IMG/VR virus record: IMGVR_UViG_3300029288_003766
Coordinates: 25,787 to 89,786 of that record
Length of the DNA stretch: 64,000 bases
Source: a virus
Taxonomy: Duplodnaviria; Heunggongvirae; Uroviricota; Caudoviricetes
Reading direction: 5' to 3' (one strand)
A model generated the notes under the pieces. That model ran no database searches and was not told the origin of the DNA. It was given only the letters and a program-made list of their open reading frames with translations. This document shows, piece after piece, positions 1-64,000 of this stretch. The position numbers and the translations under genes were made by a program. Every line of letters begins with the position of its first letter. Within the stretch, counting starts at the first letter, position 1.

Positions 1-282
1 GCTCTTGCAACCTTTGACTAGTTGAAGCAAGAAAGGGTAAAGTGTAGGTTCTCCTCCGCTAAATCTCACATTGGTTAGTTTTTGATCACATAAGTTCTCT
101 AATGTTTCTTGGACATAGGATAGAGGCAGCTCTCCCTTGTTTTTCATCCCTCGGCAGTAGGGGCATTTAAAATTACACTTGTCTGTTAACAAGATCTCAG
201 CCCGCATAATAGGAGAAGTAGTGCTTACAGATCTAGCTCTGTCTTCTGATAAAGTATAGAATCCTATGTTATCTAATTTCAT
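1..282 (-). CDS. Radical SAM domain protein (N-terminal part, gene runs off window start)
   Basis: Start codon on the minus strand at 280-282. N-term MKLDNIGFYTLSEDRARS... contains CNFKCPYC (CxxxCxxC Fe-S/SAM motif) and FSGGEPTL glycine-rich SAM motif. Start overlaps upstream stop as ATGA. Confidence 0.6.
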   Translation of the reverse strand, partial: MKLDNIGFYTLSEDRARSVSTTSPIMRAEILLTDKCNFKCPYCRGMKNKGELPLSYVQETLENLCDQKLTNVRFSGGEPTLYPFLLQLVKGCKS

Positions 283-842
283 TCTTTCTCCAAATACTTC
301 TTGCCGGCAGCCATTCCAGCTTCATAGGTATTATATCTATCAGGTAAATCATAATTACCTACTCGTACATACCAATGAGTTCCATTCTCCCACTGTTTAA
401 CTATAATATCTTTTTCTGTCATCTCACAAGGGAATACAAAATCAGATTTTTCGCATTGTTCAAGTATAGTATGATATTTTGGGTCAAACCAGCAAAAACC
501 TATTCCAGTTGGGTTTATTAATAATTTTTCACCAGCTAACACCAAATCTAATTTAGTTTTATTAAATGCATCACTTATGGTGCAAATATCATCTGCCATA
601 GTTTTATTACCATGATCTCGTATAAAAAGGTTATGGACTGCATATTCTTCATTATTACTAACGTAATGGCCAAGTCGATCCCCATATTTTGTATGTTTAT
701 GTTTTAACTCAAAATAGGCTCTTATTAGTTGAGGGCTTTTAGCGTCGAAATACTCAAATAAATCTAGAGGAGTTTCAATTAGTAATGCCCAATATGATTC
801 ATTATTAAGGTAACTGGCGGCTACTTTAACAAACTTAAACAT
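279..842 (-). CDS. hypothetical protein (187 aa)
   Basis: Long ORF tightly packed in the leftward operon; no recognisable motif. Confidence 0.5.
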   Translation of the reverse strand: MFKFVKVAASYLNNESYWALLIETPLDLFEYFDAKSPQLIRAYFELKHKHTKYGDRLGHYVSNNEEYAVHNLFIRDHGNKTMADDICTISDAFNKTKLDLVLAGEKLLINPTGIGFCWFDPKYHTILEQCEKSDFVFPCEMTEKDIIVKQWENGTHWYVRVGNYDLPDRYNTYEAGMAAGKKYLEKE

Positions 843-854
843 TCTGTTCTCCGT

Positions 855-1118
855 TTAAAAATCAACTTCACACTTGTTATATTTATTAGGCTGAAAGTTA
901 TTAACCTTTCTGCATCCATCTCTCTTAGCCACAGTTTCTCCGTCTATCCACCTTATTAGTAATGAGTGGGGTTTATTAAGGCAGCAACATTGAAACCCGC
1001 CTGTACCACAAACTAGCCAAACACACGTATCTTTTCCTTTTCCAGGTTTACAGAATTTCTTTACTTCTTTATCATTTAAAAATATGTCTGTGCTAAAATC
1101 ATCAATGATTGCTTTCAT
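855..1118 (-). CDS. hypothetical Cys-rich small protein (87 aa)
   Basis: ORF with multiple Cys (CKPGKGKDTC, CCC), immediately downstream of rtcB in same orientation. Confidence 0.45.
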   Translation of the reverse strand: MKAIIDDFSTDIFLNDKEVKKFCKPGKGKDTCVWLVCGTGGFQCCCLNKPHSLLIRWIDGETVAKRDGCRKVNNFQPNKYNKCEVDF

Positions 1119-1119
1119 T

Positions 1120-2427
1120 TTAGTCTCCTTTGATAACAGCCATTGGGCTTAACTCAACTAGGATTTCAACAAGATCATTTTGGTTGGCCATAACTTCTGA
1201 AATATCCTTATACGCTCCTGAGGCCTCATCCAAATTTTTCTGAGTTCTCACCCCATGGACAATGCCTTGATCATCAAGCTTCTTCTGCTCTTCTTCAAGG
1301 TTAAGTGTCTTGCAGGCCTGGTTTCTGCCCATCTTCCTACCTGCTCCGTGTGAGCAGCTCTCAAAGCTGTCTTTATTGCCGAGGCCTTTAACGATATATG
1401 ATTTGGTGCCCTGAGATCCCGGTATGATTCCTAGTTCACTGGTCTTAGCTGATGTAGCTCCCTTCCTGTGGACCATAACGTTTGAACCAAAATGGTTTTC
1501 AAGACGAGCATAATTGTGGGCTATGTTTATTTCACTTACAAAAGCAGACATTTCTATCTTTTCACCGCTCATTACTTTTTCTTTTATAAAAATATCCTGA
1601 AATATGCTTATAATTCTCTTCATCATCAGCTTCCTGTTTGCCAAAGCAAAGTCAATGCAATACTGCATTTCAGCTAGATAATTTTGTCCTTCTCTACTAT
1701 CTAATGGAAGAAAGGCCAATGAGTCTTCTTTCTTTTTAGGCAAGTGTGTGTTAGAAAACCAATTGATGTTTAAATTATACGCTAATTCATTATAATGTTT
1801 GGCTACTTTATAGCCTAAGTTTCGACTACCCGAATGGATCATAATCCAAACATTATTTTCATTATCTTTTTGAATTTCTATAAAATGATTGCCCGAACCA
1901 AGCGTGCCTAATTGGAATAGGGCATCAACATACTCGCCGGCAACAATAGGAATATTATATTCTTTAATTTCTTTATCAGGCATATCCGATTCTTTTTGAG
2001 CTTGTTTCTGGTGGTCAAACCCCACTGGAATAACTTCTCTTATCTTACCCATAATCTTCTTAAGAGTTTCTTTGTCTAGCTGATCTACTTTAAGAGAAGT
2101 CTTAACAGCGCACATACCACAACCTATATCCACTCCAACTGCATTAGGCACCACCACTCCTTCAGTGGCCAATACACCACCTATAGGCATACCGTAACCG
2201 CTATGGCAATCCGGCATAATAGCAATATGGTGAAAAGCAAAAGGTAGCCTAGCAAGATTAAGTATCTGTTCCCTGGCTGATTCCTCTACGCCCATATGAT
2301 GTATAGCACTCTCTTTTGTTTGGGGAAGTTCCGGCGGATATGACCAGCTCTCTCCCCATTTCAACCATAATTTAATTGGCACTTTTATTTTGTTGTCGAG
2401 TCCAGTAAAATCTATTTCACTTATCAT
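1120..2427 (-). CDS. rtcB: RNA-splicing ligase RtcB (3'-phosphate/5'-OH RNA ligase)
   Basis: 435 aa with hallmark RtcB motifs: MPDCHSGYG, GVDIGCGM, LGTLGSGNHFIEIQ, HSGSRNLG, HNYA, HRKGAT. Confidence 0.9.
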   Translation of the reverse strand: MISEIDFTGLDNKIKVPIKLWLKWGESWSYPPELPQTKESAIHHMGVEESAREQILNLARLPFAFHHIAIMPDCHSGYGMPIGGVLATEGVVVPNAVGVDIGCGMCAVKTSLKVDQLDKETLKKIMGKIREVIPVGFDHQKQAQKESDMPDKEIKEYNIPIVAGEYVDALFQLGTLGSGNHFIEIQKDNENNVWIMIHSGSRNLGYKVAKHYNELAYNLNINWFSNTHLPKKKEDSLAFLPLDSREGQNYLAEMQYCIDFALANRKLMMKRIISIFQDIFIKEKVMSGEKIEMSAFVSEINIAHNYARLENHFGSNVMVHRKGATSAKTSELGIIPGSQGTKSYIVKGLGNKDSFESCSHGAGRKMGRNQACKTLNLEEEQKKLDDQGIVHGVRTQKNLDEASGAYKDISEVMANQNDLVEILVELSPMAVIKGD

Positions 2428-2433
2428 TTTAGT

Positions 2434-2877
2434 CTATTCCTTTATTTTAACTGAGTGCTTATCAATTACTTTCTTAACAAAATCAAAACATTTTCTGCAT
2501 AGTACATCATTCATATGATTGATCTGGACATATTTCTTCCATTCATCATTCGGCACCATAAATAGATCTGGCCAGAGTTTGCCACATTTGCAACATATAT
2601 TAGGATATACGATATAAGGAACTCTGCCGGCTTTCTCAAGAATATCAATATATTGTTCTTCCTCTTTATCAGATAATCCTTCTTTGTATATTCTAGGAGG
2701 AAGATACGCTGTATCATTGGTATATTTGTGAGTGTCAAATAAATTCATCTTTCGATATACACAATCACAGGTAATAAGCTGACCCCCACAAAATGGACAT
2801 CGTTCCATATCACATCCTAGCTGATGTATCTGGCCTTCCTCTACTCCACAATCATGACATTTATGAGTTTTCTTCAT
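2434..2877 (-). CDS. zinc-finger protein (147 aa), unknown function
   Basis: Several CxxC pairs (CHDCG, CPFCGG, CDC, CCKCG, CRKC); directly upstream of rtcB. Confidence 0.55.
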   Translation of the reverse strand: MKKTHKCHDCGVEEGQIHQLGCDMERCPFCGGQLITCDCVYRKMNLFDTHKYTNDTAYLPPRIYKEGLSDKEEEQYIDILEKAGRVPYIVYPNICCKCGKLWPDLFMVPNDEWKKYVQINHMNDVLCRKCFDFVKKVIDKHSVKIKE

Positions 2878-2888
2878 TTTTCTCCTAT

Positions 2889-3149
2889 TTATAACTTACC
2901 TTTTAACTTTAATAATTTATTTAACACACGGCTATCGGAAACGATTACGGTTTTTTCTATAAAATAACCAATAATCTTGTGTGGAGTATTTGAGGAACCA
3001 TCTTGGCCACAACAAGACTGGCTAACGTTTCCGTTTCTTGCATACTCTTTATAGTGACTCCTATAAAATAAGTCAGCTTCGTAAGTATCTGTTCCTTTAC
3101 ATTTAGAGCACTGCAGCAGGACATAGACTTCTGTCTTATTTTTAATCAT
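2889..3149 (-). CDS. hypothetical Cys-containing small protein (86 aa)
   Basis: ORF in operon orientation with CSKCKG and SQSCCGQ motifs. Confidence 0.45.
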   Translation of the reverse strand: MIKNKTEVYVLLQCSKCKGTDTYEADLFYRSHYKEYARNGNVSQSCCGQDGSSNTPHKIIGYFIEKTVIVSDSRVLNKLLKLKGKL

Positions 3150-3164
3150 AATTTCCCCTCTTTG

Positions 3165-3929
3165 TTAAGTGAAAATCATATTCCCTTCTTGATGATAAAC
3201 ATGATCCTCATTTAACATCTTCTTCCAGTTCTCTTTTGTAGTTTTTGAACTACCAAAAGTTGTAGCATTATCTTCTGCCCAGGCACATAGCTCATCCAAG
3301 CTCTTAAACACTGGAGATATAGGTGATCCTTCGGAACAGTTTTCCCATAGTTGATATCCTTCTCCTTTAGGTGGTTCTATCTGCTCCCAAGATTCATAAA
3401 GTTCCTCATATTTTTCCTCACACCAATAATGCCCGTCACCTTTACACAGAGGACACTTACCATAGAAACCAAGTCTTTTAGCTCGGGCTTCTACACAGAT
3501 CCATTTGTTCATTGTATCGTGCCCAAATCCGTTGCGCGACCACTTGTTTACCTCCTCTGCAGTAGGTATATACCCGTTATCAGTCGGCAACCAACTATTA
3601 CCACCGTCAGCAACCTTCTTCTTAACTATCTCTACTTGCTCAGGTGTCCTGGGGACACGCGTAAAATCCATCAACCTTCCAGCATCTATCAAGGCCTGCA
3701 CATCTTCTTGATTGAGATTGTGGCCCCATCCTTCTTTATCATCAGTCCTTGAATGGGTATACCAGTCATCACTTAATTTCTTAGTTTTTTTATTGAGACC
3801 ACTGCCGTCGCATAACTTACATTCAATAGGATCATAGGGATTCATATATCCTTTCCAAACAATATCCAACGGCCAGTTAAAATCTAATGGCACACGCTTT
3901 AGTTCTCTGCTCATTTTAACTCCTCCCAT
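3165..3929 (-). CDS. hypothetical phage protein (254 aa)
   Basis: Long ORF with Trp/Cys-rich composition (CKLCDGSG, CPLCKGDGHYWC); no family recognised. Confidence 0.55.
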   Translation of the reverse strand: MGGVKMSRELKRVPLDFNWPLDIVWKGYMNPYDPIECKLCDGSGLNKKTKKLSDDWYTHSRTDDKEGWGHNLNQEDVQALIDAGRLMDFTRVPRTPEQVEIVKKKVADGGNSWLPTDNGYIPTAEEVNKWSRNGFGHDTMNKWICVEARAKRLGFYGKCPLCKGDGHYWCEEKYEELYESWEQIEPPKGEGYQLWENCSEGSPISPVFKSLDELCAWAEDNATTFGSSKTTKENWKKMLNEDHVYHQEGNMIFT

Positions 3930-4296
3930 CCGTAACGAACTCGGGGCTTTCCACCAGATCCTTTGCTTCTTTCAACCCAATTGGTAGCTCGCCGCGAATA
4001 TATTTTATAGCATCAATTTTTGCAATGTTGGGGGTGGTAACGTTGCCGGCCATAAGATTACGGATTGTACTAAATTGTGTCCGGGTTAGGCGGTGTTCAA
4101 GGCAACCTACTTTTATTACAATTCCCTGATCTAGAGCATTGGTAAGATCTCGTACATCATCAGTAATATTATTTTTGCTGTAGCCGATATATTGATATTT
4201 CTCTATTTTATCAGCTAACTGCTGTCTATCTTCCATGCTTGGCAAAGCAATTAACATCCCTAACTGCACCCCAGTGATTGCGTATCTACCGGCCAT
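3916..4296 (-). CDS. protein with ribosomal L7/L12 C-terminal-like domain
   Basis: C-terminus IKYIRGELPIGLKEAKDLVESPEF resembles the L7/L12 CTD consensus (..GLGLKEAKDLVE..). Overlaps the upstream gene by 14 nt. Confidence 0.5.
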   Translation of the reverse strand: MAGRYAITGVQLGMLIALPSMEDRQQLADKIEKYQYIGYSKNNITDDVRDLTNALDQGIVIKVGCLEHRLTRTQFSTIRNLMAGNVTTPNIAKIDAIKYIRGELPIGLKEAKDLVESPEFVTDGRS

Positions 4297-4482
4297 GACC
4301 GCCTCCTTTAGCTTTTACTCTAACCCTTACCTGCAATATACCCCAACACCAACATTCCTATGTATCCCATCATTGTACCCCAACATAGTATAATATTAAC
4401 TATATCTACTTTGCAGTTTCTTATTTGGTTAACCAATAAGCAAACCAAACCAGCTATTACTAATAATACTGCTCCTAACATT

Positions 4483-4761
4483 TTATGCCTCCATATTATA
4501 CAGTTTATCTATGACCAACTGCATCCGTTCTCTTCCTGATGGGTTCATACTTACTATTACTATTTTTCCGGGTAGATACTGTAAGTTTTGTTCTAACCAG
4601 CACAAAATGTCATAGCCTGTCTTAGGATCGTACCCTAAATCATGATCTAAATAAACTACATCCCATTTCTCTTCTTTAAGGGCATTGATTGCTTCATCGT
4701 AGGTTCTTACAGTCTTGCAACAGCCGAAATTTCGCACATCATCTATCAATAAATCTTTCAT
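4483..4761 (-). CDS. receiver-like (CheY-fold-like) small protein, possibly cyclic-phosphate-processing receiver-type
   Basis: 92 aa with LLIDDVRNF ... DVVYLDHDLG ... GYDIL spacing reminiscent of a divergent receiver domain. Confidence 0.4.
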   Translation of the reverse strand: MKDLLIDDVRNFGCCKTVRTYDEAINALKEEKWDVVYLDHDLGYDPKTGYDILCWLEQNLQYLPGKIVIVSMNPSGRERMQLVIDKLYNMEA

Positions 4762-5501
4762 TACTTCTCCTGTTTCATTTCTTTTGTGATGTTAAAACTT
4801 CTTAATCTCTTATTAAAATCTTTCCTCACCTCAGGTAAATATTGATTTTTTTGAATCAGTTTATAAAGTATGGGGTCTCCTAATCTGATTCTCTGCTCCA
4901 GCTCTTTTACTCTCTTGCTAATGTAGGTCTCACCCGGCAACCCCCTCAGCATATCTCCCATTATTAATAAGATCCTATGAACCAAAGCCTGTTGGTAAGC
5001 CATAGTCATATCGTGAACTTTTCGGTTAGAGAACCAAACTATTTGTGAATCAGTAATTTCTTTTACGGCATTGACTAATCTTAGACTGCCAATCCATTGG
5101 TCATAATCGATTAAAGCAACACTGCGATCTTTTTTGTCCGGGGTATTTGAAGGGCGGAATAGGATATGCATAGAGAGTAATATGAAATCGGACTTTATAG
5201 CGTTCTTCCAAATCTCTTTATATATCTTCTCTTTTAAAGAGCATTGCTCAATGACTGTCTTAAATCTTATATATTTAGCATACTTCTTAAACCAAGCCAC
5301 TGTATCTTGCATTGGAATACAGAGGAATATCACGTCAGATTTTTTGATCCTAGCAATTTTCTCTTGTTCTGTTTCATTAATATCAAAACACCAAATATCC
5401 TTTGCCTTCGGCATTGATCTTAATAGTCCTTGGAGTATGAACGATCCTATCTCACCTTTGTAGCCCACTACTAATGGAGCTTTGAACGGCATCTCTTGCA
5501 T
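4761..5501 (-). CDS. Rossmann-fold NAD(P)-binding protein (prephenate/arogenate dehydrogenase-like N-terminus)
   Basis: N-terminal VVGYKGEIGSFILQGL fits a GxGxxG dinucleotide-binding loop; 246 aa. Confidence 0.45.
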   Translation of the reverse strand: MQEMPFKAPLVVGYKGEIGSFILQGLLRSMPKAKDIWCFDINETEQEKIARIKKSDVIFLCIPMQDTVAWFKKYAKYIRFKTVIEQCSLKEKIYKEIWKNAIKSDFILLSMHILFRPSNTPDKKDRSVALIDYDQWIGSLRLVNAVKEITDSQIVWFSNRKVHDMTMAYQQALVHRILLIMGDMLRGLPGETYISKRVKELEQRIRLGDPILYKLIQKNQYLPEVRKDFNKRLRSFNITKEMKQEK

Positions 5502-5513
5502 TTTATTTCTCCT

Positions 5514-5849
5514 TTACTGCGCTATATGCTCCCAAGTAACCTGCCACATATCTATATACCAATTTTTGTATGATAGCCTATATTGAAAATTTCCGTCTTC
5601 AATTCTTAATAGCTTTTGGAATTTATTTGGTTTCTTGCCGGATTTAACAAATACTTCTTTTATTGATGCTCCTTTATAAGTAGTATCCTCACCATAATTC
5701 TTCTTGTACTTTTTGATCAACCCTGAAAATATTTTGCTGGGGATTATTTGTATTGTTTGATTATTCATATCACAAACAATATTAGCATTTTTTCCATCAT
5801 CCCAAATATATAGTGCTTCTGGATTTGATGAACATCTGATGTAACTCAT
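5514..5849 (-). CDS. hypothetical protein (111 aa)
   Basis: ORF in operon orientation, 4-nt overlap with downstream gene. Confidence 0.45.
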   Translation of the reverse strand: MSYIRCSSNPEALYIWDDGKNANIVCDMNNQTIQIIPSKIFSGLIKKYKKNYGEDTTYKGASIKEVFVKSGKKPNKFQKLLRIEDGNFQYRLSYKNWYIDMWQVTWEHIAQ

Positions 5850-6064
5850 TTTACCCTTATGTTTAGCTCAGTCTTACAAAATCTCTTAAACGACATAGGT
5901 TTTCTTCTAAACAGCCGTTGTATCTTTTTCTCAGCCTGGTTGCTTTTATGCCTATTGTCATAGATCCGGGATAGCAGATCCATTGCAAAGGCCTTATCGT
6001 TGCTTAGTGTTAATATCATATCTGGAACGCAGCAATAAGTTTTATTCTTTCTCTTCTTCACCAT
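5846..6064 (-). CDS. hypothetical protein (72 aa)
   Basis: Small ORF, translationally coupled to neighbour. Confidence 0.4.
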   Translation of the reverse strand: MVKKRKNKTYCCVPDMILTLSNDKAFAMDLLSRIYDNRHKSNQAEKKIQRLFRRKPMSFKRFCKTELNIRVK

Positions 6065-6120
6065 ACCCTCCTAGTATTCCTTATTATATTACCATTTTAC
6101 GGTTTGTCAAGTCTTTTTTA

Positions 6121-6363
6121 TCAAACAATCTTTCCTACTGTAGCAGAGAGATAACAATACAACCGTTGTTTGAATTTTTCCCACATATCATATATATGGC
6201 CTGATCGATGGAATCCTGCTATTACTTTACCCCCCAATATCTCTTTGCCACTGTATTCAAAACTTCCCAGTTGATCTAATATCTGCTGTACAAATTCCTG
6301 CGGATGGTCCTTTATTTCGGCAACCTGATCATGATTAAGCTCTATTATGGTTGTATTACCCAT
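6121..6363 (-). CDS. hypothetical protein (80 aa)
   Basis: Small ORF in operon orientation. Confidence 0.4.
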   Translation of the reverse strand: MGNTTIIELNHDQVAEIKDHPQEFVQQILDQLGSFEYSGKEILGGKVIAGFHRSGHIYDMWEKFKQRLYCYLSATVGKIV

Positions 6364-6720
6364 CTAAACCTCCCTGAACTTCATTTCTAGGTATCTAATC
6401 ATATACTTGGCGTAGCTTTTTAGAATTTCTTTCCCCTCAAACATAAAAGTTTTTCCATCTTCAGTGCTTTCATAGATCTCCTTAAATTTCTTAAATTTAT
6501 CCGGGGTAAAGGTAATATTTTCCATTTTGGTCTCTTCCTTTGGTTGAGGAGGCACCTCAATTGAAGTAATATATTTTATGGGTACAGTATTAAACAAGCT
6601 TTCATCATCTTTTGGGATTCTTCTTGCCCTACCTCTATAAAATTGTAATTTTTGTCCCCAGGTCAACAGCATCTGATACATTCCAGCACCCGGCTTCTTG
6701 AAATTAATCCTGATGTGCAT
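6364..6720 (-). CDS. hypothetical protein (118 aa)
   Basis: ORF abutting neighbours. Confidence 0.45.
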   Translation of the reverse strand: MHIRINFKKPGAGMYQMLLTWGQKLQFYRGRARRIPKDDESLFNTVPIKYITSIEVPPQPKEETKMENITFTPDKFKKFKEIYESTEDGKTFMFEGKEILKSYAKYMIRYLEMKFREV

Positions 6721-7213
6721 CTGTTTCCTCCTCTGTTGTAGTTAATTTTGGTGTTTCATTCACCCTGCGCGGATGCAGATTGCATTTAGTACGCCGGCAG
6801 CCTTTGCAGGTTTTTTTATTTGAGCAATTTGGTATGTGGATTAACAACCCCAAATGATAACGGATCTTTATACCAAGAGAGTTAAGTCTATTCTCTTCCT
6901 TCAAGTATATATCATGATCTGGAGTTCCAACAGCTCTTATGAGTTTTTCAAAGTTTTCATCATATTCTGCTGAAACCCTCCGCATGTCTTCAACTGTATA
7001 CTTATCATTGTGCTGAGGTAGCTTGCGGTGGGAGTTAAATATTTTCATCCATGGATCAACATCAAATTTAAACTTCCTATGCTGTTGTTGATATATAGGT
7101 GATCCTTTTATAGCTGTTTTCTCAACCTCTTTTCCGCATTTTTTGCATATCTTATTAATTATAGAATTGATAGTCCCGCATTCACAAGTTGACCAACGAA
7201 GATAATTTCGCAT
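6704..7213 (-). CDS. zinc-ribbon protein (169 aa)
   Basis: N-terminal YLRWSTCECG..ICKKCGK zinc ribbon. The same motif recurs in an unlisted 41-aa ORF on the minus strand at about 7441-7566. Confidence 0.5.
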   Translation of the reverse strand: MRNYLRWSTCECGTINSIINKICKKCGKEVEKTAIKGSPIYQQQHRKFKFDVDPWMKIFNSHRKLPQHNDKYTVEDMRRVSAEYDENFEKLIRAVGTPDHDIYLKEENRLNSLGIKIRYHLGLLIHIPNCSNKKTCKGCRRTKCNLHPRRVNETPKLTTTEEETDAHQD

Positions 7214-7223
7214 TATGATTTAC

Positions 7224-7439
7224 CTACCTTTCTAGTATAACAAAGCTGCCAAATTCTCTATCAAATACCTTAACCACATTTTCATAGTCTCCTGACATCA
7301 TTTCATTTTGAATAGGGCCAAAATCTTTACCCATCTGCTTACAGAAACGTCTCGCGTATCCCATAAGGCAGAAAGCGTTACCATCTGGTCCGGTTAGGTC
7401 TATCCTAATCTTTTTGTTTGCTCTCTTCTTTACAATCAT
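7224..7439 (-). CDS. hypothetical protein (71 aa)
   Basis: Small ORF in operon orientation. Confidence 0.4.
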   Translation of the reverse strand: MIVKKRANKKIRIDLTGPDGNAFCLMGYARRFCKQMGKDFGPIQNEMMSGDYENVVKVFDREFGSFVILER

Positions 7440-7557
7440 TTAGCCTCCTTCTTTATCCTTATTACTTTTTTACCGCATGCTCGGCAAATTTTCACATACC
7501 AGGCAGCGTTGAGTTCTCCGCATTTACATCTTGACCAGCGGAGATAATGAATCTTTT

Positions 7558-7995
7558 TCATTTTTCCTCTTTTTCTAATTCAACTTCATATTCTGTAATT
7601 CTTTTCCAGTCGTGAGTATTTCCTCTTTTCCAGAATTGAACGATCCTTAGATCATAGCAGTTCTCTGTATCACCTACACAGCCATGGCCCGGAGGATCTC
7701 CATAATGAACTGGTGGAAAGTGGCCTTTATCCTCCTCTTTAAGCCAATTCCTCATTACTGATGAGAATGACTCAGAGTGCCTGTTAAAGATTTGTTCCAT
7801 AACAGACCAGTTCATTTCTACTAAGAACCTAGTATGGCAATCTTGGCAAGAGATCTCTAGCAGGACTACTTCTTCTGCGTAGATGTTAGGAGATAGGCCT
7901 GGATGGAATACATCGTATCTGGGTACACCGTGACAATCATGCCACTTTGGTTCCTCTTTGATCCTACTTCTAATATCTAAGTAATAAGCGTTCAT
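7558..7995 (-). CDS. hypothetical protein (145 aa)
   Basis: ORF with CQDCH and HGCVG motifs; overlaps next gene by 4 nt. Confidence 0.5.
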   Translation of the reverse strand: MNAYYLDIRSRIKEEPKWHDCHGVPRYDVFHPGLSPNIYAEEVVLLEISCQDCHTRFLVEMNWSVMEQIFNRHSESFSSVMRNWLKEEDKGHFPPVHYGDPPGHGCVGDTENCYDLRIVQFWKRGNTHDWKRITEYEVELEKEEK

Positions 7996-8360
7996 GTTAC
8001 CTCCTTAATCAGCTCAGGATTATCATAGATGTTGCCAATAATCTCCGGGTAGTCTATATCAATTTTTTTAACATGACCTCTTTGGTTTAAACCTTCTTGT
8101 ATTCTTATAGTGCAAAAATCTGCCTGTATATCGAAACTTGCAACGCCCTCATCGTATTTAACTTCATAAGGTTTTTGACAACCAAATCTCAGTATATCTC
8201 CTTGTGCAATCTCCTTGCCGTTTTTGTCTTTGAGGCCTGTGAATTGCTGAGTTTCTAGTTTATGAAGTAATACCTGGGTGAAAAACAAATCTAATCCGCA
8301 TTTTTCAGAATAAAGCCATTCTCCATTTGCTTGTCTTGCCCTAAATTTTAATTCTCTCAT
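7992..8360 (-). CDS. YopX-family phage protein
   Basis: MRELKFRA... N-terminus and C-terminal IIGNIYDNPELI signature shared with the two YopX-like ORFs at 50610-51439. Confidence 0.7.
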   Translation of the reverse strand: MRELKFRARQANGEWLYSEKCGLDLFFTQVLLHKLETQQFTGLKDKNGKEIAQGDILRFGCQKPYEVKYDEGVASFDIQADFCTIRIQEGLNQRGHVKKIDIDYPEIIGNIYDNPELIKEVT

Positions 8361-8539
8361 CGCTTACTCCTTCTACCAAATTATAATAATTACAGAATAT
8401 CTTCCTTATACAAGGTTCAGCTAAGTAATAACGTTAATGTCCGCATCTTTCTCCTTTTGTTTTTCTCTTTCAAACTCTTTCCATACTGTCTTTAGCCATT
8501 TTCTTATCGAAAAACCAGTGAGTCATTCTACCTCCTCTG

Positions 8540-8827
8540 TTAGCACCTTACAAATTCTATTACTTCGTTATCAACCAAAAAGCTTATTCTTTCAATATTG
8601 ACAGGGTGGCTAAGTAGTTTAGATCTTTCTTCTATATATTTTCTTTTAATCGGTCCTTGTTTAAGATAAAAATTATCTAATCCGTTAATACTTATGTTTG
8701 CCGCAAACTGCTCACCTGAAGTTGCTTCTATGATAGCATTTTTCTTGTTATTATGGTGCTTGTTATGATCAAGAATTAACTTACGCCAGGTATTAAATTC
8801 TCCTACTTTCTCAAATAAATCTTTCAT
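8540..8827 (-). CDS. hypothetical protein (95 aa)
   Basis: ORF in operon orientation. Confidence 0.4.
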   Translation of the reverse strand: MKDLFEKVGEFNTWRKLILDHNKHHNNKKNAIIEATSGEQFAANISINGLDNFYLKQGPIKRKYIEERSKLLSHPVNIERISFLVDNEVIEFVRC

Positions 8828-8838
8828 TTTAGATCCCC

Positions 8839-9048
8839 CTAAATCTTCATCATATTGATGAGATCAGCACCAATTCTTTTCTTATGGCCGTTGAACTGCC
8901 TGGCGCTCTTTTCCATTAGATCTACAAGCTTAAGTTCAAGAGCATGCATTCCGTCGGCTGAGATCTGTCTGTCTCTTTCATTGAAAAATCGTTTGATTTT
9001 ACTTTCTACTAGATAGGCCATTATTTCTCCTCTGTAGGAATTTCCCAA
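8839..9048 (-). CDS. hypothetical protein (69 aa)
   Basis: Small ORF. Confidence 0.35.
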   Translation of the reverse strand: MGNSYRGEIMAYLVESKIKRFFNERDRQISADGMHALELKLVDLMEKSARQFNGHKKRIGADLINMMKI

Positions 9049-9254
9049 ACCTCATCCTTGCTCCGGATCTTTACTCTTTCTCCGAGATGATACCAACCAT
9101 CTTTTAAATTACTAAATCTTTTAATATCAACATAAATATCTTTGTCAATAATTTTGATTTTTGGTTTAACTATCAAGGAACCTATACCCATACCCAGAAA
9201 CAATATTAGAAGCGCTAAAACAATAAAATCTCCTACTGTGCCTTTCCTATTCAT
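9021..9254 (-). CDS. small membrane protein (77 aa)
   Basis: N-terminal hydrophobic helix VLALLILFLGMGIGSLIV. Confidence 0.45.
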   Translation of the reverse strand: MNRKGTVGDFIVLALLILFLGMGIGSLIVKPKIKIIDKDIYVDIKRFSNLKDGWYHLGERVKIRSKDEVWEIPTEEK

Positions 9255-9404
9255 TTAATCCTCCTTTTTGTTTTCGTAGTGTGGTGTGAGCACCAACGCC
9301 CATAGTGGCAAAGCTGAGTGGCAATACCAAATAGCAAAGCCAATGAGAGCGAAAAATGATATATAAATTAAACTAATTCCTATCCATTTCATAATACAAT
9401 CTCC

Positions 9405-9995
9405 CTATTTTATACGTTTTGGTATTGTTCTTAGCCGTTTCTTTAGTACAGATAATTCAGTATTTAAAAACTTATTTCTGCATTCTATTTTAGCTAAACA
9501 ATTTGAGCATTCAGAGCTGCTTGGAGCATATTCATAGCCAAAGCATTTGCTATCTATTATTTCTTTTCTTGATCGTTCCCCATCTTCTGACAAAGGTAAA
9601 ATTTTGGAGTCGGGTTTAGCTAAGGTTCCAAAAGAGTTTTTGTCCGCGAAATGTAGATAGAAAAGCATACTCTCTACTAAAGATAACTTAAAACTATTGC
9701 CGGTGGATACATTTTTGTAAATCCTACTAATAAACTCTTTGAAGAAATAGTCTGTGGTTATAAGAGGATAAACTATAATGCTAAGGAAGTCAATCACATC
9801 GTTGTCGTCTAAGTATTTCACATCAGTCCCGGAATAGTTACTTATTATTGCTTTTAAATCCTCAAACACATCGGTTCTTTTATACCATCCTTTGGCATAG
9901 AGATAAAAATGGGAATATTCGTTGATTTCATTCTTATGTCTGTTCTTGATCTGTTCCTTTGACGCTGCTTTAAAAATTGGTTTTGCTGCCCCCAT
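9405..9995 (-). CDS. hypothetical protein with PIFKAAS-EQIK N-terminal motif (196 aa)
   Basis: N-terminus MGAAKPIFKAASKEQIKNR is shared with two small plus-strand ORFs at 38441 and 38779. Confidence 0.5.
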   Translation of the reverse strand: MGAAKPIFKAASKEQIKNRHKNEINEYSHFYLYAKGWYKRTDVFEDLKAIISNYSGTDVKYLDDNDVIDFLSIIVYPLITTDYFFKEFISRIYKNVSTGNSFKLSLVESMLFYLHFADKNSFGTLAKPDSKILPLSEDGERSRKEIIDSKCFGYEYAPSSSECSNCLAKIECRNKFLNTELSVLKKRLRTIPKRIK

Positions 9996-10465
9996 ATTGT
10001 CTCCTTAAATTTAGATAAAGCAGTAGTGATTAGGAATAGCCCAGATAACGGTCCTGTCGTTAGCCAAGACCCGATTAACTTTCCCCGCCTGGTATTCTTT
10101 ATTCAAGAATTGTTACCAGGCAGCAGGTGCAATGTTAGTATCTTGGGCGCCAGTCCATTGCAAGGCGTAATTGCTTACTAGGTTCTAGCTCATTTTGTTA
10201 CGTTCTGGAGGTGATCCTCCAGGCTTCAGCTTAATACAGAACCTCGCTAGATAGGAAAGACCCATTTCTTTTTGGCATACCCAGCAGCAATTTTCAGCTA
10301 ACAAGCCGTTTATATTTTTCCCTGATAGATGATAACCAGTAAGGTTCAGAACCTTCAATTCCAACGGCCAATTATATAAGGTTATCTTCGTGCCTTCTAC
10401 CCACAGGCTCAATTTAGGCTTTTCACTACTGCTTTATCAAAGAACAAAATTAATTGTATGACTTT

Positions 10466-11023
10466 TTAACCCTCTGCTTGGTGCTCATCTGAACCTTTAT
10501 CAGATGCAACTAAAAGAGTCGACCAGTCCTTAAACATTTGTACGTCTTTGAAGAACATATAATGGTTTACAAGATCAAACCATCCCATTGTATCTTTACC
10601 GTACTTATGCTCTGCTAGGGAAGCCGCAAATTCCGTTCTTTCCTTGCAGTCTTCGGTACCTCTAGCCAGCTCTCTGATATACTTCTCGGCTTCATCAGCA
10701 TCGCTTTTGGGAGCTATGATGTAAATAGTTCGTTTGCCATCTACATCTTTCTTATCCCAAAAATCGTGGAAAGCAAATTCAATTGTAGGCCAAAAAGCCA
10801 CGAGATCTAGCTTTGACATCTCAATCAGGGCTTTGGGAATAGCTCCCCATTCATATTCCGCCGATCCCATATAATCCCAAACGCATACTTCTCCCAAAGC
10901 TTCTTTGGCTTTTTTCGATAGGCCTGTAACAGCAAGGCCAAATTTGGATAAGGCCTGAAGAGGTGTTTTTACTTCTCCTTTATATGGTGCGTTCATCCTT
11001 TGGATCAGATATGGTGGCCTCAT
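10466..11023 (-). CDS. hypothetical protein (185 aa)
   Basis: Long ORF, Trp/acidic-rich, no family recognised. Confidence 0.5.
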   Translation of the reverse strand: MRPPYLIQRMNAPYKGEVKTPLQALSKFGLAVTGLSKKAKEALGEVCVWDYMGSAEYEWGAIPKALIEMSKLDLVAFWPTIEFAFHDFWDKKDVDGKRTIYIIAPKSDADEAEKYIRELARGTEDCKERTEFAASLAEHKYGKDTMGWFDLVNHYMFFKDVQMFKDWSTLLVASDKGSDEHQAEG

Positions 11024-11033
11024 TTTATCCTCC

Positions 11034-11318
11034 TTATATTGTCTTAGTATGATCTATGTCTTCGCCTTCAGCATCACACCAATCAGTCCATTCCCCGTTT
11101 TCAAATACTTCTAATCCTTGGCCGTTACTATAATCCGGTTTAATTTTGTATTCAAGCTGGAATAGGTCATATATGGCCAAGATTTCAAGGATCTTCCTGG
11201 CTTCTTTGGGTGTTTCCACATAGACCCTAAAGGCATGCATTGGAACTTGGGGTATATGCCAAACTCTTAGTTGACCTTCTTTTATTACCTCAGGTTTATT
11301 GACATCTTGATATTTCAT
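11034..11318 (-). CDS. hypothetical protein (94 aa)
   Basis: ORF in operon orientation. Confidence 0.45.
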   Translation of the reverse strand: MKYQDVNKPEVIKEGQLRVWHIPQVPMHAFRVYVETPKEARKILEILAIYDLFQLEYKIKPDYSNGQGLEVFENGEWTDWCDAEGEDIDHTKTI

Positions 11319-11458
11319 TGCCAGCCTCCGCGGGTTTTAGGTGCTATTTGGGGGTTTCTTCTAGTCTCTTCTCCACAACAATTTCTACTAATTTAGCAAG
11401 TTTCTCCGCTGTCTTATTCATTTCTCTTACTAATTCTAATAATGCTTTTCTTTCTGAT

Positions 11459-11716
11459 TTATCCACTATTCTTCCCCCCTCTTTTATACCTACCCTTAGC
11501 TTCATCCTTCTTAAATTTATTTATATGTTTACAGGGCTTCTGCCTAAACACAAAATCTGGGCAAGTGCACTGATATTTATAGTTGCGTGTTCCATGCACC
11601 CTGATCTTGACTACATCATAGAACTTAGTAGGATCGGTAGAAGAAGTTATCCTAGTATATTTACAGGCTCCAAATTTGTTGAACTTTACTTCTCTACTAA
11701 CTACTGCTATTGCCAT
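11459..11716 (-). CDS. SWIM zinc-finger protein
   Basis: CTCPDFVFRQKPCKHI matches the SWIM CxCx(n)CxH signature. Confidence 0.6.
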   Translation of the reverse strand: MAIAVVSREVKFNKFGACKYTRITSSTDPTKFYDVVKIRVHGTRNYKYQCTCPDFVFRQKPCKHINKFKKDEAKGRYKRGGKNSG

Positions 11717-11717
11717 C

Positions 11718-11909
11718 TTACACCTCCGTAATCTGATGCCGCTGCGACCAAAGATCTGGCGCAGGATTAGGTATTCGCACTATTTTATTAAGAATAGGGA
11801 TCTTTATACCTTTCTTCTTTCTGCAGGTTTTGCACAAAGGCCTGCCTTCTCGAACATCCTCGGTGGATAACACACTACCACATTCACAAAAGCGTACTAC
11901 CAATCCCAT
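11718..11909 (-). CDS. zinc-ribbon small protein (63 aa)
   Basis: CECGS ... CKTCRKKKG. Confidence 0.4.
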   Translation of the reverse strand: MGLVVRFCECGSVLSTEDVREGRPLCKTCRKKKGIKIPILNKIVRIPNPAPDLWSQRHQITEV

Positions 11910-11919
11910 CTTGCCCTCC

Positions 11920-12105
11920 TTATTTCCTATCTAACTCTTCTTGTTCCCAATTACCTCTTAGTTCTTCGGTTTTATGCACTCCGCATACAATGCAACGATA
12001 CAATAGCTCGGTTACTGGGTACTGACAGCTTATTCCCATAGCCTGAGTAACTTTGCCTATTCTTGAAGATGTTAATTGCCATTTATGAATATGCCATCCA
12101 AACAT
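11920..12105 (-). CDS. hypothetical protein (61 aa)
   Basis: Small ORF with CIVCG. Confidence 0.35.
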   Translation of the reverse strand: MFGWHIHKWQLTSSRIGKVTQAMGISCQYPVTELLYRCIVCGVHKTEELRGNWEQEELDRK

Positions 12106-12132
12106 ATCTACCTCCTATTATATGTACTATAC

Positions 12133-12942
12133 TTATAGACTTTTGGCCAAATATTTCTCAGATCTGCGGTCGCCTTGGATCCTTTTAGCAACCTGCTTGT
12201 TTGATGGGTACTCCATCTTTATGGCTTGATTGAGCATATTAAAAATCCCCCAACCGTTGCGTTGGTTGTTTACGCTTTCTTCACCGGTAACCAAACCAAT
12301 AGCGTGGCTCTTGATGCGGTTGTTGGCCTGCTCGGTCAGGGATATGTCTTCTGGTTTCTCTTTTTTGAACTCAAAAGGCACCCATTTCTCGATAAGCCTG
12401 GTCTCTTGTTTGAGTGATAAAGGTGTTTTATGGAGCCTTTTCCAAAAGCCAAAGTCATTGTTTTTATAATTCTCCAAAGCTCCTTTGATAAGATCATCGA
12501 CCGGTATCTCACCTACGTGGATCTTCTTAAAGGTTATGGCAGAGGCCATTGCGGTAAACAACCCGTTAGTACAGACCATTCTGAAGGCACCAAAAAAGAA
12601 GGAGAAGCTTTTGGTCTTGTCGTAGGAATTGGCAATAATCAGCTTCTCTTTAATAATATCACCCTCTCCAAAATCCATTGTTCGGCCAGTGTGGAATTGA
12701 AAAATATAGGATTTGCGGTTGTGGTATTCGGTTACTTTCTCAGGAAGGCCAAACTCTTGGATGAAAGGCTCAACCAGGCGTTTGTTTTCCACCAGAGTGT
12801 ATTTGTCCGATACCTCTGATATTACCTTTTGGCACGTTGGATCTACAATGGCGTAGATCCTGTTACCTTTTTCATCATAAGCTTCTCTTTTTTCTACCGG
12901 AAAGAAAGCCCTCTGCAACGCATTCTCGATTCTGTTATTCAT
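12133..12942 (-). CDS. DUF932-like phage/plasmid protein (CTNG motif)
   Basis: Internal FRMVCTNGLF motif resembles the conserved CxNG core of the DUF932 family. I moved the start to the internal Met (MNNRIENAL) at 12942, which gives an ATGA overlap with the upstream gene's stop instead of a 127-nt overlap. Confidence 0.5.
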   Translation of the reverse strand: MNNRIENALQRAFFPVEKREAYDEKGNRIYAIVDPTCQKVISEVSDKYTLVENKRLVEPFIQEFGLPEKVTEYHNRKSYIFQFHTGRTMDFGEGDIIKEKLIIANSYDKTKSFSFFFGAFRMVCTNGLFTAMASAITFKKIHVGEIPVDDLIKGALENYKNNDFGFWKRLHKTPLSLKQETRLIEKWVPFEFKKEKPEDISLTEQANNRIKSHAIGLVTGEESVNNQRNGWGIFNMLNQAIKMEYPSNKQVAKRIQGDRRSEKYLAKSL

Positions 12943-13208
12943 TTTTCCTCCGCTTTGGCGATAGCCTCTTGAAGTATATCTATGGTATGCTTGTTTACGA
13001 ACATGTTTCGGTGTGCAATATCCTTTAATGTATCCTTTAGCGCCGTCACCAACATATCGTGGCAATTGCAGGCTCGGACAATAAACTCTGCATCTTCCTT
13101 TTTAGCCCCCATAACCACAACACCTGTTAAACTAGTTATATAGTTTGATTTTCCGAATAACGTTGTATACTCTCGAATGAAATATGGTGTTGGAGTACGT
13201 TTACTCAT
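12939..13208 (-). CDS. hypothetical protein, paralog A of a tandem pair
   Basis: MSKRTPTPY N-terminus, EDAEFIVRACNCHDMLVTALKD core and LQEAIAKAEEK C-terminus mirror the adjacent 13201-13626 ORF. Confidence 0.5.
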   Translation of the reverse strand: MSKRTPTPYFIREYTTLFGKSNYITSLTGVVVMGAKKEDAEFIVRACNCHDMLVTALKDTLKDIAHRNMFVNKHTIDILQEAIAKAEEK

Positions 13209-13626
13209 CTTTAACCTCCGCTTTGGCGATGGCTTGCTCTAATAACCGCTCACACTTTGGTGTATGATATTCTTCAAAATCATTATGCCCTCTGATATAA
13301 CTTATCGCTTCTTTACACGCCTCCAACAAATCATCGTGGCTATTACACGCCCGAGTAATGAATTCGGCGTTGGCCTTTCCTTCTTCTTGGCTGATTTCTG
13401 ATTTAGGGTCTGGTAAGGTGGGAATAATAGCTACTGTAGCCATGCCTTTAGAAATTACAGTATGATAACCATAGGGGTAAGGGTGCTTTTTCTTATTCTC
13501 AGCCTTGCTCCACTTATCATGATCTATCTGTTCACTGACTGTAGGCCCACCAATAGCAGGCGTGGTTGGACCAGTTATTCCTTCACCGTATCCGTTTACC
13601 CAGGGTGTTGGTGTATGTTTTGTCAT
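13201..13626 (-). CDS. hypothetical protein, paralog B of a tandem pair
   Basis: MTKHTPTPW, ANAEFITRACNSHDDLLEACKE, LEQAIAKAEVK mirror the 12939-13208 ORF. Confidence 0.5.
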   Translation of the reverse strand: MTKHTPTPWVNGYGEGITGPTTPAIGGPTVSEQIDHDKWSKAENKKKHPYPYGYHTVISKGMATVAIIPTLPDPKSEISQEEGKANAEFITRACNSHDDLLEACKEAISYIRGHNDFEEYHTPKCERLLEQAIAKAEVKDE

Positions 13627-13636
13627 ATCGTTTCTC

Positions 13637-13858
13637 CTATTTTACTTGATGCACGTCTGCTAACATTACAGGAGCCATTATATGTGCCATATCGTTTAAG
13701 CTATCTTTTTTAAATTCTTTTTCAAAACATTCTATTGCTAATGCAATAGCTTCATTCTTTATTTGAAACTCCTCCAGTTCAGGATGTGGCAGCATTTCTA
13801 CTTCAATCAGGTATTTAAAAGGAACTATATACTTTGCCATATTATCCTCTCCCATCAT
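13637..13858 (-). CDS. hypothetical protein (73 aa)
   Basis: Small ORF. Confidence 0.4.
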   Translation of the reverse strand: MMGEDNMAKYIVPFKYLIEVEMLPHPELEEFQIKNEAIALAIECFEKEFKKDSLNDMAHIMAPVMLADVHQVK

Positions 13859-14126
13859 TCCATTTGTGAACCCGAACTTGGTTATACAACTGTTTCTTGG
13901 CCAGTTCTATTATTACATCATTCAATACTACATCTTCTTCTTTTATTGCTTTATAATTTCTATTATCAAGACGGGAGTAAGATTTAACTATTTGAAATTT
14001 ATGACGAGGGGTTGGGCGGGTCTCTAAGCTATACCTGTCTAAAACCAGGTGAAACTCATTCTGGAAATAGAAAGTATATACTTCACGGTTTAGTTTGTCT
14101 CCTTCTTTCTGCAGTATTATTTCCAT
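13842..14126 (-). CDS. hypothetical protein (94 aa)
   Basis: ORF in operon orientation. Confidence 0.4.
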   Translation of the reverse strand: MEIILQKEGDKLNREVYTFYFQNEFHLVLDRYSLETRPTPRHKFQIVKSYSRLDNRNYKAIKEEDVVLNDVIIELAKKQLYNQVRVHKWNDGRG

Positions 14127-14137
14127 GACCCCTCCTA

Positions 14138-14518
14138 TTAGACCTTATGACCGTACCTATATAATCCTAGTTCGTTGCAACACTGTTTAAATCCCTTACC
14201 ATATCCGTTGCCACCACGGCTCATATGAAGCAAGTGGGCCAGCTCGTGTTTGAAAAGACGGGTTAGCTTGCCGTCCTTTACACAAGTCTCAGGCTTACGA
14301 CTTTTTATACAGATATAACCGCTAAACTTATCAAGACTGCCATATCTTTTCAACATCCTTTGGTTTTCTTTACCTATAATATGGCAGTGGCCAGATCTTC
14401 TGATGTTGCTACCTTCTTTACGTTCTATACAACCCCCGAGGAACGTGCCTCGGTAGCCGGCCTTGAAAATCTTCTCATAGATGTCTAATGGGATTAAGGT
14501 ATCATCAAGCAGTGGCAT
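14138..14518 (-). CDS. HExxH zinc metallopeptidase-like protein (SprT/WLM-like)
   Basis: HELAHLLH motif plus Cys/His-rich segments (GHCHIIG, CCNELG); 126 aa. Confidence 0.45.
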   Translation of the reverse strand: MPLLDDTLIPLDIYEKIFKAGYRGTFLGGCIERKEGSNIRRSGHCHIIGKENQRMLKRYGSLDKFSGYICIKSRKPETCVKDGKLTRLFKHELAHLLHMSRGGNGYGKGFKQCCNELGLYRYGHKV

Positions 14519-14527
14519 AGTGTCTCC

Positions 14528-14830
14528 TTAGAAATTATAATCGTAAAAATAAATCGGTTTATCTGAAAGTATATGAATGCCTAAATCTGATTTCCAGCCC
14601 CTTTTGCCTAATCTTGCTCTTATGATTGGAGCTGTTTCATCAGAGGTTATTTCCCATTCCTGATCTTGCTGGTTTACCATAGTACCACAAAATCCACCTA
14701 CCCTGAAATCTTTTTTCCATGGTAATTCTTTTGCTTTCATTGCTCTTATTTCAATTGTCTTGGGAGATATTTCTTTGATTACTTCGAAAGGTTTGATGTC
14801 GCTATACATATGTAGGTTTGCGTATTTCAT
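14528..14830 (-). CDS. hypothetical protein (100 aa), first gene of leftward operon
   Basis: AGGAGG RBS (reverse complement of ctcctt at 14837-14842) precedes its start codon on the minus strand at 14828-14830. Confidence 0.5.
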   Translation of the reverse strand: MKYANLHMYSDIKPFEVIKEISPKTIEIRAMKAKELPWKKDFRVGGFCGTMVNQQDQEWEITSDETAPIIRARLGKRGWKSDLGIHILSDKPIYFYDYNF

Positions 14831-15127
14831 CTGCCCTCCTTGTTAAAACTTCTATCTGAGTGTCTTTACTATATCATAGATCTTTTTGTTTGTCAAGCAT
14901 TATTTTTTCTATTTTAAGTGTTTGTTTCCAAGTAGTTATGCCTACGTTTTATAAATTTTATAAATCTATTTATGGATATTACTATAATTTTTTGTGTTTG
15001 TCAAGAACTTTTTTGTATAAGGTGTTCTAAAAATAATCATAATTTTTTCCTACTTCCCAGCTATTATATAGTAGGATGGGGTAGCAACCTTATATTACTA
15101 AAATCAAAACACAATTGGAGAAAAATT
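14831..15127. promoter_or_regulatory. AT-rich divergent control region between leftward and rightward gene blocks
   Basis: 297-bp gene-free region. It carries duplicated GTTTGTCAAG boxes (14886-14895 and 14994-15003), a TTTTATAAATTTTATAAA box at 14947-14964, and the conserved promoter-like motif at 15035-15076. Confidence 0.6.
15035..15076 (+). promoter_or_regulatory. conserved promoter-like motif copy A (ATCATAATTTTTTCCTACTTCCCAGCTATTATATAGTAGGAT)
   Basis: Near-identical 42-bp motif at 15035, 36409, 44347 and 59625. It contains a -10-like TATTAT/TATAAT and a flanking 6-bp inverted repeat CCTACT..AGTAGG. Each copy sits about 35-50 nt upstream of a plus-strand start codon. Confidence 0.55.
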
Positions 15128-15460
15128 ATGGATAATATTACTTGTCCGTATTGTAACGAAGAAGTAGAGATCAATCACGATGACGGATACGGATATGAGG
15201 AAGGAGTACTCTTTAACCAAGAGTGCGGACATTGCGATAATACTTTTACTTATACTACAGGAATAATTTTTGTTTATAAAGCTTATAAGGCACCTTGCTT
15301 AAACGGTGGGCCTCATTCTTGGAAAGATAATCAAGGATATCCTAAAGGCTATCAATCAAACCGGCATACATGTGAATGGTGTGATGAAGAGGAACTAAAA
15401 GATGATAGTCTAAAATATGATTGTAAGACTGATACTTGGATACCGGAGGAGAAAAAATGA
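15128..15460 (+). CDS. zinc-ribbon protein (110 aa)
   Basis: Start moved to the ATG at 15128, which follows GGAG. CPYCNEE, CGHCDN and CEWCDEE motifs. Confidence 0.5.
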   Translation: MDNITCPYCNEEVEINHDDGYGYEEGVLFNQECGHCDNTFTYTTGIIFVYKAYKAPCLNGGPHSWKDNQGYPKGYQSNRHTCEWCDEEELKDDSLKYDCKTDTWIPEEKK

Positions 15461-16200
15461 AAGTAGAAGGAAAAGAAGTAGAACATATAAGGGAGAATTT
15501 AACGCTTGATGATATAATAAGGAGCGTCTTTAACACTGCTCAGATGTGGACCAAATCAGCAATGCGAGGTAACGCTACAGAACAAGATCTATATAATATA
15601 GAGGAAAAGACAGTTGCTGAGGCCAAAAAAGAAATACTTGCTCTTTTGAGCACTAAAGAGGAGGGGATTAAAAAAATATTTGGGAATTTTCTGCTAGACC
15701 ATAGAGAGGTGTGGAGTTTACCTGAATGGAGTTTGATAAGAACAAAGTGGTTCAAGCTTGAAGAAGAATTTGATAGTATTCTTTGCGGCAAGAAGCCGGC
15801 TGAGGATTATATAAATAAAATAGGTGACCATGCTATGGATACAGTTTGTAAATGTAAAGAACCAATGAGAAATGACTTTACACCTCAGTGTATAGTTTGT
15901 GGTAAGAACCTTCCATCATCTGAGCCTTTTAAGGAGGTTTGCCCCTACCATAGCAAATGTGTTGGTGATCCTTGTGCTACTGGGATAAATATTTGTGATA
16001 ATCCAGAACATAACAATGAGCAGATGAAAAAACTTTGTAAATGCGAAGAGATTTGGAATAAAATTATGATTAAAGAAAGAGAACTCGAGATTGAGAAACT
16101 AGCGAAAATCATACAAGATCATTTTGGATATATTGATAGCTGGATGCGTTATATATCCTTAGCAAGCAAAATTATGGATAGAGATAAATCTGATAACTAA
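15457..16200 (+). CDS. hypothetical Cys-rich protein (247 aa)
   Basis: ATG at 15457 overlaps upstream stop (ATGA) after GGAGGAG RBS; C-terminal CKCKEP, CIVCGK, CPYHSKC cluster. Confidence 0.5.
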   Translation: MKVEGKEVEHIRENLTLDDIIRSVFNTAQMWTKSAMRGNATEQDLYNIEEKTVAEAKKEILALLSTKEEGIKKIFGNFLLDHREVWSLPEWSLIRTKWFKLEEEFDSILCGKKPAEDYINKIGDHAMDTVCKCKEPMRNDFTPQCIVCGKNLPSSEPFKEVCPYHSKCVGDPCATGINICDNPEHNNEQMKKLCKCEEIWNKIMIKERELEIEKLAKIIQDHFGYIDSWMRYISLASKIMDRDKSDN

Positions 16201-16205
16201 ATAAA

Positions 16206-16296
16206 GGGCTTGTGGCGTTCCACGAACTACCCACTCCTGACGCCGGTATAAATAGAACAATGACACGCAGGTGAATACTGCAATCCTGTCAAGCCC
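16206..16296 (+). ncRNA. structured RNA candidate, family member E1 (GGGCTTGTGGCG... closed by CAAGCCC)
   Basis: 5' GGGCTTG (16206-16212) is the exact reverse complement of CAAGCCC (16290-16296). Internal GGCGT/ACGCC helix. Shares the 5' motif with the elements at 32577 and 61620. Confidence 0.4.
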
Positions 16297-16312
16297 GCTC
16301 CTTAATAAAAAT

Positions 16313-16768
16313 ATGAAAATTACTGCAGCAGATATTCGTGAAGTTTTAAGTCATACTAACTATGACAATCTTTTTGTCCCCGAATTTACTTGGGGAGGTT
16401 TAAGAATAGATGCTATTTTAATAGATACTGATCATAGGTGGATAAGGGGGTATGAGATAAAAGTTGACAGGAAGGACTTCTTGAAGGATAATAAGTGGGT
16501 TGACTACTCTACTTTTTGTTCTTCATTATGTGTTGTATGCCCGGAAGGTCTTATCCAGCCCGAGGAGATCCAAAAGCCTTTTGGCCTGATTTGGATCAAC
16601 AACAGATCTTATGATAGGATACAATATAAGAAGAAGCCTTCTAATTTCCAGCGTAGGAATAGCCTCGCTTGGTTATACACATATGTCAGGGTGCTGGAAA
16701 CAGAATTTAGAAGGATATATTTTTCTCAGCAAAATCCAATTATAGTAGAGACAACTAAAGATAAATAA
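16313..16768 (+). CDS. PD-(D/E)xK nuclease-fold protein (MmcB-like)
   Basis: RIDAILID ... GYEIKVDRKDF gives a D / ExK arrangement. I preferred the ATG at 16313 to the track GTG at 16271 because 16206-16296 forms a closed RNA-like structure. Confidence 0.4.
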   Translation: MKITAADIREVLSHTNYDNLFVPEFTWGGLRIDAILIDTDHRWIRGYEIKVDRKDFLKDNKWVDYSTFCSSLCVVCPEGLIQPEEIQKPFGLIWINNRSYDRIQYKKKPSNFQRRNSLAWLYTYVRVLETEFRRIYFSQQNPIIVETTKDK

Positions 16769-17958
16769 TGATAGATATAAGAGTAGGTAATTGTTTAGAT
16801 AAGTTAAAAGAGATCCCAGATGATATTATTGATTCTTGCATCACCAGCCCACCATACTACGGACTTCGAGATTATCAAACAGCTACCTGGGAAGGTGGAG
16901 ATCTTAATTGCGATCATAAGGGAAAACCTTTTGCTACCAAGAAAAATGTTAATAAAAATACCGGCGGTCGGGATGTAAAAAATATAGAAGATAGAGAATT
17001 TTTTAAGGATATATGCAGGAAATGCGGGGCAAAGAGAAAAGATGACCAAATTGGGCTTGAGCAGACTCCTGATGCTTATGTAGAGAAGCTGGTTCAGGTA
17101 TTTAGGGAAGTTAGGCGCGTATTGAAGCCTACCGGAAATCTCTGGCTTAACTTGGGTGACTCATTTTCCGGTAGCAGGGGAAATAGAGGCAACGATATAA
17201 AAGAAGATATAGCATGGAAGAGAAAAGGTACAACACCAGATAAACGTCCAACAGCTTCTGTTGTGGGTCTAAAACCAAAGGATCTTATCGGAATTCCTTG
17301 GATGGTAGCGTTTGCTCTAAGAGCAGACGGTTGGTGGCTACGGCAGGACATAATTTGGCAAAAATCGAATCCTATGCCAGAATCAGTTACAGACCGCTGC
17401 ACTAAATCCCACGAGTATATCTTTCTGCTCGCCAAATCACAAAAATATTATTTTGATCATAAAGCAATAAGAGAACAGGGATCTGCTGATCAAATCCCTA
17501 GGCTTATGCGTGGTGTATCAGAGACCCACAAGAATGTAGATGGTGCACCTGGCCAGACCCCCCACAGTATGAACAAGCCTAGGAAAAATTTCAAGAAAGA
17601 AATGGGCGGAGGTGGAACATCTTTCATTAATCATAGCGGGTATTATAAAGCTGACGGCACCCTGATTTCAGATGGGATGAGGAACAAGCGTGATGTTTGG
17701 ATAATAAGTACAAAGCCGTTTAAAGAGGCACATTTTGCTACCTTCAGCAAAGAGTTAATTTTGCCTTGTGTCTTGGCCGGCTGTCCAAAAGACGGAACTA
17801 TTCTTGATCCATTTATGGGAAGTGGCACAACAGGTGTAGTAGCCAAAGAGAACAACCGTAATTTTATTGGTGTAGAGTTGAATCCCGCTTATGCTGAGAT
17901 GGCACGGAAGAGAATAGATAATGCTATCAGTAATTCATTATTAGACTTTATAAAATAG
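16768..17958 (+). CDS. DNA methyltransferase, beta-class amino-MTase (SPPY motif, likely N4-cytosine or N6-adenine)
   Basis: Motif IV TSPPYYG near the N-terminus and motif I DPFMGSGTTGVVAKE near the C-terminus, a beta-class arrangement. No cognate restriction enzyme seen. Confidence 0.8.
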   Translation: MIDIRVGNCLDKLKEIPDDIIDSCITSPPYYGLRDYQTATWEGGDLNCDHKGKPFATKKNVNKNTGGRDVKNIEDREFFKDICRKCGAKRKDDQIGLEQTPDAYVEKLVQVFREVRRVLKPTGNLWLNLGDSFSGSRGNRGNDIKEDIAWKRKGTTPDKRPTASVVGLKPKDLIGIPWMVAFALRADGWWLRQDIIWQKSNPMPESVTDRCTKSHEYIFLLAKSQKYYFDHKAIREQGSADQIPRLMRGVSETHKNVDGAPGQTPHSMNKPRKNFKKEMGGGGTSFINHSGYYKADGTLISDGMRNKRDVWIISTKPFKEAHFATFSKELILPCVLAGCPKDGTILDPFMGSGTTGVVAKENNRNFIGVELNPAYAEMARKRIDNAISNSLLDFIK

Positions 17959-17967
17959 AGGATAAAT

Positions 17968-18726
17968 ATGGATATTAAACTTATTTTAGGAGATTGTTTA
18001 ACAGAGCTCAAGAAGATCTCAGAAAATTCTGTGGATTTAATAGTGACTAGCCCACCCTATAACAAGAATGGGTTTAGAGGCAAACGTGATACATCTAGAG
18101 GTAAAGGCAGATGGTCGGGGGCAGATATATACTATGATGAATATATGGATGATATGGATGAGAAAGCATACAAGGATTGGCAAACATCTGTCCTAGATGA
18201 GTGCTACAGGGTTATTAGGCCTACAGGAAGCATATTATACAACCATAAGGTCAGAAGGGCTTCTGGTAGGGCTTCCCACCCCATGGAATGGCTTCTAAGG
18301 TGTAAGGCCCGGTTCTATCAACAGATAATCTGGGATAGGGGGTCGGGTCCAGATCATAATATAGGTTACCTTGACCCCACAACAGAGCTTATATTTTGGC
18401 TGGTAAAAGAAACCCCCAAATGTCATAAGGATAAGAACTGGGCTACTGAGGTCTGGCGTATACCACCAATTCCTACTGATAATGATCATCCAGCTCCTTT
18501 TCCTAAGAAACTCTGCAAAGCTGCAATTTTGACTACTACAGATGAAGGTGATACAGTGCTAGATCCTTTTATGGGATCTGGCACAGCCGGAGTAGTTGCC
18601 AAAGAACTTGGTCGCAATTTTATTGGTATAGAATTAAACCCGAAATATATAGAAATCGCTAAAGATCGAATTAATAAAGTTATTGGGAATGTTTTTAATC
18701 ATTCATTACGGGGGATATTGAAATGA
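17968..18726 (+). CDS. DNA methyltransferase, beta-class amino-MTase (SPPY)
   Basis: TSPPYNKNG and DPFMGSGTAGVVAKELGRNFIGIELNPKY. Confidence 0.8.
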   Translation: MDIKLILGDCLTELKKISENSVDLIVTSPPYNKNGFRGKRDTSRGKGRWSGADIYYDEYMDDMDEKAYKDWQTSVLDECYRVIRPTGSILYNHKVRRASGRASHPMEWLLRCKARFYQQIIWDRGSGPDHNIGYLDPTTELIFWLVKETPKCHKDKNWATEVWRIPPIPTDNDHPAPFPKKLCKAAILTTTDEGDTVLDPFMGSGTAGVVAKELGRNFIGIELNPKYIEIAKDRINKVIGNVFNHSLRGILK

Positions 18727-19370
18727 GCATTAATTTGATATTGGGAGATTGCTTAGAAGAAATGAAAAAGATTCCAGATAAGTCTATTGATCTTATATTA
18801 ACAGATCCGCCATATGGGGTTAATCTCAAATATGATTTATACAACGATACTGAAGATAATTGGTTTAAATTGATGACAAAATTTATACCAGAGGCAAGAA
18901 GAATAGCTAAGATGGTTATATTACCATCTTGTCAGATCAAAAGACTTACTTGGGTATATAATAATTTTCCTCCTGATTGGTTGATCTGTTGGTATAAAGG
19001 GTCGACAGGATGCTCAGCGTTTATTGGTTTTAACGATTGGGAACCTCTTTTAGTTTACGGCAAACGAAAAGGAGTTTGGATGCATGATTATTTCCAGGCC
19101 GCGAATAATGAGAAAATGGGCAACTACGGTCATCCTTGCCCTAAGCCTCTTGCTTGGGCTAAGTGGTTAATAGAAAAATCAAAGGCTCAAACAGTATTAG
19201 ATCCTTTTATGGGATCTGGCACAACCGGAGTAGCTGCTAAGGAGTTGGGTCGAGATTTTATAGGTATAGAACTTAGCCCTAAGTATTTTGATATAGCAAA
19301 GGAAAGAATAGAAGGAACTTTGAAATCCTGTTCTTTGGTAGATATGATAAAGATAAACAAAGAAGATTAA
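18723..19370 (+). CDS. DNA N6-adenine methyltransferase, beta-class (DPPY)
   Basis: TDPPYGVN and DPFMGSGTTGVAAKELGRDFIGIELSPKY; 4-nt overlap with upstream MTase. Confidence 0.8.
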   Translation: MSINLILGDCLEEMKKIPDKSIDLILTDPPYGVNLKYDLYNDTEDNWFKLMTKFIPEARRIAKMVILPSCQIKRLTWVYNNFPPDWLICWYKGSTGCSAFIGFNDWEPLLVYGKRKGVWMHDYFQAANNEKMGNYGHPCPKPLAWAKWLIEKSKAQTVLDPFMGSGTTGVAAKELGRDFIGIELSPKYFDIAKERIEGTLKSCSLVDMIKINKED

Positions 19371-19439
19371 TTTTATAAATTTTATAAAACACTATCCTAA
19401 CTACTTATAAATACATACTTAAAATAATTAAAATAGTTC

Positions 19440-19467
19440 TTGACAAAGACAAATTTTTATGTATAAT
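19440..19467 (+). promoter_or_regulatory. sigma70-type promoter (TTGACA - 16 nt - TGn TATAAT)
   Basis: TTGACA at 19440-19445 and TATAAT at 19462-19467 with TG immediately upstream (extended -10). TTTTATAAATTTTATAAA box at 19370-19387 upstream. About 30 nt before the ATG at 19497. Confidence 0.6.
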
Positions 19468-19496
19468 TACCCTTGCTAGACAAAATGGTGGGGTAA

Positions 19497-20207
19497 ATGA
19501 ATAATAAAGAGCTAATCCTAAAGATTACTGATGGAAACAAGGCCAGACGCATCGAAAAGATTCTGTCCTTTATATATAAGAACTATGTTATTCAGACTGC
19601 CAAACCCAGAAATACTTTCCCCACCTCAATAGATATTACTAATATTATAATCCCAGCCAAGGATCAAAAAAACAAGATAGCTATTGTTGCTCACCATGAT
19701 GTCTATCCAGGATCACACGGATACAACGATAATAGTTCCGGGGTTATAATTTTATTAAAACTTCAACAATGTTTGCCAGATAATGTGGAATTAGTATTTA
19801 CAGATGGTGAGGAACGGGGTGGTCAAGGATGCAGATACTATTTGGAAAACTACCCGAGACCTACAAAAGCCATAAATATTGATGTTGTTGGACTGGGAAA
19901 CAAGATCTTTTATGAGGCCTATGGACAAGAATACTATGGACAAGAATACTATGAGACATATGGAGGATTGTTCTTTACCATACCAAAATCCGTTGAATAT
20001 TACTCCCACATTCCTTTTAGTGATAGTTATATTCTAGCGGATTACGATGTGCCGAATATCTTGTTGCTTACCGGGAGTAACAAGGATCATCTAATTAGAG
20101 AAATCTTTGAGGCCCAGCATACTAATAAGAATGATGGTAAAATAGATTTGATCCGCGAAGATATAATGAATAAGGTTTTTGACACAGTAGTAGGAATGAT
20201 AAAATGA
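19497..20207 (+). CDS. M28-family zinc peptidase-like protein
   Basis: Spacing of AHHDV (HxD), NDNSSG (Asp), DGEERG (EE) and NIDVVG (Asp) fits the co-catalytic zinc ligand pattern of M28/M20 peptidases. Confidence 0.4.
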   Translation: MNNKELILKITDGNKARRIEKILSFIYKNYVIQTAKPRNTFPTSIDITNIIIPAKDQKNKIAIVAHHDVYPGSHGYNDNSSGVIILLKLQQCLPDNVELVFTDGEERGGQGCRYYLENYPRPTKAINIDVVGLGNKIFYEAYGQEYYGQEYYETYGGLFFTIPKSVEYYSHIPFSDSYILADYDVPNILLLTGSNKDHLIREIFEAQHTNKNDGKIDLIREDIMNKVFDTVVGMIK

Positions 20208-20458
20208 AAAACCAACCAATGAGAACAAGAATAGTATTTAGAGATGAAGAAACCTTATATGTTCTTTATTACCAAGGAAAACAGATTTATACTGAGAAGG
20301 AAAAGTTGGCTGACGCTGACCGTCGTAAGATTGGTTTTGAAAGAAATAAGTCAGTTTATTTTACTATAAAGTCTGCGGAAGAAGGGATTATTAATTTTGT
20401 GAAAACCTATAGTTTAAATAAAGAAGATTTTGTTATTAAAGTATTTGGAGTTAAATGA
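20204..20458 (+). CDS. hypothetical protein (84 aa)
   Basis: ORF coupled (ATGA) to upstream gene. Confidence 0.4.
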   Translation: MKNQPMRTRIVFRDEETLYVLYYQGKQIYTEKEKLADADRRKIGFERNKSVYFTIKSAEEGIINFVKTYSLNKEDFVIKVFGVK

Positions 20459-20640
20459 AAAAGAAAGAACCTAAATATAAAGGATATCGTTTAGTTCCCG
20501 AAACTACCGGAAAGATTACTGATGGTGTATATATTCGTGAAGATAATCAAGCGTTGATTGTAAGTTTTGCTTGGGGTAATAAGAGTGGGCAGCGGGATTT
20601 GCATTTTAAACCTATGGATGAAACAGATGAAAGAAACTAA
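20455..20640 (+). CDS. hypothetical protein (61 aa)
   Basis: Small coupled ORF. Confidence 0.35.
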   Translation: MKKKEPKYKGYRLVPETTGKITDGVYIREDNQALIVSFAWGNKSGQRDLHFKPMDETDERN

Positions 20641-20923
20641 AACTAAAAGAAAACCGGCGTATGAAATAGTTTTAAACGCCTTGCAAGCAGGATTGACTGT
20701 GAGGTTAGGTGACCGCGAGTATATGATGCAAGATGACCAAATAGTGATTAAAGTTACTTGCTATAAAAATGGACTTGATAAGGATTGTGAAGAGAAGATG
20801 TTGGTCATTGATATGACTCTAAACAATTTTATTAGTTTATGTAACCAAATTCCTGAGAATGAGTTGTTTGGAATAGGTTGTAGTGTTGCTTTGACTAATA
20901 TGCACAAGGAAAAGAACAGATGA
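20627..20923 (+). CDS. hypothetical protein (98 aa)
   Basis: Start taken at the ATG at 20627 (MKETKTKRK). Confidence 0.4.
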   Translation: MKETKTKRKPAYEIVLNALQAGLTVRLGDREYMMQDDQIVIKVTCYKNGLDKDCEEKMLVIDMTLNNFISLCNQIPENELFGIGCSVALTNMHKEKNR

Positions 20924-21879
20924 AAGAGCGAGAAATAGCAGAAAATAATCGTATACTGGAGATCATAACAGGCAGCCATCTTTACGGGACTGCCTCTGAG
21001 ACATCAGACAGGGATTATGTAGGTATTTTTCTTCCCAGCACTGAGTATGTTCTTGGTTTTAAAACCATAGAAGAAGTAGATTTCTCTGTTGTAGATAAAA
21101 ATGAAGCCGGCAAGAATACTGAAAAGGCCTTGGATCGAAAGCTTTATGAGTTTCGGAAATTTATGAAGCTTGCTATGGAGAACAACCCCAATATTATTGA
21201 GATTTTGTTTGCAAACCCGGAGAATATTGTATATAGCAATAATATAGGTAAGGAGTTGTTAGATATTAGGCATTTTTTTCCTTATAAAGGGCTTAAAGAG
21301 AAGTTTCTAGGATATGCTTTCAGCCAGAAGCATAAGATGGTTATCAAAAAAGACAACTACTTCGAATTGATGGATGCAGTAGGTTTTCTCAAAAACCAGA
21401 ACCCGGGTAAGATTATTCTTGAGATAGCTTTGGGCAACTGCCCCTACTTCCTTAAGAAACAGTTGGATAAGGAGAACAACATAAGCTTCATAAAAGTGGG
21501 TGATCTTAACCTTATGCCTCATATCACAACTAAGAAAGCTGCTGAGATGATATCTGATCGATTAGATAAGGTAGGAAACAGGGAAGAGCTGCTGACCAAA
21601 TATGGATATGACACCAAGTTTGCTTCGCATCTTATAAGGCTAATGCTAGAAGGAATTGAGTTGCTTAATACTGGAGAGATTAAATTTCCTCTACAGTACG
21701 CCGGAACATTACGAGATATTAGAAATGGTAAATGGAGTATAGAGGATATTTTTAACTATTCAGCTGAGCTGGAGAATGAAATGAGCTCTGTAGTTGAAAA
21801 ATCAACCTTACCTTTGAAACCAAACACTGATTTATTGGAAAGATTTACTATTTTAACATTGAGGGAGGCAATTATATGA
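20920..21879 (+). CDS. Pol-beta-superfamily nucleotidyltransferase
   Basis: ITGSHLYGTASETSDRDYVGIF matches the GS-x(9-13)-DxD nucleotidyltransferase signature; 319 aa. Confidence 0.55.
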   Translation: MKEREIAENNRILEIITGSHLYGTASETSDRDYVGIFLPSTEYVLGFKTIEEVDFSVVDKNEAGKNTEKALDRKLYEFRKFMKLAMENNPNIIEILFANPENIVYSNNIGKELLDIRHFFPYKGLKEKFLGYAFSQKHKMVIKKDNYFELMDAVGFLKNQNPGKIILEIALGNCPYFLKKQLDKENNISFIKVGDLNLMPHITTKKAAEMISDRLDKVGNREELLTKYGYDTKFASHLIRLMLEGIELLNTGEIKFPLQYAGTLRDIRNGKWSIEDIFNYSAELENEMSSVVEKSTLPLKPNTDLLERFTILTLREAII

Positions 21880-22178
21880 AAAAAGAAAAATGGCATTATG
21901 CAGTTGTGAAAAGTATGTTTGGAGATTATTGGGTTGGCAAGACCCAGCTTCCTCTGCAGAAGGAAATTGTTTTTGAGGACATAGAGGATGCTATAGAAAA
22001 AGCTGAAGAATTGTTTTGCAGAGATAAAGGATTTGACCCTGATTACGCTGATGATAACGAAGAGGACGAAGATGGTAGTGAAATGCTTTATGAATATGAG
22101 CAAATCAGGGAAAAAGCAGAGGAATCATCGGAGATAATTGCCAAAAGTATAGAAAAGTTTATTGTTGGATATTGGTAG
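21876..22178 (+). CDS. acidic hypothetical protein (100 aa)
   Basis: Asp/Glu-rich ORF coupled to upstream gene. Confidence 0.4.
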   Translation: MKKEKWHYAVVKSMFGDYWVGKTQLPLQKEIVFEDIEDAIEKAEELFCRDKGFDPDYADDNEEDEDGSEMLYEYEQIREKAEESSEIIAKSIEKFIVGYW

Positions 22179-22202
22179 AGTGTATAAATAGGAGGTAATT
22201 AG

Positions 22203-22298
22203 ATGAACATAAATATAATAAGAGCTTTTATTCTGGGAGTTGCGTGTGGAGCATTTATAATGGGATTTGGATTATTGGCAATATTACTTAAAACTTAA
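22203..22298 (+). CDS. small hydrophobic peptide (31 aa)
   Basis: AGGAGG RBS 6 nt upstream; single predicted TM helix FILGVACGAFIMGFGLLAILL. Confidence 0.3.
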   Translation: MNINIIRAFILGVACGAFIMGFGLLAILLKT

Positions 22299-22312
22299 GG
22301 AGGTGAGAACGA

Positions 22313-22738
22313 ATGGGTAATGGTGGTGAATACAACATAGATCAAGCACAAGAAGTAACTAAACCAGAAGCAGAACAGAAAAAGGAGGCAGCAATGTCGG
22401 AGGAAGTCAAAGTAGAAGGTATTTTTATTGCGTCGTTAAAACGCAATAATAAACAGATCAGAGATGACCGCGCCCAGGCCATAGGAGAGGACGCGCAGTT
22501 GATTTACAAAAGGAAGATTGAGGACATGAGGGTAAACATCAGGAAGATGGCAAGAGACAGGGAGAATATGCTGGACCTTTCTCCTGAAAATGCAATGAGC
22601 CTGAAGCTGGCCAGCGATTTCAACGCTGAGGAATACGCAACAAAGGATATTGAGCTTGGCCGGAAGATAAGGGATGCTGAGATCACCCTTGAAATTACTG
22701 AGGCTCAATACACAAAACTATTTGGAGGAAAGGCATAA
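22313..22738 (+). CDS. hypothetical coiled-coil protein (141 aa)
   Basis: GGAGG RBS; charged heptad-like sequence. Confidence 0.45.
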   Translation: MGNGGEYNIDQAQEVTKPEAEQKKEAAMSEEVKVEGIFIASLKRNNKQIRDDRAQAIGEDAQLIYKRKIEDMRVNIRKMARDRENMLDLSPENAMSLKLASDFNAEEYATKDIELGRKIRDAEITLEITEAQYTKLFGGKA

Positions 22739-23586
22739 TGGGCGGCGGAATGTATTCAGTATCGGCAAGAGCAATGTCCGGCAGATCCGATTATTACAAA
22801 TCGGCGTCTCCTTCTGAAATATTTAAGGAGAAGAGTGTAAACAACGCCATGAATCCCAACGGAATCAAGATCAGGGAATCTAGGGATTCTAAAGAGCATC
22901 CAAACAGCTTGGCCATAATTCTGGCTTTGGATGTTACGGGTAGCATGGGCAGCATCCCCGTCCATCTTATTAAGGATGGGTTCCCGACTATGATGGAAAC
23001 CATCATAAAGGATGGAGTCAAAGATCCGCAAGTTCTGTTCTTAGGGATAGGTGATCATGAGTGTGACAGCGCGCCCCTACAGGTTGGCCAATTTGAGAGC
23101 TCAGATGAGCTCTTGGATCATTGGCTTCAGACTATCTATCTTGAGGGTGGGGGCGGAGGTAACGCCGGAGAATCATACCTCTTGGCCTATTACTTTGCGG
23201 CGAAGCATACCTCTATTGACTGCTTCGAGAAGAGGGGCCAGAAAGGTTGGCTCTTTACCGTTGGTGATGAGCCTCCGTTAAAGCGTGTTCCTAAGTCTTC
23301 CTTGCAGGAGATTATGGGAGATGGCCAGTATGATAATATGGATATAGGCACCCTGATAGATGAAGCGAGGAAAACATACAATGTCTATCATATCCTGATT
23401 AAACAAGGATCAGCTGGATCTCTGGATAGGACATATAATGCATGGAAGCAATTATTAGGAGATAACCTCCTAATCGCGGAGCATCATGAAGATGTTCCAA
23501 AGATTATCTCTGATACTATCAATAAAAACGTATCTCCGGCCAAAGTTGAAAGTGTAAAGCCGGAAACAGGAGATATTTTACTGTAA
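22738..23586 (+). CDS. von Willebrand factor A (vWA) domain protein
   Basis: LALDVTGSMG fits the MIDAS DxSxS motif. Confidence 0.55.
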   Translation: MGGGMYSVSARAMSGRSDYYKSASPSEIFKEKSVNNAMNPNGIKIRESRDSKEHPNSLAIILALDVTGSMGSIPVHLIKDGFPTMMETIIKDGVKDPQVLFLGIGDHECDSAPLQVGQFESSDELLDHWLQTIYLEGGGGGNAGESYLLAYYFAAKHTSIDCFEKRGQKGWLFTVGDEPPLKRVPKSSLQEIMGDGQYDNMDIGTLIDEARKTYNVYHILIKQGSAGSLDRTYNAWKQLLGDNLLIAEHHEDVPKIISDTINKNVSPAKVESVKPETGDILL

Positions 23587-24455
23587 TGAAGTGTCGATCA
23601 ACTAACAGTGGAGTCTATATGATTATTAATAATATAAATGGAAAATTCTATATAGGCTCCACTGTTAATTTCCAACAAAGATGTTATGAACATTTGAAAA
23701 GATTGAGGCAAAATAAACATCATTCTCCCATGCTTCAGAATTCTTGGAATAAATATGGGGAAGAATATTTTATATTTAATATTGTTGAAGAAGTATCTGG
23801 AGCATCTAATTTAATAGAAAAGGAACAATTTTGGATTGATTGTTTACACCCTAAATTTAATTGGGGCAAGGTTGCTGGTAGCCCCGCAGGTATTAAACGC
23901 TCAGAAAAAACAAAAGCCTTACTAAGGAAAATAACATTGAAACAATTTAAGGATAAAGGCCATCCTTGTAAAGGTAAAAAATATGGACCAGAAGCTAGAG
24001 AAAACATGTCTAACGCACATAAAGGAAAATCTTTAAAAGAAATGGGCCACAATAAAAAGTGTGTGTGCTCTGTTTGTAAAACCAAGAGACACGAGATAAT
24101 AGGTAATAAACACCCAAACTATGGAAAGCGGGGAAAATCCTTACCAGAGATGGGGCATAAGAAAAGATGTATGTGTTCTGTTTGTAAGGCTTCACGCCAC
24201 GAACTAGTTGGTAATAAAAACCCAAACTACAAAAAACAACCTTCTATTGAAGCGATAGAAAAAATTAGAAAAAAACTTTTAATACCAATTTCCCAGTATT
24301 CTAAAACAGGAGAGTTTATAAAAAATTGGGATGGCGCTATTATAGCTGCGCAAGAACTAAACTTATTTGCTACGGGAATTAATGCTTGTTTAAGAGGAAA
24401 ACTAAAGACTAGCGGAGGTTTTATTTGGAAATACATGGAGCCTTTATATGAGTAA
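23586..24455 (+). CDS. GIY-YIG homing endonuclease with NUMOD3 repeats
   Basis: GVYMIINNINGKFYIGST (GIY...YIG), repeated N.HKGK / NKHPNYGK NUMOD3-like units, duplicated CxCSVCK zinc knuckles, and a C-terminal IPISQYSKTGEFIKNWDGAIIAAQELN DNA-binding-like tail. Confidence 0.8.
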   Translation: MKCRSTNSGVYMIINNINGKFYIGSTVNFQQRCYEHLKRLRQNKHHSPMLQNSWNKYGEEYFIFNIVEEVSGASNLIEKEQFWIDCLHPKFNWGKVAGSPAGIKRSEKTKALLRKITLKQFKDKGHPCKGKKYGPEARENMSNAHKGKSLKEMGHNKKCVCSVCKTKRHEIIGNKHPNYGKRGKSLPEMGHKKRCMCSVCKASRHELVGNKNPNYKKQPSIEAIEKIRKKLLIPISQYSKTGEFIKNWDGAIIAAQELNLFATGINACLRGKLKTSGGFIWKYMEPLYE

Positions 24456-25569
24456 CTTTGTGGTTATAGGATGTCAATTCGGAGACGAAGGCAAGGGATT
24501 GGTAACTGATTGGTTATGTTCTCAATCCTCAAAACCGGCTGAGGTAGTAAGATTTACCGGGGGGCATCAATGCGGCCATACTGTTGTAGTCGACGGTAAG
24601 AGGCATGTGTTCTCCAGCTTTGGTTCAGGAACGTTAAGAGGAGTTCCTACTTATTGGTCACATTTCTGTACGGTTAACCCAATAGGATTTGTTAACGAGT
24701 TGATGATATTACAAGAAAAGGATATTGAACCTGAAATATTTATAGAAGGAGATTGCCCTGTTACTACTCCTTATGATGTTTTAAATAATAAGTGGGATCA
24801 CGAAATTAAACAACATGGTAGCTGTGGTGTAGGATTTGGAGCAACAATGCAGAGAGAAGAAGATTTCTATTCTTTGACATTTTATGATCTGTTCTTCCCC
24901 GATATATTAAGGGAAAAATTGAAGAATATTAATGAATGCTACTATGAGATGACCGGAGTAGATGTTAATATAGATTCATTCCTGAGATGCTGCAACACGA
25001 TGACAAAAATTGATAATATAAAGATGAAGGTCCCTACCGGGATTAAGGAAAAAATATTTGAGGGAGCGCAGGGGCTTATGTTAGATCAACATTTTGGAGT
25101 CTTTCCTAATGTTACAAGATCTAATACAGGAACTAAGAATTTAGTAGATGCTGGTTGGATTAAGGAAGAAGATGAAATATATTTAGTAACTCGTGCTTAC
25201 CAAACTAGGCACGGCAACGGGTTTATGACAAATGAAAATATTCCACATAATATTAAAAAAAATATACATGAAACTAACGTAGAGAACGCCTATCAAGGTA
25301 AATTTAGAAGGACCTTGTTAGATCTGTCTTTATTAGAATATAGCATAAACAAGGATGATTTTATACGCAACTCAAATAATAAGAGGCTAATAATTACCTG
25401 TCTTGATCATATAGAGAATGAACATAGATTTACATATAAAGGTGATACAGTAAACTGCTTGAACGAGGACGAATTTGTTTCTAAAATTTCGGATATTCTA
25501 GGTATAAAAACAATTTATTTAAGTCATTCAGAAGATTCTAAAAACATTATACAATGGAAAAAACAATGA
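24448..25569 (+). CDS. adenylosuccinate synthetase family protein (PurA homolog; candidate PurZ-type 2-aminoadenylosuccinate synthase)
   Basis: VVIGCQFGDEGKGLVTD (P-loop GDEGKGK-like) and GGHQCGHTV (GGHNAGHTV-like) PurA motifs. 373 aa, shorter than bacterial PurA. Phage context. Confidence 0.7.
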   Translation: MSNFVVIGCQFGDEGKGLVTDWLCSQSSKPAEVVRFTGGHQCGHTVVVDGKRHVFSSFGSGTLRGVPTYWSHFCTVNPIGFVNELMILQEKDIEPEIFIEGDCPVTTPYDVLNNKWDHEIKQHGSCGVGFGATMQREEDFYSLTFYDLFFPDILREKLKNINECYYEMTGVDVNIDSFLRCCNTMTKIDNIKMKVPTGIKEKIFEGAQGLMLDQHFGVFPNVTRSNTGTKNLVDAGWIKEEDEIYLVTRAYQTRHGNGFMTNENIPHNIKKNIHETNVENAYQGKFRRTLLDLSLLEYSINKDDFIRNSNNKRLIITCLDHIENEHRFTYKGDTVNCLNEDEFVSKISDILGIKTIYLSHSEDSKNIIQWKKQ

Positions 25570-26258
25570 AAAAAGGCGACGGACTGGATATTGGAAATCG
25601 GATGAAGCAGTATGAGAATATAACCGAAGCTCATCTGACTAGAAGAGTGCCTGTTATAGTTAGAGTAGATGGAAGAGCTTTTCACACCATAACTCGGACA
25701 AGGTTTAAGAGAGCATGGTCCCAAGAGTTTGTGGACCAGATGTCCGAGGTAGCTATGGTTGTCCAAGGAGATATGCAAGGTTGTGATTTCTGCTATGCCC
25801 AATCAGATGAGATCTCTTTTCTTTTAACCGATTACAAGACTATACGTACACAACCTTGGTTTGATTATGATCTTAGGAAGATAATCTCAATATCAGCTTC
25901 ATTAGCCAGTAGTGTATTTTCGAGGATTTATGGCAAGAATGTAGCCTTTGACAGCCGAGCGTTTAATATGCCTCAAGATGAGGTAGTAAATTACTTTATT
26001 TGGAGGCAGATAGATGCTACGCGCAACGCTATTCAGATGGCTGGCAGGGAGTACTTTTCCCACAAGGAATTAAATAATCTTAGCTGTAATGAAATACAAG
26101 AGAAGCTGTTTAAAGAGAAAGAGATCAATTTTAATGATTACCCTACTATAAGGAAGAGAGGATTTACTGTTATCAAGGGTGCTATTGATATTGGTATTCC
26201 TATCTTTACTCAGGATAGAAACTATGTTGAGAAGTTTGTTAATGTTCGAGAGGATTAA
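25554..26258 (+). CDS. Thg1-like protein (tRNA-His guanylyltransferase family, 3'-5' polymerase)
   Basis: VIVRVDGRAFH, AQSDEISF, SASLASSVFS and FIWRQIDATRN align with conserved Thg1/TLP blocks. True start may be the ATG at 25566 (ATGA overlap). Confidence 0.75.
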   Translation: MEKTMKKGDGLDIGNRMKQYENITEAHLTRRVPVIVRVDGRAFHTITRTRFKRAWSQEFVDQMSEVAMVVQGDMQGCDFCYAQSDEISFLLTDYKTIRTQPWFDYDLRKIISISASLASSVFSRIYGKNVAFDSRAFNMPQDEVVNYFIWRQIDATRNAIQMAGREYFSHKELNNLSCNEIQEKLFKEKEINFNDYPTIRKRGFTVIKGAIDIGIPIFTQDRNYVEKFVNVRED

Positions 26259-26260
26259 TA

Positions 26261-26500
26261 ATGGACCAATCTAACATAAAAAGCCCCTCAGATCGAAAAG
26301 TTTGGGCACAGATCTTTACTGAGATCAATATTAGGACTGCTACTAAAAAACATTGTGGTAAAGACTGCCCCCACTTGATTTGGATACCTATGAAGATAGG
26401 AGATTTATGTAAACTTTTTAAGAAGAGGTTAAAACACGACAAGAAAAATTATTTATTACGTTGTGAAGAGTGTGTGAGCTCAGAAATAAAGAGAGATTAA
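26261..26500 (+). CDS. hypothetical protein (79 aa)
   Basis: Coupled ORF with Cys pairs. Confidence 0.4.
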   Translation: MDQSNIKSPSDRKVWAQIFTEINIRTATKKHCGKDCPHLIWIPMKIGDLCKLFKKRLKHDKKNYLLRCEECVSSEIKRD

Positions 26501-26860
26501 ATGGAAAAAGAACTGATAACTAAATTAGCTGATGCTTATAAAGAAATTGATCTTTTAACAAGAGATATTAAGCAGTGGAAAGACAGAAAGTTTGAATTTG
26601 CGGTACATGACGCTATTATTGCAGATATTGTTAATCGTTTATACGGTTCCGGTGCTCATGGTTCTCCAAGCATTATGAGTATGGTTCATTGTGGTTTTGT
26701 TTGCGGTTTAGGGGGAACAAAAGCCGAACCATCTTTTGTCAGGTCTATGTATAAAGCCTATAAAATATTCCCTAATGAACAACAGGAAAAAGAATTAAAC
26801 GAGTGGGAAGAATTTTTAAATACATTACAGAAAAGAGATTATAAACAAAAAGAGGATTAG
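26501..26860 (+). CDS. hypothetical protein (119 aa)
   Basis: Coupled ORF. Confidence 0.45.
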   Translation: MEKELITKLADAYKEIDLLTRDIKQWKDRKFEFAVHDAIIADIVNRLYGSGAHGSPSIMSMVHCGFVCGLGGTKAEPSFVRSMYKAYKIFPNEQQEKELNEWEEFLNTLQKRDYKQKED

Positions 26861-35508: not shown

Positions 35509-35870
35509 AACAACCAGGAGATCTTATTCAGTTAACAAACCAGGAATGTGAGATAGTAGAATGTGAGGAATGTGAGGATTTGATGGTCAACATTGATTTA
35601 GAGGACTTAGCTAGGGGAGATTTAGCAATCTTGAAGAAAGAGGGGATTAAAATTTCTAATCCTGATACAGATGATCCAATCTGCCTAGATTGTGAAATCA
35701 AGCGCGAGGACTCCGAACATGAGCTCAAGAGGAAAGTAAATAATTATATGTCTCCTAGCCACCACGATCACGATGATTCAAGCTTCTTTGGTGGTGGCGG
35801 TTTTGGAGGTGGGTTTGGAGGGTTTGGTGGTGGTGTAACTAGTGGTGGAGGAGCCACAGGAGGATTCTAG
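35505..35870 (+). CDS. hypothetical protein with Gly-rich C-terminal tail
   Basis: Acidic N-terminal part, tail FGGGGFGGGFGGFGGGVTSGGGATGGF. Confidence 0.45.
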   Translation: MKQPGDLIQLTNQECEIVECEECEDLMVNIDLEDLARGDLAILKKEGIKISNPDTDDPICLDCEIKREDSEHELKRKVNNYMSPSHHDHDDSSFFGGGGFGGGFGGFGGGVTSGGGATGGF

Positions 35871-36052
35871 TGTTTTTGGGGCTGCCTTGGTGGGTTTGGT
35901 TAATAATAGTTGCTCTTATAATCTTAGGAGCAATTGTGGGTAGTGATGATGATGGCGGTGGTGGTTCTTCGGGTGGTGGATATAGCGGGGGAGGTTTTGG
36001 AGGATTTGGCGGGGGATCTTCTTCTGGTGGTGGAGCATCAGGAGGATTCTAA
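35870..36052 (+). CDS. small TM protein with duplicated Gly-rich tail
   Basis: TM helix WWVWLIIVALIILGAIVG then GGGFGGFGGGSSSGGGASGGF, nearly identical to the upstream ORF tail. Confidence 0.45.
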   Translation: MFLGLPWWVWLIIVALIILGAIVGSDDDGGGGSSGGGYSGGGFGGFGGGSSSGGGASGGF

Positions 36053-36070
36053 TAATATTCATTAGGCAAG

Positions 36071-36150
36071 GCTTGGGTATCGTTTAACCCGATCCGCAGG
36101 AATGCGAAGTAGATTATGGATGTGTGTAGGTTCGAGTCCTACCCCAAGCC
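36071..36150 (+). ncRNA. tRNA-like element (acceptor stem + D-like arm + canonical T-arm, no anticodon arm)
   Basis: GCTTGGG (36071-36077) pairs perfectly with CCCAAGC (36143-36149). T-arm GTAGG-TTCGAGT-CCTAC at 36126-36142. D-like hairpin ATCG-TTTAACC-CGAT at 36079-36093. GNRA hairpin CGCA-GGAA-TGCG at 36095-36106. Confidence 0.35.
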
Positions 36151-36175
36151 GTGCCTGATAAATGAGGAAAATAAT

Positions 36176-36409
36176 ATGGATCAAGAAATTATTGACCGGA
36201 TAAATGATATACATGAACACCCTGAAAACCACAAACATTCTTATAATGACCTCCTAAAATGCTCACTAGTAAAAGGAATACTTGATTTAGCATTACTACA
36301 GGCTCACCAAGACTTCGTTGATCTAGGGTCAAATGGGGGCGTTAAATGTGATACTGTAGAAGGCCCTTGTGCTTGCGGTGCATGGCATGAAAAGAGTGAG
36401 AACAAATAA
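36176..36409 (+). CDS. hypothetical His/Cys-containing small protein (77 aa)
   Basis: I preferred the ATG at 36176 to the track start at 36116, because the upstream part forms the tRNA-like structure. Confidence 0.45.
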   Translation: MDQEIIDRINDIHEHPENHKHSYNDLLKCSLVKGILDLALLQAHQDFVDLGSNGGVKCDTVEGPCACGAWHEKSENK

Positions 36410-36450
36410 TCGTAATTTTTTCCTGTTTCCAGGCTATAATATAGTAGGAT
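36409..36450 (+). promoter_or_regulatory. conserved promoter-like motif copy B
   Basis: ATCGTAATTTTTTCCTGTTTCCAGGCTATAATATAGTAGGAT; 35 nt upstream of the ATG at 36485. Confidence 0.55.
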
Positions 36451-36484
36451 AGATTTATACTTAAGACCCGAAAGGAACATAAAT

Positions 36485-37321
36485 ATGCCTCGTGGAAGGA
36501 TGATAAATAAGAAGATAAGTAAGAACCATGAACTAGCCAAACTTTCTTGTAAAGCTGCCCTACTTTATAGCTGGTGCATACCACATTTGGACGTAGAAGG
36601 ACGCATAGAAGCCTCTCCGCAGATCATAAAAGGGGTTGTGGTGCCCTACCGGAAGGACTTTACACTAGCTGTGATCCAACAATGTATCGAAGAAATTGCC
36701 CAAACAAAAGACCTAGTTGTGTATTATGGAAATAATCATAAGTATATGCAATTCTTAGGGTTTCCTAAAAATCAAACCCTCCATAGAGATAGAGAATCAC
36801 CATCTGAAATACCACCCCCTACTCATGAGGAACTCATGAGTAGGTCCTGCTTAAATATAAATATAAATACAAATACAAGTTTAAATACAAGTTCGGAGCA
36901 AGGCTCCGAACCGCCTATCATAAGAGATACTAAGGGTTTTCAGCCTGAGGAAAAGAAAAACAAAAACAAAAAAGATCAGGATAGGGTTACACCAGAGATT
37001 AAAGATCTTATGGATTATTTTTACTCAGCTTATGAAAAATCCATTAAGGATGTTTATTTTGCTAAAAATTTTACAAATGACCGTAGAATATTTGAAGATT
37101 TGGTAAAAGCTGGTATGTCAATAATAGAAGTAAAAGCCAATATAGATAGATTTTTTATTAGTGATGATAAGTTCATCAGGAATAGCTCATATACAACAGG
37201 AATATTCAAATCTGTTATTCTTATATTAAAAAGAGGTAGGAAAGAAACAGCTATGGAAGAATCAGATAGGATACGCAAAGAACGGATCGCTAAAAGGAAT
37301 AGTGAAAAGGAGAAGAAGTGA
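36485..37321 (+). CDS. hypothetical protein, possible replication initiation/organiser protein
   Basis: 278 aa with low-complexity NINININTNTSLNTSS linker; placed directly upstream of the helicase-loader-like gene. Confidence 0.4.
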   Translation: MPRGRMINKKISKNHELAKLSCKAALLYSWCIPHLDVEGRIEASPQIIKGVVVPYRKDFTLAVIQQCIEEIAQTKDLVVYYGNNHKYMQFLGFPKNQTLHRDRESPSEIPPPTHEELMSRSCLNININTNTSLNTSSEQGSEPPIIRDTKGFQPEEKKNKNKKDQDRVTPEIKDLMDYFYSAYEKSIKDVYFAKNFTNDRRIFEDLVKAGMSIIEVKANIDRFFISDDKFIRNSSYTTGIFKSVILILKRGRKETAMEESDRIRKERIAKRNSEKEKK

Positions 37322-37977
37322 GTAAATCATTAGAAACTCTGGAATATTTTAAAACTCTTCCTAGCTCATTATATAGTTTTGGTATTCCTCATATCCATTC
37401 TGATTCACATCTATATAATTTTAATAATCCTTATACGGATGATAATAATGATTTTTGGATTAAACTTAAAGATACTACAGAAAAGTTTATGACATTGGAT
37501 ATTAAACAATGTCCTAGATATTTATTTCTTTGTGGCTGCCCCGGATCTGGTAAGACAAAATATGCTGTTAGTCTTTATAGAGCTATGCTTCAGAAGCGTG
37601 GCCTAGGATCTGGTGGGGGTGGTGTTTTCTTCACCAGTTTTATAAATATGGCTATGGAGATTATATTGGGATTTAAGGATGATATGCCACTACGTGTTTC
37701 TTTGGAAGGATATCTAGAAGATCAGTGGTTGTTTTTGGATGATTTTACATCATCCGAGCGTATATTTAAAAAAGACTCTATGGAGTACCAGTTGTTTCGG
37801 GATATTATTATTAACCGCTGGGATTCTGGGAAAACTCTTATAACATCTTCTAATTTAGAATCTGATATCCTGATGAAGAAACTTGATGAGATGTTTGGTG
37901 ACTATCTTGTATCTAGATTATCCGATTCAGTAGTTATACAATTTCCTGATGATGATCTAAGAAAGATAAAAAAATGA
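37318..37977 (+). CDS. DnaC/IstB-like AAA+ ATPase (putative helicase loader)
   Basis: Walker A LFLCGCPGSGKTKYA and Walker B LFLDDF; 219 aa. Confidence 0.55.
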   Translation: MSKSLETLEYFKTLPSSLYSFGIPHIHSDSHLYNFNNPYTDDNNDFWIKLKDTTEKFMTLDIKQCPRYLFLCGCPGSGKTKYAVSLYRAMLQKRGLGSGGGGVFFTSFINMAMEIILGFKDDMPLRVSLEGYLEDQWLFLDDFTSSERIFKKDSMEYQLFRDIIINRWDSGKTLITSSNLESDILMKKLDEMFGDYLVSRLSDSVVIQFPDDDLRKIKK

Positions 37978-38441
37978 AAATAGGAATAGTAGGCCACGGT
38001 GCCGATAAATTTACAGAGAAAACCAAGAAAAAAGCTCAGAAGACTATACTTGATATTCTAGATCCCGTAGTTTTACTTTGTAAAGATAAAGAGGGTGTTA
38101 TTCTCGTTTCTGGTCATAGTCCTGTTGGTGGAGTTGATATTTACGCTGAGGATATTTGCAAAAAGCTGGGTATGCCTTTAGATTTAAAAATTCCGAGGCA
38201 ACACATTTGGGACGCTGAATATGGTTATAAACAACGAAACCTGGATATTGCCCGGGATAGTGATGAAGTCCATGTTATTTTGGTTGATAAATATCCTGAA
38301 GGATATAAGGGTATGAGATTTAATAAGTGTTACCACTGTAATACATCAGATCATATTAAGTCTGGTGGATGTTGGACGGGTAAACAAGCAGGGAAGCTTG
38401 GTAAGAAAGTGTTTTGGCATATAATTAAACAGGAGAAATAA
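37974..38441 (+). CDS. Rossmann-fold nucleotide-binding protein (SLOG/DprA-like)
   Basis: GIVGHGADKF ... ILVSGHSPVGGVDIYAE pattern. Confidence 0.3.
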   Translation: MKIGIVGHGADKFTEKTKKKAQKTILDILDPVVLLCKDKEGVILVSGHSPVGGVDIYAEDICKKLGMPLDLKIPRQHIWDAEYGYKQRNLDIARDSDEVHVILVDKYPEGYKGMRFNKCYHCNTSDHIKSGGCWTGKQAGKLGKKVFWHIIKQEK

Positions 38442-38614
38442 TGGGGGACCTACAACCTATATTCAAAGCAGCTACCCCAGAACAAATAGCAAAAAGACCA
38501 AAGCAATTCTATTCATATTCAAGTGTGTCTAGTTCATCATGTACTGTTTCTACATCAACAAGTTCTAGTTCAAATATGAGGCATAATGAACAAAAAAGAA
38601 AAAGAGATAAATAA
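38441..38614 (+). CDS. small protein with PIFKAATPEQIAKRP motif and Ser-rich tail (57 aa)
   Basis: TAATG overlap with upstream stop; MGDLQPIFKAATPEQIAKRPKQF...SSS-rich. Unlisted in the track. Confidence 0.35.
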   Translation: MGDLQPIFKAATPEQIAKRPKQFYSYSSVSSSSCTVSTSTSSSSNMRHNEQKRKRDK

Positions 38615-38774
38615 TCTTTTGGTTAAGGCCTGGAACAAGTTTCTTAAATTAAAGAAGCAGCATCCTTGTGATGAACAAGATTTTTGTGGTGGTATCCATC
38701 AATGTCAATATGTATTAGGTATGAGATTAGCGAGACAATATGAACCTAAAATTTTTCCGGTAAAAATTAAATAG
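38586..38774 (+). CDS. hypothetical protein (62 aa)
   Basis: Small ORF overlapping the previous one in another frame. Confidence 0.35.
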   Translation: MNKKEKEINNLLVKAWNKFLKLKKQHPCDEQDFCGGIHQCQYVLGMRLARQYEPKIFPVKIK

Positions 38775-38778
38775 GAGT

Positions 38779-39036
38779 ATGATGAGCAGAATTAAGCCTA
38801 TATTTAAAGCAGCAACACCAGAACAGATTGCTAAAAGGCCAAACAAAATAATTTTAGCTGGTGGTTATATTCATCCAGGAATTTATGAGCGCGAGATTGA
38901 TATTGGTGATTATATACGCGAGCGCACAATTAATTTTCGTGATGACATGGAAATGCTAAATAAGAGAATTTTAGAGGCGTTGGGGATACCCGAGGATTTT
39001 TATCCACGCATAGTTCTATCAACAAAAACTAAATAG
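38779..39036 (+). CDS. hypothetical protein with PIFKAATPEQIAKRP N-terminal motif (85 aa)
   Basis: MMSRIKPIFKAATPEQIAKRPNKI; third member of the motif family. Confidence 0.45.
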   Translation: MMSRIKPIFKAATPEQIAKRPNKIILAGGYIHPGIYEREIDIGDYIRERTINFRDDMEMLNKRILEALGIPEDFYPRIVLSTKTK

Positions 39037-39046
39037 GAGACTAACT

Positions 39047-40369
39047 TTGGATTGGGATACTTTTTTTGTGATGTTCCTCCGAAACAGGGAGATATTCTAC
39101 AAGTTTAGTGACATTATACCTCAGAGTGGTCATGAGAACATCTTTCACGATGCTATCAAAAACAACCTCTTTATTCAGATCAAGATTTTTGCGGATAAGT
39201 ACAAGAGGATCCCTACTTTTGATGAGCTGCTGCTTACATTAGACAATCTACCTGAAACTGAACTAGAGAACAAAAAGTCATATGTTAATTTTATTAGTAA
39301 GATTAGTAAGGCTAATGTAGATATTGAAGTAGATGTCTTTTCTAATCAGCTGACTAAAGCGATCCAATCTTATGAGATGGAACACTTTCTTATGAGATCA
39401 GCTAATAAGGTGATAAGCCAGAGTATTACCCCGGAAGATATGATTAGTGATATACGCAATATAATGATCAAGTTTGAGCCAAAGAGTTGTGGGGTTGATG
39501 TTACTGATGTTGCCTGGGCTATGAAGTTTATAAGGCCTGATTATTCAGAGCGCTCTCCTACAGGTATTATCGAACTTGATAGGGTGTTATATGGTGGGTA
39601 TGGTTTGGAAGAGATTACAATAATAATGGCTCCACCAGGGACTGGTAAAAGTTTCTTTCTGATCAATGCTATGTATTATGCTATGCAAGCCGGTAAGAAT
39701 GTATTATATGTAACTTTGGAATTATCTGAGAGAGCAGTTCTGAGAAGGTTATATGGTAGGGTGGCGTACGCAAACAAAAAAGAGCTGTTGGAAGAGCAGA
39801 TGATTTCTGACAGAGCCGGATTATTCTTTAGGTTGGCGAACGCAGAAGGAAGGATAATCAATTTTCCGGGTAGAAGTTTGACAGTATCAGGATTAGAGGC
39901 TGTAATGGAACAGCAGATGATGTATTTTGGGTTGAGACCCAATATCCTGATAGTAGACTATCTTGATGAGCTATCTCCAAGATCTACTGATTATAAAAAT
40001 GAGCTTAGACAACAATTGAGGAATATCACTAGTGATTTGAGAAGTATATCCGGTAGATATAATATCCCGGTTTTAAGTGCAACCCAAGCAAATCGTGAAT
40101 CACTATCAAAAGATAAGATTACTAAGGCCAATGTATCAGAATCATTTGGTAAGGTTGAGGTGGCTGATGTAATTATAGCCATATGTCAAACAGAGGAGGA
40201 GAAAGTAGCTAAGAAAGCGAGGCTAGTAGTGCTTAAGAATAGGGATGGTACGGCTGATGATTGTTTTGAAGTCTATTTCGATTTTGATACTATGTTCTTG
40301 AGTGATATGGCCAGTGCAGCTAAGTTTGGGTTAACAATCAAAACTACACTAGAAAGGGAGATAAAATGA
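39047..40369 (+). CDS. DnaB-family replicative DNA helicase
   Basis: Walker A IIMAPPGTGKSFF, Walker B ILIVDYLDEL, SATQANRE and other RecA-fold helicase motifs in C-terminal half. Confidence 0.8.
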   Translation: MDWDTFFVMFLRNREIFYKFSDIIPQSGHENIFHDAIKNNLFIQIKIFADKYKRIPTFDELLLTLDNLPETELENKKSYVNFISKISKANVDIEVDVFSNQLTKAIQSYEMEHFLMRSANKVISQSITPEDMISDIRNIMIKFEPKSCGVDVTDVAWAMKFIRPDYSERSPTGIIELDRVLYGGYGLEEITIIMAPPGTGKSFFLINAMYYAMQAGKNVLYVTLELSERAVLRRLYGRVAYANKKELLEEQMISDRAGLFFRLANAEGRIINFPGRSLTVSGLEAVMEQQMMYFGLRPNILIVDYLDELSPRSTDYKNELRQQLRNITSDLRSISGRYNIPVLSATQANRESLSKDKITKANVSESFGKVEVADVIIAICQTEEEKVAKKARLVVLKNRDGTADDCFEVYFDFDTMFLSDMASAAKFGLTIKTTLEREIK

Positions 40370-40605
40370 AGCAGGCGAGGAAAATGAAAAGTTTAGTAGG
40401 ATGGTGTAGAAAAAATTGGATACAAGATTTTAAATCCAACTCGATTACTCACGAAGTACAACACGCAAGGATACATACTAATGAAAAGGATTATTTAAGA
40501 TACAACATCTGGGACAAAATAATAAAAGTCCGCATTACCATAGAAGAACTCCCCCCTAAAAAGGTGAGGCGGACATGTCCCATCTGTAAGGAGGAGTTTA
40601 AGTGA
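40366..40605 (+). CDS. zinc-finger small protein (79 aa)
   Basis: C-terminal CPICKEEF; coupled to helicase gene. Confidence 0.4.
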   Translation: MKQARKMKSLVGWCRKNWIQDFKSNSITHEVQHARIHTNEKDYLRYNIWDKIIKVRITIEELPPKKVRRTCPICKEEFK

Positions 40606-40626
40606 GGAACTCTAAAGGAGTGTCTA

Positions 40627-40752
40627 ATGAAAAAGAAAAATAAAAAGATTAGAAGAGATTCAATTTGCAATGATTGCCAAGAAACCTATACAAGAAAAGA
40701 TAAATACAAAAGAAAAACCTGCTCAGAATATGTTCCACCATTTGCTGAATAG
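40627..40752 (+). CDS. small basic zinc-ribbon-like peptide (41 aa)
   Basis: AAGGAG RBS 8 nt upstream; CNDCQ ... CSEY. Confidence 0.3.
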   Translation: MKKKNKKIRRDSICNDCQETYTRKDKYKRKTCSEYVPPFAE

Positions 40753-40797
40753 TAGATAAATGAACTTATACAATCCACAACATAAAGGAGGAACAAA

Positions 40798-41316
40798 ATG
40801 AAGAAGTTAGTTGTGTTGGTTTTGATATCATCAGTGTTGTTGTCTTTTGGTTCAGTATATGCTCGACCTGATCATCAAGGTAGAAGTAACTACCAAGCAA
40901 GGGGAAATAGAGGTAACCAACACCCGGGTGGATATCATCACCCAAGGGGCTATCATTATTATGGTGGTCGTTATTGGTTAGGAGAAGCAATAATAGTAGG
41001 ATTAGCAGCCGGGATGATCATATCAACTTTTGATCGTCAACCGGATGTGGTGGTAGTTAGTGGTACTCAATATTATTATGATGGTACATATTACTATCGG
41101 CAGGGTCCCAACGGATATGTTGTAGTTAATCCACCTATTGTGGTGGCTCCTGCTCCTATTGAGAACACTAGTATTACTTTTCATCTTCTAAACAGTAATG
41201 GTATTATAACTGATGTGATGTTAGTTAAAAAAGGATCTGGCTGGGTCGGACCAAGAGGTGAATACTACACAGATATGCCTTCTATTGATCAATTAAGATC
41301 TTTGTATTGTAGATAA
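40798..41316 (+). CDS. secreted/membrane protein with signal peptide
   Basis: AGGAGG RBS. MKKLVVLVLISSVLLSFGSVYA signal, His/Tyr/Gly-rich region, internal TM helix. Confidence 0.55.
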   Translation: MKKLVVLVLISSVLLSFGSVYARPDHQGRSNYQARGNRGNQHPGGYHHPRGYHYYGGRYWLGEAIIVGLAAGMIISTFDRQPDVVVVSGTQYYYDGTYYYRQGPNGYVVVNPPIVVAPAPIENTSITFHLLNSNGIITDVMLVKKGSGWVGPRGEYYTDMPSIDQLRSLYCR

Positions 41317-41330
41317 ATTTAAGGAAGATT

Positions 41331-42200
41331 ATGTGGCAAGATACAATAAAAAGATATTATAAACATAAGATCTACAGAGATGAGATAATTCTCAAGACCT
41401 GTCCTTATTGTGATAATCGAAAGTTCAATCTGCAGATTAGTACGAGTAAGGGAATTTTCAACTGCTGGGCTTGTTCTGCAAAAGGAAAAGTTGAGAAGTT
41501 CTTTAAGGATCAGAATCTTGATTTTGATAAGACGAACTGGCAGTCTAGTGCTCCTATGGCTGGCAAGCCAGCTGCTGAGCATATGGACTTTAGTGGGTTT
41601 AGGCCAGTTGAATATGATTTGCATAAGAAATTTTTGAGCAGCCGAGGAATTACGCGGGAAGATATACCTAAATACAATTTAATGACTACTGGGTATGGTA
41701 GATACAAGGATAAGCTGATTATACCCCTCAAAGAAGGTAACGAGGTGGTTTATTTTGTTTCCCGAGATATGTTTAATAAAGGTAGATACTGTAATCCTGT
41801 TATCAATAAGAAAGAACATCTCTTGTATTATACGGGAAAGAAGAACAGCCTGAGTTTATACATTGTAGAGGGGGCGTTCGATGCTATATCACTTAACAAG
41901 ATAGGTTTTTCAGTAGCTATGTTATTAGGATCTAGCATCTCTAAAGAACAGATTGACAAGATTAAACGAATTGGTTTTAAGGAGGTGGTGGTCTGCTTGG
42001 ATGGGGACCTAAAGAAGAAGGCACTGGATCTGTATAAGAAGCTGTATAATTATGGGCTACAGACTAAGATTGTGCTTATCCCCGGTTTGGATGATCCTAA
42101 TGATTTATATGTGGCTGATAAGGATTATTTAATTAAATTATTATCTAACCCCAAAGAAATTACTGTGAAAGATCAGGTGGAGATGGTCCTATGCAAGTAG
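41331..42200 (+). CDS. DnaG-type DNA primase (zinc ribbon + TOPRIM)
   Basis: CPYCDN...CWACSAKG zinc-binding domain, TOPRIM acidic motifs YIVEGAFDAISL and VVVCLDGDLKK. Confidence 0.75.
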   Translation: MWQDTIKRYYKHKIYRDEIILKTCPYCDNRKFNLQISTSKGIFNCWACSAKGKVEKFFKDQNLDFDKTNWQSSAPMAGKPAAEHMDFSGFRPVEYDLHKKFLSSRGITREDIPKYNLMTTGYGRYKDKLIIPLKEGNEVVYFVSRDMFNKGRYCNPVINKKEHLLYYTGKKNSLSLYIVEGAFDAISLNKIGFSVAMLLGSSISKEQIDKIKRIGFKEVVVCLDGDLKKKALDLYKKLYNYGLQTKIVLIPGLDDPNDLYVADKDYLIKLLSNPKEITVKDQVEMVLCK

Positions 42201-42391
42201 ATAAAATGTCGGATAAGGATCTTTTGGAATATATCCGAAATAGAAAATATTATTGTTGTTTTTGTGCTGATCTGCAGAAAAAGGTTATTGAAAATGGATT
42301 AGAGGAAATAGATAAATATGACGGGATGATTTGTGGTGGTGTAGAAGACATGTTGATAAGAAGGGGAAGATATGATGCACCGCTTGACTAA
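42191..42391 (+). CDS. hypothetical protein (66 aa)
   Basis: Coupled to primase gene. Confidence 0.35.
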   Translation: MQVDKMSDKDLLEYIRNRKYYCCFCADLQKKVIENGLEEIDKYDGMICGGVEDMLIRRGRYDAPLD

Positions 42392-42465
42392 GACAGAAAT
42401 ATTTTTGTTGGTTGCTTTGGTTGTGGATTTTGTTTTATTAGTGGTAACTGCTTGGAGAGGTGTAA

Positions 42466-43971
42466 GTGAAGATTAACATTGGTCCTAGTTTTTGTACGGT
42501 TGAAGGAACAAACGCTGAGCTTTCTTGGTTGAGCGGAGTTTTAACATTTAAAGTTCCTGGTGCTCAATACTCTACACTCTATAAGAGGCACCAGTGGGAT
42601 GGTAAAAAGAGATTTTTAAACTTCAAAGAAAGGGCTTTCCCTATAGGGCTATTATCATATGTTCTAAAAGCAGATAAAGCTAATCAAATTATCATTAATG
42701 ATACTAGGGAATTTCCAAAGGTAAATGATGAGTCTTTTGCTCTAAATACTATTATTTTACGTGATTACCAAATTGATGCTGTGAAGGCCTGTTTGAAGTA
42801 CAAGAACTGCCTTGTAGAAGTAGCTACAAATGGTGGCAAGACAGCTATTTTTTCATGTTTGATAAAAAAACTTTATCCTACTCCCATATTGGTTTTGACA
42901 CATAGGAAAGAACTGCTTGACCAGACGGTTAAATTTATTGAAAGGTACACTGGGCTTGAATGTGGTTTTATCACCTCTACTGATTTGCTTATAAAACCTA
43001 TTACCGTGGCTATGATTACTACTCTGGTTAACCGAATTGATGTGGATCAGGAGGTAACAGACTTCTTTAAGAGCCTAAAGTGTGTGATCCATGATGAGGT
43101 TCATCACGCCGAAGCAAAACAATTTTCTACAGTTTTGGCAGCCTGCCCAGCTCCTTACCGTTGGGGGTTCTCAGGTACTGTGCCACCAGAGAAAGATTTT
43201 AAGGGTGTTTTAGTCCGCCAATTTTTGGGGGATGTAGTGTTTAAGATTTCTAATAAAGAATTGATTGATCGTGAAGTATCGGCCAAACCCAAAGTATATT
43301 TATGCGAAATAGATGTTACTGCTTCTGTGAAAGGAGTGTTTGCGTTAGCTAAGGATGAGGTAGCTACTGAAATAGCAGATGTTAAGAAAATGTTTGCTGC
43401 CGGGCAGATTGAGGAGAAAGTATATGATGCTAAGATTGCAAAGATATCCTCTCCAAGGCATCTTATGAAGAAAGTATATGATTTTACTATAAAAAAAGGA
43501 ATAGTTGGTAATGATGAGCGTAACAATAGAGTGATTGACATAATAAATAAAAATGCTAATAAGTCTGTTTTAGTTGTTGTTGACTATTTGGAACATGGTA
43601 GGTTGATGGAACAATTATTACGAAAGAATAAGATAGACGCTACATTTATATCAGGTGATCTGATAGAAGCTAAGGTTAGGAAATTAGCCTTGCTAGATTT
43701 TAAGAACGGAAAACTAAAGGTTCTTGTAAGCACTTGTATAATAGACGAAGGCATAGATATAGACAAGATCGAGCTGCTTATTTTATTAGCTGGTAAGAAA
43801 TCTAGAAGACAGCTTCTCCAGAGATTTGGCCGCTGCCTACGCAAAAAGGAAGGAGAGAATGTAGTATCAGTATTTGATTTTGTGGATATTGGGAACAAGT
43901 ATTTGTTGGGGCATTCTAGGGAAAGACTGGCGATTTACAAACATGAACAATTTGATTTGGATTTTGTGTGA
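42466..43971 (+). CDS. SF2 DEAD/DEAH-box-type helicase (UvsW-like)
   Basis: Motif I ATNGGKT, motif II IHDEVHH, motif VI QRFGRCLR. Confidence 0.75.
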   Translation: MKINIGPSFCTVEGTNAELSWLSGVLTFKVPGAQYSTLYKRHQWDGKKRFLNFKERAFPIGLLSYVLKADKANQIIINDTREFPKVNDESFALNTIILRDYQIDAVKACLKYKNCLVEVATNGGKTAIFSCLIKKLYPTPILVLTHRKELLDQTVKFIERYTGLECGFITSTDLLIKPITVAMITTLVNRIDVDQEVTDFFKSLKCVIHDEVHHAEAKQFSTVLAACPAPYRWGFSGTVPPEKDFKGVLVRQFLGDVVFKISNKELIDREVSAKPKVYLCEIDVTASVKGVFALAKDEVATEIADVKKMFAAGQIEEKVYDAKIAKISSPRHLMKKVYDFTIKKGIVGNDERNNRVIDIINKNANKSVLVVVDYLEHGRLMEQLLRKNKIDATFISGDLIEAKVRKLALLDFKNGKLKVLVSTCIIDEGIDIDKIELLILLAGKKSRRQLLQRFGRCLRKKEGENVVSVFDFVDIGNKYLLGHSRERLAIYKHEQFDLDFV

Positions 43972-43980
43972 GGAGATTTT

Positions 43981-44160
43981 ATGAATAAGTATTTAATGCG
44001 GGATATAATAGAAAAACACGCTGAGGACTATTACCAAAGTTTATTAAGACACAACGTTGAAAAAGAAAGAGCTACTATAATCAAATATGGTATACTGGAT
44101 TTCGTATCTTCTAAACAGGCTGAATTATATGATGATTTATACGAGGTGGTGGATGATTAA
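43981..44160 (+). CDS. hypothetical small protein (59 aa)
   Basis: ATG 9 nt after helicase stop; unlisted in track. Confidence 0.3.
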   Translation: MNKYLMRDIIEKHAEDYYQSLLRHNVEKERATIIKYGILDFVSSKQAELYDDLYEVVDD

Positions 44161-44353
44161 TTCTGACAACACATTCGGTACGTTCGAAATATTTTGCGAC
44201 TTTTGCGATAAGAGCGAATTATTTGAAACAGACGGTGATTTTAGGGGGTTTATATCTGAGGCCAAGGATCTTGGATGGAAGATCTCAAAAGATAAAAATA
44301 TTTGGGTTCACAGGTGCCCAACCTGCGCACAAGAAATAGTAAAAAAATCATAA
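44153..44353 (+). CDS. zinc-ribbon small protein
   Basis: Start at the ATG at 44153 (MINSDNTFG), then CDFCD ... CPTCAQ. Confidence 0.4.
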   Translation: MINSDNTFGTFEIFCDFCDKSELFETDGDFRGFISEAKDLGWKISKDKNIWVHRCPTCAQEIVKKS

Positions 44354-44388
44354 TTTTTTCCTACTTCCCAGCTATTATATAGTAGGAT
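44347..44388 (+). promoter_or_regulatory. conserved promoter-like motif copy C
   Basis: ATCATAATTTTTTCCTACTTCCCAGCTATTATATAGTAGGAT, identical to copy A; 29 nt upstream of ATG 44417. Confidence 0.55.
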
Positions 44389-44416
44389 ATGAACAGATCA
44401 CATAAGGAGGGGTAAA

Positions 44417-45133
44417 ATGAAGCTAGATGCACAGTTATTTTTAGACCATATCAGGAAAGCAAGCGTTGGTGGGGTAATAAATGAGCTGGTTTTTGGTAAT
44501 CGTCTCTCTTTTGCCCTAACTGATGAAACAAAATCTGTTGTTTCTATCTGTTCTGCTGGGTTAGTTGAGGAAGAAACAAACGAGATTGGTATATTTGATT
44601 CTGGGTTGTTTAGCCGATCTATCCAGTATGCTAAAGACATAATCTTTGCTAAGGATCAGGCCATTGAAATGAACCTAGTTGATAATAGATTGGTATTCAA
44701 GAACGGGGACAATGAGTTTAGGTTTCTTCTAAGCGCTCCGAAGGCTATACAAACTAAGGTTAATAACCCAGATGATGTCTTGGAGAAGGTTGGTGCCGGC
44801 CCAGCAGTTACTATTGGGATTGACTCCTCTATTATAGACCAATGCTTGAAAGCTATTCAACTAATTGCTCCTGATAAATGTACCTTCTTAGTTGAGTCTG
44901 GGAAAGTTAAATTATCTGTTGGGGACGAAGTAAAGCACATTGCTATAGTTAATTTAGGAGTCGCCAAGAGCAGGGGCAAATTTAAACTGGTTGTTAAACC
45001 TGATTTTCTGTCTAAAGTTTTAAGTGTTCTCCCACCAGATAAAGAAATTGTCTTATCATTGCGGGATGGTATGCCTTTGGTATTTACGATACCTGGTTAT
45101 GTGGTTTTACTGGCTAGTATGGAGATAGAGTAA
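44417..45133 (+). CDS. sliding clamp-like protein (gp45-like)
   Basis: About 238 aa with GGAGGGG RBS, immediately followed (after an inserted endonuclease gene) by the clamp-loader gene. Loose positional resemblance to T4 gp45. Confidence 0.5.
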   Translation: MKLDAQLFLDHIRKASVGGVINELVFGNRLSFALTDETKSVVSICSAGLVEEETNEIGIFDSGLFSRSIQYAKDIIFAKDQAIEMNLVDNRLVFKNGDNEFRFLLSAPKAIQTKVNNPDDVLEKVGAGPAVTIGIDSSIIDQCLKAIQLIAPDKCTFLVESGKVKLSVGDEVKHIAIVNLGVAKSRGKFKLVVKPDFLSKVLSVLPPDKEIVLSLRDGMPLVFTIPGYVVLLASMEIE

Positions 45134-45134
45134 A

Positions 45135-45881
45135 ATGTATTGTTTATGTGGTTGTGATTCGATAGTTAAGGCGGGAAATAAATTTATTATTGGTCATAAC
45201 GCTCGGGTATTGTCTAAAGACGACAGAATAAGGATGCATTCTAGTAGAGTAATTCCTATAGAAACTAGGTTGTGCGGTTGTGGTTGTAAGCGGAGTTTTA
45301 TGTGCAAAAATAACTCTAAGCAGCGTTTTATTCATGGTCATTATATAGTTATTAAAAATCCTATGAAAGTTGCACGTTTTCGAAAAAATTTAAGTAAGTC
45401 TTTGCAAGGCTTACGTCCTTGGAACAAAGGTGTGAGAGGTTATACTACATCTTGGATGGGCCAACACCATTCCAAGATAACGAAAATAAAGATGAGTAAA
45501 AATCATTGGAGTAAATCCCAACAGGAAAGATTTTTTAAAATAATAGTTCAAGATCAACTATTGAAAGTAGGGAAACATCCAAATAATTTTGAAACAGATG
45601 TTTTTGGCCTGCTTGAGTCCAACTTTCCGAAACAGTTTGAATATGTTGGGCAGGGTAAAATTTTAATTAACAACAAATCCCCAGATTTTATTGATGAACG
45701 GCATAAAATAGTTGTCTTATGTAATGGGTTTTACTGGCATTTAACTAAATTAGGTTTATCTGTTACAGATAGGAATAAGCGTAATAGAGAACGGGTAGAA
45801 TCAAAACCTTTTTTGAAATCTGGTTATCATGTTTTTGTTATTTGGGATGATGATTTTATTCTACGAAATATTGGGGCATAA
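45135..45881 (+). CDS. free-standing homing endonuclease with Vsr-like PD-(D/E)xK nuclease domain
   Basis: C-terminal PDFIDERHKIVVLCNGFYWH mirrors the Vsr PDIVF..KVAIFVDGCFWH block. N-terminal Cys cluster and PWNKG repeats. Inserted between clamp and clamp-loader genes. Confidence 0.55.
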   Translation: MYCLCGCDSIVKAGNKFIIGHNARVLSKDDRIRMHSSRVIPIETRLCGCGCKRSFMCKNNSKQRFIHGHYIVIKNPMKVARFRKNLSKSLQGLRPWNKGVRGYTTSWMGQHHSKITKIKMSKNHWSKSQQERFFKIIVQDQLLKVGKHPNNFETDVFGLLESNFPKQFEYVGQGKILINNKSPDFIDERHKIVVLCNGFYWHLTKLGLSVTDRNKRNRERVESKPFLKSGYHVFVIWDDDFILRNIGA

Positions 45882-45882
45882 G

Positions 45883-46782
45883 ATGCTAAATGATTTGTGG
45901 GTTGAGCGTTATCGGCCGCAGAAGATAGAAGATCTTATCCTACAAGATAATGTTAGAGCAGAGTTGACTAAGTTTATCCAGGAGAAGAGTATTCCGCACC
46001 TTCTTTTATTGGGTGGTGCCGGCGTAGGTAAAACTACAATTGCGAAAATATTGCTTCGTGAGCTTGATTGTGATAAACTTGAGTTAAATGCTAGCTCAGA
46101 ACGAGGCATAGATATTATCCGAAACAAAGTTACTAATTTTGCTGTGATGCACAGTATGAAAAAATGGAAGATTGTTTTTATGGACGAAATGGATCTTCTT
46201 ACTTTTGACGCACAGGCAGCCCTTCGTAATATATTTGAGACCTACTCTGATTATGTTCGCTTCATTTGCACCGGAAATTATGGGAACAAGATTATACCCG
46301 CAATAAAGAGCAGGTGCCAGTGTTTGGAGTTTGAGCATTTGGATAAAAAGAGTGTGGTTAAACTTCTCAAAAGCATTTTAGAGAAAGAACAGGTAAGCTA
46401 TGATGCTGATGATTTTTTGACTTTGGTAGAAGATTGCTATCCTGATATACGCTCGATGATAAACAAGTTGCAATTAAATACGGTCAATAGGCAGTTTCAG
46501 TATCAAAGGTCAGCTAACTTACAGGATATGGTTACTTTGATGGAGAGGATTAGGAGTGGATCTTTGACAGATATACGTAAGATGAACTTGGATTATGCTG
46601 AGGCCTACAAACATATTTTTGATAGAATTGAGGAATTATCAAATGATTATGATAAGAAAATAAAGATGAGCCTTATAGTGGCCGATCATTTTAGGGATGA
46701 AGCCTTCTGTGCTGATTGGGAGATCAATTTTGCTGCTTGTTGTATGAAGCTTATGGAATTTTTAGGAGTAAAAGCTAAATGA
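45883..46782 (+). CDS. RFC/gp44-like AAA+ clamp loader subunit
   Basis: Start at the ATG at 45883 (MLNDLWVERYRP). Walker A LLLGGAGVGKTT, Walker B IVFMDEMD, sensor CTGNY. Confidence 0.75.
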   Translation: MLNDLWVERYRPQKIEDLILQDNVRAELTKFIQEKSIPHLLLLGGAGVGKTTIAKILLRELDCDKLELNASSERGIDIIRNKVTNFAVMHSMKKWKIVFMDEMDLLTFDAQAALRNIFETYSDYVRFICTGNYGNKIIPAIKSRCQCLEFEHLDKKSVVKLLKSILEKEQVSYDADDFLTLVEDCYPDIRSMINKLQLNTVNRQFQYQRSANLQDMVTLMERIRSGSLTDIRKMNLDYAEAYKHIFDRIEELSNDYDKKIKMSLIVADHFRDEAFCADWEINFAACCMKLMEFLGVKAK

Positions 46783-46985
46783 TTGAAATAAATAGTTTGG
46801 TTAAAGCAATTACCCCTGTTGATAATAAGACTTCTATATTATTTGAGAAAGGAAAGGTAATCTATCTTGGCAGAAGAGTCCTTATTCAGTTCGAATCAAA
46901 TATTTGTGGCCACAACGGAAATGGTTTAGGTAAAGATCGGTATTGTTGGATGTGCGACTGGAATGCTATAGTCGAAGTAAACTAA
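46779..46985 (+). CDS. hypothetical protein (68 aa)
   Basis: Coupled to clamp loader; CGHNGNG ... CWMCDW. Confidence 0.4.
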   Translation: MIEINSLVKAITPVDNKTSILFEKGKVIYLGRRVLIQFESNICGHNGNGLGKDRYCWMCDWNAIVEVN

Positions 46986-46996
46986 AGGAGGAACAA

Positions 46997-47278
46997 ATGG
47001 GTGAAGGATGTGGTAAGATGAGAGGGTTATTTATGATCAGGGCAATTAACAAAGAGACAGATGAGATTGTTTATGCTGCAGAGATTATAGCAGAGGGAGA
47101 AAAGGAAGCACTTTATGAAAGTGATATGAAATCTTATTTAAAAGATAAGAAATTGAGTAGAGATGATGTTCATATCTTGGTTAAGGAGCTTATCCAGGTA
47201 CCGGCAAAAGAGGATGTAAAGAAGGTACGTGTTCTCGGCCAGATTGGTGAGTTTGCAGCTGTAAAGGTGCAAAAATAA
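46997..47278 (+). CDS. hypothetical protein (93 aa)
   Basis: AAGGAGG RBS before ATG 46997. Confidence 0.45.
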   Translation: MGEGCGKMRGLFMIRAINKETDEIVYAAEIIAEGEKEALYESDMKSYLKDKKLSRDDVHILVKELIQVPAKEDVKKVRVLGQIGEFAAVKVQK

Positions 47279-47303
47279 GTTGACATTAGACTAAAGGAGT
47301 AAA

Positions 47304-48056
47304 ATGAAGCATGGTTATGCTTATTTAGTAACAGATTTGCTGAACAAACATAATCTACCTAATCCTTTCTATGTTGGCAAATGTCAATCTGATAAGTTTA
47401 ATTCAAACTACTTTGGTAGTGGTAAATTTATTAGAAATGTTGTTAATAAAGATAGACAAGAAAATGGTGGTAAAGTAGTAAACTTTAAGCTTAAGTTGGT
47501 TGGGTGGGCGCATAATAAAGACAAACTTAAGGAATTGGAAAGATCTTGGATAAAAGAAATGGATTGTATTTGGCCGAAAGGTTATAACATTACTGAAGGT
47601 GGAGAAGGCGGAGATACTTTTACAGATAACCCAAACAAAGAAGAAGTAAGGGAGAAGATGAAGAAGCCGCATAAGCCTATGTCTGAATCGACAAAAAATA
47701 AAATGAGAAAACCAAAATCTGAAGAGCATAGGAAAAATATGCTGGGGGCTGAATCTGAGGAGACTAGGAGGAAAAAGAGAAAACCTTTAGAAGAAAGGGG
47801 GCATAAGTTTGATTGTATCTGTTGCGTTTGCAAAGCTAAAAAAGGAATACCTAAAAACCATAAACTGGATTGTACTTGTGGTGTTTGTAAAGCGAAAAGA
47901 GGTGAAACAAAAGGTGTGCTTAACGTAGGAATTAAAAGAAGTAAACCTAGTTGTTGGAAAGGTAAAAAACGTGGACCACAAAGTAGAGAACATGCAATGA
48001 AGAAGGCTTGGCCAAAAGGTAAAAAGAGAAAATTATTAACTAATCAAGATTCATAA
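47304..48056 (+). CDS. GIY-YIG homing endonuclease with NUMOD3 repeats
   Basis: HGYAYLVTDL...FYVGKC, YNITEGGEGG, repeated basic NUMOD3-like units and paired CxCxVCKAK zinc knuckles. Confidence 0.75.
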   Translation: MKHGYAYLVTDLLNKHNLPNPFYVGKCQSDKFNSNYFGSGKFIRNVVNKDRQENGGKVVNFKLKLVGWAHNKDKLKELERSWIKEMDCIWPKGYNITEGGEGGDTFTDNPNKEEVREKMKKPHKPMSESTKNKMRKPKSEEHRKNMLGAESEETRRKKRKPLEERGHKFDCICCVCKAKKGIPKNHKLDCTCGVCKAKRGETKGVLNVGIKRSKPSCWKGKKRGPQSREHAMKKAWPKGKKRKLLTNQDS

Positions 48057-48068
48057 CAAGGGGGAGAC

Positions 48069-48581
48069 ATGAAGCTAATAGAAGGAATGAAAAAAATTAC
48101 AGAACTACAACGCAAGGCTGAAGATTTAAGGAGCAAGGTTAAGCTTCATTGTGCACACCAGAGTGTAGAGAAACCGGTATATGAAAGTCAACAGAACCAG
48201 ATAGATGAGTGGATCCAGGCTCATAGTGATATATTAAAAGAGATTTTGAAACTGAGAGTGGCTATACAAAAAACCAATTTGGCTACTCCTGTTACAATAG
48301 AGTTGGGTGGGGTAAATGTTACAAAAAGTATCGCTGAGTGGATACACCGCAGGAGAGAGTTAGCTATCACAGAGTGCGCGATGTGGGAAAGCCTTACTGA
48401 TAGGGGGTTGAGAGAGGGAGTAATAACTACAAGTCAGAACGAGAAGGTCCCGGTTTCAATAGTTCGTTATTATAATCCGGCAAAAAGAGACAAGAATATC
48501 GATATTTTTAAAAATGAGCCTAGTGTGATTGATCGTACTTTGGAGGTAAAGAACGCAGTCACTGATCTTATAGAAGATTAG
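48069..48581 (+). CDS. hypothetical protein (170 aa)
   Basis: GGGGAG RBS; no family recognised. Confidence 0.5.
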   Translation: MKLIEGMKKITELQRKAEDLRSKVKLHCAHQSVEKPVYESQQNQIDEWIQAHSDILKEILKLRVAIQKTNLATPVTIELGGVNVTKSIAEWIHRRRELAITECAMWESLTDRGLREGVITTSQNEKVPVSIVRYYNPAKRDKNIDIFKNEPSVIDRTLEVKNAVTDLIED

Positions 48582-49232
48582 AAACGTACAGGGGGCTCAT
48601 GTGTTCAGATGCATATGGACGTAGTACCCCTACCCAAAGGGTTTAGCTACAGGGTTGGAAGGATGCTAAAATGAGCTTGTTGTACCAAGAGTTCCTAAAG
48701 AAGAAGTTGATTAAAAAGATTATTGCTCTTTTGAGATATATTAAATGCCACGAACAGAGATATAAAACTGGCAAAAGATAAGCGATTCTGCTATCGTTAA
48801 AGTGGAATACCGTGCGACCCTTAATCGCAATTGGATATTGATGACCCTCAATGACTTGTTCATTTAGGATCAACATATAAAAAAACTCAAGGCTTAAGAA
48901 AGTAAGACCAAAGTGAGTAAGGCTCAAAACCGGTAAGGGAGTAAGAGTACAGGTAGTAAGGCTAAACTTGAAAGCTCTGGCAAGTACGACAGCCAACTGA
49001 TTTTACTTGACAGTAAGTGAGTAGAGAACGACCTGGAACAAGTTATGTTTGCTTATTTTTCCCAACCAGAACTTTTCAGGCTTCCTGATTTGGGGGCATT
49101 TATAAATTTAGGGGCGGGCGAAAAAGGGGCTGATGACAACAAGAGTGTTTTATCTTGGCTCTTAGTAGCTACGGTTGAATACGTAGGCGTTGACAACCTA
49201 CCGTCCCAAAGAGATAAATAAGGAGGGGTAAA
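48582..49232. other. 650-bp gene-free region with GTAAG iteron cluster and G-rich boxes (candidate replication origin or ncRNA locus)
   Basis: No credible plus-strand ORF. GTAAG at 48901, 48916, 48932, 48940, 48955 and 49012. AGTAAGGCT-AAA repeated twice. GGGGCAT / AGGGGCGGGCG / AGGGGCTG boxes at 49091-49130. Confidence 0.4.
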
Positions 49233-49541
49233 ATGGGGGTAGCAGCAGAAGAAAAGATTTGCGAAATGAGATTGCTCATCTCAGTAAAGAATCTTGAATG
49301 GTTCAAGAAAGAGTTCCCGAGTTTTAAATGGGAAGCAGGCGATACTACTCTGCGTTGGAACGCAAACAACTCTGAAGAAGTGGAAATGGCCAGAAAAGCT
49401 TTTGAAGCTTACAAGAAGAAAAATCCTAAGGCCCTGGCTTTCAAAGTTAATAAAGATGATAAGAAAGATACACAAGAATTGAATGAATTTGATCCCAACG
49501 CTGAGATGATCATCTGTCAGGAATTTATGCAAAAAGGATAG
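49233..49541 (+). CDS. hypothetical protein (102 aa)
   Basis: AAGGAGGGG RBS; Lys-rich. Confidence 0.5.
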   Translation: MGVAAEEKICEMRLLISVKNLEWFKKEFPSFKWEAGDTTLRWNANNSEEVEMARKAFEAYKKKNPKALAFKVNKDDKKDTQELNEFDPNAEMIICQEFMQKG

Positions 49542-49543
49542 AT

Positions 49544-50521
49544 ATGCCATTTACTGATACATTACCTATGCCTGTTATTAATAGTTATAGATTTTATAAT
49601 CAATACAATCTTCCCGTTGGTTTTCAATTAGGTGTTTCTGTAGATTCTGGTTTGCTTGCTCATAGGATTGATTTAAGTTTTCCTCTACATAATGGCCAAA
49701 GAAGACATGATTCAATTACTGTTCCTGTGCAAGCAATAGCTGATAACCCACAAGTTGAACAAGCTTGTGTTGATGAACTTCTACAGAGAGCTAATCGTGA
49801 AATTCGTCAAACGATTCAAAATAATATTCAAGATCATATGGGAGGTGCTGGTGTGACCGGACCTGGATATATTGATTATGGAACATGCGTAGATTATTCT
49901 AGTACAGCTGTAGAATATGCGGGGGCTACTGGTGCTTGTGGTGGAGCTGGTACTGGGTGGGGTGAATATGTTTCTCTAAGCCCAATTACTATTGGTTCTT
50001 TGAGTAGGAAATTTGTGCTTAATGTTAAGATTAAGTGGGGCAGGCATACTCTTACAGTATGTAAGCAGGTTGAGTTGGGGGCAGCGGATAATGTTGAAAT
50101 TACACAAGAAGATATAGATCAGGCCAGAGTCAATTATATTAAGAATTTAAACATTACTATCTTGACAAAGAAGGCCGAAAGAAAGGCTGAGGATCTTCTT
50201 AAGACTTTTATCAGTGATATGGACTTTAGAGATTTCAAGGAAAAAGGGTACTTCACGGTAAAAAGTGGTAATAGGTTATTTAAAATTTACAGAGATAGCC
50301 ATAAATGGGTGGATACCTGGGAGAAGCGCAAAGATGGTATATTTATTCCTAAGAACAGGCTTTGCACCCATACGGCAACCCGGGACCTGCCTTTGGCTGA
50401 TGAGGCATTACAGAAGCTTATGCTGGTTAGGAGTAATAGGATTGAGCAATATGCCAACGTTCATTCTATTGACGCAAATATGATGGGAGAGATTCACGAA
50501 CGTGATTTAGCCTTGGTTTAG
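49544..50521 (+). CDS. hypothetical protein with Gly-rich central segment (325 aa)
   Basis: Long ORF with a locally higher-GC Gly-rich stretch (GGAGVTGPG, GATGACGGAGTGWG). Confidence 0.5.
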   Translation: MPFTDTLPMPVINSYRFYNQYNLPVGFQLGVSVDSGLLAHRIDLSFPLHNGQRRHDSITVPVQAIADNPQVEQACVDELLQRANREIRQTIQNNIQDHMGGAGVTGPGYIDYGTCVDYSSTAVEYAGATGACGGAGTGWGEYVSLSPITIGSLSRKFVLNVKIKWGRHTLTVCKQVELGAADNVEITQEDIDQARVNYIKNLNITILTKKAERKAEDLLKTFISDMDFRDFKEKGYFTVKSGNRLFKIYRDSHKWVDTWEKRKDGIFIPKNRLCTHTATRDLPLADEALQKLMLVRSNRIEQYANVHSIDANMMGEIHERDLALV

Positions 50522-50609
50522 GCTCTACAATGCCCTTATTTGGGGCGTAACCAGGCCTAATTTGAACGATTTTATACCAAAACGATGGAAATATTCACTA
50601 GGGGTAAAT

Positions 50610-50996
50610 ATGCGAAAAATCAAGTTTAGGGTATGGAATAAGCATGATAAAGTTTTATTTTATCCGCAGGGTTTATGGTGGTATGATGGCGGCCCCCATA
50701 CTTTGAGATTTAAGGATTGCGACAAGGGGCTTCCTAAAGTTACTGGTTTTACAGGAGCTTCTTTCTTTGAGTTGATGGAATTTACTGGCCTAAAAGACAA
50801 GAATAAAAAAGATATTTACGAAGGAGATATTTTGAAATGGAGACAAGGGGTTGGCTGGATTATTATGCCTGTAGTAGCAGATGAATATGCTACTGGTTTT
50901 TTCCCTTTTTCAAGGACTACACAAATACCTACTCCAGATAGTAGGGAAGTAGAGATTATTGGTAATATTTATGAAAACCCGGAGCTGGTAAAATGA
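50610..50996 (+). CDS. YopX-family phage protein
   Basis: Start at the ATG at 50610 (MRKIKFRVWNK); C-terminal IIGNIYENPELVK. Confidence 0.7.
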   Translation: MRKIKFRVWNKHDKVLFYPQGLWWYDGGPHTLRFKDCDKGLPKVTGFTGASFFELMEFTGLKDKNKKDIYEGDILKWRQGVGWIIMPVVADEYATGFFPFSRTTQIPTPDSREVEIIGNIYENPELVK

Positions 50997-51439
50997 GAGA
51001 AATAAAGTTTAGAATATGGGATAAAGAAAGGAAGAATTGGGGTTGGACTTACTCTTTGGCCTTACATTGTTCTGGCCAGTTATATAGTCACCCTGGTTGT
51101 CATAATCAAACTCCTCATTATGAGATAATGCTATCTACCGGTCTTAAAGACAAAAATGGTAAGGAAATCTATGAGGGAGATATAATAAAATGGTCGGAGG
51201 ATCATTTAACGGATGGTGGTGAAAACATAAAGACTATAAAAGACATTGGTGAAGTGATTTGGTCACCAGAGTTTGCTATGTTTGGTTTGCGGGGTAGAGA
51301 ACTTGGTCATTGGCAGTTTTATGAACATCAGGAATACGAGGTTCTTGGTAATATCTATGAAAACCCTGAACTAAGAATAAAACAGAAAACAGCGGAAGAT
51401 CGGGTAAATGATATAGAATCGTTAAAAAATGAAAAATGA
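50993..51439 (+). CDS. YopX-family phage protein
   Basis: MREIKFRIWDK ... VLGNIYENPELRIK. Confidence 0.7.
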   Translation: MREIKFRIWDKERKNWGWTYSLALHCSGQLYSHPGCHNQTPHYEIMLSTGLKDKNGKEIYEGDIIKWSEDHLTDGGENIKTIKDIGEVIWSPEFAMFGLRGRELGHWQFYEHQEYEVLGNIYENPELRIKQKTAEDRVNDIESLKNEK

Positions 51440-51998
51440 TAAACCAATATCTAAAATAGTTGCTTTGGTGGGTGCGCCGGCCTGTGGTAAGACAACTCTA
51501 TCACTTAATTTGGTAACACAATTGAAGGTCAGAAACAAGAATGCTAAATATATCTTAGAATATCCTAGGGATTATATAGAGAAATATGGGCATCCACAAC
51601 ATATCTCTGAGCAGATGCTTATATTTCTTGGGTGGAACAGGCTGTTAGATAACGCTGCTGGCATACGATATGATTATCTTATTTGTGATAGTCCTGTATT
51701 TATTTCTTATGTGTATGGTGTATACAAGAGTGATCCCTCAGTACCTAAAGATAGGATGTGGATATTAGAATTGTTGGGTATGGCTTTAGAATCTATCCAA
51801 ATGTATGATAAAATATTCTACATTAGGCCGGGTAGAGAATTTCCAATTAAAGATAATTTAAGACATTCAAATCTTGACATTCAGAAGAAAATAGATGATA
51901 ATATACGCGGCTTCTTGAATTTGTATAAAGTGCCTTATGAAGAAATTGTTAACACAGATTTAAAGAAGAGCACAGATTATATTATATCGAGGATATAA
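51429..51998 (+). CDS. P-loop NTPase, putative nucleoside/nucleotide kinase (NadR-like)
   Basis: Walker A ALVGAPACGKTT near N-terminus, 189 aa. Confidence 0.45.
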   Translation: MKNDKPISKIVALVGAPACGKTTLSLNLVTQLKVRNKNAKYILEYPRDYIEKYGHPQHISEQMLIFLGWNRLLDNAAGIRYDYLICDSPVFISYVYGVYKSDPSVPKDRMWILELLGMALESIQMYDKIFYIRPGREFPIKDNLRHSNLDIQKKIDDNIRGFLNLYKVPYEEIVNTDLKKSTDYIISRI

Positions 51999-52098
51999 TG
52001 AATAAAGTGGAAGCTAATATTTTTGTTAAGTTTTTGATAATTATTGCTGTTCTCGCCGCGTTCGCTATTTACCTTGGGCAGCATAGCAAATAAAATTT

Positions 52099-52365
52099 GG
52101 GGCATAGAGAGTTCCTATTAACTTTCTCATACAAAGACAATACTCTCCGCCCCTTGATTACGGGACATAAAGAGTTCCTATACTTGTTAGAAGGCAGCCC
52201 TTCGGGGCTGCATCAAAATTACTCTTCGTCCCTAATAACTAGGCAAAGGAAGTTCCTATTAAAATGGAAAATGTCCCCGAAAGGGGACACTTAAAATACT
52301 TCCCGCCTTATAATTTGGACATCGGGAGTTCCTATTAAAATCCTGTTAAGATATACTCCCCGTCC
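52099..52365 (+). repeat. tandem array of four degenerate ~65-80-bp units (GGRCAT..AGAGTTCCTAT ... AATACTCYCCGYCC)
   Basis: AGTTCCTAT at 52110, 52173, 52251 and 52327. ACTCYCCGYCC at 52142, 52221, 52298 and 52355. Units 2 and 3 each carry an inserted perfect hairpin, GCAGCCC-TTCG-GGGCTGC at 52194-52211 and GTCCCC-GAAA-GGGGAC at 52273-52288. Confidence 0.6.
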
Positions 52366-52386
52366 ATTTTATAAAAGGATGGATAG

Positions 52387-54141
52387 ATGAAATTTACAGA
52401 TGGTGTATATGGATATATTTATTTGGTACTTGATTTGGTAACTGGAATGCGTTATATTGGTAAGCACAAAAGCGGGGGGAAAATGAATCAATCAATAATA
52501 CGGTTATTTCATGCAGTTTCAATTGATAAGCATGACGGTAAGGCGGTTAACAAAAAATTGTTGTCAGAAACCGTCAAAAAAGGATTTATTTTTGCTCCTG
52601 AAGTAACAGCAAACTATTCTGAGAAAGAGTTGTTTGCTATGATTAATATCGTTGCTGATGAAGTAGGTTTAAGTTCTGATAAAATGAATAGTTCTTTTCA
52701 TAAATCGTGGCAAAAAGTGCGTGACGCTGATATTGAGCAATTAGTCCTCGAACAGATATTGCACTACATCACTACTTATGGTTTTGAAGCTATGGGTATT
52801 TATAGGAATGACTCTATCTACATTCCTCTTGAAGATTTAAAAATTCCTAAGTTAAACCTTGACAAAATATCTTTAGTTGTTATTAAAGGATATACCAAAG
52901 AAGAATTAAAGGAAAAATTAATCAACCTTTTGGGATCGGGCATTGCGTTAAAAGAGGATACAAAGAAAGATGTGATAGATATTATTACCTTTGTTGGCTT
53001 AAACGAGAACGAGGTATACAACATCAAGAATAAGGAAGTAAGGGCTGCCTTATACGATTATATGGATATATGTCCTATGCCTGAGGATTACCTTAATTCT
53101 ATTACTGCTTTATTGAAGCACGGAGTGGATATAGATAAGGATAATCTTATGAAAGAGCTTGGTAGAGTAAACACCTTTAGGAAGATACGATTAGCTTACG
53201 CTTTAAAGTATAGGACTAATGATAATGATGGGGTAGTAGTTGACTCAATACTTTACCGCATAAGGAATGGCAAGAGCTACGCTACAGGTTTTGATCTTGA
53301 TGACCCTAAAGGAATCATATTTAGGAATACAGTAAGAATATTAGATATTGTCCTTGATTCAATGGTGGATGATATTAGGCCTAATGTAGAAGGTAAGAAG
53401 ATCTGCATTCCTAAGAACATACAATATGCTTTGCCTACTACTGAGAAACAGTTTACCGGAGATTTCCCTTCAGGAACCTATGTTTCTTTCCCTAAGGATG
53501 CAATTGTGGGGGTTCACTGGGGTGATGTTGATTCTAACAGGATAGATCTTGACCTGTCTTTAATCAGGTGCGACGGTGGAAAGATTGGGTGGGATGCTTC
53601 TTACAGGAGTAAGGGCGGAGATACATTGTTCTCCGGTGATATGACTGCAGCTCCTAAGCCTAATGGTGCCTCAGAATTGTTTTATATCCAGAGGCAGACT
53701 AATGCTTCTTATATTCTTATGGTCAATTACTTTAACTATGATCAGGCTGTTCCTGTGCCTTTTAAGATTATTGTGGCCAGTGAGCAGGTTAATAAGGTCT
53801 TTGGCCATAACTATATGATTAACCCCAATAATATAGTCTGTGTTGCTAAGTCTAAAATGACTGAGAAACAGAAAGTACTTGGGCTACTGGTTACAACTCC
53901 CGATGAGTGTAGATTCTACTTTGCTGAGGCAAATATGGGTAATTCAATAACATCGGATGGTAATACTTATACAGAACAGGCACGAAAGTATTTGTTTGAT
54001 TTCTACACAAACACAATCAGCTTTAATGATATCTTGAGGAGGGCGGGAGCTGTGTTAGTAGGTAAGCAGAAGGATTGTGATATTGACCTTTCATATGAAA
54101 CGCTTGAGAAAGATAGTTTGATTAAGTTGATAACTAAGTGA
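52387..54141 (+). CDS. large protein with N-terminal GIY-YIG-like module fused to uncharacterised C-terminal region (584 aa)
   Basis: N-terminus GVYGYIYLVLDLVTGMRYIGKHK is GIY-YIG-like. The remaining 500 aa match nothing I recognise. Confidence 0.5.
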   Translation: MKFTDGVYGYIYLVLDLVTGMRYIGKHKSGGKMNQSIIRLFHAVSIDKHDGKAVNKKLLSETVKKGFIFAPEVTANYSEKELFAMINIVADEVGLSSDKMNSSFHKSWQKVRDADIEQLVLEQILHYITTYGFEAMGIYRNDSIYIPLEDLKIPKLNLDKISLVVIKGYTKEELKEKLINLLGSGIALKEDTKKDVIDIITFVGLNENEVYNIKNKEVRAALYDYMDICPMPEDYLNSITALLKHGVDIDKDNLMKELGRVNTFRKIRLAYALKYRTNDNDGVVVDSILYRIRNGKSYATGFDLDDPKGIIFRNTVRILDIVLDSMVDDIRPNVEGKKICIPKNIQYALPTTEKQFTGDFPSGTYVSFPKDAIVGVHWGDVDSNRIDLDLSLIRCDGGKIGWDASYRSKGGDTLFSGDMTAAPKPNGASELFYIQRQTNASYILMVNYFNYDQAVPVPFKIIVASEQVNKVFGHNYMINPNNIVCVAKSKMTEKQKVLGLLVTTPDECRFYFAEANMGNSITSDGNTYTEQARKYLFDFYTNTISFNDILRRAGAVLVGKQKDCDIDLSYETLEKDSLIKLITK

Positions 54142-54298
54142 GGATACATGAGAGTACTGGTAGGTTATAAACAAGTTAGATGCCCGGATTGCGGGGGATG
54201 AAGACTGTTCCTATTTTTGAAGAATTAATCGAAGAGAAACCGCAAAATTTTATAGATCCTGTGGGTAAACCTTGTAAATGTGAAAAAGAGGATATAAT

Positions 54299-54544
54299 AT
54301 GAATGAGATTTATAAGCCTGAAACATTCAAACAAAAGTTGGGTTATCTTATTGAGGAATGCGGTGAAACAATGGCAGCGGTAGGGAAGACAATTCGTTGG
54401 GGGCTTGACTCATTTAATCCTGAATTACCGGAAAAAGATCAAGAACTTAATCGGGATTGGATTAAACGAGAACTAAAAGATCTAAGACGGGCTATTCAGT
54501 TTGTTGAAGATGAAATAGATGCTGTATTAACAAACGAGGTCTAA
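54299..54544 (+). CDS. MazG-like nucleoside triphosphate pyrophosphohydrolase (small all-alpha NTP-PPase)
   Basis: LIEECGETMAAVGK (EExGE metal-binding motif) and FVEDEIDAV acidic second motif; 81 aa. Confidence 0.55.
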   Translation: MNEIYKPETFKQKLGYLIEECGETMAAVGKTIRWGLDSFNPELPEKDQELNRDWIKRELKDLRRAIQFVEDEIDAVLTNEV

Positions 54545-55123
54545 ATGTTTGATCCTAGGATTGAAGTGTTAAAGAAAGTCAAATGGAATGGTGAAAAACA
54601 AGTTGGTTTTGAATTTGAATCTGGTGTGTGCTGGAGCGGTGCAAAGAGGAAAGATTTTTGGCACCCGGATGATAACTGGGAAAAGATTATTAAGCCCGGA
54701 TGCAAGATTAGGACTTGGACCGTTCAATGGTGTATAGTTCTTGGGTTTGAAGTTTGGGTTGATGATGCTAATTGGGGGAAGAATCAAACTGATAATTGGA
54801 GGTCGGTTTGGTGCTTAGCTAACAACTTTGAGATCAAATCCGAACGCAAAAAACAGGAAGATGGCTATGCTAATTTTATCCGAAAAGAAGGCATTAAAAT
54901 AGCTAAGCTTATAGATAAAGGGAAATCCTTGAAAGAGCTTGATAAATTGATTTCTAAAGAGCATAGCGGGAATACTTATGCTTGTGCTTTAAGTATAGGG
55001 ATCAGTAAAGCAAGGAATAAAGTAAACGCTGATAAGGTTCGCAAAGAACACAACGAACTTTGGGGTGTTAAAGAAGCAGATGGTGTGGTTAACCCAGCAG
55101 TTTTAACTGTTTCTGCTAAATAG
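54545..55123 (+). CDS. hypothetical Trp-rich protein (192 aa)
   Basis: Coupled (TAAATG) to upstream gene. Confidence 0.45.
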   Translation: MFDPRIEVLKKVKWNGEKQVGFEFESGVCWSGAKRKDFWHPDDNWEKIIKPGCKIRTWTVQWCIVLGFEVWVDDANWGKNQTDNWRSVWCLANNFEIKSERKKQEDGYANFIRKEGIKIAKLIDKGKSLKELDKLISKEHSGNTYACALSIGISKARNKVNADKVRKEHNELWGVKEADGVVNPAVLTVSAK

Positions 55124-55125
55124 AT

Positions 55126-55521
55126 ATGGAAGATAAGAAAAAACTCTTTTATTACTTAGATAATATCTACATCAAGAAAGAGATTCCAGATGATTCAGAA
55201 ATAAGATCTCTGGTATGGCCGATTAACCGCTTCTTAAGTATGGAGAAGGATCTTCTTAAGGAAGTTGCTGAGCTTTCCAAATATATGTTCACATTGGGCG
55301 CTCAATATTATAAATTGTTATTGCGGGTAGTCCCAAAACTTAACCGATCTCCGAGAAATAAATATATTAAAGTAGAGAAAGAAGTTGATGATGATCTTTT
55401 AGATAGATATACTCAGTATTTCCAATTGAGCCGGCGAGAAGTCAGAGATTATTTGAAAATACTATTTAAACAGCGTAGTAAAAAAGAGATATATGAGTTT
55501 GTGGGCCTTGAGGCTAAATGA
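55126..55521 (+). CDS. hypothetical protein (131 aa)
   Basis: Coupled ORF. Confidence 0.45.
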   Translation: MEDKKKLFYYLDNIYIKKEIPDDSEIRSLVWPINRFLSMEKDLLKEVAELSKYMFTLGAQYYKLLLRVVPKLNRSPRNKYIKVEKEVDDDLLDRYTQYFQLSRREVRDYLKILFKQRSKKEIYEFVGLEAK

Positions 55522-56153
55522 TGGTATATGGGTATATTTATGAAACAATGAACAGACATAACGGAATGATTTATATTGGGAAATTAAAAGGAAAATTTAA
55601 CTCATCATATTATGGTAGTGGTGTTGTTCTAAATCTAGCTATAAATAAGTATGGAAAAGATAGTTTTGCAATAAGAATAATTGATTACGCTGAAACTAAA
55701 CACCGTTTGAATAAAATGGAGAAGGCCTACATTTCAGCTTATCGAACAGTATACGGAAAAGAAAGTATGTATAATATTTCCGATGGTGGAGATGGCGGTG
55801 GTGGTTGTAAGTATCATAAAATAAATTGTGATTGCGGGTTTTGCAAAGCCCAACGGGGTGAGGCTAAAAAAGAAGATAATCCATTTTTTAATAAACATCA
55901 TTCTGAAAAAACGAGAAAGAAGATGAGTTTAGCTAAGAAAATACAACCATCACCTGGAATGACTGGTAAACATCATTCAAAAGAATCAAATGATAAGAAT
56001 AGATGTGCTCATATGGGGGTAATTCCAGCTAATAAAGGAAAAAAGGGTTTACAGATAGCTTGGAATAAAGGCCTCACTAAAGAAACTGATGAACGAGTTA
56101 GGAAAAATATACAAAATCGAATAGAAAATTACAAGAAAAATAAGACATTTTAA
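55518..56153 (+). CDS. GIY-YIG homing endonuclease with NUMOD3 repeats
   Basis: VYGYIYETMNRHNGMIYIGK, YNISDGGDGGGG, CDCGFCKAQRGE zinc knuckle, basic NUMOD3-like repeats. Confidence 0.75.
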   Translation: MMVYGYIYETMNRHNGMIYIGKLKGKFNSSYYGSGVVLNLAINKYGKDSFAIRIIDYAETKHRLNKMEKAYISAYRTVYGKESMYNISDGGDGGGGCKYHKINCDCGFCKAQRGEAKKEDNPFFNKHHSEKTRKKMSLAKKIQPSPGMTGKHHSKESNDKNRCAHMGVIPANKGKKGLQIAWNKGLTKETDERVRKNIQNRIENYKKNKTF

Positions 56154-56177
56154 ATATGAAAGTGGTTTAATATATTA

Positions 56178-58619
56178 ATGACTAATATCTCTGATCTTAT
56201 CTCTGTCCATAAAGACAACGCTCACAAACGTGCCCAATGCTCTGAATGTCCTTATATAGGCAGAACATTTGTCCCAGCTAGTGTCTCCCCTCATAGTGAT
56301 CTTATTATTGTTGGAGAGGCCCCGGGGCAAAGTGAGGCGTCGCAGGGTACTCCTTTTGTCGGAGAAAGCGGTCAGTTGCTTAGGAGAACTTTACATGATG
56401 TGGGTTTCGACGTTCCAAGCATTACATTCACGAACGCATGCCATTGCCACCCTCCGGGCAACGAACAACCTCATAAGAAGGCGCAAGATCTTTGCACCAA
56501 GATGTATTTGTTCAATGAAATAAAAGAGCTCAAGCCAAAACTAGTTGTGCTTGCTGGCTCAACAGCCTTAAATATTTTCTTTCCAAAAGAAAAGATAATG
56601 AACAAGGCGGGCAACTTCTTAGAAGCTCAGGGTATGAGGTTTTTGCCTGTTCTTCACCCCGCTTACTGCTTAAGAAATCCCATGTCTGTTCCGAGACTAA
56701 GAAAGGATTTAAAAAAGGCTTACCAGTATCTTAATAATGAAATGTCTGATAAGCATAATTTTATTGTTGTAGATACTATAGAGAAGCTTGAGGGTGCCCG
56801 CCAAGATTTGGTTATTAGGCCCCCCGATGTAATGGCTTTTGATGTTGAAACTAATGAGCTCTTAGATGTATTTGATAAAAATATGGTCTTATGGGCTATC
56901 GGTTTTAGTGCCGGCGACGATAAATGTTATTCTATTCCTCTTGATCACCCTGAAAATGATAATATTGAATTTAGAGGGATGTGTTGGGATCTTGCAAAAA
57001 CAACTTTGGGGAACGCTGCTAAGAAAATAGCTCATAATGCTGCTTTTGATCTAAAAGTACTCAAAAAAATGGGTATTGGCTACAAGAACTTCTACGCGGA
57101 TACGATGGTAATGGCTTTTTTACTGGATGAAAACAGATATTCTGTAGGTTTGAAACAGTTATCATCAGAATACTTAGACGGCTGTATGTATGAATTTACT
57201 AAAGATCTTAAAAACCTATGTGTATACAATTCCGAGGACTGTAATAACACAATAGGTCTTTTCCATAAATTTGAACCAGAACTTATAATATACCAGAGAT
57301 TATGGATCCTATTTGAGAAGATCCTGATGCCAATGATTGAAGTAATTGTAGATATGGAACTGGATGGTGTATTTATAGACACAAAAGCAAGTAGTAAACT
57401 GACTGTTGATCTTCATAGAAAGTTGGATGCGGTTTATGAAAGTATAGCAGATAAGTTCCCGCAAGCTAATGGTGTTAATCTTAACTCTACTAAGCAGCTT
57501 CGTGAACTTATGTTTGAGAAATTAAAGTACCCTCAGGGAAGATTGACAGATAAGGGTGAACTTTTAGCAAAGGTTAGAGGCGGCAGACATAGATTAACAA
57601 AAGAAGAACTTAAAGATAATTTAAGTACAGATAATGAAGTGTTGGAGAGTCTATCACATAAAGGGCATAAACTAGCGACTTATTTATTAAAGATTCGTAA
57701 ATATGAGAAGTTGCTCTCTACCTATGTGGAAAAACTACCTAAGATAATTAAGGATGATGGTAAGATACACGGTCATTTTAATCTTACAGGAGCTCGCACA
57801 GGTAGAACATCATCTAGCGATCCAAATCTCCAAAACATACCCACAGATAAGTTAGTCAAGGGTATGTTTGTAGCTTCACCGGGTAATATGTTATTACAAG
57901 CAGACTTCTCACAGGCCGAATTGCGAGTTGGTTGTTCTATTGCTAATGAACCAACGATGATAAAAGCCTACCAGGAGGGGAGGGATGTACATAAACTAAC
58001 TGCTTCTAAAGCTCTCGGTGTTGATGAAGATGCTGTTACAAAAGCACAAAGGCAAATAGCTAAGGGAATTAACTTTGGTTTCATCTACGGTGCGTCTGCT
58101 GAGGGGTTCCAAAGGCTGATGGAACATGATTATGGTATTAAACTATCATTAGAGGAGTGCGTTAACTTCAGGCAGGCGTATTTTGCTACTTACTCTGGTT
58201 TTCTTAGCTGGTATGATAGAATACGGGATTCTTTAAGAGAGTTTGGATATGTTGAGTATCCTACGGGGAGATTTAGAAGGTTTCCTGAAGTAAAGGGTAA
58301 AGATAGAATACCTGATGATATATTTAGGCAGGCTGCTAACAGCCCTGTTCAAGGATCATCAAGTGATATTTTATTATTTACTATGGTTAAGATAAAGAAA
58401 ATAATAAAAAAATACAAATTATCGGTGAAGATTATTTTGACTGTGCATGATTCTATAGTATTTGATGGGCCGGAGGATGATTTAAGATCTATTATTGTGC
58501 CTGAGATGAATAATATATGTGTTGATGACGTACCGAAACAATTTGGATGGCTTAAGGTCCCAATGAAATTTGATTATTCAATAGGTCCTAATTGGGGGGA
58601 GCTTGCGGAAATAAAGTAA
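56178..58619 (+). CDS. family A DNA polymerase with N-terminal UDG-superfamily (family-4-like) domain and 3'-5' exonuclease domain
   Basis: N-term GEAPGQSEA...PFVGESGQLL and VLHPAYCLRNP (UDG family 4-like motifs). Exo motif MAFDVETNEL. Pol motif A LLQADFSQAELRV, motif B KGINFGFIYGAS, motif C LTVHDSIVFD. Confidence 0.85.
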   Translation: MTNISDLISVHKDNAHKRAQCSECPYIGRTFVPASVSPHSDLIIVGEAPGQSEASQGTPFVGESGQLLRRTLHDVGFDVPSITFTNACHCHPPGNEQPHKKAQDLCTKMYLFNEIKELKPKLVVLAGSTALNIFFPKEKIMNKAGNFLEAQGMRFLPVLHPAYCLRNPMSVPRLRKDLKKAYQYLNNEMSDKHNFIVVDTIEKLEGARQDLVIRPPDVMAFDVETNELLDVFDKNMVLWAIGFSAGDDKCYSIPLDHPENDNIEFRGMCWDLAKTTLGNAAKKIAHNAAFDLKVLKKMGIGYKNFYADTMVMAFLLDENRYSVGLKQLSSEYLDGCMYEFTKDLKNLCVYNSEDCNNTIGLFHKFEPELIIYQRLWILFEKILMPMIEVIVDMELDGVFIDTKASSKLTVDLHRKLDAVYESIADKFPQANGVNLNSTKQLRELMFEKLKYPQGRLTDKGELLAKVRGGRHRLTKEELKDNLSTDNEVLESLSHKGHKLATYLLKIRKYEKLLSTYVEKLPKIIKDDGKIHGHFNLTGARTGRTSSSDPNLQNIPTDKLVKGMFVASPGNMLLQADFSQAELRVGCSIANEPTMIKAYQEGRDVHKLTASKALGVDEDAVTKAQRQIAKGINFGFIYGASAEGFQRLMEHDYGIKLSLEECVNFRQAYFATYSGFLSWYDRIRDSLREFGYVEYPTGRFRRFPEVKGKDRIPDDIFRQAANSPVQGSSSDILLFTMVKIKKIIKKYKLSVKIILTVHDSIVFDGPEDDLRSIIVPEMNNICVDDVPKQFGWLKVPMKFDYSIGPNWGELAEIK

Positions 58620-58638
58620 ATTTGCTAAGGAGGACATA

Positions 58639-59610
58639 ATGGGTTTAGAAGAGTTTGGAACAAAAGTAGATGATGAGCGCAAAGATAAACCATTGAGAGC
58701 AAGCGATAACGCACCATCTATAAGTAAAGAAGAATCAACCAATGAGGCGCATAAACTAAGTAAAACTCAATGGGCTGTTATTGGTGATAAGGAGTATATT
58801 GCTTGTTCATCTACGGTAAAGATATTGAAACCCGGGATGTATTATATAATTTATGATCAAAGGTATGGTTCTGTGTTTATAGAGCACTCTTTAAATACAG
58901 ATGATTTGATTGATTTTCCTGATACTATATTTGACCGGGCGGAAAAGGAAATAGAGAATTTTTGGGCACTTAATCAGGAGTTTAAGAACTATGGTTTTCT
59001 GCATAGGCGAGGTTTTTTATTATATGGTCCTGCTGGTGGGGGGAAAAGTTGCCTAGTAAGTAGGATTTGTAAGAATATTATAAATAGGGGTGGTATTGTA
59101 TTTGAATGTATAAAAAGTGTAGACGCTTTTTTTAACGGCCTGGCCCAATTTAGGACAGTTGAGCCTGATCGGCAGATGGTTTGTATTTTTGAGGATATTG
59201 ACGCTTTGATAGAACAGTTTGGAGAGGCCGGTATTCTTTCATTACTAGATGGTGAGAATCAAGTGGACCATGTAATTAATATAGCCAGTACCAACTACCC
59301 AGAGAGGCTGGATAAACGTATAGTATCTAGGCCAAGAAGATTTGACAGGATAATAAAAGTGGGTATGCCCGATGAGAATATTCGTAGGGTATTTTTTGAG
59401 AAGAAATTGAAAATAAATGGAGATGATATAGATAAATGGGTAAAAGCTAGTGATGGATTATCTTTCGCGGCTCTATCAGAAATGGTTATTGGTGTTAAAT
59501 GTCTAAAGAACGACTTTGATGAAGTTATATCTAGGCTAAAGGAGATGACCAGTAAAAAGGTATCAAGTTCGGAGTTTGACAATAGTTCTGTTGGCTTCAA
59601 ACATGAGTAA
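58639..59610 (+). CDS. AAA-family ATPase
   Basis: Walker A LLYGPAGGGKSCL, Walker B VCIFEDIDAL. Confidence 0.6.
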   Translation: MGLEEFGTKVDDERKDKPLRASDNAPSISKEESTNEAHKLSKTQWAVIGDKEYIACSSTVKILKPGMYYIIYDQRYGSVFIEHSLNTDDLIDFPDTIFDRAEKEIENFWALNQEFKNYGFLHRRGFLLYGPAGGGKSCLVSRICKNIINRGGIVFECIKSVDAFFNGLAQFRTVEPDRQMVCIFEDIDALIEQFGEAGILSLLDGENQVDHVINIASTNYPERLDKRIVSRPRRFDRIIKVGMPDENIRRVFFEKKLKINGDDIDKWVKASDGLSFAALSEMVIGVKCLKNDFDEVISRLKEMTSKKVSSSEFDNSSVGFKHE

Positions 59611-59624
59611 AATAGATTAAAAAA

Positions 59625-59666
59625 ATCATAACTTTTTCCTATCTCCCAGCTATAATATAGTAGGAG
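59625..59666 (+). promoter_or_regulatory. conserved promoter-like motif copy D
   Basis: ATCATAACTTTTTCCTATCTCCCAGCTATAATATAGTAGGAG; 19 nt upstream of the ATG at 59685. Confidence 0.5.
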
Positions 59667-59684
59667 GTAGAAAGGAACCTTACA

Positions 59685-59843
59685 ATGAATGAGGACAAAC
59701 AGGATAAGGTGGTCAACGAGATCTTACGAATTGCTAAAGAAGATGTTCCTTTTGGTAAATTTAAGTTGACAATAAAGGTTCACCAAGGTAAGATAGTGGG
59801 GATGGAAGAAGAACATAAAGAAAGAACAACGATTATAGTCTAA
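59685..59843 (+). CDS. hypothetical small protein (52 aa)
   Basis: ATG after conserved promoter motif and GGAGG; unlisted in track. Confidence 0.3.
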   Translation: MNEDKQDKVVNEILRIAKEDVPFGKFKLTIKVHQGKIVGMEEEHKERTTIIV

Positions 59844-59866
59844 AATTTGCTGGCTCGTTAGTCGAG

Positions 59867-59918
59867 AAGCACAATTGTGATGGATAACAAATGTTATCCT
59901 CATGGTTGTGCTTTTTTT
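59867..59918 (+). terminator. Rho-independent terminator
   Basis: AAGCACAA (59867-59874) pairs with TTGTGCTT (59906-59913), followed by a T-run to 59918. Nested inverted repeat GGATAACA/TGTTATCC in the loop. Confidence 0.6.
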
Positions 59919-59947
59919 ATTAATCGGATATGAGGAGGTGATAAAAA

Positions 59948-60421
59948 GTGGATTTGAATATGTCAGTAAGAGTTAATATTGGGGACAAGGTATTTGATGG
60001 TACTATACGAGATGTATTGCTGATCAATGAAGCTACCTTGACCGATGAATTCATAAAACAGCCTTCGACTTATGCATATTTTGCGGCTTTATCAGAATTC
60101 GCGGTAGCTGATGTGGAACAGAAAAAATTAGCACTTTCAGTCCTTGAGGCTAATTTGGATTCGCAGAAACGCCTTGAACTTAAGGATACGAAGGTAACTG
60201 AAGCTGTTATTAAATCAGCTATTGTTAAAGATAAAAAATACCAGATGATGGTCGAAGAGATAATTGAAGCAGAGCGTCAGCTAGGTATTTTAAAATCTCT
60301 TGTAGAAGGTTTAAAACAACGAAAAGATATGCTTATTCAAATAGGAAGTACTAAAAGACAAGAGATGGTTTTGAGTGATTTTGGGATTAATGTTACAAAG
60401 ATAAGAGAGAATAACCAATAA
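59948..60421 (+). CDS. hypothetical protein (157 aa)
   Basis: GGAGG 9 nt upstream of GTG 59948; alternative ATG at 59960. Confidence 0.45.
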   Translation: MDLNMSVRVNIGDKVFDGTIRDVLLINEATLTDEFIKQPSTYAYFAALSEFAVADVEQKKLALSVLEANLDSQKRLELKDTKVTEAVIKSAIVKDKKYQMMVEEIIEAERQLGILKSLVEGLKQRKDMLIQIGSTKRQEMVLSDFGINVTKIRENNQ

Positions 60422-60432
60422 GGAGCAGAGTA

Positions 60433-60672
60433 ATGTACCATATCAAGGAACCTATTTGGAAAGATCGTTCTATTAGTATTGCTAGATTCAGAGTAGGACC
60501 TGATGGATTGGACATTGCTATTGATTATAAAAACAGACAAGGAGAATTAGTTTTTCCTGATATATATCACTTATCTTATGAAGTAGCTATTAACCATCCC
60601 GGGATTCCAATAAGAGGAATTTCTACTTATCATGTTCCAATAGATATATTAGAGATAAAAAACAACAAATAA
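60433..60672 (+). CDS. hypothetical protein (79 aa)
   Basis: AGGAG RBS. Confidence 0.4.
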   Translation: MYHIKEPIWKDRSISIARFRVGPDGLDIAIDYKNRQGELVFPDIYHLSYEVAINHPGIPIRGISTYHVPIDILEIKNNK

Positions 60673-60684
60673 AAGGAGGAACAA

Positions 60685-61611
60685 ATGGCACTTGATATTG
60701 CAAAACTAAAAGAAACTTTTGAAAAGAAGTCGGGTCGTGGAGGATTTGAACTTAAAGATGGTGATAACATGATCAGAATACTTCCACCTTCAACTAAGTA
60801 TTTGGTTGAAACAGTTGTTTATATATCGTTTGATTATTGGATACACTACAAATTAGGCCCAGAAGGTAGAACGAATGAAGTATGCCCTAAAACAGCCGGC
60901 CGTGATGTTAGATGTCCTATTTGTGAGGCTGTTGCTAAACTTTACAGAATGAATACACCTGAGGACAAAGAACTTGCTGGAAGGTTAAGAGCGAAAAAGA
61001 GACATTTGTTCAATGTAATTGATTTGGATGATAAAGAAAAAGGTATCCAAATACTTGAGGTTGGTATAAATGTTTATAAAGATCTTGTTTCGTTCATTAC
61101 CCATCCGAAGTGGGGTGATTTGCTTGATTTGGACAAGGGTAGGGATGTTACTATTACAAAAACAAACAGAAAAGAAACTAAGAGTGGATATGAGGAGTAT
61201 AGCGTGGCCCCTGATCCTACAGTTTCTTCAGCTAGGGAATACTTACCTAAGAACTTTAAAGAAGCACTTAATCAGCTTCAGAAAGCTATTCCGCAGGCCA
61301 AGACTTATGAAGAATTAAAGACAATTTTGGAAGGTGGGGACAGTAATGTTGATGTTGGTGCTGTGAAAGCTACATCAATTTCTGATAATTATCCCGAAAC
61401 GGAAGAAGATTCAGTAGAGGTAAATACCCCCGCCCAAGTTGAAAAGCCCCGTGCTAAAGCAGCTTCTAAAAAAGTTGAAGCACCTATAGAAGAACCATCT
61501 GATGATGATTTGCCTCCTTGCTATGGTGAACAATATGGACCTCGTAGGGCGGAGTGTGTTGCTTGTTCAGTTAGGCCAGATTGTCGTGATAAATTCCTAG
61601 AAACTGAATAA
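60685..61611 (+). CDS. gp32-like single-stranded DNA-binding protein
   Basis: GGFELKDGDNMIRILPPS resembles the T4 gp32 AVIRFLPSK region. Zinc site CPKTAGRDVRCPICEA resembles the gp32 CSSTHGDYDSCPVCQY site. Acidic C-terminal tail. Confidence 0.65.
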   Translation: MALDIAKLKETFEKKSGRGGFELKDGDNMIRILPPSTKYLVETVVYISFDYWIHYKLGPEGRTNEVCPKTAGRDVRCPICEAVAKLYRMNTPEDKELAGRLRAKKRHLFNVIDLDDKEKGIQILEVGINVYKDLVSFITHPKWGDLLDLDKGRDVTITKTNRKETKSGYEEYSVAPDPTVSSAREYLPKNFKEALNQLQKAIPQAKTYEELKTILEGGDSNVDVGAVKATSISDNYPETEEDSVEVNTPAQVEKPRAKAASKKVEAPIEEPSDDDLPPCYGEQYGPRRAECVACSVRPDCRDKFLETE

Positions 61612-61619
61612 ATAACAAG

Positions 61620-61740
61620 TAGGCTGTTGGCGTGATGAACACGCAAGCCAGAATCTTCAGTCTTAGTCCGGCTGCACATTAGGGTGCAATGAAACGGAAA
61701 TCGAAGCTAAGACAAAGCAGGTAAAAATCCTGCCAGCCTA
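61620..61740 (+). ncRNA. structured RNA candidate, family member E4 (TAGGCTGTTGGCGTG... closed by CAGCCTA)
   Basis: TAGGCTG (61620-61626) pairs with CAGCCTA (61734-61740). Internal GCGTG-ATGAA-CACGC and GCAGG-TAAAAAT-CCTGC hairpins. Same 5' motif as E2. Confidence 0.45.
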
Positions 61741-61760
61741 GTTTAAATAAGGAGTAATAC

Positions 61761-62837
61761 ATGCCAATAGATCAAAAATATATCCAGAGTATAATTGGAA
61801 AAGTAGAGGGGGTGGCTTCAGGCACGGAATCAAAGGTTGAGCATTGGCTAGATTCAGGTAATTATGCTCTTAACAAAGCTATTTCCGGTTCTTATTTGAA
61901 AGGGCTTCCTTTTGGGCGGGTGGTAGAGATCTTCGGTGAGCCGTCGACCTGTAAATCATTGCTTACTTACCATTGGTTAGCTTCAGTTCAGAGGATGGGT
62001 GGAGTTGCTATTTTAGATGATGCTGAAGATTCATACACAGAAACATTTGGTAAGCTACTTGGAGTTGATAGTAGCGCTCTCATTAGACTTAGTTCACTTA
62101 CAGTAGAGGAGCATTTTGAGAAAGTTTTTCTTGGTTGGAAAGACTCTAACGGCAAGATGAAGCCTGGATTGGTAGATTTGATCTGGGAGAAAGATACCGA
62201 TTGCCCTATTTTGGTCGCATTGGATAGTTTGGCTTTATTATCAACGAGGCATGAACAAGAAGTTATGTTGGAGAAGCCTGATATGACTAAGGCTAAAGTA
62301 ATTAGATCGGCTCTTCGTAATTCAGCTAAGTATATGAAACGAGGGAACATTATACATAGTGTGAATAACCATGTAACTTATAAGATAGGTGTGATGTTTG
62401 GAAACCCAAAGACTACCCCCGGGGGTACGGGTATGCCTTTCTCTGCGTCGGTTAGATTGGAGATGGCTTTAGCCGGGAAGATAAAGGATGCCAGTAATCC
62501 TGACAAAATAATTGGAATGATGTATACTGCTAAAGGTGCAAAGAATAGGATAGCTCCACCGTTCCAGGAGGCTAATTTGGATATTTATTTTAATCGGGGT
62601 GTTGATCCATTTAGCGGCCTACTTGATAGCTTAATGGTTAATGGTATTGCTAAAGATGGGGATAAGAAGGGTTATGTTGAGATCTTTGGAGAGCAGGTTA
62701 AGAAATCTGAGTTTAAGGATTATATAAAGAAAAATTTGAGTAGAATAGACTTACCTACTACTTCTTCATCAAATGGTTCTTCTAGCAGCTCCTCTAATAA
62801 AAACATAGAAGCTCCTAAGACAAAGAAGAGTGCTTAA
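61761..62837 (+). CDS. RecA-family recombinase (UvsX-like)
   Basis: Walker A EIFGEPSTCKSLL in a RecA-like N-terminal core; GGAG RBS. Confidence 0.65.
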   Translation: MPIDQKYIQSIIGKVEGVASGTESKVEHWLDSGNYALNKAISGSYLKGLPFGRVVEIFGEPSTCKSLLTYHWLASVQRMGGVAILDDAEDSYTETFGKLLGVDSSALIRLSSLTVEEHFEKVFLGWKDSNGKMKPGLVDLIWEKDTDCPILVALDSLALLSTRHEQEVMLEKPDMTKAKVIRSALRNSAKYMKRGNIIHSVNNHVTYKIGVMFGNPKTTPGGTGMPFSASVRLEMALAGKIKDASNPDKIIGMMYTAKGAKNRIAPPFQEANLDIYFNRGVDPFSGLLDSLMVNGIAKDGDKKGYVEIFGEQVKKSEFKDYIKKNLSRIDLPTTSSSNGSSSSSSNKNIEAPKTKKSA

Positions 62838-62846
62838 TATTAAAAG

Positions 62847-63041
62847 ATGATATACCACAAATGTTTCAAAGATCAAAAATCTAGTATTGAAAATAATAAG
62901 GATATAATTAACAAAATTGATTCTGCTTCTAATCCTAGGAAAGTGTTGGAATTTTTGATGTATGTAGAGCATGATGCTGGAAACTGTAATTGTGAGGAAG
63001 TATTGAACCATGCTTTTGCGAGGGTTAAAATTTTGATATAA
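62847..63041 (+). CDS. hypothetical protein (64 aa)
   Basis: Small ORF after the recombinase. Confidence 0.35.
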   Translation: MIYHKCFKDQKSSIENNKDIINKIDSASNPRKVLEFLMYVEHDAGNCNCEEVLNHAFARVKILI

Positions 63042-63107
63042 GGAGGTGGTTATAAATTTATTTATGTTATAAAAACATGTGGGTTGTGGTAAGTAAAATT
63101 AAGGAGG

Positions 63108-63674
63108 TTGGGAATGTTTGTTTCAAAAAAGAAAAAAGAATTTTTGCACCCACTTACTGATAAGTGGTTACCTCTTATTAATCATTTTTCTCGCAAATAT
63201 AACCTCCCTGTTTTAGATCTGCTCCAAGAGGCGTATATTCTAGAGTGGAGTATGTGTGATAAGGAATCTAAGTATTACAAAAAATTTAGGTGTCTTAAAC
63301 ACAAAGAGAATTACTTCAGTAAGTCACTCTACCACCAGTTATACAGACGTGTAAATAGTTGGGGATTGTTAGAGATGGAACCAAAGAAAAATACAATTAA
63401 GCTTACAAGACTTGACTCTAACGATATGATTGATTCAATAATTAAGTTAAGGTCATTCAACGAAATTTATTATGAGGAACTAGTTACTCATACAGTTGTA
63501 ATTTTATCTTCAAAAAATCTACTAGCTGCTAAGTTGTTCAGGGATAAGATGAATATGCAGATTAGGTGGAAAGAGCTAAAGTTGGATTATTATAAGAAAA
63601 CTTCCCACTATAAGTTTTACAAAGCCGTTAAATTGATAAAGAAAGTAGTGAAGCAGGAAATTTGTTATGCTTAG
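63108..63674 (+). CDS. hypothetical basic protein (188 aa)
   Basis: AAGGAGG RBS; no family recognised. Confidence 0.45.
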   Translation: MGMFVSKKKKEFLHPLTDKWLPLINHFSRKYNLPVLDLLQEAYILEWSMCDKESKYYKKFRCLKHKENYFSKSLYHQLYRRVNSWGLLEMEPKKNTIKLTRLDSNDMIDSIIKLRSFNEIYYEELVTHTVVILSSKNLLAAKLFRDKMNMQIRWKELKLDYYKKTSHYKFYKAVKLIKKVVKQEICYA

Positions 63675-63692
63675 TTAACACCGGGGGTTTTT

Positions 63693-64000
63693 GTGCGAAT
63701 AGGGTTAATATCGGATACTCATTTTCAAAATTGGCAAACCTTTGGCCAATGCCACGAGAAAAAAATATCAAAACGCTTACTCCAACAAAAAGATAATTTT
63801 ATTCAAGCAGCATCTTTTTTTAAAAAAGAACGTGTGGACCTTATAGTTCATGGGGGTGACTGGGTTCATCAAGTTGGAGGTGTGAGTAATGAGGTATTGA
63901 ATATCAGCAATGATTTGCTTGATGATCTTACTATTCCTATTCTCTTCGTTTGTGGTAATCATGACACACCTGTTAGGATCTCACCAAAGAAGCACCATCT
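63693..64000 (+). CDS. Mre11/SbcD-like metallophosphoesterase nuclease (gp47-like), N-terminal part, GTG start, runs off window end
   Basis: Translation from GTG 63693: VRIGLISDTHF ... LIVHGGDWVH ... LFVCGNHD gives phosphoesterase motifs I-III. GGGGG 6 nt upstream. Not in the ORF track because no stop lies within the window. Confidence 0.6.
   Translation, partial: MRIGLISDTHFQNWQTFGQCHEKKISKRLLQQKDNFIQAASFFKKERVDLIVHGGDWVHQVGGVSNEVLNISNDLLDDLTIPILFVCGNHDTPVRISPKKHH

Follow-up and report, generated by a model that had tools for sequence, protein, structure and literature searches.

We report here that an uncultivated phage with a genome of about 215 kb probably encodes a catalytically intact Thg1-like protein (TLP) of the bacterial type, which we predict to be one part of a dispersed set of genes for tRNA maintenance and repair. 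The gene lies on the plus strand of the 64-kb stretch of this genome that was analyzed (the window), as an uninterrupted open reading frame (ORF) of 234 codons (25554..26258). Its assignment to the Thg1/TLP superfamily of 3'-5' nucleotidyltransferases, originally made from the blocks VIVRVDGRAFH, AQSDEISF, and WRQIDATRN, all of which recur exactly in the translation of this ORF, is fully supported by the comparisons described below. Of the two candidate initiation codons, the second ATG (25566..26258; 230 aa) is likelier than the first (25554..26258; 234 aa) because the gene callers of the source assemblies place the start there and because most of the 120 closest homologues are 227 to 231 aa long; an identical 230-aa protein (P0001) is predicted on the 214,834-bp contig k141_3129171 of ENA ERZ27247363. 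With this start, which a GGA precedes by 9 nt, the gene shares an ATGA overlap with the TGA stop (25567-25569) of an upstream PurA-like gene; with the first ATG, the overlap would be 16 nt. Hence, the position directly downstream of a PurA homologue and the overlap of start and stop stand as originally described, with the start itself moved from 25554 to 25566. The composition of the region gives no sign of a foreign insert, and a scan for promoters and terminators around the gene yielded nothing above shuffled expectation.

Profile searches with the protein recovered PHROG 4717 (E=5e-70) and the Pfam Thg1 domain PF04446, which scored 80.9 bits where the cutoff is 29.2 (E=1e-22) and was covered from position 2 to the last of its 130 positions. 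In HMMER comparisons, the protein aligned with the TLP of Bacillus thuringiensis (BtTLP; PDB 4kgk_A; residues 12-231; E=8e-53), with an archaeal TLP (MaTLP; E=2e-14), and with eukaryotic Thg1 (E about 1e-7). The C-terminal Thg1C domain of Pfam, the other profile that the original prediction had proposed as a check, scored under threshold (21.2 against a cutoff of 26.3); despite this, the alignment with BtTLP reaches residue 231, and the full-length fold superposes on the BtTLP structure 4kgm_B. An AF2 model of the protein (pLDDT 87.5, pTM 0.83) retrieved this chain as its best PDB match in Foldseek (TM 0.88 over 228 columns), and the top 32 PDB matches are all Thg1/TLP structures, in a ranking that agrees with the sequence comparisons in placing the protein nearer to characterized TLPs than to Thg1. 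No better match came from another family: NCBIfam lacks a model for the protein and gave only a spurious Qnr match (E=0.02), and adenylyl and guanylyl cyclases surface only in the tail of the Foldseek matches, with E values around 1e-2 and TM scores of about 0.3.

Examination of the active site, for which we use the numbering of the 234-aa form, supports the catalytic competence of the protein. The catalytic carboxylates on which the original prediction had staked the assignment, namely, the aspartate of VRVDG and the acidic pair of SDE, correspond to D39, D85, and E86, which align with D30, D75, and E76 of BtTLP (D29, D76, and E77 of human THG1) and do not vary among 29 close homologues. D39, the first metal-binding aspartate, belongs to the triad R37-V38-D39 (25662..25670, plus strand), where R37 is the NTP-contacting arginine (BtTLP R28), and D85 and E86, the second and third carboxylates, follow the activation serine in S84-D85-E86 (25803..25811, plus strand; S84 is equivalent to BtTLP S74). 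The residue roles are those described for the BtTLP active site (PMC3701042). The remaining contacts of BtTLP with the NTP triphosphate (K99 and R131, in addition to R28) and the salt bridge involving E12 are matched by K109, R135, and E21, and these residues, along with R37 and S84, are likewise invariant across the 29 clade members. M162, present in 90% or more of the same members, corresponds to BtTLP M158, a position taken by Asn161 in yeast Thg1 (PMC3701042). The column of BtTLP K43, the mutation of which to alanine lowers ATP-dependent but not GTP-dependent activation (PMC3701042), has an arginine (R53) in the phage protein with a lysine one position earlier; most clade members have lysine in the K43 column itself. 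Further toward the C terminus, the segment WRQIDATRNAIQM (26001..26039, plus strand) is the TLP-type version of a region that reads WRQVDCHINNLYN in eukaryotic Thg1; in alignments with 4kgk and 3wbz and in the alignment of the clade, the phage protein has DATRNAIQM where Candida Thg1 has DCHINNLYN, and the HINNLYN motif is absent. On account of this absence, the protein is, as far as its sequence allows it to be classed, a bacterial-type TLP of the kind that repairs tRNA 5' ends rather than a dedicated tRNA-His G-1 enzyme. The intact ORF and the many active-site columns that are invariant among homologues differing at 25-37% of their positions indicate that the TLP has been maintained by purifying selection.

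A distinguishing feature of the protein is a shortened β-hairpin, FTVIKGAIDIGI (26163..26198, plus strand), whose 12 residues lie between conserved RG and P anchors and form strands 200-203/206-208 in the AF2 model. In a MAFFT alignment with a census of lengths, the equivalent BtTLP hairpin, KEFYEKNGALRSRWS, has 24 residues and includes the arginine of LRSRW, whereas in the phage protein, the arginine-containing strand is deleted. The 12-residue form is shared by 112 of the 120 close homologues. In MaTLP, the hairpin R198-R215, with its conserved arginine, binds the tRNA elbow and measures the length of the acceptor stem, and its deletion abolishes the binding of tRNA(delta1), leaving 5-13% of the activity (PMC4820378). 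The short hairpin thus lowers confidence in a predicted binding mode identical to that of MaTLP but not in superfamily membership, because the hairpins of 147 family representatives vary in length from 9 to 86 residues; the MaTLP authors themselves describe the element as poorly conserved (PMC4820378).

The TLP gene shares the window with three further genes for enzymes of RNA repair. A nucleotidyltransferase of the RlaP family (RNA-ligase-associated Pol-beta; 20920..21879, plus strand; PF10127, E=1e-17; PHROG 388, E=2e-65), the role of which has been described previously (PMC7824862), is encoded 3.7 kb upstream. An Rnl2-like ATP-dependent RNA ligase (33200..34117, plus strand; PF09414, 44 bits against a cutoff of 27; PHROG 548, E=3e-27) is encoded 7 kb downstream, and an RtcB 3'-phosphate/5'-OH RNA ligase (1120..2427, minus strand; PF01139, E=3e-114; PHROG 1075, E=2e-119) lies 23 kb away. 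The Rnl2-like protein shows EKIHG, EGIVLR, and KHKNDKF at motifs I, IV, and V, assigned by what we take to be the Rnl2 signatures KxHG, EGxVxK/R, and KxK; it is only weakly similar to T4 Rnl2 (2hvq; E=4e-4) and is 25% identical to RnlB of Ac42. The co-occurrence of RtcB and an Rnl2-like ligase was thus noted correctly at the outset, and RlaP adds to the set. The further claim that these enzymes could mend both ends of a tRNA was overstated because RtcB and Rnl2 seal internal breaks rather than repair the 3' end and because a scan of 17 ORFs of at least 300 aa in the window brought up no CCA-adding enzyme. The 64-kb window contains no tRNA genes, and no Rfam family reaches its gathering score there.

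The adjacent PurA-like gene (24448..25569, plus strand) encodes an adenylosuccinate synthetase homologue (PF00709, E=1e-46; PHROG 1211, a family with the generic label "2-aminooxy adenylosuccinate synthetase"). We considered and rejected the idea that it represents a PurZ of a phage with a 2-aminoadenine genome: its best PDB matches are cellular PurA proteins (E. coli PurA, E=3e-25), none of the 22 PDB chains that it matches at E<=1e-3 carries the label PurZ, it still has the GDEGKG loop, an HD protein encoded nearby is similar to small alarmone/(p)ppApp hydrolases rather than to DatZ, and we saw no MazG-like gene. A conserved functional pairing of PurA and TLP was likewise rejected. The gene upstream of the TLP in two related loci (L002 and L004) has no similarity to the PurA-like protein, and no Adenylsucc_synt gene was called in any of seven relative loci, so we attach no functional weight to the adjacency.

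The closest relatives of the TLP form a clade of at least 120 clusters (63-76% identity), which is purely metagenomic and found on large phage contigs; these relationships were judged by pairwise identities, and the protein libraries carry no taxon labels. A megablast search of GenBank phages with positions 24000-27000 yielded no match, and the phage therefore has no close cultured relative; for its PolA, no phage record exceeds 31% identity. A search for related loci in IMG/VR with the TLP protein alone gave no confirmed locus. In raw counts without a background control, a CCA-adding enzyme is encoded within 5 kb of the TLP in three of the seven other close-clade loci (L002, L005, and L012). 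Elsewhere among these loci, RtcB lies 1.3 kb from the TLP (L004), and an AAA_33 kinase (L010) or PTH2 (L011) is found. In L011 and L012, the TLP gene is situated between tRNA genes, and in the Xanthomonas jumbo phage XacN1, the TLP gene is part of a terminal repeat that is rich in tRNAs and lies close to an RNA ligase gene.

On the basis of homology, we propose that the TLP would bind tRNAs that lack one or a few nucleotides at the 5' end and would either activate the 5'-monophosphate with ATP or GTP or take a 5'-triphosphate directly. The missing nucleotides would then be added in the 3'-to-5' direction by a two-metal active site formed by D39, D85, and E86, with the 3' strand of the acceptor stem serving as a Watson-Crick template. 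Along with RlaP, the Rnl2-like ligase, and RtcB, and with the CCA-adding enzyme in relatives, it might keep the tRNAs of the phage, the host, or both usable during infection. The activity and the substrate are ones that we infer, as is the benefit to the phage, be it counterdefense or routine 5'-end quality control. The initial suggestion of an adaptation to hosts with several tRNA-targeting defenses was of the same kind, and the tRNA arrays and CCA-adding enzymes of the relatives fit tRNA maturation or quality control equally well. We know of no host defense that truncates tRNA 5' ends, and PADLOC scans gave no match for the TLP, PurA-like, HD, or RlaP proteins or for a 282-aa protein. Features that speak against the repair function proposed here are the subthreshold Thg1C score, the short hairpin lacking its arginine, the arginine at the K43 position, and the absence of tRNA genes from the window.

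The standard annotation of phage homologues, tRNA-His guanylyltransferase, implies a dedicated enzyme adding G-1 to the tRNA-His of the phage or host for charging by HisRS. There are precedents for such an activity among TLPs: BtTLP can add G-1 opposite C73 (PMC3061083), and a second, anticodon-dependent tRNA-His mode of MaTLP needs no hairpin (PMC4820378) and would suit a short-hairpin enzyme. In L012, moreover, a tRNA-His(GUG) gene begins 8 nt past the TLP stop. However, G-1, C73, and CCA are all encoded both in this gene and in the tRNA-His gene beside the TLP of XacN1, which makes a posttranscriptional addition of G-1 unnecessary, and the idea that these phages need the TLP to supply G-1 to their own tRNA-His is unsupported. 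Given also the missing HINNLYN motif, the methionine at position 162 as in BtTLP, a match to eukaryotic Thg1 about 45 orders of magnitude weaker than that to BtTLP, and the lack of a tRNA-His in the readable 84 kb of the contig, we regard a dedicated G-1 enzyme as improbable. A still smaller likelihood, close to negligible, attaches to an inactive remnant or a palm-domain synthase of nucleotide signals unrelated to RNA 5' ends. Homology does indeed link the palm domain of Thg1, a relative of CRISPR-polymerase domains, to GGDEF/Cas10-type cyclases (PMC2904730), as the weak cyclase matches in Foldseek recall, but their TM scores fall far from the 0.88 obtained with the TLP, no PADLOC defense model matches, and a remnant is difficult to reconcile with an intact ORF and the conservation of the active-site columns.

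The hairpin raises a different question, that of the substrate. The clade might act on RNAs other than tRNAs with an intact body, such as tRNA halves, other small RNAs, or phage transcripts, or it might mainly adenylylate or guanylylate 5' ends to feed ligases or cap RNA; the generation of 5'-App ends for ligation has been put forward as a possible role of Thg1 (Anantharaman et al. 2010, PMC2904730). The loss of half the BtTLP hairpin length throughout most of the clade, the behavior of the MaTLP deletion, and the replacement of the ATP-site lysine by arginine are consistent with such a shift. Nevertheless, we consider it rather unlikely, in view of the family-wide variation in hairpin length, the tRNA genes and CCA-adding enzymes adjoining the TLP in relatives, which point to whole tRNAs, and the retention of all residues that contact the incoming NTP or the 5' end of the acceptor stem. 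In a more speculative vein, we give a low probability to the notion that this metagenomic jumbo-phage clade is a natural "hairpin-less" TLP that, by losing the element that measures the elbow along with its arginine, has acquired a changed substrate rule and no longer stops at +1 of a standard tRNA. Such an enzyme might, for example, use the anticodon-dependent tRNA-His mode only, rebuild acceptor stems more deeply, or act on tRNA fragments alongside RlaP, Rnl2, and RtcB. If true, this would represent a phage-specific specificity of 3'-5' polymerases and would reveal for the first time what a prokaryotic-type TLP acts on physiologically.

Phages are already known to carry TLPs, and the gene described here is a further example rather than a discovery: 154 GenBank phage records include a TLP annotation, and the grouping of these proteins with RtcB, Rnl2, and RlaP in jumbo phages was described in a 2021 comparative review (PMC7824862). 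Our literature search found no paper characterizing any phage TLP biochemically. Bacterial-type TLPs were shown to repair 5' ends in vitro 15 years ago, and their natural substrates could be sought in a tractable setting in phages that encode the TLP near tRNA arrays, a CCA-adding enzyme, and RNA ligases. The window adds an abundant, well-conserved clade of environmental TLPs in which the tRNA-elbow hairpin is naturally truncated, and this clade could inform how reverse polymerases choose substrates and stop and could serve the engineering of RNA 5' ends.

Among characterized systems, BtTLP (4KGK/4KGM; Hyde et al. 2013, PMC3701042; Rao et al. 2011, PMC3061083) is the best match to the phage protein in both sequence (45% identity) and fold. 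The two have in common the three carboxylates, the Arg/Lys/Arg contacts with the triphosphate, the activation serine, the methionine at the position of M158, and the lack of HINNLYN. The phage-encoded protein, whose activity is predicted, differs in its hairpin, shorter by 12 residues, in the exchange of K43 for arginine with a lysine one position earlier, in a glutamate in place of R16, and in a 6-residue deletion after GKN. Other phage TLPs of the same family (PHROG 4717; 39-47% identity), such as gp143 of Bacillus phage Bc431v3 and ORF126/585 of XacN1, resemble it in their setting in large phages with tRNA and RNA-repair genes. The XacN1 protein has a comparably short hairpin of 14 residues, whereas Bc431v3 gp143 is 75% identical to BtTLP, keeps the long hairpin, and looks host derived. 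MaTLP of Methanosarcina acetivorans (5AXK-5AXN; Kimura et al. 2016, PMC4820378), the only TLP with a tRNA-bound structure and hence the mechanistic model for the phage enzyme, shares with that enzyme the fold and, by prediction, the chemistry of template-dependent repair at about 30% identity, but its 18-residue elbow-reading hairpin is largely missing from the phage protein. Eukaryotic Thg1 (yeast, human, and Candida; 3OTB, 3WBZ, and 5XOX) is more distant (about 20-23% identity); it shares with the phage protein the palm fold, a two-metal site, and, by prediction, nucleotide addition in the 3'-5' direction, but it has HINNLYN, which the phage protein lacks, recognizes the anticodon, and adds a nontemplated G-1 to tRNA-His.

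The open reading frame at 25554..26258 (+) is genuine: its uninterrupted translation of 234 residues contains exactly the VIVRVDGRAFH, AQSDEISF and WRQIDATRN blocks from which the original prediction had proposed a phage-encoded Thg1-like protein (TLP). Profile searches supported this family call with matches to Pfam Thg1 (PF04446; 80.9 bits against a cutoff of 29.2, E=1e-22, profile positions 2-130 of 130) and to PHROG 4717, "tRNA-His guanylyltransferase" (E=5e-70); NCBIfam returned no model for the protein. In a sequence search of the PDB, the top match was the Bacillus thuringiensis TLP (BtTLP; 4kgk_A, E=8e-53, query residues 12-231), followed by the Methanosarcina acetivorans TLP (MaTLP; 5axk, 2e-14) and then by eukaryotic Thg1 enzymes (~1e-7). 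The second Pfam model proposed as a check, the C-terminal Thg1C, scored slightly under its cutoff (21.2 against 26.3 bits). The C-terminal domain is nonetheless present, because an AlphaFold2 model with 29 homologues as input (mean pLDDT 87.5, pTM 0.83) matches TLP chains over its full length: all 32 significant Foldseek matches in the PDB are Thg1/TLP chains, the best being 4kgm_B (TM 0.88, rmsd 2.2 Å, 228 columns). The preferred 230-aa form starts with the ATG at 25566, which forms ATGA with the TGA that ends the upstream PurA-like gene and has GGA 9 nt on its 5' side; public collections list the identical protein with 230 aa, and 227-231 aa is the length of most of the best 120 homologues. 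With either ATG (25554 or 25566), the TLP start overlaps the PurA-like stop, as predicted.

A HMMER alignment to BtTLP (query in 234-aa numbering) revealed that the residues whose functions are known from BtTLP and from human and yeast Thg1 (PMC3701042) correspond as follows: E21 to E12, R37 to R28, D39 to D30, S84-D85-E86 to S74-D75-E76, K109 to K99, R135 to R131, and M162 to M158. Across the query and 28 homologues, each 25-37% divergent from it, M162 is conserved in at least 90% and the other eight residues are invariant, including the catalytic carboxylates D39, D85 and E86; no unrelated family fits better, so neither of the refuting observations named in the original prediction holds. There are two small differences from BtTLP here: R16 aligns with Glu25, and the column of K43, a residue that in 5'-end activation serves to position ATP and not GTP (PMC3701042), is occupied by Arg53, with Lys one residue before, whereas most clade members have Lys in the column itself. 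A further aligned segment reads WRQVDCHINNLYN in Candida Thg1, WRQIDATRNAIQM in the query and WRQQDASKNSISM in BtTLP; here the query lacks HINNLYN, the hallmark of dedicated tRNA-His G-1 enzymes. As judged from these sequence features, the protein is a TLP, which makes the common database label "tRNA-His guanylyltransferase" misleading. In vitro, enzymes of the TLP class preferentially carry out templated repair on tRNAs of several identities that are truncated at the 5' end (PMC3061083).

The source phage is uncultivated and of jumbo size. The identical public protein is encoded on a 214,834-bp metagenomic contig (ENA ERZ27247363, k141_3129171), of which the window is about 80.5-144.5 kb. Products of the window's genes include gp32-like, RecA/UvsX-like, UvsW-like, DnaB-like, primase, clamp-loader and family-A polymerase proteins, together with homing endonucleases and three DNA methyltransferases. 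A nucleotide-level search against GenBank phages gave no match, and the polymerase shares at most 31% identity with any phage record. The window is 37% GC, and the TLP gene matches its neighbours in composition. The family-A polymerase (56178-58619, +) has an N-terminal UDG-superfamily domain fused to its 3'-5' exonuclease and polymerase domains. Behind three successive N6/N4 DNA methyltransferase genes (396, 252 and 215 aa; 16768-19370, +) comes a perfect sigma-70 consensus, TTGACA-16-TATAAT (19440-19467), ahead of an M28 peptidase gene. Family resemblance also points to an NAD salvage-like set on the plus strand, comprising a PncB-like NAPRTase (27724-28863), a PncA-like nicotinamidase of the isochorismatase family (30427-31110) and an AAA_28 kinase-like protein (51429-51998), which may counter NAD-depleting defences; in one relative (locus L002), the TLP is likewise flanked by NAPRTase and isochorismatase genes.

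RNA-repair genes are present in the same window: RtcB (1120..2427, -; E=3e-114), RlaP (20920..21879; PF10127; PHROG 388, 2e-65) and an RNA ligase (33200..34117; PF09414; PHROG 548). The ligase has weak matches to T4 Rnl2 and Ac42 RnlB and contains EKIHG, EGIVLR and KHKNDKF, which we take to be Rnl2-type motifs I, IV and V. It lies, unusually for a ligase, within a membrane-protein-like cluster (31476-35508, +) comprising SPFH/Band 7, a small N_methyl (pilin-like) protein, the ligase itself, LemA and a TPM-domain protein. About 1 kb 3' of the TLP, a 146-aa HD protein (27282-27722, +) is closest to small alarmone/(p)ppApp hydrolases (7smg, 2e-14). Hydrolases of this kind can undo the pyrophosphorylation of tRNA 3' CCA ends by toxSAS, and by analogy the HD protein would be a further tRNA-protecting gene if it acts against toxSAS. 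The 64-kb window contains no tRNA genes; four are found on the same contig, ~8 kb upstream of the window start. These tandem genes (20190-20509 of locus L006 from this contig, - strand of the locus) have the Leu anticodons CAA, UAA, AAG and UAG and adjoin a Metallophos gene. All four are 75-77 nt, with A73 and no long variable arm; two have a G1.U72 wobble, and three score above the Rfam threshold for tRNA. A typical bacterial tRNA-Leu belongs to class II and has ~85-89 nt, and the tRNA-Leu genes in relatives L011 and L012 are mostly of this class, unlike the present set.

The PurA-like adenylosuccinate synthetase gene (24448-25569, +; 373 aa) is translationally coupled to the TLP here. Its product is shorter at the C terminus than E. 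coli PurA (431 aa) and keeps GDEGKG. PHROG 1211 labels it PurZ-type, yet its PDB matches are to cellular PurA and no DatZ/MazZ partner was seen, so we rejected a PurZ assignment. Phages of Rhizobium, Vibrio and Mycobacterium carry comparable genes. GIY-YIG/NUMOD homing-endonuclease genes lie at 23586-24455 (+) and 55518-56153 (+); the former overlaps the PurA-like start, which suggests a mobile insertion directly upstream of the PurA-TLP pair. The adjacency noted originally is real, but no Adenylsucc_synt family gene was called in seven relative loci, and the genes directly 5' of the TLP in L002 and L004 have no similarity to the PurA-like protein; we therefore give the pairing no functional weight.

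Searches retrieved more than 2,100 TLP homologues, the best 120 of which (63-76% identity) are all metagenomic, several on contigs of ~90-200 kb or more; an exhaustive search at E<1e-3 recovered at least 5,001 clusters (50% identity), and at E<1e-30 it recovered 820. Among the seven close-clade loci read, counted without a permutation control, a CCA-adding enzyme lies within 5 kb of the TLP in L002 (with a SpoU methylase) and L005 (with tRNAs) and 0.4 kb downstream in L012; RtcB lies 1.3 kb upstream in L004, L010 has an AAA_33 P-loop kinase, L011 has PTH2, and L003 has no recognisable neighbour. Near the L005 CCA-adding enzyme gene, ARAGORN calls two overlong tRNAs at 12438-12634, Ile-AAU (91 nt) and Arg-ACG (96 nt), which may reflect introns or false calls. 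Two relatives carry the TLP within a tRNA array. In L011 (9699-10779) its neighbours are tRNA-Ile and tRNA-Ala; in L012 (10001-12384) they are tRNA-Ser and tRNA-His(GUG), where tRNA-His begins 8 nt past the TLP stop and is followed by the CCA-adding enzyme gene. In Xanthomonas jumbo phage XacN1, the TLP is located in the terminal repeat, which is rich in tRNAs, and an RNA ligase is 4 kb away. To our knowledge, no defence nuclease trims tRNA 5' ends. The original prediction had taken the TLP, RtcB and an Rnl2 ligase as enzymes to mend both tRNA ends, and as a possible adaptation to hosts with several tRNA-targeting defences. Both partners are indeed encoded, but the wider story found no supporting evidence: a CCA-adding enzyme had no match among the 17 window ORFs of at least 300 aa scanned, and the position of the gene in tRNA arrays of relatives speaks for routine quality control at the 5' ends of the phage's own tRNAs no less than for counterdefence.

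On the basis of homology, we hold with reasonable confidence that the most likely function is two-metal, template-dependent 3'-5' addition to 5'-shortened tRNAs: the 5' phosphate would be activated with ATP/GTP before nucleotides are added, and the enzyme would form part of a phage tRNA maturation and repair toolkit. That it is instead an inactive protein or a signalling palm domain is highly improbable given the eight invariant active-site residues in such divergent homologues. A dedicated G-1 enzyme is quite unlikely; the query lacks HINNLYN, and the tRNA-His genes of relative L012 and of XacN1 already encode G-1, C73 and CCA, so that posttranscriptional G-1 addition is not needed.

An altered substrate, also unlikely, would follow from a truncated β-hairpin. 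In the MaTLP-tRNA complex, the flexible hairpin of the second subunit (R198-R215) touches the tRNA elbow via a conserved Arg and was proposed to gauge acceptor-stem length; without it, tRNA(delta1) is no longer bound and 5-13% of the activity remains, but the anticodon-dependent mode for tRNA-His is retained (PMC4820378). Measured between the conserved RG and P anchors, this segment has 24 residues in BtTLP and Bacillus phage Bc431v3 gp143, and 14 in XacN1 ORF126; the query (FTVIKGAIDIGI) has 12, as do 112 of the 120 homologues nearest to it. The query lacks the BtTLP strands KEFYEK and LRSRWS, Arg included, and is modelled with a minimal hairpin (strands 200-203 and 206-208). Against a changed specificity, segment length varies widely, from 9 to 86 residues, when one representative is taken from each of 147 clusters at 50% identity; with 14 of these having 14 residues or fewer, the short form is an uncommon rather than unique variant, and what it may mean for function is suggested by analogy to one archaeal enzyme. 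Templated 5'-end repair remains our preferred reading.

Phage TLPs as such have precedents. A tblastn search with the query matched 154 GenBank phage records at 39-44% identity, from phages of Bacillus (44), Prevotella (15), Caulobacter (13), Mycobacterium (11) and others including Erwinia, Vibrio, Aeromonas, Burkholderia, Xanthomonas and Fusobacterium; most of the records listed are annotated as tRNA-His guanylyltransferase. Bc431v3 gp143 was noted as unusual in 2013 (PMC3601020), and XacN1 ORF126/585 were counted among tRNA-processing genes in 2018 (PMC5852040). Our literature search found no paper with biochemical or genetic characterisation of any phage TLP. An RNA-repair role was predicted from operon context by Anantharaman et al. 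in 2010 (PMC2904730), and Iyer et al. in 2021 explicitly set Thg1 with RtcB, Rnl1/2, RlaP and the CCA-adding enzyme in jumbo-phage RNA repair (PMC7824862), a published picture with which our neighbour counts agree. Whereas gp143 is plausibly host derived, being 75% identical to BtTLP, the query shares 45% identity with BtTLP and 42-47% with cultured-phage TLPs in pairwise comparisons and hence represents a separate lineage. The only modestly new elements are its natural short-hairpin variant and the abundant environmental clade to which it belongs; it is otherwise a phage TLP of a known kind.

Follow-up and report, generated by a model that had tools for sequence, protein, structure and literature searches.

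A tRNA-like element without an anticodon arm in a gene spacer of a jumbo phage

Can a short spacer between two genes of a jumbo phage specify an RNA that keeps the acceptor and T arms of a tRNA without being able to decode, and is such an element maintained by the phage or a relic of a tRNA gene? The question was raised by a locus within a stretch of 64,000 nt (the window), which corresponds to positions 80,501-144,500 of a 214,834-bp metagenomic contig of a jumbo phage. The window carries T4-like replication genes (DnaB, primase, UvsW, clamp loader, gp32, UvsX, and DNA polymerase) as well as PurZ. A first-pass annotation had described here a tRNA-like element without an anticodon arm in a phage rich in tRNA-repair enzymes, and such enzymes were indeed found: RtcB (1120-2427, minus strand, 34 kb from the element and on the other strand), RlaP (20920-21879), a Thg1-family 3'-5' nucleotidyltransferase (25554-26258, PF04446, E=1e-22, 10 kb from the element) and an RNA ligase (Rnl, 33200-34117). 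A plus-strand cassette encoding LemA, a 109-aa protein, TPM, a 121-aa protein and a 60-aa protein (34129-36052, Pfam matches) lies immediately upstream of the element. The element fills a 123-nt spacer that extends from a TAATAA double stop (36050-55) to the ribosome-binding site of the next ORF, and it is co-oriented with all neighbouring genes. A consensus scan found neither a sigma-70-type promoter nor an intrinsic terminator beside it; hairpin-plus-U-run terminators are used by the phage elsewhere, and the recurrent promoter-like motif CAGCTATAATATAGTAGGA marks only the start of the next operon, at 36431. Because no promoter or terminator of its own was found and the next promoter-like motif lies at 36431, the element is probably co-transcribed with its neighbours. 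The ordinary tRNA genes of the phage (four tRNA-Leu and three tRNA-Arg) are located about 44 kb upstream, and the element is solitary and outlying from this array. Rfam calls six of these seven genes, with scores of 37-57 bits.

The element (36070-36150, plus strand) reads GGCUUGGG-UA-UCGUUUAACCCGA-U-C-CGCAGGAAUGCG-AAGUAGAUUAUGGAUGUGU-GUAGGUUCGAGUCCUAC-CCCAAGCC. Its acceptor-like helix is formed by a 5' strand at 36070-36077 (GGCUUGGG) and a 3' strand at 36143-36150 (CCCAAGCC) that is not followed by an encoded CCA, and contains eight Watson-Crick pairs, each with a probability of at least 0.97. A perfect 7-bp acceptor had been annotated (GCTTGGG, 36071-77, with CCCAAGC, 36143-49). The perfect pairing was confirmed but the length was not, since G36070 (position -1) pairs with C36150 and extends the helix to 8 bp; in addition, an 8-bp leader/trailer helix had been overlooked. 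This lower helix joins 36061-36068 (AUUAGGCA) to 36152-36159 (UGCCUGAU) with one G.U pair and pairing probabilities of 0.85-1.0, and a single A.G mismatch separates it from the acceptor-like helix. Between the acceptor strands, U8 and a D-like hairpin (AUCG-UUUAACC-CGAU; 36078-36093, hairpin at 36079-93, pairing probability 0.67-0.85) come first. The hairpin has a 4-bp stem and a 7-nt loop, UUUAACC, in which neither G18G19 nor A14 can be read. The anticodon-arm position is occupied by the hairpin CGCA-GGAA-UGCG with a GNRA tetraloop (36095-36106, pairing probability 0.90-0.97), followed by a linker of 19 nt (36107-36125, AAGUAGAUUAUGGAUGUGU) and by the T arm GUAGG-UUCGAGU-CCUAC (36126-36142) with a G53:C61 closing pair and a TTCRANY loop. 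All of these parts had been listed in the first-pass annotation and were found where it had placed them. The whole unit of about 100 nt is a closed structure, a 17-position rod carrying three hairpins, of which the T arm is the last. Its five helices, the four short ones and the lower helix, are mismatch-free, and the GC content of the element is 50-52% as compared with about 37% for the genome and the window. Because the loop of the middle hairpin has 4 nt instead of 7, there is no anticodon, and because the D loop lacks G18G19 the tRNA elbow is probably missing.

The cloverleaf-like fold (-38.2 kcal/mol) competes with an alternative fold that has the minimum free energy (-38.8 kcal/mol). In the latter, the 19-nt linker is paired with the 3' side of the T arm, and by thermodynamics alone the pairing probability of the T arm is only 0.19. 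The linker at 36107-25, annotated as 19 unpaired nucleotides, is thus present but able to pair; a weak variable-arm-like hairpin (36109-14 with 36120-25) is also possible within it. Similarly, the claim that no anticodon stem can be formed holds for the place taken by the 4-bp GGAA hairpin but needs qualification elsewhere: one weak candidate arm with a 7-nt loop exists, GUAGA-UUAUGGA-UGUGU (36109-25), the sole one in the element. It has four of five pairs, two of them G.U, and a G.G mismatch, abuts the T stem and leaves no variable loop. As a separate observation, UUAUGGA at 36114-20 is one substitution away from the His loop UUGUGGA of locus L018, in a poor surrounding stem.

The first-pass annotation had also placed an ORF start, ATG 36116, inside the element. 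If real, this start would make part of the element the coding N-terminus of the downstream ORF: it is in frame, gives a 97-aa ORF and was chosen by one gene caller on another contig (P0102). However, the downstream ORF (77 aa; 36164-36409 with its ribosome-binding site, plus strand) has a strong GAGGAA ribosome-binding site at 36164-69 in front of ATG 36176 and begins 17 nt past the end of the lower helix. The same start, 36176, was chosen when genes were called independently on the source contig. Five homologs of the 77-aa protein, 69-75 aa long, align from the methionine at 36176, and the 20 extra residues obtained from ATG 36116 have no counterpart in any of them. Judged by these comparisons, ATG 36116 is not a real start and the element is intergenic; the coding alternative is refuted as far as sequence analysis permits.

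The tRNA-like arrangement exceeds what is expected by chance. A perfect T arm with a TTCRANY loop occurs once in 128 kb (both strands) against 0.22 expected, and the number of such T arms that adjoin a 7-bp acceptor at the spacing of a tRNA is one, as compared with 0.01 expected per shuffled window (2 of 300 shuffles). That the element is a chance structure or the N-terminus of a coding sequence is, with this expectation and the unmatched residues, hardly credible. The folding z-score is -4.4, and in a ranking of 12,782 windows from both strands by stability only one 100-nt locus surpasses the element. An identical copy was found in an independent JGI sample (L115), which rules out an assembly artefact. 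Moreover, the T arm is nearer to the tRNA consensus than the T arms of six of the seven tRNAs of the phage itself, and the leader/trailer extension comprises 9 pairs here as compared with a maximum of 5 in 334 distinct phage tRNA and tRNA-like genes. These results demonstrated that the structure is tRNA-derived and beyond chance, and that the element, of tRNA descent, is incapable of decoding. The original description of a tRNA-like element that has the acceptor/T-arm half and lacks the anticodon arm therefore stands.

Of the two observations that had been named as speaking against this description, rejection by detection tools was made (ARAGORN and Rfam), whereas translation from ATG 36116 was not borne out. 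ARAGORN called no tRNA or tmRNA gene in the whole window, and Rfam at gathering thresholds gave no match for the element. In a permissive Rfam scan the best match within the tRNA clan was tRNA-Sec (RF01852; 22.2 bits, E=0.035, threshold 47). The score of RF00005 (tRNA), whose gathering score is 29 bits, is consequently below 22.2 bits. No Y-RNA or tmRNA family appeared at E≤10. Comparison with the features of canonical tRNAs revealed a 7-bp acceptor abutting a 5-bp T stem, the T54-Psi55-C56-R57-A58 loop and U8; a 5-bp anticodon stem with a 7-nt loop (U33, purine 37) and a D loop with G18G19/A14 are lacking. The 8/5 acceptor/T configuration of tRNA-Sec is present, whereas the 47-bit score, the UCA and the D stem of tRNA-Sec are not (4 bp with a 7-nt loop as compared with 6 bp with a 4-nt loop). 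The 8-bp stem with its G-1:C73 pair (G36070:C36150) corresponds to a tRNA-His-type acceptor, but may not signal His identity because the helix continues beyond this pair; the GUG anticodon of tRNA-His is missing along with the anticodon loop. Position 3:70 is U:A and not the G3:U70 of tmRNA. The structure of a processing signal is present, namely an acceptor/T-arm minihelix in a spacer between co-oriented genes, presumably transcribed. The tRNA ancestry and the loss of decoding features expected of a tRNA pseudogene are present as well, and the only other copy is identical; the extra helix speaks for maintenance and the absence from relatives against it.

Several other assignments were considered and rejected. 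An intron-containing tRNA is not encoded: the tRNA-Thr reported by ARAGORN in relaxed mode is spurious, as it borrows upstream coding sequence, and there is no bulge-helix-bulge motif. The window holds no second copy of the 3' half of the element, as an att site or integration remnant would have, and no further copies of the element, nor is a target-site duplication visible in its flanks, as for a MITE. An intrinsic terminator was dismissed for lack of a U run, and an antisense seed in the 19-nt linker was dismissed since the window contains only chance-level complementarities of 10 nt. Finally, the T arms of the tRNAs of the phage differ from that of the element, whose T loop is nearer to the tRNA consensus; a decayed paralog of the phage's own array is therefore excluded.

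In the relatives L113 and L114 (DnaB identity 76% and 61%, respectively), the RNA ligase gene is followed by the replication initiator gene, in L113 with one small unrelated ORF (118 aa) between them. The region 34129-36409 (LemA, 109 aa, TPM, 121 aa, 60 aa, the element and the 77-aa ORF) is thus, by this comparison, a lineage-specific insertion absent from the relatives. No element-like sequence was detected in 58 related loci (386 kb), consisting of 56 DnaB-family metagenome loci together with L113 and L114. Diverged homologs were not found, and the sole other copy is the identical one. The exact 25-nt T-arm/acceptor string had no match in IMG/VR, and a gapped acceptor/T-loop pattern had 39 matches there, all of them ordinary tRNAs or chance. 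Blastn against 50,697 phage genomes yielded only matches of T-arm length. The pattern GTGTRGGTTCGAGTCCYACCCC occurs in 51 IMG/VR loci, which comprise cyanophage class-II-like tRNAs, att-type 3' tRNA fragments and normal tRNAs, and only L010 is similar to the element. The 8-bp acceptor/T-loop pattern had no match in 185,579 species genomes, and hence a donor among host tRNAs was not identified. For the replication initiator, the relatives come from unrelated small phages and have only the N-terminal domain in common. A search of IMG/VR for relatives of the Thg1-like protein found none. At 23 loci, bacterial LemA-TPM operons are not followed by any tRNA-like element, which indicates that the element did not arrive with the LemA/TPM cassette. 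Two other jumbo phages have homologs of the 77-aa ORF within tRNA arrays, which suggests that such an array was the joint source of the element and this ORF.

When a covariance model was made from this one sequence, it gave a single unbiased match, L010:5083-5169 (27.4 bits), a tRNA-like gene that ARAGORN does not call and that is situated within the tRNA array of an IMG/VR phage of 188 kb. At the anticodon position this gene carries a stem of 5 bp capped by the tetraloop AGAU; it lacks the lower helix and has C-1:G73. The string AAG...GTGTGTRGGTTCGAGTCCYACCCCA (AAG...GUGUGURGGUUCGAGUCCYACCCCA) is common to both. A scan of 1.5 Mb of phage loci, with 500 ARAGORN tRNAs, also revealed L011:2467-2531 and the pair L093:3813-3878 and L095:10819-10884 with truncated anticodon hairpins. 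The Rfam tRNA scores are 52 bits for L011:2467, 38 bits for L010:5083 and at most 22 bits for the element, a graded series that is compatible either with a decay continuum or with a recurrent class. The survey suggests that truncated anticodon hairpins occur in roughly 1% of the tRNA-like genes on phage contigs. ARAGORN misses such genes and the Rfam tRNA model calls two of the four, which has a bearing on censuses of phage tRNAs.

Taking all conceivable roles together, we consider it rather probable that the element is a maintained structural RNA. As a specific role we tentatively favour a non-decoding tRNA-like module that is maintained as a cis-acting signal for RNA processing or stability. 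We infer that it would be transcribed, recognized by tRNA-processing enzymes and beneficial to the phage. The element would be transcribed together with the LemA/TPM cassette and the 77-aa ORF. Its acceptor/T-arm minihelix would be a target of RNase P, RNase Z, and the CCA-adding enzyme, and the long closing helix might serve as an entry site for RNase III or as a block to exonucleases. Cleavage would split the mRNA of the upstream cassette from that of the 77-aa ORF, and a stable tRNA-like RNA about 80 nt long would be set free as a by-product. Minihelices made of an acceptor and a T arm are known substrates of RNase P, RNase Z, and the CCA-adding enzyme. M1 RNA cleaves a Y RNA whose acceptor-like stem has 7 bp, and CCA is added to this RNA (PMC4201824). 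The module reading is supported by the beyond-chance combination of T arm and acceptor, by the z-score and the stability rank, as well as by the spacer position, the co-orientation, the lack of an adjacent promoter or terminator and the exclusion of a coding role. Maintenance is favoured above all by the 9-pair leader/trailer extension, and also by the perfect helices, the GNRA cap and the high GC content; mismatch-free helices and a GNRA-capped middle hairpin do not look like random erosion. Against the module speak its absence from the syntenic site of the relatives (DnaB identity 61-76%) and from the 58 related loci, and the fact that the sole other copy is identical, with no diverged homologs. 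Extensive pairing of leader and trailer usually hinders RNase P, and bacterial RNase P contacts the tRNA elbow, which is probably missing here as the D loop lacks G18G19. The hairpin that competes with the T arm counts against it too, as does an ascertainment bias, since such an element is noticed only when acceptor and T arms happen to be intact.

Somewhat unlikely, in our judgement, is that the element is a functionless relic of a tRNA gene that left a tRNA array together with the 77-aa ORF and whose D loop, anticodon loop and variable arm disappeared after arrival. This would agree with a singleton inside a lineage-specific insertion, with the array location of the 77-aa ORF homologs in the two other jumbo phages, and with the graded Rfam scores (52, 38, and at most 22 bits) and truncated anticodon loops, a pattern expected of progressive decay. 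The several separate lesions (no G18G19, a 4-nt loop, an eroded variable region) point the same way; if few events produced them, their all falling within the middle 48 nt would not be improbable, and only relics with surviving acceptor and T arms can be noticed. Pseudo-tRNAs are, moreover, common in phages. A relic, however, leaves the 8-bp leader/trailer helix unexplained, given that an extension of at least 6 pairs occurs in none of the 334 phage tRNA and tRNA-like genes, and it accounts poorly for helices that are all perfect, one of them GNRA-capped, and for 50% GC in a 37% GC genome. The T loop, nearer to consensus than those of the phage's own tRNAs, also shows that the element is not a decayed paralog of that array.

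We regard it as unlikely that the element acts in trans as a tRNA mimic, that is, a processed top half of a tRNA, possibly with CCA and charged, that titrates or engages a tRNA-binding protein. Candidate partners would be a host defence factor targeting tRNAs, HisRS, or the Thg1-like, RlaP or ligase enzymes of the phage. G-1:C73 is the main identity element of tRNA-His, and the 8-bp acceptor with this pair fits such a role, but the pair may be merely the first of a longer helix. The lower helix buries the ends needed for charging, CCA is not encoded and the elbow is not conserved. Genes for a Thg1-family protein, RlaP, RtcB, and RNA ligase lie in the same window, yet the Thg1 gene, at 10 kb, is not linked to the element, and relatives of the protein were not found in viral contigs. 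Thg1 is only sporadic in jumbo phages (PMC7824862). A GNRA tetraloop in place of the anticodon loop would confer insensitivity to anticodon nucleases; on the other hand, an RNA without an anticodon is no decoy for them. L010:5083-5169, in its 188-kb phage tRNA array, is a possible second example, although it has no lower helix and carries C-1:G73. The wider proposal that jumbo phages with tRNA-repair genes also encode selected anticodon-less 'top-half' tRNA mimics acting in trans is quite improbable. Its examples would be the element and the tetraloop-capped tRNA-likes of L010, L011 and L093/L095. Such RNAs could be minihelices of His identity (G-1:C73) that are processed, given CCA and charged; decoys for host defences that sense or cut the acceptor/T-arm half of tRNAs; or dedicated substrates or cofactors of the phage Thg1-like and ligase enzymes. 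Far less probable still is a Y-RNA-like module tethering a Ro/Rsr protein, a link drawn in the first-pass annotation that did not hold up. A long 5'/3' helix and a tRNA-like domain in the order D, short arm, T are reminiscent of Yrn1 of D. radiodurans (PMC4201824), and RtcB is encoded in the window, although 34 kb away. However, no Y-RNA family matched in Rfam at E≤10, and TROVE/Ro was found neither in the 48 window ORFs scanned (all those of at least 440 aa and the neighbours of the element among them) nor in the recorded Pfam matches for the genes of the 10 kb left of the window (L139), a search within 74 kb of the 215-kb contig. In bacteria and phages, the gene for a Y RNA lies beside that for Ro (PMC4201824). 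Furthermore, the helix reads GGCAAGG and not the motif GNCGAAN0-1G, and the order D-like hairpin, short hairpin, T arm differs from that of YrlA, in which the hairpins follow as T, acceptor-like, D (PMC4201824).

Among known RNAs, the favoured processing or stability module can be compared with tRNA-like signals in longer transcripts. Plant mitochondrial t-elements are tRNA-like processing signals. MALAT1 mascRNA and GUT15 are tRNA-like RNAs (PMC6152437). Like the element, these signals and RNAs keep the acceptor/T-arm half and have a degenerate anticodon region; as is predicted for the element, they are embedded in longer transcripts. They are eukaryotic or organellar, unlike the phage element, and cleavage by RNase P and RNase Z sets their RNA ends. 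We know of no signal of the t-element or mascRNA type with a long closing helix. A long terminal helix, together with a tRNA-like domain, a canonical T arm and a non-decoding nature, is shared with the bacterial Y RNAs YrlA and Yrn1 (PMC4201824), which likewise occur in genomes with RtcB-type repair genes. The element differs from them in having no adjacent Ro/Rsr found, no Ro-binding motif, no Rfam match and an order unlike that of YrlA. In the tRNA-like domain of tmRNA, too, an acceptor and a T arm are present, while the D region is reduced and the anticodon arm is missing. In contrast, the element measures 81-100 nt, has neither an internal reading frame nor pseudoknots, carries U3:A70 in place of G3:U70 and is not matched by ARAGORN or Rfam.

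Irregular tRNAs are known in phages (PMC5389517). The tRNA pseudogenes of phage arrays (L010:5083-5169 and L011:2467-2531) are also tRNA-derived with intact acceptor and T arms, have a short stem with a 4-nt loop at the anticodon position and are missed by ARAGORN. However, they lie inside arrays, score above the Rfam tRNA threshold and have a GG-containing D loop without a leader/trailer helix, whereas the element stands alone at a distance of 44 kb from the array, reaches at most 22 bits and possesses the extra 8-bp helix. Phage T4 species 1 and 2 (rnaC and rnaD) are small stable RNAs that accompany tRNA genes and are matured by enzymes of the tRNA type; their function is not known. Unlike the element, they are located in a tRNA cluster and are longer. 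The tRNA-Other of Bacillus cereus is a functional pseudo-tRNA, non-translational yet with a phenotype (PMC3399842), and shows that 'pseudo-tRNA' need not mean non-functional, although it is a chromosomal gene with a full cloverleaf including the anticodon arm.

Elements that descend from tRNAs and do not decode are therefore already known; the form described here is so far known only in this phage. As a mere relic, it would be an ordinary outcome of the turnover of tRNA arrays. The unusually complete RNA-repair set of the phage (RtcB, Rnl, RlaP, and Thg1-like) makes the element a concrete candidate substrate. If it is maintained, it would represent tRNA-like 'punctuation' or mimicry in a bacterial virus, achieved with the acceptor/T-arm half alone. 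To our knowledge this principle is not documented for phage operons, and it is familiar from organelles, eukaryotic long non-coding RNAs, tmRNA, and Y RNAs.

Truncated tRNA-like genes were also found on other phage contigs. At four loci (L010:5083-5169, L011:2467-2530, L093:3813-3878, and L095:10819-10884), all located in phage tRNA arrays, a short stem with a loop of 4-5 nt replaces the anticodon arm. None of these four genes was detected by ARAGORN, whereas the Rfam tRNA model still called two of them, at 38 and 52 bits. Such genes account for about 1% of all tRNA-like genes across the surveyed 1.5 Mb. A different irregularity was observed in a tRNA gene on a 203-kb contig (NCBI GCA_044343285.1; L044:3431-3533), which ends in ACCA and carries a 26-nt hairpin-forming insertion in its anticodon loop. 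This gene was missed by default ARAGORN and was called as tRNA-Leu(CAA) with the intron option; TCA can be read as an alternative anticodon.

A homolog of the 77-aa ORF that directly follows the tRNA-like element in the window (36176-36409, +) lies approximately 470 nt downstream of the L044 tRNA gene. The ORF and its homologs P0046-P0050 form a conserved family of small proteins (69-77 aa). Besides the window, the gene was seen in three contexts, and in two of these it sits within the tRNA array of a jumbo phage. The family had no match in Pfam or PHROG. Its invariant motifs HPENHKH, NGGVxCD, and GPCxCGxWH look like a zinc-binding site.

The window contains an unusually full set of RNA-repair genes, encoding a Thg1-family 3'-5' nucleotidyltransferase (25554-26258, +), an RlaP nucleotidyltransferase (20920-21879, +), RtcB (1120-2427, -), and an Rnl-type ligase (33200-34117, +). 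Thg1-family enzymes are rare among phages (PMC7824862). The presence of a PurZ gene (24448-25569), which adjoins a GIY-YIG homing endonuclease gene (23586-24455), is suggestive of a 2-aminoadenine genome. The 100-nt folds of highest stability in the window (23061-23170 and 23571-23700, +) fall inside an unannotated 282-aa ORF and at its end, directly adjoining the endonuclease gene; neither gave an Rfam intron match at gathering score.

Four tandem structured units spaced 63-78 nt apart (52097-52385, +; fold z-score -4.2) fill the intergenic region 5' of an unannotated 584-aa ORF (52387-54141). Each unit starts with GGRCA..RGAGTTCCTAT, continues with a variable GC-rich hairpin and ends with ACTCYYCGYCC. 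The region had no match in Rfam and could represent an origin of the iteron type or a non-coding RNA that is repeated. In addition, a motif resembling a promoter, (C)AGCTATWATATAG(TAGGA), recurs 40-50 nt 5' of start codons (36431-36447, 59647-59663, 44369-44382, and 15058-15071, all +), and sequences like it occur ahead of the replication-initiator gene in the related phage loci L113 and L114. This motif may constitute a phage-specific promoter class.

The phage's own tRNA array is located approximately 44 kb upstream of the element (L139:18605-20016, corresponding to contig positions 71,327-72,738). It runs to the edge of the DNA examined and includes four tRNA-Leu genes (anticodons TAG, AAG, TAA, and CAA) followed by three tRNA-Arg genes. 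CCA is encoded in some of the array tRNA genes and absent from others. The four tRNA-Leu genes are short, 75-77 nt each, and lack the long variable arm that is normally the defining feature of tRNA-Leu.

What the first reader, a model, noticed from the sequence alone, without database searches (positions are those of the whole stretch)
48582..49232. 650-bp gene-free island with GTAAG iterons and G-rich boxes: candidate origin or ncRNA locus
This is the longest non-coding stretch in the window. It holds six GTAAG copies, mostly at 8-16-nt spacing, including two AGTAAGGCT-AAA repeats. It also has a trio of G-rich boxes (GGGGGCAT, AGGGGCGGGCG, AGGGGCTG) and one AGAGTTCCTA box shared with the 52.1-kb array. 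A hairpin ACGTAGG-CGTTGACAA-CCTACCGT presents TTGACA in its loop just before gene 49233. Iterons plus a long intergenic region between replication-associated genes suggest an origin. A long ncRNA is an alternative.
Basis: seen in the sequence. Interest (0 to 1): 0.6.

Follow-up and report, generated by a model that had tools for sequence, protein, structure and literature searches.

The report
New phage structured RNA, not origin
The "gene-free island" is a gene for a roughly 360-base folded RNA that matches no described family; it recurs in dozens of uncultured phages, always just after the same small protein gene, and carries a regularly spaced row of AAG(G) motifs that looks like a docking rail for a partner.

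Summary
Window 48743-49101 (+) encodes a pseudoknotted non-coding RNA of about 360 nt.

- **Relatives:** at least 22 were read in full, and more than 50 were detected in IMG/VR phage contigs.
- **Covariation:** five helices covary. P1, P1b, P4 and P5 give 94% paired cells, with 20 of 29 pairs changed on both sides and 0 of 500 shuffles as good. P2 is supported by a cognate versus non-cognate strand test.
- **The GTAAG "iterons":** they are the window's version of a family-wide single-stranded array of 8-11 AAG(G) units. The period is about 7.5 nt, and the array sits at a fixed distance from the 3' domain.
- **Nested tRNAs:** seven of 22 relatives carry a complete tRNA at one fixed site inside the RNA, and two more carry a partial tRNA match. 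The window copy has none.
- **Linked protein gene:** the RNA follows a DUF6847/DIP1984-family gene on the same strand in all 21 loci with enough upstream sequence. Sixteen of those were found through the RNA alone.
- **Known families:** there is no Rfam 15 match, including GOLLD, ROOL, RNase P and tmRNA. No cultured phage carries the protein.
- **Origin signals:** the GC-skew minimum lies at about 14 kb, not here.

Best reading: a new class of ornate phage RNA that serves as a multivalent platform, most likely for the co-encoded protein. The function is inferred, not shown.

The parts
48069..48581 (+). DUF6847 / DIP1984-family protein gene (170 aa). It is the invariable upstream partner of the RNA.
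   Evidence: Pfam PF20935 and NCBIfam DIP1984_fam at E = 6e-10, below the curated cut-off. A homolog lies upstream on the same strand in 21 of 21 RNA loci with enough sequence. 1181 relatives at E <= 1e-5. The AF2 model is a helical bundle with a beta insertion (pLDDT 78) and has no PDB fold match. W91, H93, R94 and R95 of the WIHRRRDL stretch are invariant.
48689..48697 (+). GAGTTCCTA box, 46 nt upstream of P1. It may be a phage-specific promoter element for the RNA; this was not tested.
   Evidence: There are exact copies at 24641, 52109, 52172 and 52326. The flanks differ from those of the 52.1-kb copies.
48743..49101 (+). The whole structured ncRNA (about 359 nt), from the 5' strand of P1 to the 3' strand of P1.
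   Evidence: The same modular architecture is seen in 22 phage loci. The ends are defined by covarying helix P1. The single-sequence MFE fold recovers P1 and P2.
48743..48757 (+). 5' strands of the closing helices: P1 (48743-48749, AAAUGCC), bulged A (48750) and P1b (48751-48757, CGAACAG).
   Evidence: They pair with 49095-49101 and 49085-49092. Helix 1 has 14 pairs, 11 of them changed on both sides, and 92% of cells paired.
48758..48767 (+). Conserved junction AGAUA(U)AAAA. Together with the last AG of P1b it forms the motif AGAGAUAAAAAC.
   Evidence: It is invariant or nearly so in alignments A2 and A3. L005 and L062 carry hairpin insertions inside it, so it is an RNA element and not a promoter -10 box.
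48768..48771 (+). P4 5' strand (CUGG), which pairs with CCAG at 49066-49069.
   Evidence: All 4 pairs show changes on both sides and 97.6% of cells are paired (helix 2).
48773..48783 (+). P2 5' strand (AAAAGAUAAGC), a long-range partner of 49051-49060 (GCUUAUUUUU).
   Evidence: Cognate partners average an 8.2-bp run and -8.2 kcal/mol. Non-cognate partners average 6.3 bp and -5.3 kcal/mol. The helix is also in the MFE fold.
48784..48886 (+). Variable interior: the P3 hairpin with a possible pseudoknot (about 48784-48808), a hairpin with a 7-nt anticodon-like loop (48813-48829), and further hairpins. This is the site where relatives carry a nested tRNA.
   Evidence: Complete tRNAs lie at this position in L002, L003, L004, L005, L043, L050 and L102, and partial tRNA matches in L022 and L033. 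The window copy has none. The P3 pseudoknot was seen by eye only.
48887..48986 (+). Periodic single-stranded AAG(G) array.
   Evidence: Across the family, AAGG occurs 120 times against 30.8 expected. Spacing between successive AAG is 7 nt (59 times), 8 nt (37 times) and 14-16 nt (33 times). The array sits at a fixed distance from the 3' domain in all members.
49003..49031 (+). Px hairpin (UUACU/AGUAA, 49003-49016, holding the sixth GTAAG) followed by the conserved GUGAGUAGAGAACGA (family consensus GAGRGAAYGN).
   Evidence: Model R1 hits 48998-49100 at 77.9 bits, E = 4e-20. Conservation is visible in A4 and A5. Compensatory changes in the Px stem are visible in A5 by eye.
49032..49044 (+). P5 5' strand (CCUGGAAcAAGUU), which pairs with 49070-49080 (AACUUuUCAGG). 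P5 is pseudoknotted relative to P2 and P4.
   Evidence: helix 3: 95% of cells paired, 5 pairs changed on both sides., 40 distinct sequences: 94% paired, 0 of 500 shuffles as good.
49051..49069 (+). Loop inside P5 that carries the 3' strands of P2 (49051-49060) and P4 (49066-49069).
49079..49101 (+). Invariant GGCUUCC (49079-49085), P1b 3' strand (49085-49092, with one bulged A), conserved GG (49093-49094) and P1 3' strand (49095-49101).
   Evidence: Columns G57-U64 and G69-G71 of A3 are invariant.

Best explanation
Window 48743-49101 (+) is the gene for a structured non-coding RNA of about 360 nt. It belongs to a family that has not been described and is confined, as far as I could see, to uncultured tailed phages.

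**Fold.**
- Two stacked closing helices (P1, P1b) join the 5' and 3' ends.
- Two long-range helices (P4, P2) and a crossing helix (P5) form a pseudoknotted core.
- The junctions of that core are almost invariant: AGAGAUAAAAAC, GAGRGAAYGNCC and GGCUUCC.

**What the core displays.**
- A purine-rich stretch with little internal complementarity (read by eye) that carries 8-11 AAG(G) motifs at a period of about 7.5 nt.
- In 9 of 22 relatives, a nested tRNA (7 complete) or a partial tRNA match (2).

**Genetic context.** The RNA is encoded directly after a DUF6847/DIP1984-family gene, and in most members it is probably co-transcribed with it.

**Most likely mechanism (inferred).** The core acts as a rigid clasp, and the periodic array is a multivalent rail on which several copies of one partner dock, one per unit of 7-8 nt. 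The co-encoded DUF6847 protein, with its invariant HRR residues in the WIHRRRDL stretch, is the leading candidate. Together they would form a phage ribonucleoprotein made during infection.

**Shown:** family conservation, the helices, the strand, the periodic array, and the gene linkage. **Inferred:** transcription, protein binding, and biological role.

**Confidence.** About 0.95 that this is a conserved structured RNA gene and not an origin, and about 0.4 for the protein-rail mechanism. The overall figure of 0.5 reflects the combined statement.
For: **Conservation.**
- The same modules appear in the same order in L001-L007, found through the protein.
- They also appear in about 16 further loci found through a DNA pattern from the 3' domain alone.

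**Covariation.**
- On strands extracted by sequence anchors only: 94.1% of 609 cells are paired, 20 of 29 pairs change on both sides, 133 cells are compensatory, and 0 of 500 shuffles do as well. Slid controls give 26-56% paired.
- Cognate strands pair far better than non-cognate strands for P1, P1b, P2, P4 and P5b.
- P5 is confirmed on 40 further distinct sequences.
- G-U pairs place the RNA on the + strand.

**RNA rather than promoter.** Hairpin insertions inside the AGAGAUA^AAAAC motif in L005 and L062 rule out a promoter reading of that motif.

**The array.**
- AAGG is enriched 3.9-fold.
- AAG spacing peaks at 7-8 nt and at 14-16 nt.
- Array positions are fixed relative to the 3' domain.

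**Gene linkage.**
- The DUF6847 gene lies upstream on the same strand in 21 of 21 loci.
- Of 64 loci found through the protein, 42 have a hit to model R1, 40 of them downstream of the gene.
- At least 10 more carry a variant 3' domain. Protein homologs at 25-30% identity (L310, L315) are still followed by strict (UUUUAAG)n-type arrays.

**Not a known family.** No Rfam family matches, even at E <= 10, in the window or in 8 relatives.
Against: - There are no expression data, and the host is unknown.
- The promoter and terminator scans find nothing convincing in the window.
- The single-sequence folding z-score is unremarkable at -1.3.
- Nothing shows directly that the DUF6847 protein binds RNA. 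Its model has no informative fold match, and the gene linkage could reflect co-transcription alone.
- The window copy has a 160-nt spacer between the gene and the RNA, and it lacks the nested tRNA.
- P2, P3 and Px rest on weaker tests than P1, P1b, P4 and P5.
- The 22 fully read members are related, so the shuffle control overstates significance. The slid control is the fairer one.
Confidence: 0.5

Rival explanations
1. RNA-only ornate assembly, like GOLLD or ROOL. The RNA oligomerises through its core, and the purine-rich array plus nested tRNA form a flexible internal linker or cargo. The DUF6847 gene is only a transcriptional neighbour.
For: It is phage-encoded and sits in or next to tRNA clusters, with 17 tRNAs downstream in L006. 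tRNAs are nested in a poorly conserved interior, and the core is conserved. GOLLD and ROOL are described the same way: near tRNA islands, with tRNAs sometimes in the GOLLD linker and disordered internal linkers (PMC12286853).
Against: The GOLLD and ROOL covariance models do not match, even at E <= 10. At about 300-470 nt it is smaller than ROOL or GOLLD. No protein-binding partner has been identified for ROOL, whereas here the gene link is strict at 21 of 21. It extends to protein homologs at 25-30% identity, where the array is the part of the RNA that survives.
Confidence: 0.2
2. Sponge or decoy for a host factor. The repeated single-stranded AAGG units would titrate a host RNA-binding protein, or the CCUU-containing 3' tail of 16S rRNA, in the way CsrB or RsmZ titrate CsrA.
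For: Many copies of one short motif are held in an unstructured stretch by a stable scaffold. AAGG is complementary to CCUU in the anti-Shine-Dalgarno tail (my own knowledge). Ribosomes have been reported to bind GOLLD in pull-downs (PMC12286853).
Against: The base after AAGG is variable, and the motif is neither GGA nor a full GGAGG. The strict period and the fixed register relative to the core are not needed for a simple sponge. The hosts appear diverse: locus GC around the RNA ranges from 0.34 to 0.66.
Confidence: 0.15
3. A cis-acting 3' UTR or operator. The protein binds the array on its own mRNA to auto-regulate its translation or stability, and the RNA has no function in trans.
For: In most members the RNA starts 10-30 nt after the stop codon, leaving no room for a separate promoter.
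Against: A pseudoknotted fold of 300-470 nt with near-invariant junctions and nested tRNAs is far more than an operator needs. Some members have long spacers, an inserted ORF with no DUF6847 match (L121), or promoter-like sites between the gene and the RNA.
Confidence: 0.1
4. Replication origin with GTAAG iterons, or an origin transcript that primes replication through an R-loop in the purine-rich stretch.
For: It lies inside the replication gene block: DnaB-like helicase, primase, UvsW-like helicase, clamp loader and a family A DNA polymerase. It is the longest non-coding stretch in the window. A purine-rich RNA would form stable RNA-DNA hybrids (my own knowledge).
Against: The skew minimum and the strand switch are at about 14-15 kb. 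There is no AT-rich region. The repeat period of 7-8 nt is out of phase with the DNA helix and limited to one strand. Selection acts on RNA base pairs, including G-U. In other phages the same element sits in unrelated contexts, for example beside a DHH phosphoesterase and unknown genes in L001.
Confidence: 0.03
5. A minimal RNase P-like ribozyme that processes the phage's tRNAs. GAGRGAAYG(U)CC and GGCUUC would mimic conserved regions CR-I and CR-V and helix P4 of RNase P RNA.
For: By eye, GAAYGUCC...GGCUUC resembles GAAAGUCC...GGCUUA of bacterial RNase P (my own knowledge of the E. coli M1 sequence). It is associated with tRNAs.
Against: No RNase P model matches at E <= 10. Six natural variants with GGGUUCC keep GAAUG unchanged, so the G-C pair that a P4 helix would need is not compensated. 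The same motif resembles CR-IV equally well, which suggests chance. The window itself has no tRNA genes.
Confidence: 0.03
6. The region encodes a small protein, namely the 58-aa ORF at 49045-49221 that gene callers report.
For: It is called as a gene in three public assemblies.
Against: The conserved bases fall in different reading frames in the window and in L001 (AGG CUU CCU against CAG GCU UCC). Several relatives lack the AUG. Conservation follows base pairing, not codons.
Confidence: 0.01

Closest known systems
GOLLD RNA (Rfam RF01998) and ROOL RNA (RF03087)
   Same: Both are large, pseudoknotted RNAs of unknown function, encoded by phages or prophages and found beside tRNA islands. GOLLD has a conserved region, a variable region and sometimes nested tRNAs (PMC12286853). 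Here the core is conserved, the interior is variable, and tRNAs are nested in 7 of 22 members.
   Different: There is no detectable match to either covariance model. This RNA is shorter, at about 300-470 nt. It has a periodic AAG(G) heptad array, which I do not know to have been described for GOLLD or ROOL. It is strictly linked to one protein gene family. Whether it oligomerises was not tested.
OLE RNA with its partner proteins (OapA and others)
   Same: It is a large ornate RNA that works as a ribonucleoprotein with dedicated partner proteins (PMC3413148, listed).
   Different: OLE is a chromosomal RNA of extremophilic Firmicutes. There is no sequence or structure match, and the partner proteins are unrelated.
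Protein-titrating or protein-wrapping RNAs with repeated short motifs: CsrB/RsmZ (GGA), TRAP-binding (G/U)AG repeats, and HutP-binding UAG-N4 repeats
   Same: Many copies of a motif of 3-4 nt lie in single-stranded RNA. TRAP and HutP sites are periodic, with a period of 7 nt for HutP (my own knowledge). The period here is 7-8 nt.
   Different: The motif is AAG(G). The array is clasped inside a large pseudoknotted scaffold. No known binding protein family is involved, and binding was not tested.
Phage T4 stable RNAs rnaC and rnaD (species 1 and 2) in the tRNA cluster
   Same: They are small stable RNAs of unknown function embedded in the tRNA region of a T4-type phage (annotation). rnaD even contains GUAAG motifs.
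   Different: Model R1 gives no hit at rnaC or rnaD, even with filters off and E <= 10. They are much shorter (119-139 nt) and have no DUF6847 neighbour.
Plasmid or phage replication origins with iterons
   Same: Clustered direct repeats lie in a long intergenic region among replication genes.
   Different: The repeats are 3-5 nt at a period of 7-8 nt on one strand. There is no AT-rich unwinding element and no skew inflection, and selection acts on RNA pairing.

Membership tests
Conserved structured ncRNA (generic) | Homologous sequences in independent genomes with compensatory base changes that preserve helices | tested here: met
   94.1% of cells paired, 20 of 29 pairs changed on both sides, 0 of 500 shuffles as good, slid controls at 56% or less. 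Searches agree.
Conserved structured ncRNA (generic) | No conserved reading frame | tested here: met
   The frame of the 58-aa ORF differs between the window and L001, and the AUG is absent in several relatives.
Conserved structured ncRNA (generic) | Transcribed as a discrete RNA | not testable with these tools
   There are no expression data. Only promoter-like sites upstream of the L006 copy, and none scored in the window.
Any Rfam 15 family (4227 models, including GOLLD, ROOL, OLE, RNase P, tmRNA, 6S and Y RNA) | Match to the family covariance model | tested here: not met
   The window gives nothing at gathering score. The region gives only 2 chance-level hits at E <= 10. Eleven relatives at gathering score and 8 at E <= 10 give only tRNA at or near the element.
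GOLLD / ROOL-type ornate phage RNA | Phage-encoded, near tRNA islands, tRNAs sometimes nested | tested here: met
   IMG/VR phage contigs. Nested tRNAs in L002, L003, L004, L005, L043, L050 and L102. Seventeen tRNAs downstream in L006.
GOLLD / ROOL-type ornate phage RNA | Homo-oligomeric nanocage | not testable with these tools
   This needs cryo-EM or native gels.
Replication origin with iterons | Direct repeats of roughly 12-22 bp bound by an initiator, usually in helical phase | tested here: not met
   The units are AAG(G) at a period of 7-8 nt on one strand. The only longer repeat is one 33-nt pair at 76% identity.
Replication origin with iterons | Adjacent AT-rich unwinding element | tested here: not met
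   GC is 0.36-0.45 across 48550-49300, against about 0.37 for the window.
Replication origin with iterons | GC-skew inflection or strand switch at the site | tested here: not met
   The cumulative skew minimum is at 12-14 kb and the gene-strand switch at about 14.9 kb. Skew is steadily positive at 48-50 kb.
Replication origin with iterons | Mapped initiation of DNA synthesis | not testable with these tools
   This needs an experiment.
RNase P RNA | P4 helix formed by CR-I and CR-V, with the paired positions conserved | tested here: not met
   No RNase P model hit. C-to-G variants of GGCUUCC show no compensating change in GAAYG.
tmRNA | tRNA-like acceptor and T-arm formed by the ends, plus a tag reading frame | tested here: not met
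   ARAGORN finds no tmRNA in the window or in 21 relatives. There is no T-arm next to P1 and no CCA end (sequence read).
Type III toxin-antitoxin antitoxin RNA | Tandem repeats of about 34-45 nt upstream of an endoribonuclease toxin gene | tested here: not met
   The units are 7-8 nt and lie downstream of the gene. The protein matches no PADLOC model.
DIP1984 / DUF6847 protein family (the neighbouring gene) | Match to the family profile above its curated cut-off | tested here: inconclusive
   Pfam PF20935 scores 27.8 bits against a cut-off of 27. NCBIfam NF038048 scores 39.5 bits against a cut-off of 70. Most close relatives carry a precomputed PF20935 hit.

The most novel reading that the evidence does not exclude
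This is a founding example of an undescribed class of phage ribonucleoprotein. A pseudoknot-clasped RNA of 300-470 nt displays a rail of 8-11 AAG(G) units at a period of about 7.5 nt and sometimes a nested tRNA. Copies of the co-encoded DUF6847/DIP1984-family protein would polymerise on that rail. This would give a first function to that protein family, and it would be a new way for phages to package or present RNA during infection.
Probability: 0.35. Interest if true: 0.8.

Novelty: new variant of a known kind. Interest (0 to 1): 0.72.

Why it matters
- Large, intricately folded RNAs outside the ribosome, RNase P and introns are rare. The known phage examples, GOLLD and ROOL, remain without a function.
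- This family adds a third, unrelated class of ornate phage RNA. It brings two handles the others lack: an obligatory protein-gene partner (DUF6847/DIP1984, itself of unknown function, with about 1,200 relatives in metagenomes) and a strictly periodic single-stranded motif array that can be mutated and tested directly.
- That makes the question "what do ornate phage RNAs beside tRNA islands do?" open to experiment, through EMSA or cryo-EM of RNA plus protein.
- It also corrects annotation. Gene callers currently place a spurious 58-aa ORF over the most conserved part of the RNA.

Tried and rejected
- **Rfam:** scans of the window, the region and 19 relatives' loci gave only tRNAs at or near the element.
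- **tRNA and tmRNA:** ARAGORN found none in the window.
- **Nucleotide searches:** megablast and blastn of the region against 50,697 phage records gave no match.
- **Protein searches:** tblastn of the DUF6847 protein against phage records and against PLSDB plasmids gave no match.
- **Downstream gene:** a search for relatives of the 325-aa protein (49544-50521) found none.
- **Bacterial and archaeal genomes:** the pattern scan returned 120 loci. Model R1 found nothing real. The one 24-bit hit, in L234, reads as ordinary sequence without the other modules.
- **T4 rnaC/rnaD:** no R1 hit.
- **RNase P P4 resemblance:** rejected, because natural C-to-G variants are uncompensated.
- **AGAGATAAAA as a promoter -10 box:** rejected, because of the hairpin insertions in L005 and L062 and the wrong spacing to the upstream TTGA motif.
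- **Terminal GGCUUCC...GGGAGG hairpin as a simple terminator:** superseded, because those bases pair with the 5' end as covarying helices P1b and P1.
- **Protein fold search:** Foldseek against PDB gave no match below E = 0.5. PDB sequence search and PADLOC gave nothing.
- **Neighbouring genes in L001:** PHROGs gave no informative context.
- **Literature:** searches for DUF6847, DIP1984 and phage ncRNA terms found no description of this element.
Full report
**What is at the coordinates.** The window is part of a phage contig of about 215 kb. Its replication genes are only distantly T4-like; the clamp loader is about 36% identical to its pelagiphage and cyanophage counterparts. The interval 48582-49232 separates a 170-aa gene (48069-48581) from a 102-aa gene (49233-49541). 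The region contains the longest stretch in the window free of ORFs on the coding strand. The GTAAG cluster (6 in 120 nt) exceeds all 200 shuffles.

**Relatives.** The upstream protein belongs to DUF6847/DIP1984. Searching IMG/VR with it gave seven loci. In each, the homolog is followed by 500-850 nt without a credible gene and with the same order of sequence modules as the window. A DNA pattern taken from the 3' module alone retrieved about 16 more phage loci among many chance hits. Twenty-two members were read in full. GC content and flanking genes differ widely between them, so they are not copies of one phage.

**Anatomy and covariation.** The ends of the element pair with each other. P1 joins 48743-49 to 49095-101, and after one bulged A comes P1b, joining 48751-57 to 49085-92. 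A near-invariant junction, AGAGAUAAAAAC, follows. It leads to P4 (48768-71 with 49066-69) and to the long-range helix P2 (48773-83 with 49051-60). The 3' strands of P2 and P4 lie in the loop of P5 (49032-44 with 49070-80), so the core is pseudoknotted. P5 is flanked by the near-invariant GAGRGAAYGNCC and GGCUUCC.

I extracted the strands of P1, P1b, P4 and P5 from 21 members using sequence anchors only, never complementarity, and counted pairs. The result was 94.1% of cells paired, 20 of 29 pairs changed on both sides, and 133 compensatory cells. None of 500 shuffles reached any of these measures, and sliding the partners by 1-3 columns gave only 26-56% pairing. P2 has a variable register. For P2, and for the other helices too, each sequence's own partner strand pairs much better than partners taken from other members. 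A covariance model of the 3' domain (R1) scores the window at 77.9 bits. On 40 further distinct sequences P5 again shows 94% pairing, with 0 of 500 shuffles as good. Frequent G-U pairs place the RNA on the + strand, which is also the strand of the nested tRNAs. Two members carry hairpin insertions inside AGAGAUA^AAAAC, so that motif is part of the RNA and not a promoter.

**The "iterons".** Inside the domain closed by P2 lies a purine-rich stretch that shows little internal complementarity by eye. Across the family, AAGG occurs 120 times against 31 expected. CAAGG, GCAAG, UAAGG and GUAAG are the top 5-mers. Successive AAG motifs are spaced 7 nt (59 cases) or 8 nt (37 cases) apart, with secondary peaks at 14-16 and 21-23 nt. 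The positions of the units relative to the 3' domain are nearly the same in all members (about 91, 84, 77, 70, 62, 46, 38, 30 and 22 nt). The window's six GTAAG copies at spacings of 8-16 nt are therefore its version of an array of 8-11 units with a period of about 7.5 nt.

**Nested tRNAs.** Complete tRNA genes lie between the P3 region and the array in seven members, and partial matches to the tRNA model lie there in two more. Others have tRNAs immediately beside the element, and L006 has 17 downstream. The window copy has no tRNA or tRNA-like match. At that position it has a hairpin with a 7-nt loop (48813-29).

**Link to the protein gene.** Twenty-one RNA loci have enough upstream sequence to judge. 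All of them have a DUF6847 homolog upstream on the same strand, and 16 of these were found through the RNA alone. In the other direction, 64 loci were found through a protein alignment. Of these, 42 have an R1 hit, 40 of them downstream of the gene. At least 10 more carry a variant ("type 2") 3' domain after an AAG array. Protein homologs at 25-30% identity (L310, L315) are still followed by strict (UUUUAAG)n-like heptad arrays. The array is thus the part of the RNA that tracks the protein most deeply. The protein has about 1,200 metagenomic relatives, invariant W91, H93, R94 and R95 in the WIHRRRDL stretch, and a helical-bundle model with no informative structural neighbour. It has no homolog in 50,697 cultured-phage records or in PLSDB plasmids.

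**Why it is not an origin.** The cumulative GC skew falls until about 14 kb, where the gene strand switches, and rises steadily through 48-50 kb. There is no AT-rich segment. The repeats are short, confined to one strand and out of phase with the DNA helix. Selection is visible on RNA base pairs. In other phages the element sits outside replication modules.

**Comparison with known systems.** No Rfam 15 family matches the window or its relatives, even at E <= 10. In kind, it most resembles GOLLD and ROOL: ornate phage RNAs beside tRNA islands, with nested tRNAs and disordered linkers (PMC12286853). It fails their model-based membership test, and it differs in size, in the periodic array, and in its obligatory protein-gene partner. 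T4's rnaC and rnaD are not detectably related. A resemblance I noticed to helix P4 of RNase P did not survive a check against natural variants.

**Mechanism.** The fold, the family, the strand, the array and the gene linkage are shown. I infer that the pseudoknotted core is a clasp that presents a periodic single-stranded rail. I also infer that several copies of one partner dock on the rail, one per 7-8 nt, and that the co-encoded DUF6847 protein is the most likely partner. In most members the RNA begins 10-30 nt after the stop codon, which would favour assembly in cis on the nascent transcript. I put about 0.95 on "conserved structured RNA gene" and about 0.4 on the protein-rail mechanism. 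The main rivals are an RNA-only assembly, a sponge for a host factor, and an autoregulatory 3' UTR.

**Limits.**
- There are no expression data and the host is unknown.
- P3, its possible pseudoknot, and Px were judged by eye.
- The members are related, so the shuffle controls are generous. The slid controls are the fairer comparison.

Noticed in passing
window 52095-52385: This is the "52.1-kb array". It has four units, each with (A/G)AGTTCCTAT followed by a -10-like TATTAA or TATACT. Each unit is preceded at about 17 nt by TACTCnnCGnCC, and two units are separated by G+C-rich terminator-like hairpins (GCAGCCCTTCGGGGCTGC, GTCCCCGAAAGGGGAC). It looks like a stack of phage-specific promoters or small transcription units upstream of gene 52387. 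GAGTTCCTA also occurs at 24641 and 48689.
   Followed up: partly
window 47304-48056: A homing-endonuclease-like gene (PHROG 314, E = 6e-19; weak match to TIGR01453, group I intron endonuclease) sits directly upstream of the DUF6847 gene. In relative L121, an unrelated ORF rich in Cys and His lies between the DUF6847 gene and the RNA, so the module seems to tolerate or attract mobile insertions.
   Followed up: no
L043 4392-4467; L050 2047-2119 (-); L002 6615-6689: Some tRNAs nested in relatives have unusual anticodons: Asn-ATT, Ile-AAT, and one that ARAGORN cannot assign (loop CUUUAAU, possibly reading a stop codon). They may be decoys or suppressors rather than ordinary tRNAs.
   Followed up: no
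L257, L260, L270 (=L002), L273, L275, L277-L280, L283; L310, L315: A second variant of the RNA has a different 3' domain (AAAAUCCUGG...CAGGCUUCCCGUYGYGGG) that model R1 misses. Far relatives have near-perfect (UUUUAAG)n heptad arrays followed by AAAAUCCAG...CUGGCUGUUAU. A second covariance model is needed to capture them.
   Followed up: partly
L006/L007 about 1884-1948 (L006 coordinates): A sigma-70-like promoter lies just upstream of the conserved leader GUUCUUUGA that precedes P1. Read as TTGACA then TATAAT the spacer is 15 nt; the scan tool scores TTGACA-18-AATAGT at 10 of 12. At least some copies may therefore have their own promoter. A similar YUCUUUGA leader precedes P1 in several members (window: CUCUUUUGA, 48727-48735).
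   Followed up: partly
window about 14000-15000: The gene-strand switch (minus-strand genes up to 14830, plus-strand genes from 14972) coincides with the cumulative GC-skew minimum of the window. If an origin or divergent early-promoter region exists in this window, this is the better candidate.
   Followed up: no
window 49102-49232: The 130 nt between the RNA and gene 49233 hold the other two G-rich boxes (AGGGGCGGGCG, AGGGGCUG) and the hairpin at 49182-49207 with TTGACA in its loop. None of these is conserved in relatives, and they remain unexplained. The motif AAUUUA occurs 3-6 nt after P1 in several members.
   Followed up: no
window 50562-51439: Two adjacent YopX-domain paralogs (144 and 148 aa) lie downstream. 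The 64-kb window has no tRNA gene at all, although relatives place this RNA in tRNA clusters.
   Followed up: no
L022, L029 (inside the DUF6847 coding sequence): The string GAGATAAAAA, identical to the RNA junction motif, also occurs within the protein-coding sequence (codons for ...ERDKK...). This is probably coincidence.
   Followed up: no
L253 186-285; L305 2384-2477: In two loci the R1 hit lies just upstream of the DUF6847 gene instead of downstream. This could reflect tandem modules, a contig cut point, or a rearranged order.
   Followed up: no
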